DNA of 64,000 bases from Candidatus Latescibacterota bacterium (GCA_963667175.2 CAXXXF010000006.1:352001-416000), one strand, 5' to 3'; positions 1 through 64,000 are shown, counted from the first letter of the stretch. A program made the numbers and translations. The notes: a model not told the origin generated them from the letters alone.

Positions 1-555
1 CGCGCCCCAGCCGCTGCTGCCGGTATGCGTTTTCGGCAGACTTCGCTTGGTCTCGACGCTTTCCGGAATGATGCTGAAGCAGTGGGATTCGTCGTCGACG
101 TCATCCATGTAGAAGATCGCCTGGAGCGCCGGGACGAAAAACTCGTTCTGGTCTGCGCCTTCCACGTTTCCGCTGTCTTCACGATGCCACACGCGCGTGA
201 GACACAGCGGGTCGTCACCGTCCGGATCGTCGGTGGGGTTGACGTCACAGGGTTCACGCCTGAGAAACGTCAAACCGGACAGCCCGGCGCCCGGACCCAG
301 GATACGTCGGACAAGGGGCGCGATTGAGGGATGGCAGACCAGCCCGTCCAGGGCCTCCGTCCGGTGGAGGAGTTCGGGCGCGTCGCAGCCCACGGACAGA
401 TGACCGGACGCGGTGGGAGACGGCTCCCAGAATTCCGGATGCGCGTCGCGGTCCGCGGCGATTCCCTCGTTGACCCGGGCAACCTCTTCATCGGTCAGTG
501 CGTCCGGGACGACGATATAACCGTTTTCTCTGAAAAACCCGATCGTTTCTTCCAT
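1..555 (-). CDS. Phytanoyl-CoA dioxygenase (PhyH)-family Fe(II)/2OG dioxygenase, 5' part (runs off window edge)
   Basis: Not in the ORF track because there is no stop in the window. Manual translation from ATG 555 gives MEETIGFFRENGYIVVPDALTDEEV...HPSIAPLVRRILG...VWHRED...IFYMDDV...FSIIPES, i.e. the PhyH N-terminal F.ENGY motif, the WH.D/E metal motif and the .iP.S motif. Confidence 0.85.
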   Translation of the reverse strand, partial: MEETIGFFRENGYIVVPDALTDEEVARVNEGIAADRDAHPEFWEPSPTASGHLSVGCDAPELLHRTEALDGLVCHPSIAPLVRRILGPGAGLSGLTFLRREPCDVNPTDDPDGDDPLCLTRVWHREDSGNVEGADQNEFFVPALQAIFYMDDVDDESHCFSIIPESVETKRSLPKTHTGSSGWGA

Positions 556-916
556 GGATATCTTCCCTCTCGCTACCGGTTCAGCCCGGAGCATCCAGGG
601 GTTCGTCCCCGAACGTTCGTTCTGAGCGTTCCGACCGTTGGAGGAACCGCAACCCGTTTATTGAGAGCCTTCGCCCGTTACAACCACGGGTGCCAACGAG
701 ATGAATAGATAACAACGAGCGGGCATAAGTCAAGGCAAAAACCGCTGCAGCCGCCGTGCGCAAGGATGTTGCCGGGTGGTCATGCGATGGATATATTGTA
801 CGCCGCTCAGCCATCACTGACCGCCATTCTCAAAACCAAGGCGGTGGAAGCACAGTAGGACCACCGGGCAGCCTGTTATTCGACTCCGATTGCCCGAAAC
901 CGCAAGAGGGGCCCCG

Positions 917-2479
917 ATGTCCAGACTTCGGAACGTCAACACGACCGATATCGCGGATGCCATCCGCCTGGGCTGCCGCACGATGTGCAACGTGTTCAAC
1001 GCGGATGACGACAATGTCCCCTTCTTCGGTTCCAGGGTGCTCCCGGAAGCGCGGTTGAGCTTCAGTCCCGTGCATTCCGAATCACACGTTCCCGGGCGCC
1101 ACCTGAACGCATTGCTCAACGCCGAAGATGCGATCGGGATCGAACTGGACGAGCGCTGCATCGACAACCACGCCAGCGCCGCCTTTCTTGCGTACAGCGG
1201 GCCCGTTGCCCTGCCGATCAACCGGGACGAGGCTGGGGGACCGCCAGTCAACTTCACGCCGCATAACTGCCGGGAAGGATTCCATGCGTTGTACCCCCTG
1301 GTCCGTTTCAGACATTCCGAACGCGCCAGGGAGTTCGCCGAAGCCAGTATCCGCGCAATTTTGAAAACCTGGAGTCCGATGGCCGGCTGGGACTACGATA
1401 CCCTCGAAGACGAACTGGGACTCCGTGTCCACCGCTCCACCTACGTCGTCGGGCTCGGACGTTCCATCGGACCACTGATGAAATACTATAAGGCGACGGG
1501 ATACGGCGCCGCACTCGACCTGGCTATCGTCCTGAAGGACAAGGCGCTGGAGTTTTTCACCGAGAGCGGGGACTACAACCGCGAGACCTTCGGTTCGCAT
1601 ACGCACTCCACCACGTGCGTGATGTCTTCCCTCGCCCAGTTCGCCGAACTGACGGCTGACGCCCACCTGATGCGCCGTGTAAAAGCCTTCTACGACAACG
1701 GTCTCCGCGAATTCACCGATCCGCTCGGTTGGGTCATCGAAAACAGCGGAGACGAAGCGCCGGCCGACCGGGGAGAAATCAACAACTCCGGCGACATACT
1801 GGAAACCGCGCTCATCCTCGGCCGATGGGGATATCCCGAGTATTATGGCGACGCGGAACGCATTCTTCGGTCCCATATTCTGCCTTCCCAGCTGCGCGAC
1901 GTGTCGTTTATCAGTGACCAGCCCAATCCCGAGGGTGAGGACGGCAAACGGGCCGTGGCCGATCGTCACCTGGGAGCTTTCGGCTTTCCTGCCCCCTACG
2001 GGCACCATCCGATCGACGTGGAAACGATCAGTTTCAACATGGACATCGTGGGCGGCGGTGTGGCCTCACTCTGTGAGGCCTACCGGGAAATTGTTCGTAC
2101 CGACGGAGCGGGCCACCGCGTCAATCTGCTGTTCGATCACGATTCGCCGGCACTGAGGATCGAATCCCCCTATACGCATCCGGCGCTGCGCGTCCGCGTA
2201 AAACGCGCCGGGCCACTGTTCGTACGTATCCCCTCATGGGTGGATGCATCACAAATCAACGTTCGCGGCGCGCGGGAGGGGCCGCGGCAAACGAACGGCT
2301 ATCTCTATATCGCCCGCCCTCCGCTCAACCGTACCATGACGTTCGAGTTTCCGCTCACCGAACGGGAAATCGTCCTGGACCACCGTACCCGGCAAATCCG
2401 CGCGAGGCTGCGGGGAGACGAAGTCGTGGCGATGGACAACTTCGGCGCGGACCTGACGTTTTTCGATCCGTACGAGTAA
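917..2479 (+). CDS. Hypothetical protein, probable (alpha/alpha)6-barrel plus beta-sandwich, distantly GH127/GH146-like
   Basis: Long ORF; ATG 917 follows GAGGGG; C-terminal 'LRVRVKRAGPLFVRIPSWV' resembles the l.vRiP.W sandwich motif of GH127-like proteins; first gene of a catabolic operon. Confidence 0.55.
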   Translation: MSRLRNVNTTDIADAIRLGCRTMCNVFNADDDNVPFFGSRVLPEARLSFSPVHSESHVPGRHLNALLNAEDAIGIELDERCIDNHASAAFLAYSGPVALPINRDEAGGPPVNFTPHNCREGFHALYPLVRFRHSERAREFAEASIRAILKTWSPMAGWDYDTLEDELGLRVHRSTYVVGLGRSIGPLMKYYKATGYGAALDLAIVLKDKALEFFTESGDYNRETFGSHTHSTTCVMSSLAQFAELTADAHLMRRVKAFYDNGLREFTDPLGWVIENSGDEAPADRGEINNSGDILETALILGRWGYPEYYGDAERILRSHILPSQLRDVSFISDQPNPEGEDGKRAVADRHLGAFGFPAPYGHHPIDVETISFNMDIVGGGVASLCEAYREIVRTDGAGHRVNLLFDHDSPALRIESPYTHPALRVRVKRAGPLFVRIPSWVDASQINVRGAREGPRQTNGYLYIARPPLNRTMTFEFPLTEREIVLDHRTRQIRARLRGDEVVAMDNFGADLTFFDPYE

Positions 2480-2569
2480 ACCCACCGACGATAAACCGGA
2501 TAGCCGTCGTCGCGACGCCAACGTCCCTGGCCTACCGGGACAGGACCGCGCCACGGAAAGGAGCAAGAT

Positions 2570-3664
2570 TTGAAGATTACCCACGTCAGCGCCACCCCGA
2601 TCCGCGTACCGCGCCCGCAGACCTTCAGCAGCAGCCTCGGGCGCAGCCAGGAGACCGAGAACGCGATCGTCGAAATACAGACAGACGAAGGCATTACCGG
2701 GGTTGGCGAAGTGTGCAGCATCTGGGACCGCAAGGGCCGCGGTCAGGCCGAAGATATCAACGACCTGCTCGCGGCGGCGCTCTCGGGCCGGGACCCATTC
2801 CGCATCGCTGAGATCCACGCGCTGATGAACAGCCTGTTGCATCGCTCCGAACCGGCGAAGGCCGGTGTGGACATGGCCCTGTACGACATCGTCGGCAAAG
2901 CGCTTGACACGCCGGTCTACAACCTGCTGGGCGGGCTGGTGCGGGACCGCGTCCTGCTCAGCCATTCGCTGTCCATGGGCGAACCGGATCAGATCGCCGA
3001 ACAGGCCGCCGCGCTCGCGAATCGGGGATACCGGACGCTCAAGGCGAAGATCGGGATGGACCCGGAAGCCGATCTCGCCACAGTCAAGGCCATTCGCGAG
3101 GGCGTGGGAAACGACGTCGTCCTGCGCGTGGACGCCAACATGGGCTGGCGCAACGCCAAAGAGGCCGTCCGAAACATCAAGAGCATCGAACCCTTCCGGC
3201 TCGAACTGGTGGAGCAGCCGCTTCACTTCAGCGACCTGGAGGGTCTGCGGCACATCCGGGATCACGTAGACACACCCATAATGGCGGACGAGAGCGTCTG
3301 GACGCCGACCGACGCGATGGCATGCATCAAGGCCGCAGCCGTGGACGTCTTCAATGTCTACGTGGCCGAAGCCGGAGGCATCTATCCCGCCGCGCAGATC
3401 TTCGCCATTGCCGAAGCCACCCGGCTGCCCTGCATCATCGGGAGCATGCCCGAACTGGGTATCGGGACCTCCGCCCAGGCTCACCTCGCGTTTGCCATGC
3501 GAAACCTGGGGTACGCCAGCGACGTGAACGGCTTCGTGTACCACGCGGACGACGTCATCCTCGAAACCCTGAAGATAGAGGACGGCCACCTTCTGCCGCC
3601 GCCGGGACCGGGGCTGGGCGTGAGCCTGGACCGGGATAAAATGGAGAAATATCGGATCGTGTGA
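2570..3664 (+). CDS. Enolase superfamily protein (mandelate racemase/muconate lactonizing enzyme family)
   Basis: TDEGITGVGE, 'AGVDMALYDIVGKALDTPVYNLLGG', KxK (KAK), metal ligands VDAN/VEQP/ADES; AAGGAG RBS before TTG start. Confidence 0.93.
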   Translation: MKITHVSATPIRVPRPQTFSSSLGRSQETENAIVEIQTDEGITGVGEVCSIWDRKGRGQAEDINDLLAAALSGRDPFRIAEIHALMNSLLHRSEPAKAGVDMALYDIVGKALDTPVYNLLGGLVRDRVLLSHSLSMGEPDQIAEQAAALANRGYRTLKAKIGMDPEADLATVKAIREGVGNDVVLRVDANMGWRNAKEAVRNIKSIEPFRLELVEQPLHFSDLEGLRHIRDHVDTPIMADESVWTPTDAMACIKAAAVDVFNVYVAEAGGIYPAAQIFAIAEATRLPCIIGSMPELGIGTSAQAHLAFAMRNLGYASDVNGFVYHADDVILETLKIEDGHLLPPPGPGLGVSLDRDKMEKYRIV

Positions 3665-3706
3665 ACCCGTGTCCCGATCTCCTTCAAATGAAACCTGGAG
3701 CACGCC

Positions 3707-5041
3707 ATGACAAACGCCAGAGCCGGATGGGCCGAAGTAGAAACCACACCGCCACTCGGATTGCCCATGGGAGGACGCGGCCCGCGTTTTACACCCGGCG
3801 CACACATCCTGGACCCGCTCTACGCACAGGCCACCGTACTGGAAGATTCCAGGGGAAAGAGGACTCTTTGGATATCCGCAGACCTCATCGGGCTCGCGCC
3901 GGTGATCGCGGAACCTCTCCGGTACGACCTCTCCGCGCTCACCGGGATTCCCATCGAAGCCGTTGTCCTGAATTTCTCGCACACCCACAGCGGTCCCATG
4001 GGCGGCTTTGAAGGCTACGCCACAACAGTGCCGAAGCCGCGCGAACTCCACGCGTATGACGAGTCCCTTTGCCGAAACATCGTTCGTGCGGCGCTCGAAG
4101 CGGCGGGCAACCTTCAACCGGTTGCTGTAACCGAGTACCGGGCCGCGTCGGCGGTGGGCATCAACCGCCGCGGGAAGAACCCGTCGGGTGAGATTCGGAT
4201 GGGGCCCAATCCGGATGGCGCGCACAACCCGGACCTGTGGCTGATCGACGTTTCGGCGACGGAGAGCGACAACCGGTGTGTTCTATTCAGCTACGGATGC
4301 CATCCGGTGATTGTCTACGGTTACGCCTGGGACGGCATCTCGGCCGACTATCCCGGGGTTTGCCGCGCCGCGCTCCGGTCGGAACTCGGCGCGAACGTCC
4401 AGTGCCAATTCATCCAGGGCCTCGCGGGAAATATCAGGCCCCGCGTTCTGGCCGATCCGGACCAGGGCACATTCCGAAAGTCAACGCCCGCCGACACCGA
4501 GGCCGCGGGAACTGAACTCGCACGCGATATTATCGGCGCACTTCGCAACAAGGGCACGCCGTTGGATCTGGACGTCGCGGCGGTTCAGGGACGATTCCTC
4601 GCCCCGCGCGATCAGACGAAAATACCGCCCGTGGACCACTGGCGGTCGCTCCTGGATTCGGAAGATGAACTCAGCCGGAATCTGGCCGGCTACTGGGTCG
4701 CGCGGCTCGAGAGCGGCGTTCCGCCGGTCAAGGTGGTGCCCTGGCCGGTGGGTCTGATAAGGCTCTCGGAAAGACGCCGGATCGCCTGGATCGCGGGCGA
4801 GGTCCTGGCCGAATGGCTGGACCTCGTGAGAACCTGGCTCAACGATCCCGACCTGATCGCCTGGGGCTACTGCCAGGAGGGGCGGGGCTATCTGCCCACC
4901 GACGAACTCCTGCCGGAAGGTGGATACGAGGTCGACCGTGCCAACACGTACACCGTCACCGGACCCGGTCCCTTCTCGCAAGGACTCGATGCGGCGGCGC
5001 GGGAGACCTTTCTTTCGCTGGCCCGTCAACTCCGGATCTGA
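3707..5041 (+). CDS. Neutral/alkaline ceramidase N-terminal-like metallo-amidohydrolase
   Basis: TPPLGLPMGG, DPLYAQA, SHTHSGP, GINRR, YGCHP, ISADYPG, QGLAGN, GYLPT...EGGYE motifs. Confidence 0.8.
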   Translation: MTNARAGWAEVETTPPLGLPMGGRGPRFTPGAHILDPLYAQATVLEDSRGKRTLWISADLIGLAPVIAEPLRYDLSALTGIPIEAVVLNFSHTHSGPMGGFEGYATTVPKPRELHAYDESLCRNIVRAALEAAGNLQPVAVTEYRAASAVGINRRGKNPSGEIRMGPNPDGAHNPDLWLIDVSATESDNRCVLFSYGCHPVIVYGYAWDGISADYPGVCRAALRSELGANVQCQFIQGLAGNIRPRVLADPDQGTFRKSTPADTEAAGTELARDIIGALRNKGTPLDLDVAAVQGRFLAPRDQTKIPPVDHWRSLLDSEDELSRNLAGYWVARLESGVPPVKVVPWPVGLIRLSERRRIAWIAGEVLAEWLDLVRTWLNDPDLIAWGYCQEGRGYLPTDELLPEGGYEVDRANTYTVTGPGPFSQGLDAAARETFLSLARQLRI

Positions 5042-5120
5042 TTCTCCGCCGGAACTGTGTCCCTGAGCGGGCCGCCAGACAACGCGCCTTGAAGCGTTAC
5101 CAACACTCGCCGAAACAGAA

Positions 5121-7934
5121 TTGAAAGAACCTCGAATGGTGAACGACTGGCTCGAAACCTGGCACGGTGAATTCGATATCCCTGAAATGCAGGACCCGGG
5201 CCGATGGCGCCGATACCGGTCTCGCGTCCGCCATCCCGCAACCATCTTCTCACCGGAGGACATCGACCGCGCCCGGGAAAACGTCTCCCGGCACCCATGG
5301 GCCCGAAAGGCCCTGGAGACGCTTCTGGAGAGAGTCGACGCTGCCGGGGCGGTTTCCCGGGTGTGGGCGCGGACGTACGTGCCGTCAACGACACCCTATT
5401 CGCCCCATTTCACCATGTGTCCGAAGTGCGAGTTCGCGCCCATGCACGGCGCATACGACTGGAGTCCGGACGATCCTGCGCACATTCGATGCAAGGGTTG
5501 CGGCGCCGTGTATCCCAACGACGATTATCCGGAAGACGTGGTTTTCGAAAGTCGCTTCGACCCCCGGCAGAAAATCACGCTCTACGGCGGAAAGTCCTGG
5601 CAGGCCTATGGATATGCCGCCATCCGCTCCAGCTTTTCCGGCCATGCCCGCATCCACCGGTGCCGGCACGCCGCCAATACCGCCGAAGACCTGGCGCTGG
5701 CCTACGCCCTGACGGGAGAAAGGGAGTACGCGACGGGCGCCGCTCTGGTCCTGAAGCGGTTTGCGGACGTCCATCCCAAGTATCTCGTACATTCCTCGTA
5801 CGGCGACATCGCGGATCTGGATCCGAAGATCGCCGCCACCCGGGTCGACAATCTGCCCGAAGACGAGTGGTGCCCGCCGGGAAACCGGCCGAACCGGAAG
5901 CTCCATCCCGGATACTGGGCCGTACTGCGCTGGGGCTCCTCCGGAGGGATGGAAGGCGCCTCCCTCCAAAAACTCATCCTCGCCTACGACCTGGTCGCCG
6001 AAACCCTGTCTGACGCGGAAAAACGGCATATCGAGCACGACCTGCTGCTCGACGCGGCCGTGATGCTCTTCTCGGACAACGTCATCAACAACAAGACCGG
6101 AATGAACCGATGCGCCGTGGGCCTGATCGGAATCGTCTGCGGCGATCCGCTGCTGATCCGGTTCGGCCTCGACGGCTTTGTGAGGGCCGTGCGAGACTGG
6201 TGGCTGCCCGACGGCGGAACGCCTGAATCCATCGGGTACGCAGGAATGATGCTCTCCGGCATCTGGCGTCTCGCCGAAGCCCTCAGGCGCTATTCGGATC
6301 CGGATGGCGCCGGTTACCCGCCCGCGCAGCTGCATCGAGTAGACCTCTACAGCTGGCCGCGCTACCGTGCGGTCTGGCAGAACATGGCCCGTCCGCTCCT
6401 TCCGGATCTGGACTATCCGCTGCTGGCCGACAACCGGCTGCCCTGTCACCTCTCCGCCATGTTCGCCGACGTCCTCGCGCGCAATTACCCGTCCGAAAAC
6501 CACCGCATGCTTCAACGCGATATCGCGAAGACGGACCGCTGCTATGCCGGCCGAATCGCACAGTTCTGGTACGGCGGCAACCTGGACACGTCCGCCGCCT
6601 TCTACCGACGGCCCGTTTCACTGCCCGATCAGCCGCCCCGGTTCGCAGACGACCTGGGTCCCCACCTGAACGTCGGAACCCAGCGCACGGGGCGCAGGGG
6701 AAACGGCGCCGCGGTCATCCTTAACGGCGCAGACTTCAAAGGGCATCACCATCACGACCATCTCAATCTCTACTACTGGAAAGACCGGCGTGAACTGCTC
6801 ACCGATCTCGGCTATCTGTGGGACATGGAGGAACTCCGCTACGGCGTCAATCGCACCTTCGCGCACAATCTGGTCGTCGTGGACGGCAAGGAACAGATGA
6901 CGCGCGGCCGCCGTGCGACCTTTCACCTCTTTTCGGCATGTCCGCGGGCGAAGGTGATGGAGGCTTCGTCAAACGTCTACCCGGGCGCCTCGATCTACCG
7001 GCGGACCATCGCCACCGTCGGCAGCGGTCCGGGCGAGTACGTCGTGGATATCTTTCGCGTCAGGGGAGGCGAAAGACACGATTGGGTCATGCACGGACCG
7101 GACCGATCCATCGCGCTTTCCGGCATACGGACCAGGCCGGCAGACGAGGAAATTTACGATCTCACGCGGGTCCGGGCGGGCCGATCCGTGTCCCCCTGGT
7201 CGGCCGCGTGGACGCCCGGCAGCCGGAAGCCATTCCGTGTGCACGTCCCGGCGCACGAAGCCGAACAGGTCTATATCGGTCAGGGATTCGGCCAGCGCAA
7301 AGCCCGCGACAGGGGCGCCACCGTACCGTACATCGTGCGGCGTCGAGTCATCGGCGACAGCACCTTTGTTACGGTATATGCCGATGGTGAAGCCGTCACG
7401 TCCGTGCGCATCCTCTACCTGAACCCGGCCACCATGGCGACAGTCGTTGAGGTCGCAACGAACACGGGGAGGGATCTGTTGATCAGTGCAGGAGACGGAC
7501 AGACCCCGGAAACCGTCGAGCGACAGGATCCCGCCCTGCGTTTCAATGGCCGTTTCGGTTTGATTTCAGCGGGAGCCGCCTGGCTGGTGGGGGGCGCCTG
7601 TCTGCAACAGGGCGAAATCACACTCGGGAACGACTTCCCGGCGCAGTCGGGCCCGGTCCTGGAAACACGCATTGCCGAAAGGGAATCCGGCCTGGTGACC
7701 ACTGGCGACGCGAGCAGGTTGCGCCGTTTGGAGGGCGGTTACATCTTCGTGACCGACAGCCGGCGGATGGTCCGCGCTTACCCCGTTCTCGCGCTCGCCG
7801 AGTCCCGGGGTCATCCCATGCTGGTCACCCGACGCGGCGACAGGGGTTACGATATCCGCGCCGGCGAGACGTGGACGGCCTGGACGGAGACGTTCCGGAC
7901 ATTGAGAAGGACCGCGGAAACCTGTGTGACTTGA
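5121..7934 (+). CDS. Heparinase II/III-like polysaccharide lyase family protein
   Basis: 937 aa; DGGTPESIGY, GHHHHDHLNL, LLTDLGY, AHNLVVVDG, YRRT...YVVDIFRVRGG..HDW motifs; no clear signal peptide; start could be 5121 or 5136. Confidence 0.85.
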   Translation: MKEPRMVNDWLETWHGEFDIPEMQDPGRWRRYRSRVRHPATIFSPEDIDRARENVSRHPWARKALETLLERVDAAGAVSRVWARTYVPSTTPYSPHFTMCPKCEFAPMHGAYDWSPDDPAHIRCKGCGAVYPNDDYPEDVVFESRFDPRQKITLYGGKSWQAYGYAAIRSSFSGHARIHRCRHAANTAEDLALAYALTGEREYATGAALVLKRFADVHPKYLVHSSYGDIADLDPKIAATRVDNLPEDEWCPPGNRPNRKLHPGYWAVLRWGSSGGMEGASLQKLILAYDLVAETLSDAEKRHIEHDLLLDAAVMLFSDNVINNKTGMNRCAVGLIGIVCGDPLLIRFGLDGFVRAVRDWWLPDGGTPESIGYAGMMLSGIWRLAEALRRYSDPDGAGYPPAQLHRVDLYSWPRYRAVWQNMARPLLPDLDYPLLADNRLPCHLSAMFADVLARNYPSENHRMLQRDIAKTDRCYAGRIAQFWYGGNLDTSAAFYRRPVSLPDQPPRFADDLGPHLNVGTQRTGRRGNGAAVILNGADFKGHHHHDHLNLYYWKDRRELLTDLGYLWDMEELRYGVNRTFAHNLVVVDGKEQMTRGRRATFHLFSACPRAKVMEASSNVYPGASIYRRTIATVGSGPGEYVVDIFRVRGGERHDWVMHGPDRSIALSGIRTRPADEEIYDLTRVRAGRSVSPWSAAWTPGSRKPFRVHVPAHEAEQVYIGQGFGQRKARDRGATVPYIVRRRVIGDSTFVTVYADGEAVTSVRILYLNPATMATVVEVATNTGRDLLISAGDGQTPETVERQDPALRFNGRFGLISAGAAWLVGGACLQQGEITLGNDFPAQSGPVLETRIAERESGLVTTGDASRLRRLEGGYIFVTDSRRMVRAYPVLALAESRGHPMLVTRRGDRGYDIRAGETWTAWTETFRTLRRTAETCVT

Positions 7935-7964
7935 AACACCGCTCGGCGCGACTTTCCGTATCGC

Positions 7965-7990
7965 GGAACTTCGAACGGTCCGATGCGTTT
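7965..7990 (+). promoter_or_regulatory. Possible ECF-type promoter for the 8043 gene
   Basis: GGAAC-N16-CGTTT about 50 nt upstream of ATG 8043. Confidence 0.3.
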
Positions 7991-8042
7991 CAGAGTTATC
8001 CCTCTTCAGCGTTCCTCCAATTTTCCGCAGGAGGCCTCACCA

Positions 8043-8459
8043 ATGACCGGCACTTCACTTCGCGCCCTTGCGGCTGTTGTCTTTCTCCACGTTTTCGCGG
8101 AACCGACTTCGGGAGGTCCGCCCGCGTCCGCCGACTCATTAAAAATCAGGCCGCCGCAACGCCTGCAGGTTTTGCCCGGTCCGAATAACCTGAAAGGCCT
8201 GCGTCAGAGGCTGAATCGAAAACGGCTGATCGAGAAAGAAGAAGCAATAATCGCATTTATGCTCCGGAACCTGGCGGTCCGGCGTTCGCCGCTGGATAAC
8301 ATGCCCCTCGTGAACCCCGGCGCCGGGCTTGCGTACAACATGCCCATTGCGAGGCCGAACCCTCTCATAGACTACAAGATGCTCTTCCCTGGAACGCCGT
8401 CCCTCCCGGACACCAGGGCGCCGGTCCAGCCCGGCACCTGGCGATTCAAGCAAAAGTAA
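8043..8459 (+). CDS. Small putative secreted hypothetical protein
   Basis: AGGAGG RBS; signal-peptide-like N-terminus (MTGTSLRALAAVVFLHVFA); followed by an intrinsic terminator. Confidence 0.65.
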   Translation: MTGTSLRALAAVVFLHVFAEPTSGGPPASADSLKIRPPQRLQVLPGPNNLKGLRQRLNRKRLIEKEEAIIAFMLRNLAVRRSPLDNMPLVNPGAGLAYNMPIARPNPLIDYKMLFPGTPSLPDTRAPVQPGTWRFKQK

Positions 8460-8474
8460 CGCGTCGGAATCCAG

Positions 8475-8506
8475 AAAGGGCTCCGGGTTTTTCCGGAGCC
8501 CTTTTT
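8475..8506 (+). terminator. Rho-independent terminator
   Basis: AAAGGGCTCCGG-GTTTTT-CCGGAGCCCTTT(TT): 12-bp perfect stem ending in a T-run. Confidence 0.85.
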
Positions 8507-8598
8507 GCCGTCCGATTCAATCGCTTACCGGGCTGGACCGACCCGGAACGACCCTGGATCGCGTCGCATCCGGCGCTGCTGGTTGCAGAGAATTACGC

Positions 8599-8627
8599 TT
8601 GACACCCACATATCGCTTTTGTATTTT
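8599..8627 (+). promoter_or_regulatory. Sigma70 promoter for tRNA-Thr
   Basis: TTGACA-N17-TATTTT, 55 nt upstream of the tRNA. Confidence 0.7.
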
Positions 8628-8682
8628 ACACGCTCTCGATACTGAACGATAATGATCTGTTTTTCATTGCTTTAGCGCTTTA

Positions 8683-8757
<75 letters not shown>

Positions 8758-8758
<1 letters not shown>

Positions 8759-8809
8759 CAAAGAGAAAAGGGCTGGTGTGATTCGATACACAAGCCCTTT
8801 TCTCTTTGT
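8758..8809. terminator. Long bidirectional terminator between the tRNA and tal
   Basis: ACAAAGAGAAAAGGGCT...AGCCCTTTTCTCTTTGT 17-bp inverted repeat between convergent genes. Confidence 0.85.
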
Positions 8810-8842
8810 CGGCTGAATCTGTTGGCCAGGTGTCGCTGCGGA

Positions 8843-9511
8843 TCACACGATAACCGTCTCCCGCTGGTTTTCCTTCCACGCGTTCCAATCGTCCAAAAAG
8901 CGCTCCAGACCGTCATCCGTCAGTGGATGCGCCAGCAGTTTCTTCAACACGTCCGGCGGCAACGTGGACACATCCGCCCCGTAGCGGGCGGCATCGATGA
9001 CATGCAGGGGGTGCCGCAAGCTGGCCGCAAGGACCTCGGTCCCGAATCCATAGTTGTCGTAAATCTGTCGTATGGTCTTGATCAACTCCATGCCGACGTG
9101 CCCGATATCGTCCAGGCGTCCGAGAAAAGGGCTGATGTAGGACGCACCGGCCTTCGCGGCCAGAAGCGCCTGATTCGCGGAAAAGCACAGTGTAACGTTG
9201 GTTCTGATCGCTTCATCGCTGCAGGCCTTGATCGCCTTCAGGCCGTCCAGCGTTATCGGGACCTTGACCACCACGTTGTCGTGGATGCTCGCAAGATGGC
9301 GTGCTTCCTGGAGCATCAATCTCCACTCGGTACTCACGACCTCGGCGCTGACCGGCCCGTCCACCAGCTCGCAGATTTCCAGTACGATCTGCTCAAACGC
9401 GCCTTCTTCCTTTGAAATATGCGTCGGATTGGTTGTCACACCATCCAGCACCCCCATCTCGTTGGCCTCACGTATCTCATCCAGATTGGCCGTGTCGATA
9501 AAAAACTTCAT
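8843..9511 (-). CDS. tal: Transaldolase (TalC/MipB-type)
   Basis: [21 protein letters not shown]; Glu in 'SAEV' and Phe in 'SPFLGR' indicate transaldolase rather than FSA (Gln/Tyr). Confidence 0.93.
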
Positions 9512-9629
9512 CGCTCGCCCTCCTGCGGTAGGGTTGTCGAGGGAGACGGATCCTGTTGTGAAATCGGGGAATCGTCGGGTGATTGGCTGAAAAAGCCCGT
9601 CAATGTACGAGGCTTCGGGTCTCAGTGAC

Positions 9630-10673
9630 TCAAAATGCTCTATCTACCAGAAAACTGCACATCTCGCGCATCGTTTCCCTGGCCTCGGAAGGAGGAATCT
9701 CGTTCAGATGCGCTTCGGCGGCGGTCGCCCATTCACGGCACGCGTCTTCGGCGCGTTCAATGGAACCGTAGTGGTTCATCAGTGAAATTGTCCGCTCGAC
9801 CTCATCGATCCGCGTCTCGGATCGGTCCCGATTCAGAATGTCCCGCACCCACGCCTGTTCATCCGGGGAACATCTGTGAAAGAGGTCGATCACCATCAGT
9901 GTCCGCTTGCCTTCGGCGATGTCTCCGCCGCGTTCCTTGCCGTACCCGCCCGAAGTCGTCGCGGGAGCCTGATGCGCATCTTCGGCCCGTACGGTCAGGT
10001 TCAGCAGATCGTCTTTGATCTGAAACGCCACTGCCATTCGCTCGCCAAACGCGCCCACGGCCCGCTGGCGATCGGGAGACGCGCCGGCGACGATGGCGCC
10101 CGCCGTGCAGGGCCCCCTCCCGCTGTACCAGCCCGTTTTCAGACGCAGCATTTCCAGAAAATTCTCAACTCCGGGGATCTCGCCCGACTCGATCCATCCG
10201 ATATCGTATGCCTGTCCTTCGAATGTACGCTGGGCACCGTGAAGCATCTCCTGAATCAGGTCGAGCGCCACCGCGTCGCCGAGGATCTCCCGGTTGGTGG
10301 CGAGTATTTCGAATACCTTCGAATGCAGCGCGTCGCCCGCATTGACGCTCAGCGGCACACCGTGGAGATGGTGAAGACACGGTTTGCCTCTGCGCATTTC
10401 GGAACCGTCTTCGATGTCGTCGTGAACCAGTGCGAAAGACTGGAACATCTCAAACGCCGCTGCCGTCCTCAAGGCCCTGTGGACGTCACCTCCCAGGCCC
10501 TCGCACGCCAGCAGCACCAGCACCGAGCGAAATCGCTTTCCGCCCCGAATCGGATAGTCCCGCATGGGTTCGTACAGATAGCCGAGTGGCTCGGCCTGAG
10601 GCAGGAACTTGAATAGTTCCCCGTCGATGAGAGGCACATAGGAATCGAGATAGCTCTTCAGGCGGTCGTTCAC
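9630..10673 (-). CDS. Polyprenyl diphosphate synthase (IdsA/GGPP-synthase-like)
   Basis: [20 protein letters not shown]...RRGKP, GQAYD, LKTG, second motif [17 protein letters not shown]. Confidence 0.92.
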
Positions 10674-10995
10674 CTGCCGCTCCCTCGCGCGCTTCCCCGT
10701 CGTGTCGAATCCATGTCAACCTCGGGCGGCCGATCCGCGTGGGATAACGCCGCTTGCGTACTCAATGCCATGAACGGCAATTTCAGACGTCCAGGGGACA
10801 GACCCGATGCCGGAAAGCACCGGTTCGGGATTAATCGTTGAGAAGGAGTATTGCCAGGGAAGGAGGAGGTCGGGGAAGACTGTGCAAGAAAATATAGCGA
10901 CAAGCATGAATGCGGTCAACTGTTTTTGCATTCGATGGCGCGCCGTCCGCCGATTGCGCGCACGGACAGGTATCGGACCCGCCGGCGCGCCGTCG

Positions 10996-11931
10996 TTACC
11001 AGCGGTAGGCATCGAAGACGATTCTCAAATCCCGCCTCGCCTTCAGATAGTCCGAGTACGGCTTCCGGCTCCGGTTATCCACGCATCGCAGAAAATCCCG
11101 GGTCATCTCCCGATATCCCATCAGATCCGATATGCCGGGTACGTAAAGCCGGCAACCTTCATGAGCCTTCTGCAGGACATACAGGCCATTGCTCTCAAAT
11201 ACGATCTGTCCGTGCGTACCGTGAATGCGGGAGTGCTGAAAGGCGCCTTTCGTGCGGCTCTTCGTGTTCCAGGAATACCATATTTCAGCCTTTACGTCGC
11301 CGGGATAGGTCAATTCGGTTACCGATGACCGTTCCGGTTCTCCCTTTCGGCGTCCGGGAAAGCGCCCGACGACGCGTTCCGGCGCACAATCGAACATCGC
11401 GGAAATCAACGCGACAAAGTGGATACCGCCTTCGAGCAACGCGCCGTACTTTCGTTTCCAGCCGAATGTCGCCTGCGTGAACGTCTTTTTCACCTGTACC
11501 GACCTGATGTCTCCGATCCGGCGCTTCCCGGTCAAGGCCTTGATTCTCCTGAGCAATGGCTTGTAATAATAGTTTTCGGCCACCATCAGCAACGCGCCCG
11601 GATGCATGGCCAGTGCTGCGCCGACCTCATCCACCTCCTCCGGAGAAACGCACATGGGTTTTTCAACCATCACTGCCTTTCCCGCTGACAGAGCGCGGAT
11701 CACCTGATCTTTGTGATACGCGGGAGGGGATGCGATCACCACCGCGTCGAGGCCGGGCGATGCCAGCGCCTCATCCAGACGACTGAAGATGCCGCTGCCG
11801 CGAAAGTCAATATTGAATCGGCGTGCACTATCTTCGGAACGGCTGCAGAAAAACAGCTCGGCGGCGCCCGCCAGATTCTTCGCGTGCAGCCTTGCAATGG
11901 TCCCGCAGCCGACCAGACAGATTTTTTTCAT
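10996..11931 (-). CDS. Gfo/Idh/MocA family NAD(P)-dependent oxidoreductase
   Basis: Likely start MKKICLVGCGTIA (Rossmann fold); DAVVIASP, AGKAVMVEKP, GALLEGGIH. Confidence 0.9.
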   Translation of the reverse strand: MKKICLVGCGTIARLHAKNLAGAAELFFCSRSEDSARRFNIDFRGSGIFSRLDEALASPGLDAVVIASPPAYHKDQVIRALSAGKAVMVEKPMCVSPEEVDEVGAALAMHPGALLMVAENYYYKPLLRRIKALTGKRRIGDIRSVQVKKTFTQATFGWKRKYGALLEGGIHFVALISAMFDCAPERVVGRFPGRRKGEPERSSVTELTYPGDVKAEIWYSWNTKSRTKGAFQHSRIHGTHGQIVFESNGLYVLQKAHEGCRLYVPGISDLMGYREMTRDFLRCVDNRSRKPYSDYLKARRDLRIVFDAYRW

Positions 11932-12049
11932 ATTCCGGATTCCAGGGGAGGGGCGCCAGCGCCCTGCGAGCCGGGCGACTCGACGCCTGCCTGCCGCGAC
12001 GCACGCGGCGCTGGCAGGGCCGAATTCAGGCGATTTGTTTCCTGGACAG

Positions 12050-13546
12050 CTAGCGAAATTCCGCGTCAATGACGTCCGTCACCCTCAGCGCGTTGGCTGC
12101 GATGGTAAGGCTCGGATTCACCCCTCCCGACGTGGGCATGAAGCTGCCGTCGAGGACAAACAGATTGTCGATGCCGCGAAACCTGCAGAATTCATCCAGA
12201 ACGCTGTCTTCGGCGCGGCTACCGAAACGCAGCGACCCCACCGCGTGAGAGAACGTCTCCAGTTTGTATACGCGACGGAACAGGCCTCCCGCCTGCTTCA
12301 AGATGCGTTTGGCCCTGTCTGTCAGATATTCCCTGCGGAGGCGGTCTCCGTCCGAATAACGATGTACGACACCCGTAACCGAAATTCCGTAATCGTCCCG
12401 GCGGGCGGTCAGATGCACGCGATTTTCATATTGCGGCTCATCTTCCGCGATGCAAAGCAGATTCTGTACGTACTGCGCCACAAATGCGGACAGATTTCCG
12501 TATCCGAAGGGCGCGTAATGCTTCAGCACCTCCGGGGCGGGCGTGTAAATGTCCTGGATCGTACCCACCGAGGTGCCCGATCGACCCCTCATGTCTTCGT
12601 AGAAGTCCGTAAAGCACAACTGCTTGTGAAATGTACGGTCGGGATTGGTCCTGAACGGAAAGAGACCGGTGACGACTGCGTTGCAATGCCGCATCAGAAA
12701 TCGCCCCACCAGCCGGTGGTTGCCGAATCGCTCCAGGCCGGAACGCAACAGAATCGCCGGGCTCTGCAGGGCGCCTGCGCTGAGAATCACGATTTTTGCA
12801 TTGAAGTTCACCGCCCGTCCTGACGTCCCGTCGAGACATCGGACCCGTACCACCCTTCCGTTCCGGGCCTCCAGCTGCAGTACGATCATCCCGGGCATGA
12901 CAGTCAGGTCGAATGCCTGGGCTTTTTCCAGAAGTGTCATGGCCACGTCGTTCTTGGCTTCGATGCGGCACGGAAATCCATCGCATGTCGAACATCGGAT
13001 ACACAGCGGCCGCTCATTGTTCGTGAAATTGAGTGCGAGCGGTATCTTGAAGGGACGGTGGCCGAGCGCATTCCCGGCTTTGTATATCCGCTTCGCCGGA
13101 GCCGTGAGTTCGATCCCGCCGAATCGATAGTCCCCGGATCTCGACGGTTCATGCATATCCGCCCCCGCCAGACCATGTACCTCCAGCAGATGCTCAGCCT
13201 GCGTATAGTACGGCTCCATTGAGGCGTAATCGATCGGCCAACTTGAGAAATCCTTCTCACGCAACCGAAGCGACGCCCCACCGTAAAATACCGACATGCC
13301 GCCGACCGCTTCATTCGGATAGACGGATTGATGGCCTCCGTCACCTTCTACCTGTACCGGTGAGCGGCTTCGGTACCGTTGATCGATGAGGATCCCGCGC
13401 GGGCTCCAGTCCAGAGCATCCCGCTTTACCCACCCGCCGCGTTCCAGGAGCAGCGTCCGGAAACCCGCCCGGCTGAGCGCATAGGCCGCGGCGCCGCCGC
13501 CGAGACCCGACCCGATCACGATGGCTTCATAGGGTCGTGAGTTCAT
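12050..13546 (-). CDS. GMC family FAD oxidoreductase
   Basis: IGSGLGG...LLERG, VGGMSVFYGG, CIRCSTCDGFPC, SAGALQSPAILLRSG, HAVGSLRFG, DGSFMPTSGGVNPSLTIAANALR. Confidence 0.93.
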   Translation of the reverse strand: MNSRPYEAIVIGSGLGGGAAAYALSRAGFRTLLLERGGWVKRDALDWSPRGILIDQRYRSRSPVQVEGDGGHQSVYPNEAVGGMSVFYGGASLRLREKDFSSWPIDYASMEPYYTQAEHLLEVHGLAGADMHEPSRSGDYRFGGIELTAPAKRIYKAGNALGHRPFKIPLALNFTNNERPLCIRCSTCDGFPCRIEAKNDVAMTLLEKAQAFDLTVMPGMIVLQLEARNGRVVRVRCLDGTSGRAVNFNAKIVILSAGALQSPAILLRSGLERFGNHRLVGRFLMRHCNAVVTGLFPFRTNPDRTFHKQLCFTDFYEDMRGRSGTSVGTIQDIYTPAPEVLKHYAPFGYGNLSAFVAQYVQNLLCIAEDEPQYENRVHLTARRDDYGISVTGVVHRYSDGDRLRREYLTDRAKRILKQAGGLFRRVYKLETFSHAVGSLRFGSRAEDSVLDEFCRFRGIDNLFVLDGSFMPTSGGVNPSLTIAANALRVTDVIDAEFR

Positions 13547-14327
13547 AGGCGTACAGGATCATCAATCCAATGATTATGATCCAGGCCATATAGTGGTATT
13601 TTTCGCGTGTCTCGATGTAGCGTGTAATCCGAGGCAGATCCGGCCGGAACTTGCCGGACATCGTGCGCTGCACGTAGGTCTTGTAATATTCAACCAGAAA
13701 CCGCTCCAGTCCGCCGTACATGAATATCAGATACCCGAGTGGCACGGGCGCTTCCGGATTGTTCGAAAAGAAAAACAGTGGAGAACAGATGGCCAGCACC
13801 GCTGCAGAACGAAGGAATTTCAGGGGGGCGAATCCTTCAAAGGGGGCGTCCTTATATGCGCCGCCCAGAGAAACCAGCATTCCCGTCGAAAAGGCGACCA
13901 CCGCGAACACCGGAAAGTCCACGATCGGCATTGAGAGAAACAGCAGGGCAAAGACCCCGGACACCAGAACGACGCCGGAGAAGAGGCGCAGCGGTTCGCT
14001 GGTAACCGGCCGGCCGAAGAACGTAATTCTGGAGGGCACGGCGTATTTTGACTGATCTTCCGCTCTGAAGAATCCCTTGTACAGCTCCGCGAGGAACCGT
14101 TCCAGGCCCATGACGGCGAAGAAAACCTGGAAAAGGCTTAGACTCCGAAAACTCTCCTGGAAGGCGGGCAGACCGTAGAGCGCAACGAAGATGACGGCAT
14201 GGAAGTAGATGCTGCGGGGAAAGGTTGGCAGTTTCAGACCTTCATAGGGTGAGTCCTTGAAGGCGCCCCACAGCGACGTGTACAGACCTGAAATCAAGCT
14301 CACGAGAAGCGAGATCCAAAAACTCAT
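13527..14327 (-). CDS. Uncharacterised integral membrane protein with internal two-fold repeat
   Basis: Several hydrophobic helices; motif GA.KD.P.EG...RS...GLERFL.E.YK occurs twice; overlaps the GMC gene start. Confidence 0.75.
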   Translation of the reverse strand: MSFWISLLVSLISGLYTSLWGAFKDSPYEGLKLPTFPRSIYFHAVIFVALYGLPAFQESFRSLSLFQVFFAVMGLERFLAELYKGFFRAEDQSKYAVPSRITFFGRPVTSEPLRLFSGVVLVSGVFALLFLSMPIVDFPVFAVVAFSTGMLVSLGGAYKDAPFEGFAPLKFLRSAAVLAICSPLFFFSNNPEAPVPLGYLIFMYGGLERFLVEYYKTYVQRTMSGKFRPDLPRITRYIETREKYHYMAWIIIIGLMILYAYELTTL

Positions 14328-14391
14328 GGAATGGCGCCCCGGCGGCTGGCATCACAGGGGATAATCGAACGGAATCCCGCCTCGTGCCGGA

Positions 14392-16839
14392 TTACGGCCG
14401 TGCGCTTCCCGCCCTGACCGCGTGCCGGTTCCGTTTCAATCGATCGAGGATCTCCAGTACGGCAGGCAGAACGACAACGGCGGCCACAAAACAGGTCAGA
14501 AGGCCGATCACAGCCAGTTTCCCGATGGAATTCAAACCGGGATGCCTGGCCGTGATGAGACCGAAAAAGCCGATCATCGTGGTCATCATCGAGACGAGCA
14601 TCGCGCCTCCCGTATTCCTGAGGATCACAGGCATGGAATCCGCGCCTTCCTCCTGGTACCGGTGGAAGAGATGAACGCCGTTATCGATACCCATCCCGAT
14701 GATGGTCGGCAGGGCAACCATATTGTAAAAGTTTAACTTCATGCCGGAAACAAACATGCTTCCACACATCCAGATCGCGCCGCAGATGAGCGGCAGCATG
14801 ACGAGCAGTCCGTTTCGGATGCTTCGAAAGTCGATAAACACGATCAGGAAAACGACCAGAAGCGTGATGCCGATCGCCCACCTGCTGTCCCGGATCATCA
14901 ACTTGAGCATATCCGCGAAAATTACGCTGGAACTGGAAGAATAGAAACGCTTCCCGGACTCGGTCGTTATCAGATGGGTGTCATCCGCGAACTCAATGGC
15001 CTGTCGTCCGTCTCGAAGTTGCACGCTGGGATAGATGAAGGCAAAATGGGCCCGGCTGCCGTCTACCGTTGAGAACTTGCGGAGGATGTTTTTCGGAAGG
15101 TCTTCCACGTCCAGCCTCTTCACGTCCATCAGTTCGCGCAACTCGTCCACTCGCTCCTTTTGATCGTCCTTGAGCAATTTCGCGCCGGCGCCGTCCACGA
15201 GTTCGCGAAGTTCGGCAATCAAAGTCAGCTTTTCATCTTCGCGATCGGGCAGGAAGGACCAGAGCGTCCTGATCTTGTCAATTGTGGGTGTCGGGTCGTC
15301 CGACGCGATCTTTCCGTGTACCGCTGCGACGATTTCATCCAGTTCCTCTTTGCCGTCGGCAAGGACCACGCTTGGCGAGTGCGACTCGCCCTTGAATTTG
15401 GAGAGCGAATTGATCTTGTCTTTCACTTTCTTGGACGTCGCAAGATTGGAACGCAGATTTGTGAAATCGTATTCGAACTGAATCCGATCGAGATTGTATG
15501 CCAGGTAAACCGTACCGGCAATGGCAATCGCGAACACGACCGGCGCCATGGGAAACCGGCCCTTTCTGGCGCCGCGTTCGTGTCCGAGAACGTGCCGCAT
15601 TCGCACAAGCTTCAGGCGCTCGTCGGCAAGAACGAGAAATGCAGGAAGCACCATGGTCATGGACACAAGGGACATGATGATCCCCGTGCCGACAATAAAG
15701 CCGAACTCCGAAAATCCCTTGAAATCCGTAATGGTCAGCGAATAGAACGCCATCGAAGTGGTCATTGCAGCGGTGAGGATGGCCTGCCCCGTCTGAATCA
15801 ACATCGTCTCGACCGACTGCCTGACGTCCATGTTCGCCATGCGGTCCTCGAGGTACCGGGAGAACATGTGAATCCCGAAGTCGATTCCAAGACCGAACAG
15901 AATCACAAACAGGAATCCGGTCATCGTGTTCAGGTTGCCGATCACCCAATAGGTAACCGCAAACGCCCACGTCAGCCCCATAACGAGCGGGATAGCAACA
16001 AAAAAGACAGCCAGCGGCTGCCTGAAATAGAACGTGAGAAGCAGGACGACACCTACAAATCCGAAGATTAGCGTTGACTCGATGTCGTCCAGAATGGTGT
16101 CATATTCATCGATCTTATTCTTGAACGACCCTCCGATCGAGACCAGCATATCGGGATGATAGGACATCGGTTTCAGTTTATGCACGGCGTCCTCGAGCAC
16201 GCTGTACATCTCTTTGCTGAAACCGATATTACTCACCGTTCCCGATGCCATGACCTCCACGGCCACGATGGTACTGTCCGGATTGGTATAATAGACTTCG
16301 TGTCCTCGGTCTCCGTTTTCCTTGTACTTCGCTTCAATATCCGAAAAATCCAGCGGCTCGTCGTCTTCCCCATCGTCCAGCCTGAAGAACATCGGCGACA
16401 ACTTCAGCTTTTCCTTCCGGATGCGATCGTCGATCCGAAATTGTATGTCTTCCAGATCCTCGAGATCCATATACAACAACGCGTTGTCTTTGAAGAAATC
16501 GACTTCACGCTTGTAATCGACGTAGTTTACGTATTTCCAGTACTGTTCGGCCTTCAGTTCAACAGCCAGATCTTCCACGAATTGCCGGGACGCCGTGAAA
16601 TCCCCGCATTCCGCCAGAACAACGAGACTACCAACGCCGCCAAGGCGCGCCTTGATATCTTCGAGCGTTCTCACGCTCGGATAGTGTTCCGGTATCAGAG
16701 CCGCGATATCCGTCTCGAGACGCTGAATCAGTCGATAGACGAAAAAGCTGCAAAAAATGGAAAGGAAGGTCGATACAACGATAATAATGGCGTATCGTCG
16801 ATAGACGAAGCCCGCCAAGATCCGCAACCTGTCCTGCAT
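14392..16839 (-). CDS. MMPL/RND family lipid transporter (HpnN-like architecture)
   Basis: Two repeats with GLGIDFGIH and GMGIDNGVH; about 12 TM helices and two large periplasmic loops. Confidence 0.92.
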   Translation of the reverse strand: MQDRLRILAGFVYRRYAIIIVVSTFLSIFCSFFVYRLIQRLETDIAALIPEHYPSVRTLEDIKARLGGVGSLVVLAECGDFTASRQFVEDLAVELKAEQYWKYVNYVDYKREVDFFKDNALLYMDLEDLEDIQFRIDDRIRKEKLKLSPMFFRLDDGEDDEPLDFSDIEAKYKENGDRGHEVYYTNPDSTIVAVEVMASGTVSNIGFSKEMYSVLEDAVHKLKPMSYHPDMLVSIGGSFKNKIDEYDTILDDIESTLIFGFVGVVLLLTFYFRQPLAVFFVAIPLVMGLTWAFAVTYWVIGNLNTMTGFLFVILFGLGIDFGIHMFSRYLEDRMANMDVRQSVETMLIQTGQAILTAAMTTSMAFYSLTITDFKGFSEFGFIVGTGIIMSLVSMTMVLPAFLVLADERLKLVRMRHVLGHERGARKGRFPMAPVVFAIAIAGTVYLAYNLDRIQFEYDFTNLRSNLATSKKVKDKINSLSKFKGESHSPSVVLADGKEELDEIVAAVHGKIASDDPTPTIDKIRTLWSFLPDREDEKLTLIAELRELVDGAGAKLLKDDQKERVDELRELMDVKRLDVEDLPKNILRKFSTVDGSRAHFAFIYPSVQLRDGRQAIEFADDTHLITTESGKRFYSSSSSVIFADMLKLMIRDSRWAIGITLLVVFLIVFIDFRSIRNGLLVMLPLICGAIWMCGSMFVSGMKLNFYNMVALPTIIGMGIDNGVHLFHRYQEEGADSMPVILRNTGGAMLVSMMTTMIGFFGLITARHPGLNSIGKLAVIGLLTCFVAAVVVLPAVLEILDRLKRNRHAVRAGSARP

Positions 16840-16842
16840 GAA

Positions 16843-17466
16843 TCAATCCTTCCCTTTCCCGTCCGCCGCGTCCTCGTTCAGCTTGTCTCTGAGTTTCTTT
16901 ACAAGGCCCTCGTACGACGACTTGCGGATTTCCCTGTAGAACTGAGAACGATTACTTCTGGCAACGCTCAGATCGTCAATCACCATATCATATACCAGCC
17001 ACTCTTCGTTGACGGGGTGGAGCTTGTAGTCAATGTGGCTCTGTTCATCCTTATAGTGGACAATTGTCCGAACGACACCTTCCGTGCTGTCGACCTCCGA
17101 ACCCACGTACTCGATTTTCTCGGATTTCGTATACAGCTTCGGGTCCGCGTAATTCTTCACGATCAGGCGCCGGCACAGGTCCGCGAATTCATCCTGCTCG
17201 ATCTGGGTGCGCCGCTGCCAGTGTCGGCCCAGCGCGACCTCTCCGAACCGGCGGAAATCGAACATATTCTCGACGATCGCCCTCAGCTGCTCCCGCTCTT
17301 CGGCTGTCTCTCCCGCAGTTTCCGAATTTACAATCGCCTTTATTGACGCGTCCCGATTTCTCATCGTCCGGAGCAACCGTTCAGCCTGGCCCGCACTCAG
17401 GGCGACGCCATCACCCCAAAATCCGACAAAAGCATAAAACACAATAATATACGACAAGACTCTCAT
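16843..17466 (-). CDS. MlaC/Ttg2D (HpnM-like) periplasmic lipid-binding protein
   Basis: Signal peptide; FDFRRFGEVALGRHW, IDYKL...WLVYDMVIDDLSV...RSQF. Confidence 0.88.
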   Translation of the reverse strand: MRVLSYIIVFYAFVGFWGDGVALSAGQAERLLRTMRNRDASIKAIVNSETAGETAEEREQLRAIVENMFDFRRFGEVALGRHWQRRTQIEQDEFADLCRRLIVKNYADPKLYTKSEKIEYVGSEVDSTEGVVRTIVHYKDEQSHIDYKLHPVNEEWLVYDMVIDDLSVARSNRSQFYREIRKSSYEGLVKKLRDKLNEDAADGKGKD

Positions 17467-17581
17467 TTTATCCAGTTCCTTTTATGTTCAGAAACAAAAC
17501 GACCCGGCAAAGGAACACCGTTCCGGCCGGCTCGATACCCGTTCAATACTGCCGATAAAACCCCTGCAGCCATCTCTCTCT

Positions 17582-19021
17582 TCAATCCGCCTTTCCCGAA
17601 ACCAGCTTCTCCGCTTCCGTCGTTCGGGTCCGCATGATGTGTCCGATGAATCCGAAAACGGCGCTCACGACCAGGCCGGACCCGAGCACAAAGATCCAGA
17701 ATATCGCCTCGAGGCAGTTCAGAATTGCCAGAACGCAGAACAAAGCAGCGAAGAAGTCCCGGCGGCACGCGAACTTCAATCCGCAGTAGATCCGGTGCAA
17801 ATGTCCACGACGGTCCTCCGGTACCTCGCTCGAAAACCCCATATTGAAGCTGACGATGCTGCCCGATCCGCTATGCTTCAGGTACACGCAGATGAGCAGG
17901 ACAGCAAGCACGTTCAACACGAGGGCAATGAAACCCACCGCGACGACAACCGGCTCCGCCGTCAATTTGTACATCCCGTATATGACGCCTGAGAAGAATA
18001 CAAGATAGGAAACGTTGTCCGCGACCGTATCCAACCATTCCCCGAAGCGGGATCCCGCATATTTGAGCGTCGCGATCTCGCCGTCGCAACCATCGATAAT
18101 TGACGCAAACTGAAAAAGCAGCCCGCCCAGCGCTACGTAAAGGTGGCTCCCTTCCGCCATCGCCCAGCCGGCCAGAAAGGTCACCATCATTGCGGCAATC
18201 GAAATCTGGTTGGGGGTCGCCGGCGTCTTTACCAGGAATTTCGAAATCCAGGCGGAAACCTTCCTGTTGAAATGCCGCGACACCATTCCGTCGGTCGATT
18301 TACCCAGCATCCCGAACAACGCCATTTCTCCCTGGTGCAATGCGTCCGGCGTATCGACGTCCTGCCAGAACAGACCGTCGATTTCCACCGCGCGCATGTT
18401 CCCTTCGGAAGCCAGAATCCGCACCCCGCCCGAGAGTGATTCGTCGCCTTCGGCGATGGATCGTTCGATGCCGTCAAACAGCGCCGGTGTACAAAGGAAA
18501 ATGCCGGTATCCACCGCGTCGTACCGGTCCAGCCCTTTGCCGATACGCAGAATCCGCTCGCCTTCCAGGATGACTTTGGTGGCATCGTCCAGATCCTGAA
18601 CCCGATCCAACCGGGTGTCTACACACAGCGCCGACTCGCTGGCGCTCAACAAGAGGCGGCGCATACGGCTGATGACCCGCGGTTCAAACAGATGGTCCGC
18701 CATCATCAGGAGAAACTGGCCGTCCACAAAATCCCGCGCCTTCAGTACGGAAAGGCCGTTGCCGCGCGTCCATTCGTCGTTTTCAACCCAATCGATGGGT
18801 ACGTCGATCTGCGGATCGTTGGCGATCGCGGTCCGTATTTCATCACCCCGATAACCGATTACAATGGCAAACTCGGTGATTCCCGCCCGTTTTGCGGTCA
18901 GGATAGCGCGCTTCAGCAATCCGACGCCGGCCACTCTGACCAGCGGTTTCGGCCGGCCGCGCCCATGTCCGTTCAGACGGCTGCCCATACCGGCAGCAAT
19001 AATCACTGCCTTATCTGCCAT
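17582..19021 (-). CDS. Bifunctional NTP-transferase / CDP-alcohol phosphotransferase (IPCT/DIPPS-like)
   Basis: N-terminal AVIIAAGMGSRL...PKPL, GNGLS, MADH, DATKV, DTGIF, WQDVDTP; C-terminal TPNQIS and DGCDGEIA...GEWLDTVAD CDP-alcohol motif. Confidence 0.9.
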   Translation of the reverse strand: MADKAVIIAAGMGSRLNGHGRGRPKPLVRVAGVGLLKRAILTAKRAGITEFAIVIGYRGDEIRTAIANDPQIDVPIDWVENDEWTRGNGLSVLKARDFVDGQFLLMMADHLFEPRVISRMRRLLLSASESALCVDTRLDRVQDLDDATKVILEGERILRIGKGLDRYDAVDTGIFLCTPALFDGIERSIAEGDESLSGGVRILASEGNMRAVEIDGLFWQDVDTPDALHQGEMALFGMLGKSTDGMVSRHFNRKVSAWISKFLVKTPATPNQISIAAMMVTFLAGWAMAEGSHLYVALGGLLFQFASIIDGCDGEIATLKYAGSRFGEWLDTVADNVSYLVFFSGVIYGMYKLTAEPVVVAVGFIALVLNVLAVLLICVYLKHSGSGSIVSFNMGFSSEVPEDRRGHLHRIYCGLKFACRRDFFAALFCVLAILNCLEAIFWIFVLGSGLVVSAVFGFIGHIMRTRTTEAEKLVSGKAD

Positions 19022-19034
19022 GAAACCCTCCCCT

Positions 19035-20414
19035 TTACTCCAGAATCGAACTTCCCGTCGCACGCCTCAATGCCACCCAGGCGAGATTAAACTCCAATAC
19101 AGCCTGATAGTACTTTGCGCGGATAATGCCATACTCCTTGACCGCATCGACCATCTCCCCCGCCTCCTCGAGACCGGCATTGAATCCATCTCTTGCGGAG
19201 ACAAACCACCGCCTTGTTGCCCGCCGGGCTTTTCGCGCCGCCTGGATATTCGCTTCAGCCTCAACGAGCGACCGATAGGCGCTTTCAATCTCAAGCCGTG
19301 CGCCCTGAACCGCCAGTTGCGCCTGATAGCTGAGTTTTTCATAGGCCAGCCGGGCTTCCTTCACCCTCGCAGTGGCACCCGCGAATGACAATGACTGCCG
19401 GAAACCAAGGACGGCGCCCAATTGAGTGACGTTGAACTCGTCATTCAGGAAGGGGTTCCGCTGGCGGTCCCTGTTCGGCGCAAGACCGTATTTGAACTGG
19501 CCGGCCAGGAATACCTGTGGAAACAGATCGGTCCGGACGGCGCGCACCTGCGCCGACCGCACCCGCAACCCTTCCCGAAGTTGCCCCACGTCCGGTCGTC
19601 CCTCCGCAAGCGACAGATATCGTTCCAGTGGACGGATCCGGACGTCTACCGGTTTCAGTCTCCCTTCAGCGAGAACGAGTGAGTCAGACTCGGAAAGCCC
19701 CATGAGAGCACGAAGCGCCGACCGTGCGAGCGCATGGCTCTTGACGACCTTATTTGCATTCTCCTCCACGTCGTACGAAAACCTGTCTATCCGGTGCAGA
19801 TCCGTATACGTAAAATCTCCGGTGTCGGCTTCGAGCTTTTCGGCGATCGTTCGCCTCGCCCTGTCAATCTCTTCCCTGGATTCATTCGCCAGGTCCAGGA
19901 GTTGATCTGCCAGCAGGAGCAGATAGTAGGCTCTGGCGACCTGCCGCTCCAGGTCGAATCGGGATCTCTTCAGTCCTGCGCGCTGCGCGCCGATGCCGCC
20001 GGATGCGGCTTCCAATGCCGCGTCGAGTTTGCCGAAGGTGAACAGCGGCTGGACCAGCGACAATTCGGTCCTGCTAAATACACCCATCTGCCGCCAGTTG
20101 CTGACCCCCGTAAGGGCGTCGCCCCGAGCTTCAGGCGAGGGCCCGAAAATCCAGGTGAAATCCAGACGGGGAAGAAAACGCGCGGCGTGTACCTGGCTGA
20201 GTCTATTCTGTGCGATCTCCAGATCGGTCTCGGCGGCCTGTATGGACGGACTCGACGCGAGCGCCATCCTTACGCACCCTTCAAGATCATATCGACCCAG
20301 TCCGGATTCGGAATAAGCGGGACCGACGCCGATTCCCGTCACGCAGATCAGAACAATCGAAACGGGGATCCGCACCCGGTGTGAACTTTTACCACATGTG
20401 TGGAAAAATTGCAA
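19035..20414 (-). CDS. TolC family outer-membrane channel
   Basis: LEGCVRMALASSP, QPLFTFGK, RPDV, LFPQV repeats typical of OEP; start may be GTG 20375. Confidence 0.88.
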   Translation of the reverse strand: MQFFHTCGKSSHRVRIPVSIVLICVTGIGVGPAYSESGLGRYDLEGCVRMALASSPSIQAAETDLEIAQNRLSQVHAARFLPRLDFTWIFGPSPEARGDALTGVSNWRQMGVFSRTELSLVQPLFTFGKLDAALEAASGGIGAQRAGLKRSRFDLERQVARAYYLLLLADQLLDLANESREEIDRARRTIAEKLEADTGDFTYTDLHRIDRFSYDVEENANKVVKSHALARSALRALMGLSESDSLVLAEGRLKPVDVRIRPLERYLSLAEGRPDVGQLREGLRVRSAQVRAVRTDLFPQVFLAGQFKYGLAPNRDRQRNPFLNDEFNVTQLGAVLGFRQSLSFAGATARVKEARLAYEKLSYQAQLAVQGARLEIESAYRSLVEAEANIQAARKARRATRRWFVSARDGFNAGLEEAGEMVDAVKEYGIIRAKYYQAVLEFNLAWVALRRATGSSILE

Positions 20415-20523
20415 CGCTTCCTCCGAAGCCCTCCCTGACGTTCAGTATCCGAGTGCCCACAGAAAAATCCATCAATTATCTGGAAATACTATAGATATAT
20501 TCATCCGACCAGGATTTTTCCAA

Positions 20524-21843
20524 TCAGGGAATCTGTCTATTTACAGCGAATGCCGTGCCATGATACAGTGGACGTCGCGCACGGCTTTGGACCCGGAGCG
20601 CTTCAATAATGATGGCCTGCACACGCCGGGCTACCTCAATCGCGTCGTGCCGCTGAACGGCCGAGACGCGGGCGGCTGCACCCATTCGCTGTCGCAATTT
20701 CCGGTTCTCAACCACCCTGAGGATGGTGTCGGCAAGCCCGGCGTCGTCGTTCGGCTTCACAAGGAATCCGTTGTAACCATGCCGGATCAATTCAGGCACA
20801 CCGCCCGTCGCAGACCCAACTACCGGTGTGCCCAGCGCCAGAGATTCGATAACGCTTCGTGGACAGGGGTCCGGCGCAGCAGAAGGAACGAGTGTGACAT
20901 CCAGATCTTTCACAAACGGTCTGACGTCGGTCTGAAATCCTGTAAAATGGACGCGTCCCGACAAACGGCCGTTTGCGACCTTGCGGCGATAGCGGTCCAA
21001 CAGGTCCAACGACCGGCGAGGACTGCCACCGACGACCACCAGCACCACGTCCTTGCGCCGGACCAGGACCTGCTCCATCGCCGCCAGCAACGTATCGATG
21101 CCTTTCCACGCAACAATGCGACCGACGAAGCCAAGAACCACTTCGTCCGGTCCGATCCGGTACATCCGCCGCACGCACCCCCGGACGTTTGCCGGGTCAA
21201 AACTGACGAGGTCCGCGCCATTGTATACAACGCGAACCTTCTCCTTCACCGACGGGAAATTCCCCGCGCACGCCTCGGAGACGGCGATAATTCTCGTCAC
21301 GCAAGCACACCGCGCCAACCTGTGGAAGAACCAGCGTCTGAACGCGTTACTGTATAGTGTGCGGCAGTGCCAGACGACCGGAACGCCACAAACCATGCCA
21401 GCCACTGTGCCGATCGATTTCACCATCATCTGGTTGCAATAGACCATCCCGATACGCTCATGAGAGACCATGCGAATCAGAGCAAACGTAAACCGAACGA
21501 TGTCGAACGCATTCAGAAACACCGATGACATTCTGAACACGCGGTTCTGACTCCGGAACCGCATTTCCGCCAGGCGTTCCTTCAGTCGGGGCTCGATACG
21601 GTACGGGACCCGGATCGCCTCCAGCCTGCGTTTCAACACACCTTCGTTAGGCATCACGACCAGCGGCTCGATCAGCGAGGAATCGAGGTGCTTCAACAGA
21701 TAAAAGAGGCTGTTCCCGGCCCCTCCGCGCCCTGTGCATCCCGTCAGGAAAAGCACCTTGATCTTGCCGTTGTCCTTTGCGGCGCACAATACAGGCGACG
21801 ACACGTTGGCCTCGCCGCGCTTTTCCGAGAAACGCTTAAACAT
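20524..21843 (-). CDS. Glycosyltransferase family 4 (GT-B)
   Basis: GGAGNSL, VVWHCR, IAVSEA, VYNGAD, FVGRIVAWKG, PDPCPRSVIESLALGTPVV..GGVPE. Confidence 0.92.
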   Translation of the reverse strand: MFKRFSEKRGEANVSSPVLCAAKDNGKIKVLFLTGCTGRGGAGNSLFYLLKHLDSSLIEPLVVMPNEGVLKRRLEAIRVPYRIEPRLKERLAEMRFRSQNRVFRMSSVFLNAFDIVRFTFALIRMVSHERIGMVYCNQMMVKSIGTVAGMVCGVPVVWHCRTLYSNAFRRWFFHRLARCACVTRIIAVSEACAGNFPSVKEKVRVVYNGADLVSFDPANVRGCVRRMYRIGPDEVVLGFVGRIVAWKGIDTLLAAMEQVLVRRKDVVLVVVGGSPRRSLDLLDRYRRKVANGRLSGRVHFTGFQTDVRPFVKDLDVTLVPSAAPDPCPRSVIESLALGTPVVGSATGGVPELIRHGYNGFLVKPNDDAGLADTILRVVENRKLRQRMGAAARVSAVQRHDAIEVARRVQAIIIEALRVQSRARRPLYHGTAFAVNRQIP

Positions 21844-23474
21844 CAGTTCAGCCGCCTGATGATGTGATATCCCAGCGGCGTCTGAACGATCCCGCTGGTC
21901 TCACCCACCCGCAATTTCAGCACTGCCTCCTCAAAGGCGGGATTTAGATCGCCAGGTGAAAAAAACCCCAGATCGCCGCCGATCTCCGCGGAAGAGTCAT
22001 TGGAATGTTCCCGGGCCAGCAACCTGAAATCCTCGCCCGCATTCAGTTTATTGAGGACTTCCTGCGCCTCGACTTCCGTTTCCACGAGAATGTGGTATAC
22101 CCAGAGCTTTCCTGACTGTATCCCCTCAATCTCGTCAATCTTCATCTGAGCCGCCTGCGCGATCTCTTCGTTCGGACTGAAGGTGACGGATTTTTCAAAG
22201 GCCTGCTTCGCCCGGTCAAACTCCCGCTTCGAGGTCCGGGCCAGACCAATATTGAACAGTACGCCCGCGTTGGTGGAATCCACTGCCAATGCTCTGTTGT
22301 AGACGACAAGCGCCGAGTCCAGATCCTGTTGTTGCGCGTGAATCAAGGCGAGATCTCCATACGGTTCCAGAACGTTCGGATTCGATTTTATGGTCGTCTC
22401 CAGAGCTTTCTTGGCCTGCTCCAGGTCTCCCTTCTGCAGATAGACCTGTGCGACGCCGTACTCGAGACGCGCTCGCTCGGACTCCGGCGCGATCTCCATG
22501 ATCAACCGATACTCGCCAAGCGCCAGGTCCCATTGCTGCAGAACGGTATACAGCCGTGCCAGCGCGGAACGGGTGTCCAGATCGCGCGGCTCCAGCTGCG
22601 ACACTTTCTCCCACGCTTTCCGGGCAGTGTCCAGCGAGTCCACCTCGGCCGCCATCTGACCCATGGACCGATGCACCTCGGGATCGTCCGGCGCTATGGA
22701 AGCCGCCCGCCGGTACGCGGCGAAAGCCTCCGGGGTTCGCCGCATCGAGTGGTAGATGGCGCCCTTGTTTACCAGCAGGGTGACGTCGTTCGGATTTTTC
22801 TCCAACTCCTTTTCAAGCACCGATATCGCGCGAACGTAGAGCCGATTCGCATCCTCAGGTCTGCCCAGCGCCCCGTAGATCTGGCCCTGATTGATCATCA
22901 GCACCACGCTTTCCGGGTTGTTCTTCAACCCCTGTTCGAATACCGACAGCGCTTTGTTGGGGTCCTTCAATGCGACGTGCAGGCCCGCCAGGGACTGGTA
23001 CGCCTCGATATTCTGAGGATCGAGCGAAACCGCGTCCCTGAGATCCTGAATTGCCAGACCCGGATTTCCGGCCTCCTGATACAGCAATGCCCTGTCCATC
23101 AGCAGGAGGACGGAATTCGGAATCGCTGTCAACCCCCGATTCAAGACTTCCAGCGCCTCACGGCCCCTGTTCAGCTGTGCGTGGATCCTGAAGAGCGCGT
23201 CGTAAGGCGCTTCGATTTCCGGCCCCAATTCGATCGCCTTCTCAAACGCCCGGATGGCGCCTTCCGGCTGACCCAACTGCGCGAATACCATCCCGAGGAC
23301 GCCTTGAGCATTCGCGCTGTCCGGAAATGTCTCCGCGAACTGCCGGGCCGTAACCAGTGCGGAATCGGCCCGGCCGCGGGCGCCGTGCTCGCCGATCTCC
23401 GCCAGGAAGTCCCGGGCCGTCGCTTTTTCGCTCCACAGTATCATACAACAGATGACAACAATCGTCCGTTTCAA
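21843..23474 (-). CDS. Secreted TPR-repeat protein with C-terminal parvulin (PpiC) PPIase domain
   Basis: TTG 23474 after GGAGG; signal peptide; many TPRs; HILV...GEDFRLLAREHS.D.S..GGDLGFF...FEEAV...TPLGYHII; stop overlaps the GT4 ATG (TGATG). Confidence 0.88.
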   Translation of the reverse strand: MKRTIVVICCMILWSEKATARDFLAEIGEHGARGRADSALVTARQFAETFPDSANAQGVLGMVFAQLGQPEGAIRAFEKAIELGPEIEAPYDALFRIHAQLNRGREALEVLNRGLTAIPNSVLLLMDRALLYQEAGNPGLAIQDLRDAVSLDPQNIEAYQSLAGLHVALKDPNKALSVFEQGLKNNPESVVLMINQGQIYGALGRPEDANRLYVRAISVLEKELEKNPNDVTLLVNKGAIYHSMRRTPEAFAAYRRAASIAPDDPEVHRSMGQMAAEVDSLDTARKAWEKVSQLEPRDLDTRSALARLYTVLQQWDLALGEYRLIMEIAPESERARLEYGVAQVYLQKGDLEQAKKALETTIKSNPNVLEPYGDLALIHAQQQDLDSALVVYNRALAVDSTNAGVLFNIGLARTSKREFDRAKQAFEKSVTFSPNEEIAQAAQMKIDEIEGIQSGKLWVYHILVETEVEAQEVLNKLNAGEDFRLLAREHSNDSSAEIGGDLGFFSPGDLNPAFEEAVLKLRVGETSGIVQTPLGYHIIRRLN

Positions 23475-23697
23475 CCGACCGCCTCCATTTGGAAAGTTGA
23501 TCCGAAGTCCTTCCGGATGCCCTCTGATCGATTCGTCTCTCCTTTTCCGCGAAACCCTTGACAAGCTCCGGGATTCCCGGTATTATCCAGAGGTTTTCGA
23601 CACGCCCGACGCAGCAGCGTCCGTCGAGATGCTTCCGAGCCCGTCATACTGCTCGTGGAGGGCTCGACTTCAGGGCGGCGATAATCCGCCTGAACCC

Positions 23698-24333
23698 ATG
23701 TTTCCTCGTATGAGCGTCCTTCAACGCGATCCCATCCCGGCCATACTGCTTTCGCTCGCGGCCAGCTATCTGGCGTACGAGCATCTTCCGGACCGGGTCC
23801 CGGTCCACTGGGACGCGTTCGGACGTATCGATGCGGAAATGCACAAGCGGGTCGGCGTCTTTCTGCATCCCGGGGCGATGACGTTCGTCTACCTCTTCTT
23901 TCGTTTGATCCCTTTTGTCGACAGGAACCGGGTGCGACAGTTGAAGGAGATCGGACTCTACGATCCATTCCGAAACGGCGCGGTTCTCCTCTTCGGATAC
24001 AGCCATCTTCTCCTGCTGGGCATCGGCCTGGGATGGGTAGACCGCGGCGCAAACCTCTTTGCGGGCCTGCTTTCGCTCTCCTCAATCCTCGCGGGTAACC
24101 ACCTCAAGAACCTGCGCTCCGCGCGGTTCGATCGTCTCCTTGGCCGGATCGGTGTTTCGAGCGCGCCGGATGCGCGGAACCTTACCTGCAATATCCTCAT
24201 CTTCTGCGGGGCATTCGGTCAGGCAGGCGCCGCAACCGGCAACCTGCAAGTGGCCTGGTTTCTGTTGCCGCTGGCCGTCGGTACCTTTCTCGTGCGTCGC
24301 CGCTTTCCCGTGAATCGGAAACCGGCGCCGTGA
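23698..24333 (+). CDS. DUF1648/SdpI-like membrane protein
   Basis: YEHLPDRVPVHWDAFGRID motif plus TM helices; start 23698 or 23710. Confidence 0.75.
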   Translation: MFPRMSVLQRDPIPAILLSLAASYLAYEHLPDRVPVHWDAFGRIDAEMHKRVGVFLHPGAMTFVYLFFRLIPFVDRNRVRQLKEIGLYDPFRNGAVLLFGYSHLLLLGIGLGWVDRGANLFAGLLSLSSILAGNHLKNLRSARFDRLLGRIGVSSAPDARNLTCNILIFCGAFGQAGAATGNLQVAWFLLPLAVGTFLVRRRFPVNRKPAP

Positions 24334-25217
24334 CCGTGCTCAACGAACGCCTGACCCTTCAGGCCGGCAGTCTCGCCCTGATAACGGCCGTCCTCTGGGG
24401 CGGCAACTCCATCGCCATCAAAATCGCCCTCGACGGCCTGCCGCCGCTCGCCCTTGCCGCCGCCCGCTTTCTTCTGGGCGGGCTGGCTGTAATCCCGTGG
24501 GCGTACCTTTCCGGCGTCCCGCTCCGGCCCGGATCCGGCGAAAGACGAGGTCTGTTTCAGCTGGTTCTGCTTTTTGTCGCGCAAATCTACCTGCTCAATG
24601 CCGGCACGAATATCACGACGGCCGGCAGGTCGACCGTCTTCATCTCCACGTATCCGTTTTTTACCGCCGTCTTCGCCCACCTGTTCATGCCTGGAGACCG
24701 GCTAAGCGGCCTTAAAATTTCAGGAATGACCCTCTCGTTTGCCGGTGTCGTGCTCGTATTCGTCGATAGTCTGGCCAGCGGACGCCTCGGCTATCTGCCG
24801 GGAGACGTAATGGTTCTGACGAGCGGCCTGCTGCTTGGCGCCCGGCAGGTCTATACCAAAAAGCTGACCCAAACCATCCATCCCGCCCGGCTTCTGTTAT
24901 GGCAGGCCGCGCTCAGCCTGCCGGTGTTCATTCTGTCGAGTACCCTGCTGGAGGACCTGAAACCCACCGTCATCCGACCGGGCATCGTCGGCGCCATCAT
25001 CTACCAGGGTCTCGTGGTTGCCGGGTTCTGTTTTCTGGTATCCGTCACGCTCCTGCGACGCTACAGAGCCAGCCGCCTCGGGGTGTTCGGTTTCGTTACA
25101 CCCGTTGTTGGCGTCGTGTTCAGCGACCTGCTGCTGGGAGAAGCTGTCTCGGCGACACTTCTCATCAGCGTGCTGATGGTCGGAATCGGCGTCGCCATTG
25201 TCAATACGGAGACCTGA
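24330..25217 (+). CDS. DMT/EamA family transporter
   Basis: LWGGNSIAIK, PPLALAAARF, about 10 TM helices, TPVVGV...LLGE. Confidence 0.9.
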   Translation: MTVLNERLTLQAGSLALITAVLWGGNSIAIKIALDGLPPLALAAARFLLGGLAVIPWAYLSGVPLRPGSGERRGLFQLVLLFVAQIYLLNAGTNITTAGRSTVFISTYPFFTAVFAHLFMPGDRLSGLKISGMTLSFAGVVLVFVDSLASGRLGYLPGDVMVLTSGLLLGARQVYTKKLTQTIHPARLLLWQAALSLPVFILSSTLLEDLKPTVIRPGIVGAIIYQGLVVAGFCFLVSVTLLRRYRASRLGVFGFVTPVVGVVFSDLLLGEAVSATLLISVLMVGIGVAIVNTET

Positions 25218-25294
25218 CCAACGACGGGCGACGCAATGCGTCCGTGCGTCCACGTCACGCAGCCGGGATGCCGTCCAATCGGCGTTCCGACGGA

Positions 25295-26638
25295 CTACGC
25301 CTCCCCTACCATGACGAACGCCACGTCCGCAACATTGGTTCCCGTCGGACCCGTCATCACCAGGTCGCCAAGCGGCTTGAAGAAGTGGTAGGCGTCGTTG
25401 TTCTTCAACGATTCAATCGCAGACAGTCCTGCTGATTCCGCTCGTGCGATCGTTTCGGCATCGGCGATCGCCCCCGCGGCGTCCGTCGGGCCGTCGGTTC
25501 CATCCGTCCCGCCGCTGAACAGAACCGTCCCCTCCCATCCGGACAGATGTATCGCGCCGGCCAACACCAGTTCCTGGTTGCGTCCGCCTTTGCCGTTTCC
25601 TCGAACGGTTACCGTCGTCTCGCCGCCCGCGATTACGCATGCGGGAGCGGTCACGGGCGCCCCGGATTCCAGGATTTCCTTGCCGATGGCCGAATAAACG
25701 TGTGCGACCTCACGAGCCTCGCCCTCCAGGCGCGTGGACAGCACCAGGGTATTATAGCCCAGATGCCGGGCGCGTTCGGCGGCAGCGGCCACCGCCAGAC
25801 CGTTGCTGCCGACAATCACGTTATGACATCTCTCCAGCACAGCGTCTCCCGGCTTCGGCGTTTCCGGAATCGCTCCCGCCGCGCCTGCCTCGAACCGCTC
25901 CCGAACCGCTTCAGGCAGCCGATCCGAAACGTCGTACTTCTGAAAAATTCCCATACAGACTTTGAACCTGGACGTATCGGGTACCGTGGGCCCCGATGCG
26001 ATCACGTCCATCGGGTCGCCGATGACGTCCGACAACATCAGGGATACCACGGTGGCCGGAAACGCCGCGCGGGCAAGACCCCCACCCTTGACCCTGGACA
26101 GATGCTTGCGGACCGCGTTCAACTCCACGATATTGGCGCCGCATTCGAGCAGCAATCGGGTTGTCTCCTGCTTCTCCGCCAGCGTAATCCCCTCCGAAGG
26201 CGCGGGCATCAGCGCCGAACCACCGCCTGAAATCAGGCAGATCACCAGGGTCCGGTCGTCGGTCGCGTCCAGCAGTCCAAGAATCTGACGCGTCCCGTCG
26301 ACACCGGCCTCATCCGGAACCGGATGTCCGCACTCGACGATTCTTATCCGGTCCAGCGGCTCCGCGTGCTCGTACTTGGTATTGATGACCCCATCCGAAA
26401 TCCGGTCGCCCAGCACGGATTCGAGCGCGACCCCCATCCGCGGCGACGCCTTGCCGGTTCCCACCACGAGCACCCTGTCGAACGCATCCAGGTCGTAATC
26501 CTTGCCACCGATACTGAGCGTGTCCCCGTGCGTTCTGACGAATCGCTTCACGCACTCCTGAGCGTCCACCGCCGCCACTGCCGATTCAAAGATCGACGAA
26601 GCATCGGCGCGCATTCCGGTTACGGTGAACTTACGCAT
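25295..26638 (-). CDS. Glycerate 2-kinase (MOFRL/TtuD family)
   Basis: GTGKA, GHPVPD, LISGGGSAL, RKHLSRVKGG, SDVIGD..IASGPT, GGETTV, GGRNQE, GTDGTDGPT, TGPTGTNVAD. Confidence 0.93.
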   Translation of the reverse strand: MRKFTVTGMRADASSIFESAVAAVDAQECVKRFVRTHGDTLSIGGKDYDLDAFDRVLVVGTGKASPRMGVALESVLGDRISDGVINTKYEHAEPLDRIRIVECGHPVPDEAGVDGTRQILGLLDATDDRTLVICLISGGGSALMPAPSEGITLAEKQETTRLLLECGANIVELNAVRKHLSRVKGGGLARAAFPATVVSLMLSDVIGDPMDVIASGPTVPDTSRFKVCMGIFQKYDVSDRLPEAVRERFEAGAAGAIPETPKPGDAVLERCHNVIVGSNGLAVAAAAERARHLGYNTLVLSTRLEGEAREVAHVYSAIGKEILESGAPVTAPACVIAGGETTVTVRGNGKGGRNQELVLAGAIHLSGWEGTVLFSGGTDGTDGPTDAAGAIADAETIARAESAGLSAIESLKNNDAYHFFKPLGDLVMTGPTGTNVADVAFVMVGEA

Positions 26639-26711
26639 CCTGATCGATCCCCATATTTGCAGGCCGCCCGAGTGTTCTGCCCCTGGGCGGTCCACGGCAC
26701 TGGCGTGACGG

Positions 26712-28979
26712 CTACCTTCGAATGTCGAACGTGATGGCCGCCCTGCCGGTCTGCCCGCTGTTTTCATCCAGAACCAGGATTTTCAGGACCTGCCTCCCGG
26801 GTTCTGAGGCGCCCATATCCAATTCAAGGTAGGCCGGCTCGTCCGTAGCCGTGCCGACGTGTTCATATTCAATGCTGATGACGTTACCCTCTTCCCGTTT
26901 CCCGATCAGGCGTCCGAGTCCGCTCAATACACGCGCGCCCACGCTGGTTCGCCCCAACGATCGGATCTCGTACGAAATGCGATATTTCGTCGATCCGAAT
27001 TCATCCCGTTTCAGATTATAGATTTCGTAATAGATGAACACCGGTTCGCCGAAGCGGTAGGTCCTGGACGCCATGGGAATCACTTCGATATCACCCTTTA
27101 CGAAACGGCCCCGTTCCGCGACGTCGATTCTCGCCCCCATTTCAACTTCGCTCAACATCAGATTCATCCCTGAATACGCCTTCAGGTTGCGGTCTTCTCT
27201 GTATATCTGCGTCCTGCCGGAGTTTCGATCCATCACCTGCACGTCGACCCGGTAGACGCCAGCGGGCAACAGGATCCGGTCGATTGCAGGAATGAAGGTC
27301 CCGCCCGAAGTGTCCACGACACCCGAAGCGCGGAGGACCATGTCGTCGTCTATCCGGTAAACGGGCCGGTTCTCGTCGTCGTAGACCGCCACGCCGCGGA
27401 CGAGGTGCGCCAGCCGCCCCGCGTTCCCGTCCCGATACGTCAGATCCCGGGTAGGTATGCCGTAGTACACCTCCATCGCCGTCTTGTCATTGTCGCCTCG
27501 AAACGAGGCCGTATAGAAATAGAAGTCCAGCGGGCCCGTGGCGAACGTCGGTCGGTAGGTGGCCGGCTGCCGCGCCACCTGATCGAGCAAGACGGCCTTC
27601 GGGTTCATCCTCTGCCAGATTCTCGTGATCCGCCCCGTACCCAAGGGCATTCTCGCAAATTCGTACGGCCCGGGAAAATGCGGTTGAACGAAGGTCATTT
27701 CGATGCCCCGGCCCACGCTGGTATATATCCAGTATTCCCATATGCCGCCCACGGGATAGACCGGCCAACCCAGTATGGACGACTGGGCGACGTCTCCCAG
27801 GGACCGGACTTCTTCCTTCATGAGCTTCGCGGCAGCCGCCCCGGCCGACGCAATCAGGCGATCCTTGACCGCCAGCACCCTGGGGTCCGTCTCGAACCGG
27901 ACGTCGCCGGATCGGCTGACGTGATCCGGTTCGCCGAAGCGTATATAGACTTCCCCGCGGTCGTCCCAGGGGAATTTGTGCTGTCCGTGATTCTCCCTGG
28001 CCGTGGCCACGCGGCGATAGTGTTCAACCTGGCGCTCGTTCGCGGCCGATACCGGCGCCGGATCCTGCCCGACCCAGAACCCCTCTGCGGTCGCCTTCAA
28101 TTCCTCCAATGAAAGGTCGCCGGGATCTCCGGCGATTCTTGCAACCAGACTCAGGTCATAGTAGAGCCGTTGCTCCTCCGGATCCAGCAGCGCAATATAG
28201 GCTTCGAACGTGGCCTGCGCCCGGTCGAAGTCCCGCCGCCTCTGGTAGACGTCCGCCAGTTCCAGCACCGCCCGGCGCTGATGCGGGTTCCGCGTTCGGA
28301 TCACGGACAGCAGTTCATCGGTTGCCTGCTCCGTCCGATTCAGCAGCTTCAGTACGACCCCCAGCTGCAATCGTGCGCCGAAGTGGCCCTCGTTCACCGC
28401 AATCTGGTCCCGGTAGGCTCGTTCCGCCTTTCCGTACTCCCCGTCTGTCTCTTCAATTCTTCCAATCTGATAGAACGCATCCGGGTGGCGGGGGTCCATC
28501 CTGACTACCTTGCGGTAGGCCTTGTACGTCTCACTGCTGCCGAAACGCTGGTACGTCTGCGCCAGATTGTATTGCGCTTCGACGTATTGTTTATCCGCTC
28601 GCAGGGCGTCCCGAAACGCATTGATTGCATTGCGAAGCTGCTTGGGCCGGTCCCGATACGTGAGGCCCAGGCCGTTGAAGGCCGGCGCATACCGCTTCCG
28701 CTTCCTGAGCGCCTGCCGGAACATCACTTCGGCCGAATCCAATTCGCCGTGTTTCAAGAAAATATGACCGAGACCCACGTAGGACGGCGCGTGTTTGGCG
28801 TCAAGCGAAATTGCCGCCCTGAAAGCCCCGGCGGCCGCCTCAAGCGCCTCATCATTCAACAGGGCCATCGCACGGTCGTAGTGCGCCTCGACCCGACCGC
28901 GGCCGTCGCTCTTCGCCTGCGCCGGGCCGCTGAAGACGAGCGTCGTCAGGACCACCACGTGCCACGTGAATCGTTTCAT
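26712..28979 (-). CDS. Secreted TPR + GWxTD-domain protein
   Basis: Signal peptide, TPRs, FW..QDP.P...NER..EHYRRV..A...PWDDRGEVYIRFGEPD (GWxTD variant). Confidence 0.85.
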   Translation of the reverse strand: MKRFTWHVVVLTTLVFSGPAQAKSDGRGRVEAHYDRAMALLNDEALEAAAGAFRAAISLDAKHAPSYVGLGHIFLKHGELDSAEVMFRQALRKRKRYAPAFNGLGLTYRDRPKQLRNAINAFRDALRADKQYVEAQYNLAQTYQRFGSSETYKAYRKVVRMDPRHPDAFYQIGRIEETDGEYGKAERAYRDQIAVNEGHFGARLQLGVVLKLLNRTEQATDELLSVIRTRNPHQRRAVLELADVYQRRRDFDRAQATFEAYIALLDPEEQRLYYDLSLVARIAGDPGDLSLEELKATAEGFWVGQDPAPVSAANERQVEHYRRVATARENHGQHKFPWDDRGEVYIRFGEPDHVSRSGDVRFETDPRVLAVKDRLIASAGAAAAKLMKEEVRSLGDVAQSSILGWPVYPVGGIWEYWIYTSVGRGIEMTFVQPHFPGPYEFARMPLGTGRITRIWQRMNPKAVLLDQVARQPATYRPTFATGPLDFYFYTASFRGDNDKTAMEVYYGIPTRDLTYRDGNAGRLAHLVRGVAVYDDENRPVYRIDDDMVLRASGVVDTSGGTFIPAIDRILLPAGVYRVDVQVMDRNSGRTQIYREDRNLKAYSGMNLMLSEVEMGARIDVAERGRFVKGDIEVIPMASRTYRFGEPVFIYYEIYNLKRDEFGSTKYRISYEIRSLGRTSVGARVLSGLGRLIGKREEGNVISIEYEHVGTATDEPAYLELDMGASEPGRQVLKILVLDENSGQTGRAAITFDIRR

Positions 28980-29219
28980 CTACCATCTCCTGCGAGGGGT
29001 CCTATCGACGTCCTGGCGCTAATCAACGGGGGTTCGAGGCATCTTCGCGAGACCGGAACGGCAAACGCGATTACAGTTTCGTCGGTTGCCACCGCTCTGA
29101 TCTGTTGCGGGGCGTTCCATGCGTCGCAAACAGGATTTAACCACAGAATACTAATGATACAAAAAAGGCCCGAAAAACACAAGCACGGGCAAGTCTTCCG
29201 GCCCGAAAATGCGCCACCG

Positions 29220-29423
29220 TTACCCCCAGTCGGTCCAGTCTGTCTCGCCACGTTCCATGCGTTCGAACGGGAGCCAGTATTCCCGTATCCACCGAAGTGC
29301 CGGATTGTTGGACCGGTCGTTGTACGCGATTCGCATCCAAAGAGTCACCTGACGAATGCCTTCCACCTGAACGCGCAGACCGTACCGATGCCGCACCATT
29401 TCCACGAACTATTCCAAAGGCAT
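29220..29423 (-). pseudogene. Possible degenerate LysR substrate-binding-domain remnant
   Basis: MPLE*FVEMVRHRYGL...MRIAYNDRSNNPALRWIRE resembles LysR C-terminal ends (..DPA.RWLR); in-frame TAG; lies just downstream of the intact LysR. Confidence 0.3.
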
Positions 29424-29430
29424 CCGCAGG

Positions 29431-30360
29431 CTACTCCGGTACGCCATGACCGCCTCCTTCGGGCACGTGGAGCCCGCTCGCTTCCAGATGCATTTGCAAA
29501 AACCTCAGAAACGCCGTGGCGGCGCGTGAAAGACGTCCGCCTTCGCGTCGCACCATCCCAACCTGACGCACGGGGAGCCCCGTCGCCCGAAGCGCGGTCA
29601 GCCTGCCCGATCTCACTTCCTCCCGGATCGCCACTTCGGGCACGATCGCGACACCCAGACCGATTTCGACAAATCGCTTGATGACTTCGATGCTGCCCAG
29701 TTCCATGCTAACTTGCGGGTGGAGTCCCGCGTCGGAGAACATCCGATCCATCAGTCCTCTGCTTGTGCTTCCCCGTTCAAGCATCAACATCGCGCTATCG
29801 CTCAGCGCGCGCAGATCCACCGTCTCCGCATGGGCCAGGGGATGCGTCGGACCGCAAACGGCGACGTCTTCCCGGATGAAGAGCGGCCTGGTCCTTACCC
29901 TGGGTTCGGTTACGGGAAGCGTGGCCAGTCCGAAATCCACCGCCCCCTCCAGAACCAGCCTTACGACCTCAGGAGACATCCGGTCCGTCAGGCGGATTTC
30001 GATTCCGGGGTACGCCTGGCGAAACGCCTTTACAGCGGGAGGCAGCACATAGGCGCAATTCGTATCGCTCGTGCCGATACTCAGCCGACCCGCGCGCAAT
30101 TCTCCGAGGGCCGCCATATCCTGCCGGATCTGCTCGGCCATCTCCAGAATCGCCTCGGCGCGCGCAAACAGAAGCCGCCCGGCCCCGGTCAACAGGATCT
30201 GCCTGCCACGGCGCTCGAACAGGGCTTCGCCGAGTTCATCTTCGAGCGCTTTCACCTGAAGACTCACTGCAGGCTGGGTGAGAAACAACTTCTCCGCCGC
30301 GCGGGTAAAGCTCTTCTCGCGCGCCGTTTCCACAAACCCCTTAAGCCGATCCAGATCCAT
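29431..30360 (-). CDS. LysR family transcriptional regulator
   Basis: SFTRAAEKLFLTQPAVSLQVKALEDELGEALFER HTH; ERGSTSR, ELGSIEVIKRFV (CysL/CbbR-like). Confidence 0.95.
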   Translation of the reverse strand: MDLDRLKGFVETAREKSFTRAAEKLFLTQPAVSLQVKALEDELGEALFERRGRQILLTGAGRLLFARAEAILEMAEQIRQDMAALGELRAGRLSIGTSDTNCAYVLPPAVKAFRQAYPGIEIRLTDRMSPEVVRLVLEGAVDFGLATLPVTEPRVRTRPLFIREDVAVCGPTHPLAHAETVDLRALSDSAMLMLERGSTSRGLMDRMFSDAGLHPQVSMELGSIEVIKRFVEIGLGVAIVPEVAIREEVRSGRLTALRATGLPVRQVGMVRREGGRLSRAATAFLRFLQMHLEASGLHVPEGGGHGVPE

Positions 30361-30473
30361 ACGTCAGCTCTCCATCTCGCGATCGCGGCGCATGGCAGTA
30401 CCCTGGCGCATCATCTCTCCGTATCGTGAAATGGCCTCGTTGTTCATAAATATATAATATAACAAAAACGAAA

Positions 30474-30494
30474 TTGATAAATTTTCTTTATCAA
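30474..30494. promoter_or_regulatory. LysR-type operator (perfect interrupted palindrome)
   Basis: TTGATAA-N7-TTATCAA containing T-N11-A, in an AT-rich patch of the divergent LysR/PBP intergenic region. Confidence 0.75.
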
Positions 30495-30807
30495 ACAGGG
30501 TTCGTTATCCTTTCTTCGTGCCGCTCGATGGGGCTGCTCGAATTGAACGGACACAACAGGTTGGCGGCCACCGCCCGGCTGGAGGCCGACAAATGCCATG
30601 CGCGCGTGAATTAACTTTACACGGGCCAGCCATCTCCCATATATTGGTTGTCAGCTCAGACCATTCATGGACGCTCGGGTACCGATGGATTTGATATGGG
30701 TTAGCGAACCGACAATCGGTACGCCTGGCCAACAGCAGCGGGCTTTGCCGTCGGGCAGACGCCGGCACTGAATTCCTTAAGATGCATTTCGTGAAAGGAG
30801 GTGTGTG

Positions 30808-32328
30808 ATGTACAGCTTGACTCGCAGTTGGTTCATTCTACCGGTCGCGGCGGGCCTGGCGTGGGGTTGCGGAAGCGATCGTCTGACGAAGCCGCAGGAT
30901 GCTCAGACGAATGGAAACGTCCGGCAGCCCTTGGCCAAACTGGCGGCGAACGAGCAGACGCCGCGGGCCGTGGTCGTCGCCCGCCTTCGACAGGCCGGCG
31001 CCCCTGTAAGCGGCGCCGCCGTTACGTTCTCACGGTCGGTCTCGGGAAGGGGCGCCAACTACGAGTGGGCCGGCACGACCGATGGACGCGGGCAGGCGCG
31101 AGTGTCGCTCGGAGGGACGCAGACGGGCGGATACTATCGCGCGCAGGCACGCAAGAACGGAAACGTGATCGGGTCGTGGTCGAGCATCCCGATAAACCGC
31201 GGCGTCCAGGTCACCGTTGAACTGTCCGTTGGCGAAAAAGCGCGCGTCACGGGTTCAATCGGACTGACACCGGGCGGTCTACCCGCAGAAATCCCGATTG
31301 GCGTCGTTGCGCCCCTGACGGTCAGACAGACCCAATACGGTGAGGGCATTGAAAGCGGCCTGGAAGTCGCACTCGAAGAGATCAACGGCACATCGGTGCT
31401 CGGGGGCGCTAATGTCGTTTTCAAGAGAGAGGACTCCCGCGGCATGGCGCAGGGCGCCGTCGACGCGTTCAACAAACTGATTTTTCGCGATTACGTCCCT
31501 GTCATCCTGGGCCCCGCCCTCTCCACCGAAGCCAAAGCGGCATTTCCGGTCGCACAGCAGAACCGGGTCGTCGCGTTCAGCACAACCTCCGCCGCGTCGG
31601 GTCTGAGCGCAATTGGCGACTTTATCTTCCGCGCAAGTCTCAGTGTAGACGTGCTCATCCCTGGCGGGGTCGCCAGGACACGCGAGAAACTGGGATACCG
31701 CAGGGTCGCCCTACTGGTGGACTCCACCGACGTCTATTCCCGCAGCAGCGACGATGCGTTGCGAAGCGCCCTCACCGAAAACAACGTCGAGATCCTGACG
31801 AGCGAGACGTTTGCGACTGACGATACGTCCTTTGTCGATCAACTTGCCAGAATCAGCGGCCTGAATCCGGATGCGGTTTTCGTTTCCGCTCTGTCCCGGC
31901 AACGCATTCAGGTCCAGGTCCAGGGCCGACGCCATGGCATCCCCGCCAACGTTCCCTTTATCGTGCCGGGGTTGACTCAGGACGAAGTTCGGGATGCAGG
32001 CGATGCCGCCGAGGGTGCGATCGCCTTTACCGGCTGGACGGCCACGTCAACCACACCCGGGAATCCGTCCTTCGTTGAGAAGTACAGGTCGAGATTCGGC
32101 GCTGAACCGAATCGGTGGGCTGCGCAGTCGTACGCCGCGCTTTATGTTCTTGCAGAAGCGATTGCAAAGGCCGGGTCCACGGATCCAGGCGCCATACGCG
32201 AAGCGATGGCCGCCATCACGGACCTGGACACCGTTCTGGGTCAATTCTCGTTCGACCACAACGGAGACGCGGTCTACGATCCCGTCGTACTGGTCGTGAG
32301 AAACGGCGAGTTCGAGGATTTCGAGTGA
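30808..32328 (+). CDS. Lipoprotein: uncharacterised N-terminal beta domain + type-1 periplasmic binding domain (LivK/LivJ-like)
   Basis: AAGGAGG RBS; lipobox LAWG-C; IPIGVVAPLT, VILGP, DFIFR, NPDAVF, SYAALYVLAEAI, GQFSFD. Confidence 0.88.
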   Translation: MYSLTRSWFILPVAAGLAWGCGSDRLTKPQDAQTNGNVRQPLAKLAANEQTPRAVVVARLRQAGAPVSGAAVTFSRSVSGRGANYEWAGTTDGRGQARVSLGGTQTGGYYRAQARKNGNVIGSWSSIPINRGVQVTVELSVGEKARVTGSIGLTPGGLPAEIPIGVVAPLTVRQTQYGEGIESGLEVALEEINGTSVLGGANVVFKREDSRGMAQGAVDAFNKLIFRDYVPVILGPALSTEAKAAFPVAQQNRVVAFSTTSAASGLSAIGDFIFRASLSVDVLIPGGVARTREKLGYRRVALLVDSTDVYSRSSDDALRSALTENNVEILTSETFATDDTSFVDQLARISGLNPDAVFVSALSRQRIQVQVQGRRHGIPANVPFIVPGLTQDEVRDAGDAAEGAIAFTGWTATSTTPGNPSFVEKYRSRFGAEPNRWAAQSYAALYVLAEAIAKAGSTDPGAIREAMAAITDLDTVLGQFSFDHNGDAVYDPVVLVVRNGEFEDFE

Positions 32329-32357
32329 GGTGAACGAACCACAGGAGGAGGAGAACG

Positions 32358-33197
32358 ATGCGCGAGATGCCGGTTGGCGTCATGATGAGCGCCGGTTGGA
32401 CTCCGGACCAACTCCGGCAGGTGCGGAATCTGGGCTTCGACAATGTACAGATTCACGCCCCGGCCGAGGACGTCCTGGCGGACAACCGTCGAAGTACCGG
32501 TCTGATCCGGGACATTCATTCGGTCGATATTGATATCACGACCGTCTTCGCGGGGTTTTCAGGGGAGAGCTACGCCGACGTTCCAGCCGTCAAGGAAACC
32601 GTCGGGTACCTCAATCCATCTCTTCGCGAGGAACGCATCGAAATTACCGCGCGGATCTCCGATTTCGCAAACGCGCTCGGCGTTGACAAGGTCGCCGCGC
32701 ACATCGGCTTCGTCCCGGAAGATCCGGATCACCCCGATCACCATGCGATGATTGAATGCGTAAGAAGACTGGCCGACCATTGCGGCCGGAACGGACAGGA
32801 CTTCTGTCTGGAAACCGGTCAGGAAACCGCTGCCGCGCTGCGCCACTTCCTCGAAACGCTCGATCGCGACAACGTCGGCGTAAACTTCGACCCGGCCAAT
32901 ATGATCCTTTACGGTAGCGGAGAACCCATCCAGGCCCTCGACGTCGTGGCCGACTACGTCGTCAGCGTCCACGCGAAAGACGGGAAATGGCCTCAGAGCG
33001 AGGGCCAGCTCGGTCGAGAGTTTCCCCTCGGTCAGGGGGACGTCGGGATGGATCGTTTCATTGCCAAACTGAAACAGATCGGATACCTCGGTCCCGTCAC
33101 CATGGAACGTGAAATCCCGGATTGGGACCGGAAGGTCAGGGACCTGGTCCAGGGCAAACATCTCCTGGAGAGCCTGATTCAGCCGACAATCGCCTGA
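32358..33197 (+). CDS. Sugar phosphate isomerase/epimerase (xylose-isomerase-like TIM barrel)
   Basis: HIGFVP, LETGQE, NFDPANM, VHAKD, GQGDV, MERE. Confidence 0.88.
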   Translation: MREMPVGVMMSAGWTPDQLRQVRNLGFDNVQIHAPAEDVLADNRRSTGLIRDIHSVDIDITTVFAGFSGESYADVPAVKETVGYLNPSLREERIEITARISDFANALGVDKVAAHIGFVPEDPDHPDHHAMIECVRRLADHCGRNGQDFCLETGQETAAALRHFLETLDRDNVGVNFDPANMILYGSGEPIQALDVVADYVVSVHAKDGKWPQSEGQLGREFPLGQGDVGMDRFIAKLKQIGYLGPVTMEREIPDWDRKVRDLVQGKHLLESLIQPTIA

Positions 33198-33392
33198 CCC
33201 CGCGCGCAAAAACGCCCTCTCTCCGCAGGGTCACCTTTTGGCGGGAGGGAAGGTCCAAAAGGAAAACGACGGTAGAAAGGGCGTCTTCTGTAATATTATA
33301 CGTCTGCGGGTGGTCGAAGTTTCAATCGGAAAGACGTCTGCCGCGGCGCTACACCTGCCGGACGTTGAACCGTACATGTTCACCGAACATGC

Positions 33393-34559
33393 CTACGGCG
33401 TAATCACCAGGATCCGATCGTCGTCGGTGCGCGGCTGTCCGCGGCCGTCCCGGTTGCTGGTGGCCAGGTACACCTCGCCGTCCGGACCCACCAGTACATC
33501 CCTGAGGCGGCCGAACCTGCCGGTGAACCGGTCATCCCTCGCCGTGGCGCGCCGGCCATCGGCAGACAAAGAGATGACCCAGAGCGCCTGCCCCTTCAAC
33601 GTTGTAAAGAGAAGGCTTCCCTTCCAGGCCGGTATCAGGTCCTCGTTATAGACGTCCGCGCCAGCGGGTGCGATCGTCGGCGTCCACGCGGCGAGCGGTT
33701 CCACCACGTCGTTGGACGTGCAGAACGCGGTCTCGTCCGCCAAGACGTCATTATCGCAGAATCCGCGCGCGCCCGGCCAGCCGTAATTCCGCCCGGACAG
33801 AATCAGGTTGACTTCGTCGTTGTCGAGAGGTCCGTGTTCCGTGCTGTAAAGCAAGCCGGTCGCCGGGTGAAACACAAGGCCCTGGGCATTCCGGTGTCCG
33901 AAGGAATAGACCGCTGTGCCGAACGGATTGTCCTGTGCGGGCCGACCTTCGAGGTCCAGCCGCAGGACCTTTCCCGCCAGTGAATTCAGATCCTGCGAAA
34001 GCGCGGGCAATTGCGCGTCGCCGGTTGTCAGGTAAAGCAGTTTGTTCGGGCCCACGGCGAGCCGGGATCCATCGTGGTTCGGCGCGCCGGGGATGCCACT
34101 CAGCAGGATTTCAGGTTGCCCCAGCGCCGATCCGTCAAAACTCATCCGCACCAGACGGTTCTCAATGCCGTCGCCCGTCCGGTAGGAATAAACCGCATAG
34201 ACAAAGGGCTGATGCCGAAAGTCCGGGTGAAACGCGATCCCCATCAACCCGCTTTCGCTCAGTTCGAAGGCTTCGATTCGACCCGCCACCGTTACTGCGC
34301 CCGTCTCCGTATCCACGCGGGATATCGCGCCATTGCGCTCGCTTACCCAGATGAACCCATCAGGTCCCCAGGCCAGATCCCACGGCGTATCCAGGCCGGT
34401 TGCCAGCGTCCGCACCGCAAAACCATCCACCCTGTTGTCGCCTGCCGACCCGACTCCGTTTTCGGTCGGGGGTTCCTCCGGTTGGGAGTCGTTGGCGCCT
34501 TTTCCACAACCGGCAACCGCAAACATCACGAGCAATGCCGCCGTGGCGCGGTGTACCAC
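33393..34559 (-). CDS. PQQ-dependent glucose/sorbosone dehydrogenase family lipoprotein
   Basis: Lipobox VAG-C; GLDTPW, GLMGIAFHPDF, HDGSRL, GKVLR, GHRNAQG, EHGP..DEVN, NYGWP, GRLRDV. Confidence 0.92.
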   Translation of the reverse strand: MVHRATAALLVMFAVAGCGKGANDSQPEEPPTENGVGSAGDNRVDGFAVRTLATGLDTPWDLAWGPDGFIWVSERNGAISRVDTETGAVTVAGRIEAFELSESGLMGIAFHPDFRHQPFVYAVYSYRTGDGIENRLVRMSFDGSALGQPEILLSGIPGAPNHDGSRLAVGPNKLLYLTTGDAQLPALSQDLNSLAGKVLRLDLEGRPAQDNPFGTAVYSFGHRNAQGLVFHPATGLLYSTEHGPLDNDEVNLILSGRNYGWPGARGFCDNDVLADETAFCTSNDVVEPLAAWTPTIAPAGADVYNEDLIPAWKGSLLFTTLKGQALWVISLSADGRRATARDDRFTGRFGRLRDVLVGPDGEVYLATSNRDGRGQPRTDDDRILVITP

Positions 34560-34638
34560 CGTTGCCAGCCTCCGTTCGTGAACAGCGCAAATCGACTCAC
34601 GGCCGGATGCTTGTTGACTCCGCCCTGAAATGCGCAGC

Positions 34639-37600
34639 CTAGAACAACCCCGTGAAATCTATCGAGAAATACTGCTTGGGATGGACTGTTTCCGCGAAAT
34701 CGGTCGGCCATGCCAGGTCGTACCGGAACAGAAAGGCGCCGAGATTGGCTCGAACGCCGAATCCGTAACCCGCTTTCAGATCCCTGAGTTCAAAACCGCC
34801 GTCCCGCGCTTCCCACGGCTCGAAGCTGTCTCGATCGAACGCACTCCCTACATCCAGGAACAATTCGCCCTGGATATTCTGAAAGAAGAGCGGCAATGGC
34901 CAGCCCATGGCCAACTGCCGGATCAGCGGAAAGCGAAAGGCGACGTTGGCCAGCAGGAACGAGTCTCCGGCCATCTCGAATACGTCGGCGCCGCGCAGCG
35001 GCCAGACAAAACTGGAAAAAAACACGCGTTCCCGGTCGACAGACGCGAATGTGGCGTAATTCGGATTGATTGAATTGTTCACGCCGCCGAGAAAGAAGAC
35101 CTGGCTGTTCCGGCCGAAACTGGTCCCTCCGGACATGCGGATCGCAAACGTGTATTCCTCCAGCATCGGGACATATTTGCGGTAGTCGGCCTGCACCGTG
35201 CCGTACTGCATCCCCGCCCAACTGCCTCTGAGAGACAACCTCGCACGCCGTCCCTTAATTGGGCCGAACTGGGAATACAACGCATTGTCTTCAACGACGT
35301 CCAGACTGTTGATTACGGCCCAGTTGTCGGAGACGGGCGTTCCACTCCCGCGGATGACCCTGCCCGTATAGCCGGCCCGAAGGTATTGACTTTGATAAGA
35401 GCCCAGATTCTCGCGTGAAATATTGATCCCCTGCATACTCGTCTCAATTCGCGTAAACCTGTTGAACGGACGCTGGAATACAGCCCCGCCGCCGTAGATC
35501 CGATCGGCTACGATCTGACCGTTCGATATGAAGAAGTTCCGAGTATGCAACGCATTCAGGTAATAGTTGGTCTGGTTCTTGAGGTTCTGGTATCCCAGGA
35601 AGAGGTCGCTGTCTTTCAGCGAGAAGCTCAGCCCGGTCTGTACGACGACGCGGTGGTCGCCCATCACGTCGGTCAGTGAAAGGTAGAGCAGGCTGCTGAC
35701 ACCGTAGAAGGTGTCGAAGCCCGCGTTGGCTCCTAGAGATTCGGGTTTGAGTTTCACGCGGTATTTGTTGATCGTGAACGCCTTGTTCCAGTCTCTCAGC
35801 GTCAGCTCTTTGTCGCCGTCGGTCTCCAGCGTGTCGGGCTGCGACGCCTCCTCCTCGTCGTCGTCTCCGCGCGCTTCGGCGGCCGCCAGCGCCATCTGGT
35901 CCGACATCCACGTCTCCACCTTCCTGTCCGCCGCCACCGTCGCCACCGCCGTGTCCGCGTCTGCTGCCGCGCCCGCGCCGTCGGGTTCCTCGCCGCCGTC
36001 CGCGGCTTCCTGCCTGCGCTTCTTCTGCAGCTCGACGAACGGCCGATCTTCGATGCCCGCCAGACGCTTCGCGTACCGCGTCAGCGGCAGGTCCTCCATC
36101 CCGCGCTTCTGCTTCGCCGGGTCCTTCATCACGAAGATGTCATAGCCCCCGCGGTGAAACGTCGTGAACGCCAGCTTCTTGCCGTCCGCGCTCCAGTCGA
36201 TATACCGCGCGCCGGACAGCAGGTTGCTGATCGGATACAGCTGCGACCCGTCCACGTGCGCAATGTAGACGTTGCCCACCCCCGTCCTGTCAGACACGAA
36301 CGCCAGACTCTGTGAGTCCGGCCCCCACGTGGGATGGCTGTCGTTCACCTCGCTTTCCACCACCTGCCGGATCTCGCTGCCGTCGGCCTTCAGCACGAAC
36401 ACGTCATACGTCCCGAACGTGAAGTCCTTCGACCCGTCGTATGCCAGATCCGCGCCGGGACGATCCGAACTGATCGCAATCCATTCCCCGTCCGGCGACC
36501 AGTCCAGGTGCTTCTCGTCATACGGGTCCCGCGTCATCCGACGCAGACCCTCGTCCTCCACGTTCACCACGTACACGTCCGACCACCCGTCCTTCAATCC
36601 CACGATCGCGATCTGTTTCCCGTCCGGCGACCACGTCGGCTCGAACAACCCGTCCAGATCGAACTTGAATCGCTTCGTCACCCGCTTCTTCCTCACGTCC
36701 AGCGTATACAGCGTGTTCTTGTTGCGCGACTTCGCCGCAAACGCGATCTGCTTCCCGTCCGGCGACCACGTGATCCCCGGACGCAGCACGAACAACCCCT
36801 CGAAATCCGACGATCGCTCCCCCTCCACCAACCGCCCCAGATCCTGACCGTCGATCGCCGACATCAGATAGATGTCGAACGTACCCTCGCGCTCCGTCAC
36901 GTACGCGATCTTGTCCCCCTGCGGGGAAAACGACGGCGCGATATTGTAAAAACCGCGACCCGCCCCCGCCTCCGTCAACTGCTTCGCCACCTCCTCCGAC
37001 GGATGGTGCAGGTTGATCTCGTTCCAATACTGACGCTTCAACCACAACTGCCACTTCTCGTCCAGCTCCTCCACGCCCTCGCCCACCGACGCCTTCAACG
37101 CCTTGTCCACGGATCGCGCGGAACGAAACGACGAAATGAACTCCGCCACCTTGTCCTTGCCATACTCCTCCTCGATCATCACGAAGACGGACTGTCCCCC
37201 CTTATACGCAAACGCGCCGCTCAACGACGTCATCCCCGGCACGTACCCCGTGATCGTCGCGTGTCGCATGAAATTGTCGCCCTCGAGGTCCCACCCACCC
37301 TGCGACAGATACTCCGCCACTCCCTCCGCAATCCACAACGGCGGCAACGAAGCCGTCTGCGTCATCATGGCGCCCAGCCACCCGCCGCCCGTCCACATCT
37401 CCAGCGTCACCACGTGCGCCAGCTCGTGGTGGATCACGTGACGGAAATCGCCATACGATCCCGTATACGGGATCACCACGCGACCCTGCGCAAACTCCGT
37501 AAAGCCGCCCGTGAACTCCGACTGCTCCGTCGGCGTGATGTTCGTCACCGAAAACCCGTTGTGAGAATTGTAGATCACGATCGGATATCGATCCTTCAAC

Positions 37601-37836
37601 GTATATTTCAGATCCTTCTCCAGACGCACCAGCGCGCGCTCCGCCTCCTTCGCCGCAAACTCCGCCGCAGGCTGCGACGCCTTGTCGAAATAAATCTTGA
37701 AATGCTCCGTCTCCAGAAAATGCCAGTCGTAATCGTCATACGTCACCTTGTTCTTGCCGAAATACTCCTGGCCATAGCCCGTGGCGCACGTGAAGAGACC
37801 GATTAGAATTCCTGACATAAGGCATCGCAGGATCAT
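34639..37836 (-). CDS. Omp85/BamA-TamA family protein with N-terminal gluzincin-like domain and PD40 propeller
   Basis: Signal peptide; FGKNKV, HELAH...PLWIAEGVAEY; repeated PSFSP/WSPDG PD40 units; C-terminal barrel (PLRG, FLDVG, GYGFGVR, RYDLAW). Confidence 0.88.
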   Translation of the reverse strand: MILRCLMSGILIGLFTCATGYGQEYFGKNKVTYDDYDWHFLETEHFKIYFDKASQPAAEFAAKEAERALVRLEKDLKYTLKDRYPIVIYNSHNGFSVTNITPTEQSEFTGGFTEFAQGRVVIPYTGSYGDFRHVIHHELAHVVTLEMWTGGGWLGAMMTQTASLPPLWIAEGVAEYLSQGGWDLEGDNFMRHATITGYVPGMTSLSGAFAYKGGQSVFVMIEEEYGKDKVAEFISSFRSARSVDKALKASVGEGVEELDEKWQLWLKRQYWNEINLHHPSEEVAKQLTEAGAGRGFYNIAPSFSPQGDKIAYVTEREGTFDIYLMSAIDGQDLGRLVEGERSSDFEGLFVLRPGITWSPDGKQIAFAAKSRNKNTLYTLDVRKKRVTKRFKFDLDGLFEPTWSPDGKQIAIVGLKDGWSDVYVVNVEDEGLRRMTRDPYDEKHLDWSPDGEWIAISSDRPGADLAYDGSKDFTFGTYDVFVLKADGSEIRQVVESEVNDSHPTWGPDSQSLAFVSDRTGVGNVYIAHVDGSQLYPISNLLSGARYIDWSADGKKLAFTTFHRGGYDIFVMKDPAKQKRGMEDLPLTRYAKRLAGIEDRPFVELQKKRRQEAADGGEEPDGAGAAADADTAVATVAADRKVETWMSDQMALAAAEARGDDDEEEASQPDTLETDGDKELTLRDWNKAFTINKYRVKLKPESLGANAGFDTFYGVSSLLYLSLTDVMGDHRVVVQTGLSFSLKDSDLFLGYQNLKNQTNYYLNALHTRNFFISNGQIVADRIYGGGAVFQRPFNRFTRIETSMQGINISRENLGSYQSQYLRAGYTGRVIRGSGTPVSDNWAVINSLDVVEDNALYSQFGPIKGRRARLSLRGSWAGMQYGTVQADYRKYVPMLEEYTFAIRMSGGTSFGRNSQVFFLGGVNNSINPNYATFASVDRERVFFSSFVWPLRGADVFEMAGDSFLLANVAFRFPLIRQLAMGWPLPLFFQNIQGELFLDVGSAFDRDSFEPWEARDGGFELRDLKAGYGFGVRANLGAFLFRYDLAWPTDFAETVHPKQYFSIDFTGLF

Positions 37837-38294
37837 GACTGACCTCCTTGCCAGTGCCGTTGCGGCGGCGGCCCTTTCCTCCGGGCGGCAAACGACGCCG
37901 ACGCCTGTGGCGCGCCCGCCCAATTCGTATCCATCGGCGTATTTCACGGTCGACCAAGGGCGATGGGGTGAGGGTCGGCCGCCGGGATTTTACCGCCCCC
38001 ACCCCTGTTCCCGCACGACGTCTGCGGGAAACACTCATTTCCAGAGACCGGATATCGGTCGCTTCAAAGAAAACTGTCGATCCATCCGTCGCACTACACC
38101 TTTTAGAACGACGTTCCTGCCAAATCGTTCCCCCATTTTTTCCAATGACTTCCGCGATGTCTTCCATATATTGGCCTGCAAGGACGTCAGATCCACACGT
38201 CCCGTTTCAACCTGTCTACCGGCCGCCCCGTCAAAAGATCCGGCTTCAATCCGATCCGCCGCGACTCCGGCTGCCGTCACATTTCCATTCAGTT

Positions 38295-40016
38295 ATGGCG
38301 TACACGTCCATCGAACTGCAGCTTCTGAAGAACAGGCTGGAATCCATCGTGGACGACATGGCGCTTACAGTCGTTCGCACCGCCTACTCAACCAATCTCA
38401 GAAATTCAATGGACTTTTCCACCGGCTTCTGCGACGCCCGTGGCCGGCTGGTTGCACAGGGTCTCTGCCTTCCCCTGCATCTGGGGAGCCTGCCTGACGG
38501 TCTCTCCGCCGTACTCCAACGGTTTCGCGATGCCATTGACGACGGCGATGTGTTTCTGCTCAACGATCCGTATGAAGGTGGCACGCATCTGCCCGACCTG
38601 TACATCTACAAACCCGTGTTCGTCGACTCCCGTCTGCTCGGATTCGCCACGGCCATCGCACACCATACCGATATCGGCGGCCGGGTTGCCGGCGGAAACG
38701 CTTGCGATTCCACGGAAATCTACCAGGAAGGACTGCGGATCCCGCCACTCAAGCTCTACGCTTCCGGACGTCCGGTCCAGGCGATTTTCGATCTGATCGA
38801 ACGCAACGTCCGAGTCCCCCGCAACGCCTTGGGTGACCTTCGCGCCCAGCTGTCCGCCTGTCACATTGGCGAAAGCGCATTTGCCGACCTGGCGCGGGAA
38901 CAGGGTTTCAGTCGCCTTCAGAACGGATTCTCCGAGCTTCTGGATTACTCCGAACGCCTTACGCGATCGGAAATCACCGCTCTGCCGGACGGTCGCTACA
39001 GCTTTACCGACGTACTCGACGACGACGGTATCGACCCGGGCCCGATCCCGATCACCGTCACAGTCGAGGTCGCGGGCAGCGCGCTGTCGGTAGACTTCAC
39101 CGGCACGGCGCCCCAGGTGGCGGGGGCCATCAACTGCGTCGCTTCATTCACCAGGTCGGCGGTGTACGCGTGCCTGCGCTGTCTCATGCGGGCGGACGTC
39201 CCGACGAATTCCGGCTTCTTCCGCGCCGTTGACGTGCGGATCCCGCCGGCCACGATCGCCAACCCGTCGCCGCCGGCGCCCGTCGCCGCCCGCGGCCTCA
39301 CCGGCTTTCGACTCGCCAATACGATCATGGGCGCGCTCGCCCAGTCGGCGCCGCACATCGTGCCCGCGTGCGAAGTGGGTGGAGACACGGGTATTTCTAT
39401 CGGTGGATACCGGGCGGACCGTACCGCGTTCGTCTTTCTGGAGTTCCTCTTCTGCGGATGGGGAGGACGTCCGGACCGGGACGGTATTGACGGCTGCGCC
39501 AGTATCGTGGTCAATTTCTCCAACAACCCGGCCGAAGTCGTCGAAGCCGAATATCCGCTCCAAATTCTCGAATACGGATTCCTGCCCGACACGGGCGGGG
39601 CGGGCAAATACCGCGGCGCCTGCTCGATCGTTCGCGAATACAGGTTTACGGAAACACAGGCGACCCTGCAGATCCGCTCGGACCGCCACGAGTCCCGCGC
39701 CTACGGCCTGTCCGGAGGGTTGCCGGGGTCTCCGTCCAGGAACATCCTGAACCCGCACACGGAAGCCCAGGAATTGCCCGCCAAGACGTTGCTGACCCTC
39801 AAAAGAGGCGACGTCCTGCGGCACGTACTCGCAGGGGCAGGCGGCTGGGGCAGTCCGCTGGAACGCGACCCTCAGCGCATACTGGAAGACGTCCGAAACG
39901 GAAAAGTCTCAATCCGGTCCGCCGAATGCGACTACGCCGTCGCCATTGACCCGGAAACGTTGGAAATTGACGTTGAGCGCACCACTCGGCGCCGCTCCGG
40001 TTCCGATCGCACGTAG
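38295..40016 (+). CDS. hyuB: Hydantoinase B/oxoprolinase subunit
   Basis: RTAYS, DFSTG, HLGS, NDPYEGGTHLPD, HHTDIGG, YQEGLRIPP, DTGGAGKYRG, GAGGWGSPLERD. Confidence 0.92.
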   Translation: MAYTSIELQLLKNRLESIVDDMALTVVRTAYSTNLRNSMDFSTGFCDARGRLVAQGLCLPLHLGSLPDGLSAVLQRFRDAIDDGDVFLLNDPYEGGTHLPDLYIYKPVFVDSRLLGFATAIAHHTDIGGRVAGGNACDSTEIYQEGLRIPPLKLYASGRPVQAIFDLIERNVRVPRNALGDLRAQLSACHIGESAFADLAREQGFSRLQNGFSELLDYSERLTRSEITALPDGRYSFTDVLDDDGIDPGPIPITVTVEVAGSALSVDFTGTAPQVAGAINCVASFTRSAVYACLRCLMRADVPTNSGFFRAVDVRIPPATIANPSPPAPVAARGLTGFRLANTIMGALAQSAPHIVPACEVGGDTGISIGGYRADRTAFVFLEFLFCGWGGRPDRDGIDGCASIVVNFSNNPAEVVEAEYPLQILEYGFLPDTGGAGKYRGACSIVREYRFTETQATLQIRSDRHESRAYGLSGGLPGSPSRNILNPHTEAQELPAKTLLTLKRGDVLRHVLAGAGGWGSPLERDPQRILEDVRNGKVSIRSAECDYAVAIDPETLEIDVERTTRRRSGSDRT

Positions 40017-40119
40017 CGCAATTGGCACTAACCGCATACGGCGGGCGTTCGGACAAAAAAGACGCGAGCGATCCCTGGACCGCCCGCAATTCAATCCGGA
40101 CGTTTCGCGTAGACCGCGG

Positions 40120-42198
40120 TCATTCCACGTCGATCACGACATTCCTCCAGTCGTCCACGCGGACGGCAGCGTCCGGAGGGACCAGCGTGGTGGCGTCGTA
40201 GTCCTCGACGATGACCGGGCCCGGGCCCGGCGTATCCCGGAGGAAACGCCGGGACAAGACCGGTGTTTCGATCCATCCCCAGGGTTCGCCGAAATAGGCG
40301 CGCCTGCCGCCCGGTCCTCCGCCACGTCCTTCCGGCTCATCGATGTCTCTCCCGTGTGGTAACGGCGGCTGGGGTAGAAACGCGCGGACCCTCAGGGTAA
40401 CGACCTCGACAGCGTCGCTTTCGGCGCGGTGTCCGTACGTCCGCTCGTGTTCGGCTTCAAAAGCGTCCCTGAGATCGGCCAGAGTACCGCGGTCCCATTG
40501 CCCCAGGGGCGCCCTGATCGAGAGTTCATAGGATTGCCCCGCATATCTGAGGTCCACGAAGTTTTCTACGGCTGAACCTGGCAACCTCTCTCTGGCCTCG
40601 TCAGCCATCCTTCCAAACGTGGACTGTAGCTCAGCCGGTTCTGTTTCCATCAGGTGTTTCAGCCTGGTTTGCGCCAGATCGTACTGCAATCCTGCCGCGA
40701 CCAGACCGATCGCGCTGAAGAGACCCGGAGCCGGCGGAACCAGTACCTTCTTGATTCCGAGCGCTCTGGCCATGCCGACGGCGTGCAGGGGACCGCTCCC
40801 GCCGAAGGCCAGTAACGAAAACCTTTGGGGATCGCGGCCGCGCTCAGACGAAACCGCCCGTACCGCCCTCACCATTCGGGCAACCGCGATCCGGTGCGCT
40901 CCAAGGGCGGCCTCATCCTCCCCCAAGTCCATCTTCGACGCGACCCATTCCCGCATGGCGCTTCGGGCCGACGCGACGTCCATAGACAGACTGCCGCCAG
41001 CGGGTCCTTCGGGATTCAGATATCCCAGTAACAGGTTGGCGTCGGTGAGCGCAGGCCGATTTCCTCCGCGCCGATAGCTGGCGGGTCCGGGGTCCGCTCC
41101 GGCACTCTCCGGTCCCACCTGAAGGGCTCCGCCGCCGTCGACATGCAGGATACTGCCGCCGCCTGCTCCGATTTCGGCCAGATCGATGCAGGGCGCCCGT
41201 ATGGGGTACCCACCCCCGCCCATCAATCTTCCCGCAACAGACAGCCCGCCGCCGACCTCGTAATCCGATACGCGGGAGATTCGACCGTTTTCTATGAGCG
41301 ACGCCTTGGCCGTCGTCCCGCCCATATCGAACGCAATCAGATCAGGGCATCCGACGCGCCGGCCCAGCGCCGCGGCCGCGACGACTCCGGCGGCCGGCCC
41401 GGATTCGAGAATCTGAACCGGTCGCTCGACCGCAGTAGTGGTCCCGGTGACCCCTCCGCTCGACTGCATGATCCTCAGCGGCGCGTCGATATCCAGGTCC
41501 TTCAACCGCGCGTGAAAATCGCCCAGGTAGCTCCGCACCACCGGCATTACGTATGCGTTTATCACCGTGGTGCTCGTGCGCTCGTATTCCTTGATCTCAG
41601 GCAGGACTTCTGACGACAGCGTGACCGTCCACCGCCCGGCCGCACGCAGCAGTTCGCCTATCCTGATCTCGTGGCCGGGATTCACGTATGCATTGAGCAG
41701 ACACACCGCAACCGACGCAACACGCTCTCTTTCCAGGTGTTCGATCGCAAGCTGAACGCTCTTTTCGTCCAGTGTTTCCAACACGTCGCCGGCGGCGTCA
41801 ATCCGTTCATTGACCTCCAGACGGAGATACCGGGGCACGAGTGGTTTCGGCTTCTCCCATGAAAGATCGTACAGCCGAGGCACCCGCAGCCGCCCGATCT
41901 CCAGCACGTCGCGAAAACCCCGTGTTGTGATCAGGCCGGTGCGCGCCCCGGCGCCCCCCAGAACGGCGTTGGTCGCCACGGTGGTACCGTGGATGACTTC
42001 CGTCACCTCCGCCCCCGCTCCCCTGACAACCTGACTTACACCATCTACGATGGCAGTCCCGTAATCACGGGGCGTGGACGGCACCTTGCAGACTGCCACG
42101 CGGCCGTCCCTGCGCACAGCCACAACGTCCGTGAAGGTGCCGCCGATATCAATGCCGATACGCACAGTCGGTACGATCCGGTTAGCGGGTGTCCTCAC
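40120..42198 (-). CDS. hyuA: Hydantoinase A/oxoprolinase ATP-binding subunit
   Basis: IGIDIGGTFTD, HGTTVATNA, EYERTSTT, ESGPAAG, DMGGTT, GAGGGS, GPESAGADPGP; start either GTG 42198 (overlapping the permease stop) or 42165. Confidence 0.92.
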   Translation of the reverse strand: MRTPANRIVPTVRIGIDIGGTFTDVVAVRRDGRVAVCKVPSTPRDYGTAIVDGVSQVVRGAGAEVTEVIHGTTVATNAVLGGAGARTGLITTRGFRDVLEIGRLRVPRLYDLSWEKPKPLVPRYLRLEVNERIDAAGDVLETLDEKSVQLAIEHLERERVASVAVCLLNAYVNPGHEIRIGELLRAAGRWTVTLSSEVLPEIKEYERTSTTVINAYVMPVVRSYLGDFHARLKDLDIDAPLRIMQSSGGVTGTTTAVERPVQILESGPAAGVVAAAALGRRVGCPDLIAFDMGGTTAKASLIENGRISRVSDYEVGGGLSVAGRLMGGGGYPIRAPCIDLAEIGAGGGSILHVDGGGALQVGPESAGADPGPASYRRGGNRPALTDANLLLGYLNPEGPAGGSLSMDVASARSAMREWVASKMDLGEDEAALGAHRIAVARMVRAVRAVSSERGRDPQRFSLLAFGGSGPLHAVGMARALGIKKVLVPPAPGLFSAIGLVAAGLQYDLAQTRLKHLMETEPAELQSTFGRMADEARERLPGSAVENFVDLRYAGQSYELSIRAPLGQWDRGTLADLRDAFEAEHERTYGHRAESDAVEVVTLRVRAFLPQPPLPHGRDIDEPEGRGGGPGGRRAYFGEPWGWIETPVLSRRFLRDTPGPGPVIVEDYDATTLVPPDAAVRVDDWRNVVIDVE

Positions 42199-43508
42199 TC
42201 CATGAACAGATACCTGGCGATGAAGATCACCGCCAGCAGATCCACCAGGGGGTTCACTTCGTCTCCGCGACCTCCCAGACGTTTGACAATGGGAAACGCG
42301 ATAAACCCCAACGCAAGACCGTCCGAGATACTGAACGTCAACGGCATGGCGATCATCGTCAGAAACGCCGGCAGCGCATCCGTGACCTCGTCCCACTTCA
42401 CGTTCACTACCGATGCCATCATCAGCACGCCCACTACGATCAGCGCGGGCGCGGTTGCAAACGCGGGAACGGCCTCCATCAACGGAGTAAGGAAGAGCGC
42501 GAGCAGAAACATGGCGCCCGTCACCACACTTGCGAAACCGGTGCGCGCGCCGGCCGAAATGCCCGCCGCACTTTCGATATACGTCGTCACCGTCGACGTC
42601 CCGAAGAGGGAGCCGAACATCGTGCCCAGCGAATCGGCCAGGAGCGCACGGTTGGCACGTGGCAGGCGGCCGCGTCTGTCCATGAATCCGGCCCTACCGG
42701 ATACGCCGACCAGGGTACCCATCGTGTCGAACAGGTCCACAAACAGGAATACAAGGACAATGCCGATCAGTCCCACGTCGAACGCGGCCGTCAGGTTGAC
42801 GACCGCGACTCCGAACAGTCGATCCGGCCAGGCGGGGAGGCTGATGAGGCCCTGAGGCGTCGAGGCCACGCCCGTCACCATACCCAGAACCGCCACGCCC
42901 AGCATTCCCAGCAATATGGCTCCCTTGACACCTCTTGCCAACATGATGCCCGTGCCCAGCACACCCAACAGCGTAAGCCCAACGGGTCCGCTTCTGATGT
43001 CGCCCAGCGCGACCAGCGTCGCCGAGTCTCCCGATACGATTCCCGCGTTCTTCAATCCGATGAACGCGATAAACAGCCCGATGCCGCACGCCGTCGCCTG
43101 TTTTATGGCGTCGGGTACCGCGTTGATTATGGCTTCCCTTACACGTATCAGCGTCAACAACGTGAACAGGATGCCTGATGCAAGAACCACCCCCAATGCC
43201 AGATCCCAACGCACCCCCATGCCGAGTACAACCGAATACGCGAAGAAGGCGTTCAGACCCATACCGGGCGCCAGCGCAAACGGGTAATTCGAGGCGATGC
43301 CCATGATCAGCGTCGCCATTGCCGCTGAAATGCACGTTGCGAACAACAACTCTCCAAACAGATCCTTACCGAGCGCTTCCGACAACATACCCGGATTCAC
43401 CGCAATTATGTACGCCATCGTTACGAACGTCGTCAGCCCGCCAACCACTTCCGTACGGTAGGTTGCCCCGTTCTCTTCGAATCGAAAATACTTCGCAATC
43501 GCCCGCAT
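42195..43508 (-). CDS. NCS2/AzgA family purine permease
   Basis: GGLTTFVTMAYI, APGMGLNAFF, DLFDTMGT, TTYIESAAG...GARTG, ATAPAL. Confidence 0.93.
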   Translation of the reverse strand: MRAIAKYFRFEENGATYRTEVVGGLTTFVTMAYIIAVNPGMLSEALGKDLFGELLFATCISAAMATLIMGIASNYPFALAPGMGLNAFFAYSVVLGMGVRWDLALGVVLASGILFTLLTLIRVREAIINAVPDAIKQATACGIGLFIAFIGLKNAGIVSGDSATLVALGDIRSGPVGLTLLGVLGTGIMLARGVKGAILLGMLGVAVLGMVTGVASTPQGLISLPAWPDRLFGVAVVNLTAAFDVGLIGIVLVFLFVDLFDTMGTLVGVSGRAGFMDRRGRLPRANRALLADSLGTMFGSLFGTSTVTTYIESAAGISAGARTGFASVVTGAMFLLALFLTPLMEAVPAFATAPALIVVGVLMMASVVNVKWDEVTDALPAFLTMIAMPLTFSISDGLALGFIAFPIVKRLGGRGDEVNPLVDLLAVIFIARYLFME

Positions 43509-43742
43509 TCGTCTCTCCATCCGCGAATCCAGCCGCCGCTGACCCGCATTCTGCCTCCGTAGCGCCGGTTGGCCCGTAATTGACATTTCGGACCCCATCG
43601 GCCGGGCAGTCGGCTTTAGGCTTGATTTTGCATTGAACTTGACTACCTTTATCCCTGTCGGCGAACCTTCGATTCAGCGATCAACTGCCTTCGGCCGATC
43701 CCTTTGAACTGACGATTTCGTGCAAACCGACGGAGCCCAGGG

Positions 43743-44507
43743 ATGTCGGAAGATATCGGATCGATCCTCAAAAGCTGGCCGTACGATCCGCAAAACAGCA
43801 TCCGTAAGGTCATCGATCCCCGCGGCGTGGAGAAAATTCAGGTGCGAGTGGACCAGGGCGCGTTCCAGGGTGTTCTGCAGATGGAACTGGACGGGCGCCC
43901 CGACGGCCAGAAACCCTACAATCAGACCTTTGTCCTGGACTACCACAAGAAACTCCTGCAGAAACACGTGGGCGCGTCCGGATCGCCCGCGGGCTTCAAT
44001 CTGGACGAGCGCGCCTGTTCCGAAATCTTCGATGAAAGCCGGCGGATATACGAGCGTTACGTCTTTCTTCTGCAGATTCGGGACTACAACCGGGTTGTTC
44101 GCGATACCGAAAGAAACATGGACGTCTTCCGCTTTGTAAACCGGTACGCGGAACGCGCGGAAGACCGGGAAAACCTTGAAAAGTGGTGGCCGTACATTCT
44201 AAGAATCCACGCCGTCGCCCGGGTGATGATTGCAACCCAGCAGGAAGATTACGATACCGCACTCGAGATTATCCGCGAGGCGCAGACAAAGATCGCAGAC
44301 CTCGATGGCGTTGAGGCCGAAGAGTTCGAAACAGAAAAAAAGCGGTCTCAGGACTCGCTTAAAGAACTGGAAGACGAAATACTGAGCAAACGCCCTCAGA
44401 GTCCCGCGGAAAAACTAAGGGAGGAACTGGCTCAGGCCGTTGAGGAAGAAGATTTCGAACGCGCCGCGGCGATCCGCGACAAGATATGGGAACAGGAAGA
44501 GCGTTAG
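43743..44507 (+). CDS. UvrB/UvrC-motif-containing protein
   Basis: GVLQMELDGRPDG, RDTERN; C-terminal UVR motif LAQAVEEEDFERAAAIRDKI. Confidence 0.8.
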   Translation: MSEDIGSILKSWPYDPQNSIRKVIDPRGVEKIQVRVDQGAFQGVLQMELDGRPDGQKPYNQTFVLDYHKKLLQKHVGASGSPAGFNLDERACSEIFDESRRIYERYVFLLQIRDYNRVVRDTERNMDVFRFVNRYAERAEDRENLEKWWPYILRIHAVARVMIATQQEDYDTALEIIREAQTKIADLDGVEAEEFETEKKRSQDSLKELEDEILSKRPQSPAEKLREELAQAVEEEDFERAAAIRDKIWEQEER

Positions 44508-44745
44508 TGTTCTGACCCGATAACCTACCGGGTATTCCACAGTTCGCCGGGAAGTTTTGACGTACCCGATCCGTTTCTGCGTTCACCGGAATATGTACGC
44601 GGCATGTCTAAAATAGTCAAATACAGAGGGTCCGTGCAAGACATTTGACACACGGACGCGGGTATGACTGGAGATGATTCCAGGGAGTGCATTCGACGTC
44701 AAGGAGCCTTCCGCAGGGAGAACAACCTCGCGGTGTAAGAAAAAC

Positions 44746-44774
44746 TTGACTTTTCGTTACAAAACCAATACAAT
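44746..44774 (+). promoter_or_regulatory. Sigma70 promoter for the ilvB leader
   Basis: TTGACT-N17-TACAAT. Confidence 0.75.
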
Positions 44775-44891
44775 ATCCGTTCACGGACAGACGCTCATCC
44801 GTCGTGTCGACCGGCAAGTATTGCACCGGATCGGAGTATTAATACAAGCCTGAACGGCGAGACCGCGGAGTCGTTTGAAAGGATTCTCCCA

Positions 44892-44999
44892 ATGGTTCCC
44901 ACTCTGTGCGATATCCCCGTTGCAGTCATGGTTGACAGTAGCGCGAACCGGATCGGCGGCCTTCCGGTATCCGTATCCAGGCGGCGGCAGGGCGCGTAG
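44892..44999 (+). CDS. ilvB leader peptide (35 aa)
   Basis: AAGGA RBS; MVPTLCDIPVAVMVDSSANRIGGLPVSVSRRRQGA has 10 Val/Ile/Leu codons; lies between the promoter and the attenuator. Confidence 0.75.
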   Translation: MVPTLCDIPVAVMVDSSANRIGGLPVSVSRRRQGA

Positions 45000-45027
45000 C
45001 CAGATTGGCAGATGCACGAGTTCAGCC

Positions 45028-45061
45028 CGCCGTCGATATCGATTCGACGGCGTTTTTGTTT
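45028..45061 (+). terminator. Attenuator terminator upstream of ilvB
   Basis: CGCCGTCGA-TATCGAT-TCGACGGCG-TTTTTGTTT; its 5' arm can alternatively pair with 44981-44993. Confidence 0.8.
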
Positions 45062-45159
45062 GCGGTTTTCGCACGCAAATTTGACGGACCGAGAGTGCGT
45101 GTGTATATTGCACTCGAATCATCCTTAAGCGGCATCTTAAATTCAGGAGTAAACGCCAG

Positions 45160-46935
45160 ATGGCAAAGCAATCCGAGCAGGTCTGCGCATCCGAAACCAA
45201 CGGGCGCCCTGAACGGCAGGCGGGGTTCGGTGACGCGACGCCGCATCCCCCGTCCCCGATGAAGGGCGCGGATATCCTGGTGGAAGCACTGGTCAGGGAA
45301 GGTGTCGACGTCATTTTCGGTTATCCTGGCGGCGCGAGTATGGAAATTCATCAGGCGCTCACGCGTTCCAGGATCCGAAACGTCCTGTGCCGGCACGAAC
45401 AGGGTGAGATCTTTGCCGCAGAAGGCTTTGCCAAGGCATCCGGCAGGGTCGGCACGTGTCTTGCCACCTCCGGTCCGGGCGCCACCAACCTGGTCACCGG
45501 ATTGGCCGACGCGAAGATGGATTCCGTCCCTCTGGTCGCCATAACGGGTCAGGTGGCGACACACGTGATGGGCGGCGATGCCTTTCAGGAGACTCCCATC
45601 GTCGAGGTCACCCGGCAGATTACCAAACATAACTTTCTGATCGACCGCATCGAGGAAATTCCACGCATCGTAAAGGAATCCTTCTACATCGCAAACACGG
45701 GCCGGCCCGGACCCGTGTTGATCGACGTGCCGAAAGACGTGCAGCAGGCCATGCATGCGCCGCTCTGGCCGGACGACGTGGCCATTCGAAGCTACAATCC
45801 ACAGATCAGAGCCGACAGCAGATCCATCGATCAGGTCGTCCGCGCGATCCGGGAAGCCAAACGGCCGGTTCTCTACGTCGGCGGGGGCGTCGTGGCTGCC
45901 GGGGCGGCGGAACAGCTGCGCGAGCTTGTCCGTAAGACCGATATCCCCGTGGTGCAGACGCTCATGGGGCTTGGCGTTTTTCCGGAGACCCACCCGCTCT
46001 CGCTCAGGATGGTTGGCATGCACGGCACCGTATACGCCAACTACGCGATCAATCACGCAGACCTGTTGCTGGCCATGGGCGTTCGCTTCGACGACCGCGT
46101 CACGGGAAAGCTCGAGGAATTCTGCAAACATGGAAGAATCGTGCACGTCGACGTCGACCCGTCTGAAATCAATAAAAACAAGACCGCGCATATTCCCGTG
46201 GTCAGCGACGTCAGATTCGCACTTGAGGACCTGAATAGGCAAGTGGAGCCCGGAGACTACACGTCGTGGCATGCCGAATTGGAAACCTGGCGTCAGAAAC
46301 ATCCGCTCGCTTACCAGGAAGCGGACGACGAAATCCTGCCCCAGCACGCCATCGACCTGCTGTACCGAATGACGGGCGGGAAGGCGGTGGTCTCTACGGG
46401 CGTGGGTCAGCATCAGATGTGGGCCGCCCAGTATTACCTGTTCGACGAACCCCGCAACTGGCTCACGTCGGGAGGGCTGGGCGCGATGGGCTTCGGCCTG
46501 CCCGCCGCGCTGGGCGCGCAGCTGGCCAGGCCGGGCGAGCTTGTCGTCAACATCGACGGCGACGGGAGCTTTGTGATGAACGTTCAGGAACTGGCCACGC
46601 TATACGTTGAGAAGCTCCCCGTCAAGACGATCGTCATCAACAACCAGCATCTGGGTATGGTGGTACAGTGGGAAGACCGGTTCTATCAGAGCAACCGGGG
46701 ACACACGTTCATCGGCGATCCGGACGGCGGCATCCATCCCGATTTTGTCAGAATCGCAGAGGGTTTCGGGATTCCATCGGCACGCGTGGACCGAAAGAAG
46801 GACCTTCACGGCGCCCTGGAACGCCTGCTCGAGACGCCCGGTCCCTATTTGCTGGACGTGATCGTGCCGTACCAGGAGCACGTCCTGCCCATGATCCCCG
46901 CCGGCCACACCTTCGCGGATATTATAACCGAATGA
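45160..46935 (+). CDS. ilvB: Acetolactate synthase large (catalytic) subunit
   Basis: [65 protein letters not shown]. Confidence 0.96.
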
Positions 46936-46998
46936 ATCGAGGCAATGGGCTTGACCTCCGGATGTTGTCCCGCAACATCCGGATTTTTATGCCTGCCG

Positions 46999-47027
46999 GG
47001 AACGCCGGCGGCAACCCGCATGTCTAA
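46999..47027 (+). promoter_or_regulatory. ECF (sigmaE-like) autoregulatory promoter
   Basis: GGAACGC-N16-GTCTAA upstream of the ECF sigma gene; same geometry as the site at 49068. Confidence 0.7.
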
Positions 47028-47145
47028 AAATCGGATAGACGAGACGGGAGGCTGCACGCCCCGCTCGAAGCCTTACGTGGCTGTTCTTCGGATCTCTGCC
47101 GGTTGCCCTGTGCGACCGCGATAACTGCTGGTATGGACCCATGCC

Positions 47146-47754
47146 GTGTTTTCGGGAGCCCGAATGGGTGAAGATCTGGTGCTGGTCAGACGCTGCCAGG
47201 AAGGAGACCATCACGCGTATCGCGCGCTCGTCGAGCGTTACGAAGGCCGGATCTACAACCTCGCCTGCTCGATCGTCGGCGACCGGGAGGCCGCTCGCGA
47301 TGCCGCCCAGACAGCCTTCATCCGGGCATACCAGGCGCTTCCGGGATTCCGTGCCGACGCCGGCTTCTACACGTGGCTTTACAGAATTGCCGTCAACGTC
47401 TGTCTCAATGCGGCCCAGAAAGAAAAACGCCGTCGGGATACCACCTCGCTCGACGATCTGCTGGAATCGGGGCATTTTACTTCGGAGCACCTCTGGGAAC
47501 GTCGCACACCCCACGGCGATTTCGAACGGATGCAGCTGCAGGATACGATCCACAGAATTCTGGGGCATCTCTCGCCCGATCACCGGCTGGTTATCGTCCT
47601 CAAAGATATACAAGGATTCTCGCAGGAGGAAATTTCGGAAACACTGAATTGTTCGGTCGGCACAGTCAAATCTCGTCTTTCTCGGGCGCGGGCGAACCTG
47701 AGAGATTTGCTCCGTCCCGTATACGACGAATGGAAAGAGGGGGCAGCGCCATGA
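47146..47754 (+). CDS. ECF sigma-70 factor (RpoE/SigW-like)
   Basis: LVERY, ARDAAQTAFIRAY, FYTWLYRIAVN, GFSQEEISETLNCSVGTVKSRLSRAR; start 47146 or 47164. Confidence 0.93.
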   Translation: MFSGARMGEDLVLVRRCQEGDHHAYRALVERYEGRIYNLACSIVGDREAARDAAQTAFIRAYQALPGFRADAGFYTWLYRIAVNVCLNAAQKEKRRRDTTSLDDLLESGHFTSEHLWERRTPHGDFERMQLQDTIHRILGHLSPDHRLVIVLKDIQGFSQEEISETLNCSVGTVKSRLSRARANLRDLLRPVYDEWKEGAAP

Positions 47755-48191
47755 ACGATTCCGACGTCAAGAGCCTTTTGCCCGATTACCTGGAATCCAA
47801 CTTACCTGCCGAACAGATGCGGGAGATCGAGGCGCGCCTGGCGGTCTCGGCCGCCTGCCGGGATGAACTGGATTATCTCAAACGCCTGCAACACCTGCTT
47901 GCAGGCAGGCCTGAATCCGCGTCGCCCGGGCTCTGGCGGAGCATTGCACGGCATATCGTCCCCGAAGACGTCTCGGAGCCGTGGCGGCAGTTCGAATGGG
48001 TAGGAAAAAGGTTCCTTCCGGTCCTGGCCGCCGCGGTCCTGCTTCTGGCGGTCCTCGGCAATCTCACGTCCGAAGCGCCCGCCCTTACGCTGGAAGACTA
48101 TTTGAATGCCCAGTGGGATGAACAGGAAGCCGAACTGCTTAGCGGCGCGGAACTCTCCGGCGACGTCCTGAGAGTCATACAATCGAGGTAG
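47751..48191 (+). CDS. Anti-sigma factor (degenerate zf-HC2/ASD + single TM helix)
   Basis: ATGA overlap with the sigma gene; LLPDYLESNL...EARLAVSAACRDEL; one TM helix. Confidence 0.8.
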   Translation: MNDSDVKSLLPDYLESNLPAEQMREIEARLAVSAACRDELDYLKRLQHLLAGRPESASPGLWRSIARHIVPEDVSEPWRQFEWVGKRFLPVLAAAVLLLAVLGNLTSEAPALTLEDYLNAQWDEQEAELLSGAELSGDVLRVIQSR

Positions 48192-48195
48192 TCGC

Positions 48196-49059
48196 ATGAC
48201 CGAAAACGCAACCCGGCTCAAAGCCGCTCTTCTGGCGCTGGGCATTCTCGTCGTAGGTGTGATTCTGGGCGCAACTGCCCATCGCTGGGTTCCCGCTGTA
48301 GGCGATAGACAGGCGCATAAGCCCCCCCCGGAACGCCCACGCATTCCTCAACCGGGCGCAACGTCAGAACGCCTGTTGAAGCGATACTCCCGGAATCTGG
48401 ACCTGACCGATGTACAGCAGACGGAAATCGATCAGATCCTGGATCAGAGCCGGGAACTGATGGTCGAGGTGCGGAAGAATATCGGTTCGAAGATCGAAAC
48501 GGTGAGGCGGGACACGTGGGCCAAGATCCGCGACGTCCTCACACCCGGTCAGCAGGAGATATTCGACGAGTTGACCAGCCCGGTATCCCCGAACATTATC
48601 CTTCGGCAATTCAAGAGACGTCTCGACCTCAATGAGGATCAGCAGGCGGAAATCTCACGCATTCTCAAGAGCAACTGGGCAGAAATGAGAAGAATGCGCC
48701 GGAAAATCCGGGAGAGACTGAAGGAGATTCATAAAGATTCACGTGCCGAACAACTCAACCTTCTCACGCCTGAACAGAGGAAACAGGCCAAGGGCAGATG
48801 GAACCCGAATCTCTCGGGCGAGCAGCGTACGGAAATGGATCGCATCAGGAGAGAGAGTCGCGAGACAACGCGCCGGCTCTTTCAGGAACGCGACGAGCAA
48901 CTGGGTCTGGCGGTGCGGAAGACGTGGCTGGAAGTCAAGACCCACCTCGACTCCAGTCAGGTGGCGAAGTTCCATCGAATCACGGACGGTATCGAGCGGC
49001 GCATGAAGTGGGAACGGCAGTCCCGACGTAGACCGGGCGGCAGACCTACCAGATTCTGA
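48196..49059 (+). CDS. Membrane-anchored helical protein with duplicated Spy/CpxP-like (LTxxQ) units
   Basis: N-terminal TM helix; LDLTDVQQ...VLTPGQQ, LDLNEDQQ...LLTPEQR. Confidence 0.75.
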   Translation: MTENATRLKAALLALGILVVGVILGATAHRWVPAVGDRQAHKPPPERPRIPQPGATSERLLKRYSRNLDLTDVQQTEIDQILDQSRELMVEVRKNIGSKIETVRRDTWAKIRDVLTPGQQEIFDELTSPVSPNIILRQFKRRLDLNEDQQAEISRILKSNWAEMRRMRRKIRERLKEIHKDSRAEQLNLLTPEQRKQAKGRWNPNLSGEQRTEMDRIRRESRETTRRLFQERDEQLGLAVRKTWLEVKTHLDSSQVAKFHRITDGIERRMKWERQSRRRPGGRPTRF

Positions 49060-49067
49060 GGGACGAG

Positions 49068-49095
49068 GGAACACTCTCAGTCTATCATTTGTCTA
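49068..49095 (+). promoter_or_regulatory. Internal ECF (sigmaE-like) promoter
   Basis: GGAACAC-N16-GTCTA upstream of the Spy-like gene at 49214. Confidence 0.7.
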
Positions 49096-49213
49096 TAGCG
49101 TAGAGCCCCTCCGAGTGGACGACCGGACTGCAGCCGGTCACGGCAGGGCTGGTCGCCTGCGGGCAACCGCCCCTAATGAACAGCAAGCCGGGTTAACGGA
49201 AAGGAGAAACAAC

Positions 49214-49729
49214 ATGAAACGTCTCGCCATCATCGCGGCCGTCGTCATTCCCATCCTTGTCATCGCCTGGGTGCTGCCCACAAACGCACATCGGGGCAAG
49301 CGAGGCTGGAAGGGCGGGAAGGCGCCAATGGCGGCCCTGGAACTGACAGCGGAACAGAGAACCAGGATGGAAAAACTCAAACTGGCGCAGGCCAAACAGA
49401 TGGCTCGACTGCGTGCCGACCTGAAGGTCGCCAGACTGGACCTCCGGGCCGCGATGAGGAAGGACGAGCCCGATGCCGCCGACGTCAAAGCGAGCGTTGC
49501 CGCCGTAAATGGCGCCCGATCCCTGATTCTGGAAAGCCGCGTCGACCACCGGCTCAAGGTCAACAGCATCCTGACACCGGAGCAGCGGACCAAGCTTCGT
49601 GAAATGCGAAGGGATCGATCCAGGAAGGGGTGGGGCAAAATGTGGCGCAAGGGACGCTACCATAAGCGGTTTCGGGGGATGGGAGAAAAACGCCCCGACG
49701 GCGCCGACAACCGCCCGTCTTCAATCTGA
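49214..49729 (+). CDS. Spy/CpxP/ZraP family periplasmic chaperone
   Basis: AAGGAG RBS; signal peptide; LELTAEQ...ILTPEQRTKL. Confidence 0.85.
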   Translation: MKRLAIIAAVVIPILVIAWVLPTNAHRGKRGWKGGKAPMAALELTAEQRTRMEKLKLAQAKQMARLRADLKVARLDLRAAMRKDEPDAADVKASVAAVNGARSLILESRVDHRLKVNSILTPEQRTKLREMRRDRSRKGWGKMWRKGRYHKRFRGMGEKRPDGADNRPSSI

Positions 49730-49760
49730 CTGAATCTGCCGGGATAGGAAGGTTTTCGAG

Positions 49761-50813
49761 ATGTTGTTTCGCAAATTATCCATCACGTCCGTCATTGCCT
49801 CGATCGCACTCTTCGCGTGCGGAAACAAGATCCCCGTCGAGTCCCCGGCGGGGGCCGGATCCAACGAAAGCGCAACTCAGGCCGCAAAGGCGTCCACGGA
49901 CGAAATCAGCTCCAAACTGTATGACGAACGCTCCGACAAGTCCCGGTTCGGACACCACGGAGGACGGAGATTATCCATTGACGCGCTGACCGACTCCCTG
50001 GGCCTGAGTGACGAACAGGTTTCAGCGCTCGAGGAACTGAACGAATCCTTTGCCGAGAACGTCAAAGCAGCGATCGAAAGTGCCAGGGCATCCGGCGACC
50101 GCAAGGGGCTTCGCGTGAAGTTGCGGGAACTGAGAAAGGAATATGAGAAAGACTTCAACGATGTCCTGACGGACGAGCAGCATGCCCGACTCGAAGAAAT
50201 CAGGGCCAATGCGGCCGTGCGCAGGAAAGACCAGGGGTGGGAAAATACCATCGCCGCGCTCACCGACACCCTGGGCCTGAGCGACGCACAGGTCGCGGAC
50301 CTCAATGAGTTGTATGAAGACTACCAGGCCGACGTCAAGACCGCGATCGAAAACGCTCAGGAATCGGGGGACCGTTCCGAACTCCGCACCAGTTTGAAGG
50401 TATTGAGACAGGCATTCGAAGACGCCTTCAACGACGTCCTGACGGATGAGCAACAGGCCCGACTCGAAGAAATCAGGGCCAACGCGGCCGCCCGCAGGAA
50501 AAACCGGGGATGGGAAAATACCATCGCCGCACTGACCGACTCCCTGGGTCTGAGTGACGAACAGGTCGCGGACCTCAACGAATTGTATGAAGACTATCAG
50601 GCCGACGTCAAAGCCGCGATCGAAAACGCTCAGGAATCGGGTGACCGTTCGGAACTCAGGGAGAAGCTGCAAGAATTGAGAGAAAATTTCGCGGAGGACT
50701 TCACCTCCGTGCTCACCGATGAACAGAAGGAGAAGCTGGACGAGATGAAGTCCGAGGGGCGGAAACGCAAAGGAAAGGGACGCCGGCACGGCCACAAGGG
50801 CAGAAAGGGTTAG
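49761..50813 (+). CDS. Lipoprotein with three tandem 91-aa Spy-like repeats
   Basis: Lipobox LFA-C; repeats LGLSD.QV..L.EL...VLTDEQ..RL.EI; basic C-terminal tail. Confidence 0.8.
   Translation: MLFRKLSITSVIASIALFACGNKIPVESPAGAGSNESATQAAKASTDEISSKLYDERSDKSRFGHHGGRRLSIDALTDSLGLSDEQVSALEELNESFAENVKAAIESARASGDRKGLRVKLRELRKEYEKDFNDVLTDEQHARLEEIRANAAVRRKDQGWENTIAALTDTLGLSDAQVADLNELYEDYQADVKTAIENAQESGDRSELRTSLKVLRQAFEDAFNDVLTDEQQARLEEIRANAAARRKNRGWENTIAALTDSLGLSDEQVADLNELYEDYQADVKAAIENAQESGDRSELREKLQELRENFAEDFTSVLTDEQKEKLDEMKSEGRKRKGKGRRHGHKGRKG
49983..50747 (+). repeat. Intragenic tandem repeat, 273-bp period, about 2.8 copies
   Basis: Units start at 49983, 50256 and 50529 (GC.CT.ACCGAC.CCCTGGG.CTGAG.GACG..CAGGT). 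Confidence 0.92.
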
Positions 50814-50857
50814 GATTCCGAGAGTCAATCGGAGCGTCGCACAGTCATATCCAAACG

Positions 50858-50894
50858 ACCCGCCGTCGAATCCACACCGACGGCGGGTTTTCTT
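50858..50894 (+). terminator. Rho-independent terminator
   Basis: ACCCGCCGTCG-N9-CGACGGCGGGT-TTTCTT. Confidence 0.85.
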
Positions 50895-51021
50895 CCTTTA
50901 TTTTCCATTTCCAGTGTCTTCAGATCGCCATTCGCAAACAACCCCAGGCATACATGACGCACTTTGCTCGCGCGCTCGGCTATGGACGACGCGGATTGAC
51001 CTGTTGGCCCCGATCGGCCGG

Positions 51022-51996
51022 CTATCTCGCTTCAAAAAAGAACCGGATTGTATCCCCCTCTTTTAAAATGGCATCGAAGAACTCCTGATCCTCCTCGTTC
51101 AGTTCTCCCGCAGCCTGAAGCACGAAACGCATGTACTGTTCCCTCGTAAACGTGAGTGTCAAATTGCCGTCGTCCAGGTCGTAGGAACCCTCCATCGTCA
51201 GCCCCTCTTCGTCCGTCATCGTCAGGGTGCTGCCGCTGACCGACCACGTGCCGGCGCGGGACAAGGCGCCGTTGCCATCATGATCCGTGAAAGTGCCGTC
51301 TGCGTCGAAGCGCCGGGTCGACGACAGGACGCTGTCGCGAAGGCTTGTCTCCAGACTGGACGTGAACTCCCGGACAATGGCGGCGGCAGTCGCGCTATCC
51401 ACCATCCCCTGTTCGAGGATGGCGGCAGTCAGATTCCTGCTTATCGTCTCAACCATATCCGTTCCAGCGAATTCCCACGAACCGACAATGCCCGGAGACC
51501 GAAGCGGGGACGACGCCGTCACGCGCGCCTTCCCGCCAACGTGCAGTTCAACAGTTACCTGGTAACCGCCATTGACCGGAATACTCGACCAGGAACCCTG
51601 AACGGCGCCATCGATAGCGGCGCGCGCGCGGTAATATCCGTTCACGTTGTCCGAACCGATTTCGATGCGGGCCTCGCCCTGCGCATCGGTTGCGCCCGAC
51701 CAGGCGAAATCCGCGGGGCTGCCCGATATCGACCGCGAAAGCTCCACGGTGACACCACTCAACGGCGCTCCGTCCTTCAGCACGGTGACGCTCAGAACGG
51801 CCTGACTCATCGTCCCGCCAACCGCCAGCTTGCCCAGCGGCTGCCCCGTGCGCCCCTGCCGCGTTGCAGGGTTCACCACGTCGGACGTCGGGTCCGCTTC
51901 CGGTGCAATGGAAGTGGTTACGCGGTCCCCGCCGCAGCCGGATATCACGGCTGCGGCAATCGCCAGACAAGACGCGCTTCGAATTGCGCAAGGCAT
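51022..51996 (-). CDS. Lipoprotein: uncharacterised N-terminal beta domain + lipocalin-like C-terminal domain
   Basis: AGGAGG RBS; lipobox ISG-C; N-domain homologous to that of the 30808 gene; IVGSWE...FDADGTF...GTWSVSGSTLT. Confidence 0.75.
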   Translation of the reverse strand: MPCAIRSASCLAIAAAVISGCGGDRVTTSIAPEADPTSDVVNPATRQGRTGQPLGKLAVGGTMSQAVLSVTVLKDGAPLSGVTVELSRSISGSPADFAWSGATDAQGEARIEIGSDNVNGYYRARAAIDGAVQGSWSSIPVNGGYQVTVELHVGGKARVTASSPLRSPGIVGSWEFAGTDMVETISRNLTAAILEQGMVDSATAAAIVREFTSSLETSLRDSVLSSTRRFDADGTFTDHDGNGALSRAGTWSVSGSTLTMTDEEGLTMEGSYDLDDGNLTLTFTREQYMRFVLQAAGELNEEDQEFFDAILKEGDTIRFFFEAR

Positions 51997-52057
51997 CGCG
52001 AACCTCCTGTTTTGGAGTGTTTCATGAGACGACCGCAGGCATTTCCCGCGGCCATAC

Positions 52058-52217
52058 CAGCCCGTTGAAAAAGTCCATCCGGGCTGCGTCCGGCCCCTAT
52101 GGCCGAAATACGGCGTTGCGCTCCCTCCCCGAATCCAGGGATTCGCGTCGGTCGCGCGTCTTGTCTTCGGCCACAATGACTCGGCCTCGCCTGCAGAGCG
52201 ACTTTTTCAACGGACTG
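52058..52217. mobile_element. MITE-like non-autonomous element (160 bp)
   Basis: Terminal inverted repeats CAGCCCGTTGAAAAAGTC / GACTTTTTCAACGGACTG (17/18 match); internal IR TGGCCGAA/TTCGGCCA; no coding capacity. Confidence 0.7.
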
Positions 52218-52435
52218 AGACGCCCTTCGGCCAACAACCTGTAACCGTGTCGTGACGCAATGAAAGCCGGAAACAGGCAAAGCGGATGCAGCCACGTTCC
52301 AAGACTCGCCAGACGGTGATTTGTTTCTGGGCTGGTCCGGTCTTGGCGAAAGTCGCGGCAAACGACAGATGCGCCCGCCAAGTTGCGGGCATTCATCACA
52401 CGGACGACCGTTCGCGGGAATCGTGAACAAAACAC

Positions 52436-52464
52436 TTGACATATCGAGTGAATCCTGTTATTTA
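52436..52464 (+). promoter_or_regulatory. Sigma70 promoter for the STAS operon
   Basis: TTGACA-N17-TATTTA with TG preceding the -10 box. Confidence 0.6.
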
Positions 52465-52547
52465 AACGTTTCGGCACCCATCCGTCAATGAATTCCAAAT
52501 TAATAGCAACTGAGTGGTCGGTCCACAACAAAAAAGGAGATCGGTCG

Positions 52548-52892
52548 ATGGAGGTTAACACCGAGCGGAACAACGGCACCTTGATCGCGAAGGCTGAGGG
52601 GCGCGTCGACGGGTCCAATGCCCGAGAGTTCGAGGAGGCGCTCGATTCCGCGATCACCCAGCATGAAGACGGTCAGGCCGTGATCGTGGATTTCGAAGGG
52701 CTTTCATATATTAGCAGCGCGGGCCTTCGGGTCATCCTGCTGACCGCCAGAACGCTTCGAAAACAGGACAAGGAATTTGTAGTCTGCTCGCTCTCTGACC
52801 CGATCAGGGAAGTCTTTGAAATCAGCGGATTCGACAAGATAATACCGGTTTACGCCTCCAGGTCCGAAGCGATGGCAGCAGTTGGAGGATAG
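52548..52892 (+). CDS. STAS anti-anti-sigma factor (RsbV/SpoIIAA-like)
   Basis: AAGGAG RBS; GRVDG, VDFEGLSYISSAGLRVIL with the phospho-Ser; EVFEISGF. Confidence 0.92.
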   Translation: MEVNTERNNGTLIAKAEGRVDGSNAREFEEALDSAITQHEDGQAVIVDFEGLSYISSAGLRVILLTARTLRKQDKEFVVCSLSDPIREVFEISGFDKIIPVYASRSEAMAAVGG

Positions 52893-53092
52893 CAACGGGT
52901 TGGTCCGGGACTTCTTCACGCAAGCACATTGTGTTCGCTGCGGAAGTACCACGGGTGGAAGCGACATTGTAACCGTACCGGGTTCTCCGGGCGATCACCG
53001 GGGCGTCGGCAGAATGGCCGGCGCGACCGCCGTGTTGTCCCCGGGTAGCCGACGGTTCCACCTGAATCTCCCGAGAAACTGAAAGGCCGACC

Positions 53093-54766
53093 ATGATCGA
53101 AGACCTGCTGCCGATCGGTTTGCTCATCGTCGTCGCCAAGCTCCTCGAGTGCCTCCTCGACCGCATCGGACTGAGCTCGATTGTCGCCTACACGGCGGCG
53201 GGAGTAATCCTCGGCCCCATCGCGGGTATTGTTGAGCCAACCAGCAAGCTTCAGATCTTCCTGGGCATCGGCGTCTTTATCCTCTTCTTCCTCGTCGGCC
53301 TCGACGAAATAGACATCCCCGGCTTTGTGGCAACCATCCGGGGGCGTTTTTTTTATGCGGCTATCCTTTCAGTTGCGATCTCGATGGTTGCGGCCATGGT
53401 GGTCACGTCGAACCTCTTCGACGTGGATTTCTCTCTCAAACTCCGCTTCAAGGATGCGCTTGCGCTCGCCGGAATCCTTTCGATGTCAAGCCTGGGGCTT
53501 GTGGCGAAGGTGCTGGCAGACAAGGGATATCTAAAGGAACCCCTTGGCCTTGAAATCTTCACCACCGTCATCATCGCCGAGATGATCACACTCCTGGTCG
53601 TTGGATTCAGCATCGGCGAACATACCATCGGCGCGCACGACCACCTCTGGGGCGGCGCCGTCAGCGTGGTATTCCTGCTTGCGCAGGTCGCGGCTTTCGC
53701 GGTTGTGGCGTGGATTCTGTCCGCCAGAGTGATGCCGCCGACAATTCTCTTTCTGAAACGGATCTTCAACGTCCCCGAGCTGTCGTTCGGATTGCTGATG
53801 GGCGGCCTGTTTCTGATGGTCGTCGTTGCCGAAGAAATGGGGCTGCACGGGTCCATCGGCGCTTTGCTATTCGGCGCGGCGCTCTCGGGCCTGCCGCGTC
53901 AGGTACACAATGACGTTATGCCCGGCATCCGCAGCGCGGCGGAAGGCCTCTTTGTTCCTATCTTCTTTGCGTCGGCCGGCTTGCGGCTCGATTTTTCCTT
54001 CCTTTCCCTGCCGGCGGCAACCATTATCGCGGTTCTGACGGTTCCCGCCGTGGGGAAATTCGCCGGCGCATTCATTGGCGCCTACGTGGCTCGACTCGAC
54101 AAACCCTACGCGCAAGCGACCGGACTGATGGCAAAGGGTGTGGCCGAAATCGCGCTGCTGCTGGTCCTGCTGGAAAACGGCGTCATTGGACAGGACGTGT
54201 TCTCGCTGGTCGTGCTCGCGATGTTCGGCTATATCGTGCTGATGCCACAGGCAATTTCATCTGCGGTCAACAGAGCACGCCTGACTCACCGCCCGACGCC
54301 GCCGGACGTTGTACCGGCCTCCTTCGCGCGCCGCGCCCTCGACGACATCAGAGCCAGTCACGTTCTGGATCCATCCCGGTCGTATCCCGATGTATCGCTG
54401 TCAATCAGGAGATTCGCCGATGAGTGGATCGTACCGGATCAACAGGACTACGTCGTGGTTGACAACGGCGCCGTTGCGGGGACCGTTTCGCCGGCACGGC
54501 TGACGTCTGTACCGACGGGGTCCTGGGCGGACACGCCGCTCCAGCGTGTGCTCCGACCCGACCCGCCCCACGTCGAACCCGACGAGCCCATTGTAGACGT
54601 TCTTCAAAAGCTGTCACGCCACTCCATGTCGGTGATACCGGTCCGGGACAAGGACTCACACGATTTCCTCGGCACCATAACCAGTCACGACGTCGTCGAC
54701 CTTGTCCTTCTTATGGATGAAATCGCCGACGAGTTGAAGGAGATGGAAAAACAAAGGGCGAATTGA
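53093..54766 (+). CDS. Cation:proton antiporter (CPA2-like) with C-terminal CBS domains
   Basis: About 13 TM helices; GVILGP, IGALLFG, FVPIFFASAG, GKFAGA, AKGVAE; C-terminal CBS-like pair (IPVRD...FLGTITSHDV). Confidence 0.85.
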   Translation: MIEDLLPIGLLIVVAKLLECLLDRIGLSSIVAYTAAGVILGPIAGIVEPTSKLQIFLGIGVFILFFLVGLDEIDIPGFVATIRGRFFYAAILSVAISMVAAMVVTSNLFDVDFSLKLRFKDALALAGILSMSSLGLVAKVLADKGYLKEPLGLEIFTTVIIAEMITLLVVGFSIGEHTIGAHDHLWGGAVSVVFLLAQVAAFAVVAWILSARVMPPTILFLKRIFNVPELSFGLLMGGLFLMVVVAEEMGLHGSIGALLFGAALSGLPRQVHNDVMPGIRSAAEGLFVPIFFASAGLRLDFSFLSLPAATIIAVLTVPAVGKFAGAFIGAYVARLDKPYAQATGLMAKGVAEIALLLVLLENGVIGQDVFSLVVLAMFGYIVLMPQAISSAVNRARLTHRPTPPDVVPASFARRALDDIRASHVLDPSRSYPDVSLSIRRFADEWIVPDQQDYVVVDNGAVAGTVSPARLTSVPTGSWADTPLQRVLRPDPPHVEPDEPIVDVLQKLSRHSMSVIPVRDKDSHDFLGTITSHDVVDLVLLMDEIADELKEMEKQRAN

Positions 54767-54890
54767 CCCCGTACCGGACTATTCGTATCACGATGGACCG
54801 CGAACGAAACGGGGACCGGATAAAACCCGTTCACGCATGTCCGCAGGATTCGGAAATTCAGCAAACCATCCTATCCCTGGACAATTCGAA

Positions 54891-56060
54891 ATGTCAGCAC
54901 TCCCGTACAAAATTCTGGTAGTGGACGACGAACCCGACCTCGAACCGCTCATGCTGCAGCGAATGCGGCGTCCGATCCGCCGGGGCCGTTACGCGTTCGT
55001 ATTTGCGCAAAACGGGATCGAGGCTCTCGAACGGTTGAACCAGGACAACACCATCGATATGGTGCTGTCCGACATCAACATGCCCAAGATGGACGGCCTC
55101 ACGCTGCTCGAGCAGATACCCAAAGTGGACCCGAATATCCGTTCCGTGATTATCTCTGCGTACGGCGACATGAAGAACATCCGGATCGCAATGAACCGCG
55201 GCGCGTTCGATTTCGTCACCAAGCCCATTGACTTCTCGGACCTTCAGGTCACGATCGATCGAACCATGCGCCATCTGATCGAGTGGCGGGAAGCGCTCGA
55301 ATCACGCGACAAGCTGATTGCACTGCAGAACGAACTCGACGTGGCCAGCAAGATGCAGCAATCGATTCTTCCAACCCGGTTTCCCGAGTATCCGGCCTAT
55401 CAGGCATACGGAAGCATGGAACCCGCCCGTAACGTCGGCGGCGACTTCTTCGACATCATCCGGCTCGAAGACGGTCGTATCGGCATTGCGATCGCCGACG
55501 TTTCGGACAAAGGCGTTCCAGCAGCCCTCTTCATGATGTCGAGCCGGACGGTGTTGCGGGGCGCGGCAATCGGAACCACAAATCCCGGTGAGGTATTGTT
55601 CGAAGTCAACAATTCGCTCTACGAGAACAATGAAGCCGCGATGTTTGTCACCGTCTTCTACGCGGTATTCGATCCCGCGAACCGGCAGTTCACGTACGCC
55701 AACGGCGGCCACAATTCTCCGCTCATCGTCAACGCGAACGGTGAAGCGACCCTGCTGCCCCTGACGGGCGGAGTCGCCCTCGCAATGATGCCGGACATCG
55801 AATACGGATACAATTCGGTCACACTGGCGCCGGGCGATACGGTTATACTTTACACCGACGGCGTGACGGAAGCCATTGACAGCGCGGAGGTAGAATTCGG
55901 CGTCAAGCGCCTGCAGGACGTTTTCTCGGGCGCGCCTCCGCAGGACGCCCGGGAAGCCAACGGCGCGGTCTTTGATGCCGTGAATGACTTCGTGGGGGAC
56001 ACTCCCCAGTTCGACGACATAACCTGCGTTACGTTTCGGTACAGGGGGGAAGAGACGTGA
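54891..56060 (+). CDS. Response regulator-PP2C phosphatase (REC + SpoIIE; RsbU/RsbP-like)
   Basis: ILVVDDE, SDINMP.MDG, SAYG, KP; QQSILP, VGGDFFD, IADVSDKG, NGGH, YTDGVTEA, QFDDIT. Confidence 0.93.
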   Translation: MSALPYKILVVDDEPDLEPLMLQRMRRPIRRGRYAFVFAQNGIEALERLNQDNTIDMVLSDINMPKMDGLTLLEQIPKVDPNIRSVIISAYGDMKNIRIAMNRGAFDFVTKPIDFSDLQVTIDRTMRHLIEWREALESRDKLIALQNELDVASKMQQSILPTRFPEYPAYQAYGSMEPARNVGGDFFDIIRLEDGRIGIAIADVSDKGVPAALFMMSSRTVLRGAAIGTTNPGEVLFEVNNSLYENNEAAMFVTVFYAVFDPANRQFTYANGGHNSPLIVNANGEATLLPLTGGVALAMMPDIEYGYNSVTLAPGDTVILYTDGVTEAIDSAEVEFGVKRLQDVFSGAPPQDAREANGAVFDAVNDFVGDTPQFDDITCVTFRYRGEET

Positions 56061-56476
56061 GTGCGAGACAATCCTTTCGTATTGGCGCGGATCTCGACGA
56101 ATTGCGACGGGTCGCCGAAGCAGCCGAGGAACTGGGGCTGCAGGAAGACTGGTCCCCGGCCATGGTGCACCAGGTAGATCTCGCCATTGAAGAACTTGGA
56201 AACAACATCGTCCGACACGGGCTCGCCGGCGGCCCGGGCGAGATAGAGATTACATTGACCTCGGACGCCAAAACGATCAAGATTGAGATTTCGGACGACG
56301 GCCAACCCTTCAATCCGCTTAAGGACGCGCCGAAACCCGATCTGGAAGCCGCGCTTGAGGATCGACCCATCGGCGGACTCGGCATTCACCTGGTACTTAC
56401 GATGATGGATGAGATGCACTACCGGCGAGAGAACGAAAGGAATCACCTGACACTGGTGAAGCGGAGGGCCGGATGA
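56057..56476 (+). CDS. RsbW/SpoIIAB-like serine kinase (anti-sigma-type ATPase)
   Basis: LAIEELGNNIVRHG, ISDDGQPFNP, RPIGGLGIHLV; 4-nt overlaps on both sides. Confidence 0.9.
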   Translation: MSARQSFRIGADLDELRRVAEAAEELGLQEDWSPAMVHQVDLAIEELGNNIVRHGLAGGPGEIEITLTSDAKTIKIEISDDGQPFNPLKDAPKPDLEAALEDRPIGGLGIHLVLTMMDEMHYRRENERNHLTLVKRRAG

Positions 56477-57654
56477 GATTCGCGCTCCGCACGTCGACGA
56501 GGTTTTTTGTCGCTTGGGTCGCGCTGGCGCCCGCCATTGAGGCCGGCGGGTTGGAAACGGGAGTCTCGGACACGAGCATCGTTTTCGGCCAGTCCGCCGC
56601 CTTCACAGGGCCCGCGGCGCAACTCGGCGCCGACATGAAACGCGGTATTGAAGCGGCATTTCACGAGATCAACCGGCGCGGCGGTGTCCACAACCGACGG
56701 TTGGAGCTCGTTTCTCGCGATGACGCATACGAGCCGGAAGCCGCCATTGCAAACACCCGTTACCTCATCAACGAAGCACAGGTGTTCGCGCTCATTGGCG
56801 CCGTAGGCACGCCCACGTCCCGTTCAGCCACCCCGGTCGCTGCAGAAGCAAATATTCCATATATCGCGCCGTTTACGGGTGCGGCGTTTCTCCGCGAAGC
56901 CAAATGGAACAACGTGATTAACCTGAGGGCGTCGTACAACCAGGAGACGGAAGAAATGGTGGCGCGCCTGACAGGCGACCTTGGTGTCAGGCGCATCGCC
57001 GTCCTGTACCAGGACGATTCCTTCGGAAGGGCCGGATACCACGGCGCGCGTCGCGCACTCGAACGGCGAGGTATGGAGGCCGTGGCCGTGGGGTTGTATC
57101 CGCGCAATACAACGGCAGTGAAAACGGCATTGCTCGACTTGCGCATGGCGTCTCCCGAGGCGGTGATTCTGATTGGCGCGTATGGTCCGGTTGCCACGTT
57201 TATCGCATGGGCGCGGCACATCGGTTGGGACCCTGTTTTCATTACCATTTCATTCGTGGGCAGCAATGCGCTCGCCAGGCAGTTGGGCCCCGAGGGAGCG
57301 GGAGTCTACGTCACCCAGGTCGTGCCGTTTCCTGCCGACGACTTCTTCCCTGTCGCATCGGCCTATCGCCGGGCGCTCGCAACCTCCGAGCCCGGTGCGG
57401 CTCCAGGGTTCGTCTCCTTCGAAGGGTACCTGGCCGGTCGCCTCGCCATCGCCGCTCTCCAGCGCTGTGGCCAGGACGTAAGGCGGGCCACCTTTCTCAA
57501 CAGCCTTCGCAGTACCAGAATTGTCGATATCGACGGATTTGAACTGCGATACGGCAGCCAGGACAACCAGGGGTCGGATGCCGTTTTCCTGACCATGATC
57601 GGTCGTGACGGACGCTACTATCCAATCGAAAAGCTCCAGGAAGCGGCGCCGTGA
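56473..57654 (+). CDS. Type-1 periplasmic binding protein (Leu/Ile/Val-binding fold), probable sensor partner
   Basis: Signal peptide; FGQSAAFTGPA, DDAYEP, GAVGTPT, RASY..E, YQDDSFG, SFEGYLAG; no ABC permease or ATPase nearby. Confidence 0.88.
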   Translation: MRFALRTSTRFFVAWVALAPAIEAGGLETGVSDTSIVFGQSAAFTGPAAQLGADMKRGIEAAFHEINRRGGVHNRRLELVSRDDAYEPEAAIANTRYLINEAQVFALIGAVGTPTSRSATPVAAEANIPYIAPFTGAAFLREAKWNNVINLRASYNQETEEMVARLTGDLGVRRIAVLYQDDSFGRAGYHGARRALERRGMEAVAVGLYPRNTTAVKTALLDLRMASPEAVILIGAYGPVATFIAWARHIGWDPVFITISFVGSNALARQLGPEGAGVYVTQVVPFPADDFFPVASAYRRALATSEPGAAPGFVSFEGYLAGRLAIAALQRCGQDVRRATFLNSLRSTRIVDIDGFELRYGSQDNQGSDAVFLTMIGRDGRYYPIEKLQEAAP

Positions 57655-59852
57655 TCCGTACACTGAAACAGCTTCTCAAAGGCCGCTTCCGCATCGCCAC
57701 GCAACTCTATCTGGGAATCGGCGGCGCGGTTGCCATCACCATGGTCGCGAGCCTGGTCGGATGGTTCTCATTTGACCTCGTCGGCGATATCCAGAACCGC
57801 GTGAACGAGGGCAGCGTCCCGGAAATGGCCGCCGCGTTTGGCGTCGCCCAGCAGAGCGGCACCCTGGTCGCCGCGGCGCCCCGTTTGACCTCGGCCGCTA
57901 CGGTGGCTGACTTCGTTCGAGTCAAGGCGGACATTGCCACAGAGCGCAGGGCCTTTGAATCACAGTTGGCAGCCCTGGTACAAGGGGACACCCGGAAGGA
58001 AGACGAGGAGCGATTCCGCCGAATACACAGCTATGCCGCCGCGCTGATGTCCAACATCGACGCGATTGAGCGGGAGGTCGCCGAGCTGTTCGAGGTCAAC
58101 TCGCGAAGCGAAGAACTGCGTGCGGAACTGTCCAATCTTCGGTCGAAATTGTCCGGCATGCTCATTCCGGCCATCGACGACCAGTTGTTCTACGCGATGA
58201 CAGGCTACCGCACAATCGGCCAGCCGCCCGCGTCCCGCGAGCGGCATTTTTCGGACGAAGAATTCGATCGGTACCGCCACCTCGCCGATTTAAAAGCCGA
58301 TGCCACCATCGCGACACAGCTGCTTTCAAGTTCATTCAACCTTTCGGACGCACTCCTGTTGGAGCCGTTGCGCGAACGCTTTGAGGCCGCTGCCGGGCGC
58401 ATCGAACGCAGCCTGTCGGCACTGGGTACATCTCCATGGCGCGACCAGATCGCACCGCACCTGAACTGGCTCTTTGAACTGGGACTGGGCGAACAGGGCG
58501 GGTTTGACCTTATCGTTCGTGAGTTCGAGCTGACCGACCGGCAGCGCAACCTCCTGCAGGACAACCTGAGTCTTGAAATCAAGCTCGGCGCGGAAGTCGA
58601 GGGTCTCGTCAGCGCCGCCCGCGAACGCACACGCGAGGCCACGCTGGCATCCACACGGGCCATTGGAACCGGTCGCAGCGTACTGCTGGGGCTGAACGTG
58701 GTCAGTATCACCGGCGCCCTGCTGATCGCGTGGCTCTTCGTCGGCCGCGTGCTATTGCGACGGCTCGGACGGCTGTCGAACAGAATGCAGGGGATGGCCG
58801 ATGGCGACCTGGAAGCCAAAGTCGATATCAGCGGAAACGACGAAGTCGCGGATATGGCGGCGGCACTGGAGGTATTCCGGCGGCATGCCCTCGAAGTCCA
58901 GCGCCTGAACCTCGTGGAAAAACTCGCAGAGGAGTTGCGTGAGAAGAACGAACAGCTGGAAGCCGTGCTGGAGGACCTCCGGAAGGCGCAGGACCAGATC
59001 GTAATGCGCGAAAAGCTGGCGGCGCTCGGCGAACTTACAGCCGGGGTGGCGCACGAAATCAAGAACCCGCTGAACTTTGTCAAGAATTTCTCCGAGGTCT
59101 CGCAGGAACTTCTGGAGGAACTTGGAGAGGAACTCCAGGACACACTCAGCGAAGAAGGCGGTGAACTTGACGAAGAGGGGCGCGAACTCGTCCAGGAAAT
59201 ATGCCAGGATCTCAACGACAACCTCGCGCGCATCCGGGAACACGGCGAGCGGGCCAACCGGATCGTACAGGACATGCTTTCAATGGGTCGGGGTTCGGCT
59301 CAGCGACAGGCCACCAACATCAACAACCTGCTCGACGAGCACGCCCGGCTCGCCTACCATAGCGCCAGAGCGAGCGACACCGAATTCCAACTCGATATCA
59401 AACAGGATCTGGACCCTTCCGTTGGTGACGTCGAGGTCGTCCCTCAGGATCTGGGCCGCGTATTCCTGAACATGGTAAGCAACGCCTGCCATGCAACCGA
59501 CGAGAGACGACGCGGCGTCGAACAGTCGGAAGACAACAAGGATTCTTACATGCCCACATTGTGGTTGACGACCCGACGTGACCCGGAACATCTGGTCGTG
59601 AGAATCCGGGACAATGGCACCGGAATGCCGCCGCAGGTCGTAGAAAAGATCTTCAACCCGTTTTTCACCACGAAACCGACAGACCAGGGCACCGGGCTCG
59701 GTCTTGCACTCTCCAATGACATCGTGCGCGAGCATGGAGGCAGCATCCGGGTCGAAACCGAGCCCGGCGAATATACGGAGATGATTGTAGAGATTCCCCT
59801 GGAAGCGCCCGCGTTGGTGGCGGAGGAGACCACCGTTGAGGATTCATCCTGA
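57651..59852 (+). CDS. Sensor histidine kinase with TorS-like periplasmic domain, HAMP, HisKA and HATPase
   Basis: TM1 region ASLVGW...VPEM...AAAPRLTSA resembles E. coli TorS (recalled from memory); HAMP GDL...DEVADMA; H-box AGVAHEIKNPLNF; DNGTG, FNPFFTTK, GTGLGL. Confidence 0.9.
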   Translation: MIRTLKQLLKGRFRIATQLYLGIGGAVAITMVASLVGWFSFDLVGDIQNRVNEGSVPEMAAAFGVAQQSGTLVAAAPRLTSAATVADFVRVKADIATERRAFESQLAALVQGDTRKEDEERFRRIHSYAAALMSNIDAIEREVAELFEVNSRSEELRAELSNLRSKLSGMLIPAIDDQLFYAMTGYRTIGQPPASRERHFSDEEFDRYRHLADLKADATIATQLLSSSFNLSDALLLEPLRERFEAAAGRIERSLSALGTSPWRDQIAPHLNWLFELGLGEQGGFDLIVREFELTDRQRNLLQDNLSLEIKLGAEVEGLVSAARERTREATLASTRAIGTGRSVLLGLNVVSITGALLIAWLFVGRVLLRRLGRLSNRMQGMADGDLEAKVDISGNDEVADMAAALEVFRRHALEVQRLNLVEKLAEELREKNEQLEAVLEDLRKAQDQIVMREKLAALGELTAGVAHEIKNPLNFVKNFSEVSQELLEELGEELQDTLSEEGGELDEEGRELVQEICQDLNDNLARIREHGERANRIVQDMLSMGRGSAQRQATNINNLLDEHARLAYHSARASDTEFQLDIKQDLDPSVGDVEVVPQDLGRVFLNMVSNACHATDERRRGVEQSEDNKDSYMPTLWLTTRRDPEHLVVRIRDNGTGMPPQVVEKIFNPFFTTKPTDQGTGLGLALSNDIVREHGGSIRVETEPGEYTEMIVEIPLEAPALVAEETTVEDSS

Positions 59853-60016
59853 ACGGATAGGGCGCTCGATCCAACCGGCGGTCCTGCAGGTGGTCAGGGA
59901 CGGCAGTTTCGAAACGCTGGGGAGTTGACCGCACGTCGCGGCGGCGCAGAACCCGGCGAAGATGCCCTTCGATACCGACAACAAACATTGAAACCCGGGA
60001 TGTTCAGGCTGTCGCC

Positions 60017-61450
60017 ATGAATTTCGACACGTACGCTATGGATCGGGAGTTTTACGACGAGATGTTTCTTCCGGACGGCAGTCCCAGGGAGCACTGCCGC
60101 CCGCTTTTCGAAGCGCTGAGCGATCTCTCCAGGGAAGAACTTTCGAGCATCCAGGACCGGGTAACGCGTTCTTTTTCCAACGAGGGGATCACGTTTACCG
60201 TTTACGGCGACGAGGAAGCCACGGAACGCATCATCCCGGTCGACTGCGTGCCGAGGGTCCTATCGGGCGCCGAATGGGGTCAACTCGTTAACGGACTCAC
60301 CCAGCGCCTCGCCGCCCTCAATCGCTTTCTCCAGGACATATATAACGAGGCACGCATCATAGAAGACGGCGTTATCCCGGTGGATATGGTTAAGGGTTGT
60401 CCGCAGTACCGCGTGGAAATGCGCGGCGTTTCTCCACCCCATAGCGCCTGGGTTTCGATCTGTGGGACCGACCTCGTTCGCACCAACGACGGCTTTCTGG
60501 TCCTTGAAGACAACCTGCGCGTCCCCTCGGGTGTTTCGTATATGGTAGCGAATCGTAAGGCGGTGAAGGCAAGTCTGCGCCGCCTCTACAGACGTTCCCG
60601 CGTACAGGACGTGGAACATTATGGCAGGCTGCTGCGCGAGATTCTCGTCGATCTCGCTCCGGGCGGGCGGTCCGAACCCTGCATCGTGCTGCTGACGCCC
60701 GGCGTTTACAATTCGGCTTTCTACGAGCACATGTTTCTTGCCCGCGAGATTGGCGCTGCGCTTGTCGAGGGGCGTGACCTCCTCGTCAACGACGGCTTTG
60801 TCTACATGCGCACGACCACCGGCCTCCGGCGGGTGGACGTGGTCTACAGGCGCGTCGACGACGACTTTCTCGATCCCCTCGCCTTTCGCGCGGATTCCCT
60901 TCTTGGCGTGCCCGGCTTGCTCCACGCCTACAAACTTGGCAACGTGACCCTTGTGAACGCGCCGGGCACGGGTGTGGCCGACGACAAGAGCGTCTATGCC
61001 TACGTTCCGGACATTATACGTTACTACCTGGGAGAAGAGCCCTTACTGGCCAGCGTCGAGACGTACCTGTGCCGCCATCCGGAACAGCTTGAATACACGC
61101 TTGATAACCTTGAGAACCTGGTTGTAAAGCGGGTTGGCGAGTCAGGGGGTTACGGCATGCTGATCGGGCCCCACGCCACGCCGGAAGAACGCGAGGATTA
61201 CGCCAGGGAGTTGCGCGCCGACCCCGCCGACTTTATCTCCCAGCCGGTTCTGTCGCTTTCCCGCTCGCCGTGCCTGGTGGACGGCCGGTTCGAACCGCGG
61301 CACGTCGACCTGCGTCCATTTGTGCTCCACGGCCGGGAGACGCGCATCGTTCCCGGCGCATTCTGCCGGGTTGCCCTGCGTCGGGGCAGCCTTGTCGTGA
61401 ACTCAAGCCAGGGGGGCGGCGGGAAGGATCTCTGGGTCCTGGAAAACTGA
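60017..61450 (+). CDS. Circularly permuted type-2 ATP-grasp protein
   Basis: YDEM, GITFTVY, LEDNLRVPSGVSY, LTPG.YNSAFYEH, YRRVDDDFLDP, NAPGTGVADDK, SGGYGMLIGP, RHVDLRP, VVNSSQGGGGKDLWV. Confidence 0.95.
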   Translation: MNFDTYAMDREFYDEMFLPDGSPREHCRPLFEALSDLSREELSSIQDRVTRSFSNEGITFTVYGDEEATERIIPVDCVPRVLSGAEWGQLVNGLTQRLAALNRFLQDIYNEARIIEDGVIPVDMVKGCPQYRVEMRGVSPPHSAWVSICGTDLVRTNDGFLVLEDNLRVPSGVSYMVANRKAVKASLRRLYRRSRVQDVEHYGRLLREILVDLAPGGRSEPCIVLLTPGVYNSAFYEHMFLAREIGAALVEGRDLLVNDGFVYMRTTTGLRRVDVVYRRVDDDFLDPLAFRADSLLGVPGLLHAYKLGNVTLVNAPGTGVADDKSVYAYVPDIIRYYLGEEPLLASVETYLCRHPEQLEYTLDNLENLVVKRVGESGGYGMLIGPHATPEEREDYARELRADPADFISQPVLSLSRSPCLVDGRFEPRHVDLRPFVLHGRETRIVPGAFCRVALRRGSLVVNSSQGGGGKDLWVLEN

Positions 61451-61526
61451 GAAGACTGATTCCGAAGACGTTGGGAAGGCAAACCACGTATTCCGCCGTT
61501 GTGGCGAAACCACGAAAGGAGAGGGT

Positions 61527-62912
61527 ATGAGAAGTTCCACGAAAGTTCCATTTTACAAACGTGTCGGCGGTTCTCTGGGAAGAAACGTCCTGCTGCTGAT
61601 TGGCTGTCTGCTGTGCGGGAGCACCGCCGCATACGCGGCGGTCGACCAGGAGACCATGTTCGTCTTCAACACCTTCGCGTTTCTGATCTGGGGCGCGCTC
61701 ATTATGTGGATGTGCGCCGGTTTCACGATGCTGGAGTCCGGATCGGTACGCACCAAGAACGCCTCCATGATCTGTATGAAGAATATCGGCCTGTACTCCA
61801 TCGCCGGGCTCGCCTATTACTTCCTCGGTTACAACCTTATGTATACCGACGTCGGTAAGTTCATCGGCTCATTTTCACTCCTCTACGGCCCATCTACCGC
61901 CGACGTCGCGCTCGTGGGCGGACAGGAAACGGCGAAGGCCAAGGTGATCGCGAACAAGTATTCCACCATGTCCGACTGGTTCTTCCAGATGGTATTTGTA
62001 GCAACGGCCGCATCGATCGTCTCCGGCGCATTGGCAGAGCGGGTCAAGATGTGGTCCTTCTTCCTATTCACTCTGGCTCTGACGGCCGTCATCTACCCCG
62101 TGGTGGGCGCCTGGACCTGGGGAGGCGGGTGGCTGAGCGCAATGGGATTCAAGGACTTCGCCGGTTCGACCATCGTTCACAGCACCGGTGGCTGGGCGGC
62201 GCTTGCGGGGGCCCTGGTTGTCGGCCCGCGACTGGGTAAATTCAGAAAGGACGGCACTGTCAAGGCGACGCCGCCGTCCAATATCCTGGCGGTGACTCTG
62301 GGCGTATTCATCCTGTGGTTCGGCTGGCTCGGATTTAACGGCGGGTCGCAACTCGCGTTGGGCAGCGCCGCCGACGCGGTGGCAATGAGCCATGTGCTGG
62401 TCAACACGAATCTGGCGGCCGCGGCCGGCGTGGTCGTTGCCCTCATCATATCGAGACCGATCCTGGGCCGCATGGACCTGTTCGCCAGCCTGAACGGAGC
62501 CATTGCCGGCCTGGTCGCCATTACCGCAGGCCCCGACATCGTCCAGCACTACTGGGCCGTCGTTATCGGCGGCGTTGGCGCCATCGTCTGTACGGCCGGT
62601 ATCCGGCTGCTGGAGAAGTTGAGAATCGACGACGTCGTCGGCGCGGTACCTGCCCACCTGTTCGCGGGTGTCTGGGGAACGCTTGCGGTCTGCATCGCCG
62701 CGGGCGGCAACTTCGGCGTTCAACTTCTGGGTTGCGTCGCGGTCGGCGTGTTCGTCTTCTCGGTTTCTTGGGTGCTGTGGCGTCTGCTGGCAGCGACCCT
62801 GAGTGTCCGCGTGTCCGACAAAGTCGAACGGCTGGGCCAGGACGTCGGGGAACTCGGAATGGAAGCGTATCCCGAGTTCGTGCTTACACCCGAAGAGGCA
62901 GATGAGGACTGA
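61527..62912 (+). CDS. amt: Ammonium transporter
   Basis: AGFTMLESG..R.KN, FFQMVF, SIVSGALAER, DFAGSTIVH, LWFGW.GFNGGS, NGAIAGLVAITA, DDVVGAVPAH (twin His retained). Confidence 0.96.
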   Translation: MRSSTKVPFYKRVGGSLGRNVLLLIGCLLCGSTAAYAAVDQETMFVFNTFAFLIWGALIMWMCAGFTMLESGSVRTKNASMICMKNIGLYSIAGLAYYFLGYNLMYTDVGKFIGSFSLLYGPSTADVALVGGQETAKAKVIANKYSTMSDWFFQMVFVATAASIVSGALAERVKMWSFFLFTLALTAVIYPVVGAWTWGGGWLSAMGFKDFAGSTIVHSTGGWAALAGALVVGPRLGKFRKDGTVKATPPSNILAVTLGVFILWFGWLGFNGGSQLALGSAADAVAMSHVLVNTNLAAAAGVVVALIISRPILGRMDLFASLNGAIAGLVAITAGPDIVQHYWAVVIGGVGAIVCTAGIRLLEKLRIDDVVGAVPAHLFAGVWGTLAVCIAAGGNFGVQLLGCVAVGVFVFSVSWVLWRLLAATLSVRVSDKVERLGQDVGELGMEAYPEFVLTPEEADED

Positions 62913-63895
62913 TGACGACGAATCCTGGAAACCCCAGGCTTCTGGCCCGTAGCGCGCAGGGCCTCTATTGGATGGGCCGCTACCTGGAACGGGCGGAGCA
63001 TCTCTGCCGCCTGCTGCGATTTCAGGCCGAAGCGCTGGTGGATCGGCCAATCCGGGAGATTTATTTCGGATGGAGTCGAATCTACATGAGCCTGAACCGG
63101 CGGCCTCCCGGCGGCAGCATCACTATGGTGGGAAACGACGACTTCACGCTGGCGGATTCCTACACACTGGCCGACGATCTCACGTTCGAACGCGCAAATC
63201 CCGACTCCGTCTGGAACTGTTTCTCGCTCGGCCGCGAGAACGCGCGGCAGATGCGTCACTGCATCAGCGGGGAAATGTGGACTTGCCTGAACCTCGCGTA
63301 TCTGCGACTCCGGAAACTGAGCACTCCGGATATCTGGACGCCCTCTCCCGAGAGCTTTTATGCCACAACTGCAGGTGACATCAACACGTTTGCCGGCGTG
63401 GCGGAAGCAACGATGTATCGCGACGAGGGATGGCACTTTCTGCGGCTGGGGAAGCATATCGAGCGCGCCCAGTGTTCGGCTTCGTTGTTTCTCTCCCAGC
63501 TCTCAGTGGACAAACTGATGGACGAGTCCTCCGACGCGGACTGGATGAATCTCCTGCACGTCAGCCAGGCGTTTGATGCGTACAGCCGGAATTATAGCGT
63601 CGACGTCCAGCCACGTCGGGTCCTCGACCTCCTCGTTACCGACCCTTTGCTGCACGGCTCTCTCTGCTACTCGCTCGATGCGGTGGCCGCGGAACTCGAC
63701 GCCATCGGTCCGGGTTCCGGCGAGCAGTCCAGCGCAACAGCCCTGCGCATGGCCCGGCGTATGTGCGCGCTGATCCATTACGACTGGCCCGACCGGGAAG
63801 ACAGGGAGGCCCTCCTGGGAAACATCATGGGTTACTGCCGGGAACTGCACGATCTTGTTAGCGCCGCCTATATCGATTACGCCGTTGTCGATTGA
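62912..63895 (+). CDS. Alpha-E (DUF403) domain protein
   Basis: LYWMGRYLERAE, RENAR..R..IS.EMW, MYRDEGWHFLRLGKHIERA; TGATG overlap with the amt stop. Confidence 0.93.
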   Translation: MTTNPGNPRLLARSAQGLYWMGRYLERAEHLCRLLRFQAEALVDRPIREIYFGWSRIYMSLNRRPPGGSITMVGNDDFTLADSYTLADDLTFERANPDSVWNCFSLGRENARQMRHCISGEMWTCLNLAYLRLRKLSTPDIWTPSPESFYATTAGDINTFAGVAEATMYRDEGWHFLRLGKHIERAQCSASLFLSQLSVDKLMDESSDADWMNLLHVSQAFDAYSRNYSVDVQPRRVLDLLVTDPLLHGSLCYSLDAVAAELDAIGPGSGEQSSATALRMARRMCALIHYDWPDREDREALLGNIMGYCRELHDLVSAAYIDYAVVD

Positions 63896-63915
63896 CTCCC
63901 GGGTGTACAGATACC

Positions 63916-64000
63916 GTGTCCCGATCCGTCCAGTACGAAATCAGGCACGTCTCAAGCTACCTGTACGCATTCCCCGCGCGTGAGTGCGTGATGATGCTTT
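63916..64000 (+). CDS. Transglutaminase family protein, N-terminal fragment (runs off window)
   Basis: GTG 63916 gives MSRSVQYEIRHVSSYLYAFPARECVMML, matching the Y.I.H.T.Y.Y pattern of Bact_transglu_N; expected position after alpha-E. Confidence 0.7.
   Translation, partial: MSRSVQYEIRHVSSYLYAFPARECVMML

Follow-up and report, generated by a model that had tools for sequence, protein, structure and literature searches.

An ammonium transporter gene between CP-ATP-grasp and Alpha-E genes of a Latescibacterota bacterium: part of a probable nitrogen-acquisition cluster

In the stretch of Candidatus Latescibacterota DNA analysed here (64,000 nt, hereafter called the window), a gene for an ammonium transporter (Amt) stands between the genes for a circularly permuted ATP-grasp ligase and an Alpha-E protein, two members of a widespread three-enzyme operon, and this raises the question of what joins the transporter to these enzymes. 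We think it rather probable that the genes at 60017-64788 are the downstream half of a co-regulated ten-gene cluster for nitrogen acquisition.

The four-gene row and its transporter

The ATP-grasp, Amt, Alpha-E and transglutaminase-like genes form one tight co-directional row, with open reading frames on the + strand at 60017-61450, 61527-62912 and 62912-63895, a fourth from 63892, and gaps of 76, -1 and -4 nt between consecutive genes. The predicted ATP-grasp ligase (60017..61450, +, 477 amino acids) matches CP_ATPgrasp_2 (PF14403, 2.5e-154) and also PF04174 (1.3e-137) in Pfam, and the PDB entry 3N6X, a 'putative glutathionylspermidine synthase' (2e-162). The Alpha-E protein (62912..63895, +, 327 amino acids) covers positions 1-293 of the 294 of the Pfam Alpha-E profile (PF04168, 5.3e-62) and has an all-helical AlphaFold model (pLDDT 89.9); comparison with the PDB gave no informative relative. 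Only the 5' part of the gene for a transglutaminase-like cysteine hydrolase lies in the window (63892..64000, +), its frame continuing to 64788 in window numbering; it begins with a TTG at 63892, and a GTG is found at 63917. The gene, which is L002:4893-5789, codes for Bact_transglu_N (PF08379, 4.5e-19) and Transglut_core (PF01841, 4e-23) domains according to Pfam, and its product matches PDB entries 3ISR (2e-12) and 6G49 (4e-12). Cys, His and Asp motifs were read in the translation, which we take to be those of the catalytic core. The 3' boundary of the row is set by a TPP riboswitch followed by thiC, which stand in the place of Anbu as a fourth gene; Anbu is absent from the operon, and matches to the proteasome family (PF00227) were found in the genome on contig C15 only. 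Anbu is frequent, though not universal, in ATP-grasp/Alpha-E/transglutaminase systems, according to PMC5666114.

The Amt (61527..62912, +, 461 amino acids) has a full ammonium transporter domain (PF00909, 6.9e-99, profile positions 3-399 of 399; 331.7 bits against a cut-off of 23.2) and a signal-peptide-like stretch at its N-terminus. Its best-matching NCBIfam model is TIGR03644, 'probable ammonium transporter, marine subtype' (profile positions 1-404 of 404), at 511.3 bits, 2.7 bits short of the cut-off of 514. The pore histidines H218 and H377, presumably the equivalents of E. coli H168 and H318, do not vary among 42 aligned relatives, nor do the columns of D210 and W196/W198 (42 sequences), and the protein keeps every conserved pore residue. 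It is the sole unbroken Amt found in the assembly, a second amt, on contig C12, being split into two frames.

The amt stop codon TGA (62910-62912) and the alpha-E start codon ATG (62912-62914) have one base, 62912, in common (TGATG). The 76-nt spacer between the ATP-grasp gene and amt (61451..61526, +) contains a Shine-Dalgarno-like AAAGGAG but no terminator-like or promoter-like site, and its RNA fold is not significant (z -0.72); neither intergenic stretch of the row has a predicted terminator or promoter, terminator-like sites being found at chance level (14 versus 11.1 ± 3.3 in shuffles). Spacer and amt together separate the ATP-grasp and Alpha-E genes by 1461 nt, whereas in 19 loci of plain relatives the two genes are 0-8 nt apart or overlap. 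The gene order, the overlap, the intact Amt with both histidines and the normal adjacency of the two core genes had all been put forward in a preliminary description, and all agree with these results.

The insertion of amt is neither a misassembly nor unique to this assembly. The ATP-grasp/amt junction is bridged by X2 record 11 (60982-61658, 1 difference) and X3 record 28 (61330-61733, 2 differences), from two runs of a separate study, and amt lies immediately upstream of alpha-E in four of the five other genomes of the window's family; these contigs and the synteny together argue against misassembly of the ATP-grasp/amt/alpha-E row. Both junctions are further spanned by contigs of RNA libraries (X19 record 4; X20 records 20 and 24), which come from a relative about 91 % identical and may derive from DNA, and of which a two-gene contig does not prove one transcript. 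Genome G082, of the same family but another genus, has the complete ten-gene row in identical order. G067 has a plain cassette, with the orthologous Amt 278 kb away and a STAS gene about 830 nt downstream of that Amt. The arrangement thus exceeds chance or artefact.

The upstream signalling row and recurrence across phyla

The unit does not begin at 60017, as first described, since a row of six signalling genes (52548-59852) lies directly upstream of the ATP-grasp gene; the earlier gene set had left out this cascade of binding protein, kinase, PP2C, RsbW and STAS. All six genes are on the + strand. The first gene of the cluster (52548..52892) codes for a STAS-domain protein of 114 amino acids of the anti-sigma-factor antagonist type (PF01740, with the match at C6:404554-404871 of the genome itself; TIGR00377, 8.1e-24), and the serines of its ISSAG motif are invariant in 22 relatives; the motif serine is presumably the phospho-site, as in SpoIIAA/RsbV. 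It is followed by a Na+/H+ exchanger with a CBS domain (53093..54766; Na_H_Exchanger 1.8e-34, CBS 1.9e-07), which had no tblastn match in 160 related loci, is also present in G082 and appears from this distribution to be a passenger limited to the form of the row in the window's family. Next come a response-regulator receiver fused to a PP2C (SpoIIE) phosphatase (54837..56060; Response_reg 1.4e-23, SpoIIE 1.3e-49), for which the top NCBIfam name, Pseudomonas-type RssB, scored far below its cut-off, and an RsbW-like serine kinase or anti-sigma-type HATPase_c_2 protein (56057..56476; 2.9e-29), with weak NCBIfam matches to RsbW/SpoIIAB. The periplasmic binding protein (56473..57654; Peripla_BP_6, Pfam 1.2e-58) is LivJ/UrtA-like (NCBIfam LivJ-like 7.5e-16, UrtA 7.8e-11, both below their cut-offs). 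The histidine kinase (57651..59852) has a TorS-like periplasmic sensor, HAMP, HisKA and HATPase_c domains in Pfam, and its residues 17-441 match TIGR02956 TorS (1.7e-47, below its cut-off). Reading of the upstream sequences by eye identified a remnant of about 54 nt (59875..59928, +), the 3' end of a second Peripla_BP_6 gene, matching the last codons of L063:2669-4402 (Peripla_BP_6 4.3e-58); relatives retain this gene between the kinase and ATP-grasp genes.

Three parts of a partner-switching module are thus present, namely a PP2C phosphatase, an HATPase_c_2 kinase and, with its conserved serine, a STAS protein, and in these parts the cascade resembles the receiver-PP2C systems of Pseudomonas RssB type. 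As in TorT/TorS systems, a TorS-like sensor forms part of the kinase, whose gene adjoins that of a periplasmic binding protein. We take HsbR-HsbA and the TorT/TorS-type binding-protein-dependent kinases to be the counterparts of this cascade. It differs from these systems in that no sigma factor, DNA-binding or other output gene was found among the annotated genes at 45000-64788 of the window, nor an output gene in the flanks of 12 related loci, and from TorT/TorS in its LivJ/UrtA-like Peripla_BP_6 protein and its constant neighbours, Amt and the ligase cassette.

Two sets of related loci were compared, 80 found with the Amt and 80 with the ATP-grasp protein. The window's gene order occurred in four of the Amt loci and the order Amt, ATP-grasp, Alpha-E, transglutaminase in two, and no cassette was found within 6 kb in the other 74. 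An Amt was within reach in 12 of the ATP-grasp loci: between the two genes in L093, L094, L099, L102 and L112 (cut), after alpha-E in L106, upstream of the cassette in L109 and L119, and past STAS, at the locus edge, in L118 and L120; the Amt of L125 and L167 is of another kind (32 % identical), followed in L125 by glutamine synthetase, so that there ATP-grasp, alpha-E, Amt and glutamine synthetase form one row. In L094 an antisense STAS gene lies between the ATP-grasp gene and amt, which therefore cannot be co-transcribed there. The loci in which Amt adjoins ATP-grasp/alpha-E thus comprise at least four gene orders and involve two subfamilies of Amt and three lineages of the cassette. The neighbourhood search for amt between the two core genes, suggested in the preliminary description, found ten loci so arranged; these may have a single origin, as monophyly is not rejected (p-AU 0.218), although 6 changes are needed on the free tree. 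The Amt tree has two clades, each with 100 % support, and every Amt linked to the cassette or the signalling module falls in the multi-phylum clade B. Transfer of this clade among phyla means that shared neighbours are not independent events. Eighteen genomes of the phylum have alpha-E of the canonical type, and in none of them was an Amt found near it; with the 74 Amt relatives lacking a cassette within 6 kb, this confines the link to one cassette lineage and a few others.

Parts of the signalling row adjoin the Amt in 16 of the 80 Amt loci, including all six with a cassette, and the row adjoins the cassette in L095, L111, L114, L118 and L120, the first three of which have no Amt in reach. 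By tblastn, a STAS gene was near amt in 13 of the 80 Amt loci; it adjoins amt immediately in L004, L023, L024, L025, L026, L029, L031, L034 and L043, and also in L094, L118, L119 and L120. The binding-protein/kinase/PP2C/RsbW/STAS cascade is the most constant neighbour both of clade-B Amt and of the window's cassette lineage. This constancy points to shared regulation no less strongly than to substrate coupling. Amt, cassette and cascade recur together in sponge-associated bacteria of several phyla.

P-II and published links to nitrogen

No P-II (glnK) gene lies beside amt, as had been observed earlier, and none was found in the 95 %-complete assembly (zero matches to PF00543; the best tblastn match was a GntR-type regulator) or in the genus. 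The preliminary description held that amt is usually paired with glnK, which agrees with sister clade A, where P-II lies upstream of amt in 17 of 36 loci, but with none of the clade B loci examined. P-II was not found in 9 of the 11 genomes in which the cassette adjoins this Amt, versus 1 of 25 without such a cassette. The window Amt resembles the AmtB-GlnK system as an Amt-family channel with conserved pore residues and an adjoining small gene set of regulatory type, and differs in having enzymes and a STAS phospho-switch as neighbours instead of P-II.

That Amt ties the cassette to nitrogen, as proposed earlier, is in line with the recurrence of Amt at the cassette, in several phyla and in varied gene order, but the tie itself is already in print and not new. 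In P. putida under nitrogen limitation no gene set is reported to be more strongly upregulated than the cassette (PMC3235984, note added in proof; PMC6376114; PMC5666114). The B. cenocepacia cassette is NtrC/sigma-54-dependent, the genes I35_5080-5083 of strain H111 (DUF404/407, DUF403 and two transglutaminase-domain proteins) being expressed 8- to 9-fold lower in an ntrC mutant (PMC5491218). There the ATP-grasp, Alpha-E and transglutaminase genes are co-regulated with nitrogen-assimilation genes and amt lies elsewhere, a regulatory link, whereas the window offers a physical gene order and a different presumed regulator. The 'Anbu operon' of Pseudomonas, Yersinia and others is described as COG2308 ATP-grasp, COG2307 Alpha-E, COG1305 transglutaminase and Anbu (Valas & Bourne 2008, PMC3235984; PMC6376114; PMC5666114). 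The window has members of its first three families in an unchanged relative order, a predicted amide-bond ligase with a cysteine hydrolase, and would share the nitrogen-limitation link, for which the transcriptome data are from the Anbu operon; it lacks Anbu, has amt intercalated between ATP-grasp and Alpha-E, and has a partner-switching cascade upstream in place of NtrC/sigma-54 control. The nitrogen induction is known solely from Proteobacteria whose operons include Anbu. Iyer et al. 2009 is said to be a further source on the Anbu-operon genes.

In SAR11 an Amt carries a fused PPM-type phosphatase and is interpreted as an ammonium sensor (PMC11796062). This Amt-GI5 resembles the window in that Amt and PP2C-type signalling are coupled in marine bacteria, and differs in being a covalent fusion; the window Amt is separate and looks transport-competent, and its neighbouring phosphatase has a receiver domain.

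What joins Amt to the cassette

In the nitrogen-acquisition cluster that we favour, Amt would import (or recapture) NH4+ and would be made together with the ATP-grasp/Alpha-E/transglutaminase triad, both being part of one nitrogen-limitation response, by analogy with Pseudomonas and Burkholderia, where amtB and the triad both belong to NtrC regulons (PMC3597751 is cited in support). From the adjacent cascade we infer a control other than NtrBC/P-II: the periplasmic binding protein would report its ligand to the TorS-like kinase, which would phosphorylate the receiver of the PP2C phosphatase, and the phosphatase would then determine the phospho-state of STAS in opposition to the RsbW-like kinase. 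Most likely the triad acts on an amide or isopeptide bond, which the ATP-grasp enzyme would form via an acyl-phosphate and the Cys-His-Asp transglutaminase-like hydrolase would remove. On present evidence the link between Amt and triad is one of co-expression, not of demonstrated substrate channelling.

It is rather unlikely that Amt feeds NH3/NH4+ directly to ATP-grasp/Alpha-E for an ATP-dependent amidation using NH4+ or an amine, an alternative route of assimilation or storage in which Alpha-E may be docked on Amt and the bond would be undone by the transglutaminase-like enzyme. This is the mechanism of the preliminary description, which suggested that imported NH4+ might feed an amidation or a gamma-glutamylation, or else a storage peptide. 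Overlap of the alpha-E start with the amt stop, seen in the window and also in L063 and L093, resembles the tight joining of ATP-grasp and alpha-E in the 19 plain loci, and the ten loci with Amt exactly between the core genes, the row of L125 and the Y. bercovieri ATP-grasp, which releases phosphate from ATP and is thus an active ATPase (PMC6376114), likewise favour such a coupling; but 68 of the 80 ATP-grasp loci and all 18 canonical-type genomes of the phylum have no adjacent Amt, its position varies (between, before or after the cassette, or across the signalling row), and no substrate is known for any family member. We would give no greater probability to Amt belonging to the signalling cascade, with the cassette merely another gene set near the same regulator, whether STAS gates Amt phosphorylation-dependently in the usual place of GlnK or Amt reports ammonium flux to the phospho-switch. 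The many loci with STAS at amt, the G067 Amt that keeps its STAS neighbour far from the plain cassette, the lack of P-II neighbours in clade B and the SAR11 fusion (PMC11796062) point that way; in the window and its nearest relatives, however, STAS is nine kilobases from amt and it is alpha-E that overlaps amt, the Amt has lost none of its transport residues and no other unbroken Amt was found in the assembly, and L095, L111 and L114 combine signalling row and cassette without it.

Least probable, in our view, is that the three parts have no functional coupling and are neighbours simply as joint cargo of DNA that sponge-associated bacteria exchange. Over at least eight phyla, identities of 65-90 % among clade-B Amts and in the close ATP-grasp lineage are at odds with organismal descent; the genes also change order freely, amt has transposase or integrase genes at its flanks in L005 and L065, and the sister Acidobacteriota genomes L003 and L004 differ in the presence of a cassette around a near-identical Amt. 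Yet the association recurs with the other Amt subfamily and a distant cassette lineage (L125 and L167, the former with glutamine synthetase) and with a cassette clade of Gemmatimonadota that branches apart, it is stable, with overlapping reading frames, across two genera of the window's family, and the independent nitrogen link from proteobacterial transcriptomes agrees with it.

A more speculative extension, itself improbable, is that lineages which have lost P-II run a nitrogen circuit independent of it, made up of the Amt-embedded triad with the STAS phospho-switch. In this circuit the ligase pair would read or consume incoming ammonium and would reversibly amidate or glutamylate a target or metabolite, the transglutaminase-like enzyme would be the eraser, and the binding-protein/kinase cascade would set the gain. 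If so, the orphan 'Anbu-operon' enzymes would be a writer/eraser pair for nitrogen status and not an accessory of proteolysis. The position of Amt inside the cassette, together with the cascade, ties these orphan enzymes to nitrogen supply, not to a specific product.

Gene order of the cassette and its upstream row

The four genes at window positions 60017-64000 all lie on the plus strand. The CP-ATP-grasp gene (60017-61450, 477 aa, Pfam CP_ATPgrasp_2, 2.5e-154) is followed by an ammonium transporter gene, amt (61527-62912, 461 aa, Pfam Ammonium_transp, 6.9e-99 over almost the full profile), an Alpha-E gene (62912-63895, 327 aa, Pfam, 5.3e-62) and a transglutaminase-like gene which starts at 63892. 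The window was mapped to contig C6 of its genome (G000) and the sequence was read on beyond the window end, placing the end of the transglutaminase-like gene at window position 64788. The encoded protein has Bact_transglu_N and Transglut_core domains, and its translation contains what we take to be the Cys, His and Asp motifs. The stop codon of amt overlaps the start codon of alpha-E by a single base (TGATG). The Amt begins with a stretch resembling a signal peptide, and an alignment of 42 relatives shows that its two pore histidines and the other invariant channel residues are kept; it scores 2.7 bits below the cut-off of the NCBIfam 'marine subtype' model TIGR03644. The gene order, the intact Amt and the TGATG overlap of the preliminary description were thus correct in every point, as judged from the open reading frames, Pfam and the genome beyond the window.

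A TPP riboswitch (72.2 bits; window 64832-64921, corresponding to 5833-5922 of L002, the window's continuation) lies directly after the transglutaminase gene, with thiC (L002 6113-7810) on its 3' side, and the row therefore ends at the transglutaminase gene. No Anbu gene was present in the cassette row, read through thiC; two adjoining matches to the proteasome family (PF00227, a family-level assignment) are found far from the cassette, at G000:C15:352901-354102. Further past the window end, at L002 11762-16632, genes for three PhyH-type dioxygenases are clustered with those for an O-methyltransferase and an RraA-like protein; on the flanks of this cluster are a sulfatase gene and one for a heparinase II/III-like protein.

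Six further co-directional genes, identified with Pfam and NCBIfam, lie directly upstream of the ATP-grasp gene. These encode, in order, a STAS protein (52548-52892), the ISSAG motif of which is invariant in 22 relatives, a Na+/H+ exchanger with a CBS domain, a receiver-PP2C phosphatase, an RsbW-like HATPase_c_2 protein, a Peripla_BP_6 binding protein and a histidine kinase with a TorS-sensor-like N-terminal region of 440 residues. The gap between the kinase and ATP-grasp genes contains about 54 nt (59875-59928) matching the final codons of a second Peripla_BP_6 gene, which is whole in the related loci L063 and L093, between the kinase and ATP-grasp genes; the lineage of the window has thus deleted this gene. 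Upstream of the whole cluster, at window 48196-50813, are three tandem LTXXQ / Metal_resist (CpxP/Spy-like) genes.

No sigma-70-like or terminator-like sites were predicted in 59853-60016 or 61451-61526, in a scan which overall performed at chance level, and inspection by eye of the region upstream of the ATP-grasp gene revealed no convincing sigma-54 element of the -24/-12 type. The RNA fold of the spacer 61451-61526 was no better than that of shuffled sequences (z -0.72). Apart from the TPP element, no riboswitches were found in window 59000-67000, nor were any found in 11 close metagenome loci, which yielded one tRNA only. Contigs from two RNA-library runs (X19 and X20), from a relative approximately 91 % identical, span both junctions and, being contigs only, without strand, level or transcript ends, weakly indicate joint expression.

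Recurrence of amt within the cassette

Whether the arrangement was a misassembly, or unique to a single assembly, had been raised in the preliminary description, and it proved to be no artefact. Between 0.79 and 0.81 of the sampled words of the window stretch were present in two sponge-metagenome runs (X2 and X3) from a study other than that of the best holder, and the ATP-grasp/amt junction was bridged by record 11 of X2 (1 difference) and record 28 of X3 (2 differences). The same two runs also contained an amt-less form from a relative: on one contig, 12 other letters separate the ATP-grasp stop (61450) from position 62951. In four of the five other genomes of the window's taxonomic family amt is directly upstream of alpha-E, and in a genome of another genus (G082) the complete ten-gene row, STAS through transglutaminase, is kept in identical order with 67-85 % identity. 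In a third genus (G067) the ATP-grasp/alpha-E/transglutaminase cassette is plain, its first two genes are 16 nt apart, and the orthologous Amt (78.5 %) is located 278 kb from the cassette, followed by a STAS gene. Within the phylum, alpha-E occurs in 25 of 81 genomes, and none of the 18 genomes with a canonical-type alpha-E (about 350 bits) has an Amt near it. In a genome of the same class (G065:C1:860680-862045), only the first ~37 profile positions of an alpha-E gene follow a marine-type Amt, apparently a degraded version of the inserted arrangement.

Scanning one genome per species with the Amt gave 80 loci, 48-90 % identical and from many phyla, which were compared with the window proteins by tblastn. 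The gene order of the window was found in four of these, from Acidobacteriota (L003), Chloroflexota (L006 and L015) and Latescibacterota (L063), and the order Amt, ATP-grasp, Alpha-E, transglutaminase in two from Gemmatimonadota (L024 and L026); no cassette was detected within 6 kb of the Amt in the other 74. Parts of the signalling row adjoined amt in 16 of the 80 loci, including all six with a cassette.

A metagenome scan with the ATP-grasp protein, annotated with tblastn and Pfam, gave another 80 loci, 12 of which had an Amt within reach. In L093, L094, L099, L102 and L112 (the last cut after amt) this Amt separates ATP-grasp from alpha-E; in L106 it follows alpha-E, in L109 and L119 it is upstream of the cassette, and in L118 and L120 it is at the edge of the locus, on the far side of STAS. 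In two distant cassettes an Amt of a different subfamily (32 % identical) was downstream of alpha-E: L125 (3423-9610) has ATP-grasp, Alpha-E, a 610-aa Amt and a glutamine synthetase in one co-directional row, and L167 combines ATP-grasp, Alpha-E and Amt with DUF1646. The neighbourhood search suggested in the preliminary description showed amt recurring with the cassette across phyla. The signalling row also adjoined the cassettes of L095, L111 and L114, which have no Amt in reach. The distance from the ATP-grasp stop to the alpha-E start in 19 plain cassettes was 0-8 nt, or the genes overlapped; the spacer before amt in the inserted loci was 48-260 nt, and 812 nt in L094, where an antisense STAS gene (8591-9064, minus strand) lies in the cassette between ATP-grasp and amt. 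In an ATP-grasp tree of 40 rows the Gemmatimonadota form was a separate, well-supported clade and the inserted and plain forms were intermixed. The inserted order may have had one origin or several: it required 6 changes on the free tree, but a one-clade constraint was not rejected (p-AU 0.218).

Ammonium transporter clades and P-II

An Amt tree of 87 rows, made with a quick method, separated two clades with 100 % support. Clade A consists of 36 Pseudomonadota rows and includes all 17 P-II-linked loci, with no cassette and no signalling module, and clade B (51 rows, at least 8 phyla) includes the Amt of the window and every other cassette- or module-linked Amt. For the 74 cassette-less loci, the two genes next to amt were assigned with Pfam on 144 ORFs from crude gene calls: P-II was upstream of amt in 17, a STAS gene adjoined amt in 7 and the kinase of the signalling row was upstream in 2. 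Other neighbours were often ammonia-releasing enzymes, namely creatininase, hydantoinase/oxoprolinase, amidohydrolases and a glutaminase. In clade B and its sister clade such loci were L007, L008, L030, L033, L035, L036, L037, L044 and L066, with creatininase, hydantoinase/oxoprolinase, Amidohydro_2 and a glutaminase with ankyrin repeats.

P-II (GlnB/GlnK) was not found in the genome of the window, where the tblastn control matched only a GntR-type regulator, nor in the other three members of its genus (G061, G068 and G089); two of the genus's genomes are closed chromosomes. Both sister genera of the family have P-II, in 2-3 copies, and the P-II-less genomes of the genus still have Amt and glutamine synthetase. 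A second amt of the window's genome (G000:C12:196357-197638; L087 6298-7690, minus strand), which adjoins a formate-tetrahydrofolate ligase gene and is near a glutamine synthetase, is split into two overlapping frames of 112 and 364 aa, owing either to a frameshift or to misassembly; its relatives are intact, with open frames of 464-482 aa. Of 11 genomes with a clade-B Amt beside the cassette, 9 (approximately 4 of 6 lineages) gave no P-II match, compared with 1 of 25 in which the cassette is not beside the clade-B Amt, an apparent excess in a small sample which includes non-independent kin and two MAGs without stated completeness.

Proposed role in nitrogen limitation

The ATP-grasp/Alpha-E/transglutaminase set is widespread, and to our knowledge no product has been known for it since its definition in 2008-2009. 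Stable complexes among the operon proteins, and peptidase activity of Anbu, were looked for and not found (PMC6376114). The predicted model of Alpha-E (pLDDT 89.9) had no match in the PDB at E ≤ 0.001 with Foldseek, its sequence had none at E ≤ 0.1, and the top result of a wide VIA search was Z 10.2 (rmsd 6.6) with membrane helical bundles, below the mark of about 13 that is meaningful for helical proteins, so the Alpha-E structure provided no functional lead.

That the Amt ties this orphan ligase system to nitrogen, as proposed in the preliminary description, was right in direction; it was not new, since a nitrogen link had been published. Citing Hervas 2008, the note added in proof of Valas and Bourne (PMC3235984) and two structure papers on Anbu (PMC6376114 and PMC5666114) describe the operon as the most upregulated gene set of P. 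putida under nitrogen limitation. Published results also include 6- to 9-fold lower levels of the DUF404/407, DUF403 and transglutaminase genes in a B. cenocepacia ntrC mutant (PMC5491218), co-variation of the cassette domains with urea-metabolism domains in marine metagenomes (PMC3597751) and release of phosphate from ATP by the Y. bercovieri ATP-grasp protein (PMC6376114). In a preprint, Rv2411c and Rv2567, the homologues in M. tuberculosis, are reported as negative for GABA-trehalose synthesis, the sole role examined (bioRxiv 10.64898/2026.04.15.718621), which has no bearing on their real substrate. Among the literature records found, mostly titles and abstracts, none described an Amt inside the cassette or an Amt/STAS pair. 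What is new is the Amt physically embedded in the cassette and recurring across phyla, the row of binding protein, kinase and phospho-switch as a constant third partner and, possibly, the link of the Amt-embedded cassette to loss of P-II.

The gene order, its conservation, the intact motifs, the three-way neighbourhood and the lack of predicted terminators suggest a joint reading, which we consider reasonably probable. The four genes would be expressed together within a nitrogen-limitation response, under the control of the upstream cascade; the Amt would supply or recapture ammonium, and the triad would make and break an amide bond.

Direct channelling of substrate from the Amt to the ligase enzymes appears unlikely. 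It is similarly doubtful that the STAS switch has the Amt as its target or its sensor. In SAR11, a fusion of an Amt with a PPM-type phosphatase has been interpreted as an ammonium sensor (PMC11796062). The predicted complex of Amt (residues 38-461) with STAS scored 0.15 against a mark of 0.32, which carries no information either way.

Neutral co-transfer of Amt, cassette and signalling row is improbable.

The conserved link of the cassette to Amt, to a phospho-switch and, in one lineage, to glutamine synthetase narrows the search for its function to nitrogen acquisition. The apparent excess of P-II-less genomes, if true, would point to an unrecognised form of nitrogen control in which P-II has no part. 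In the context of sponge symbiosis, the finding means a gene cluster common to several symbiont phyla through transfer, probably with a role in living on the nitrogen waste of the host.
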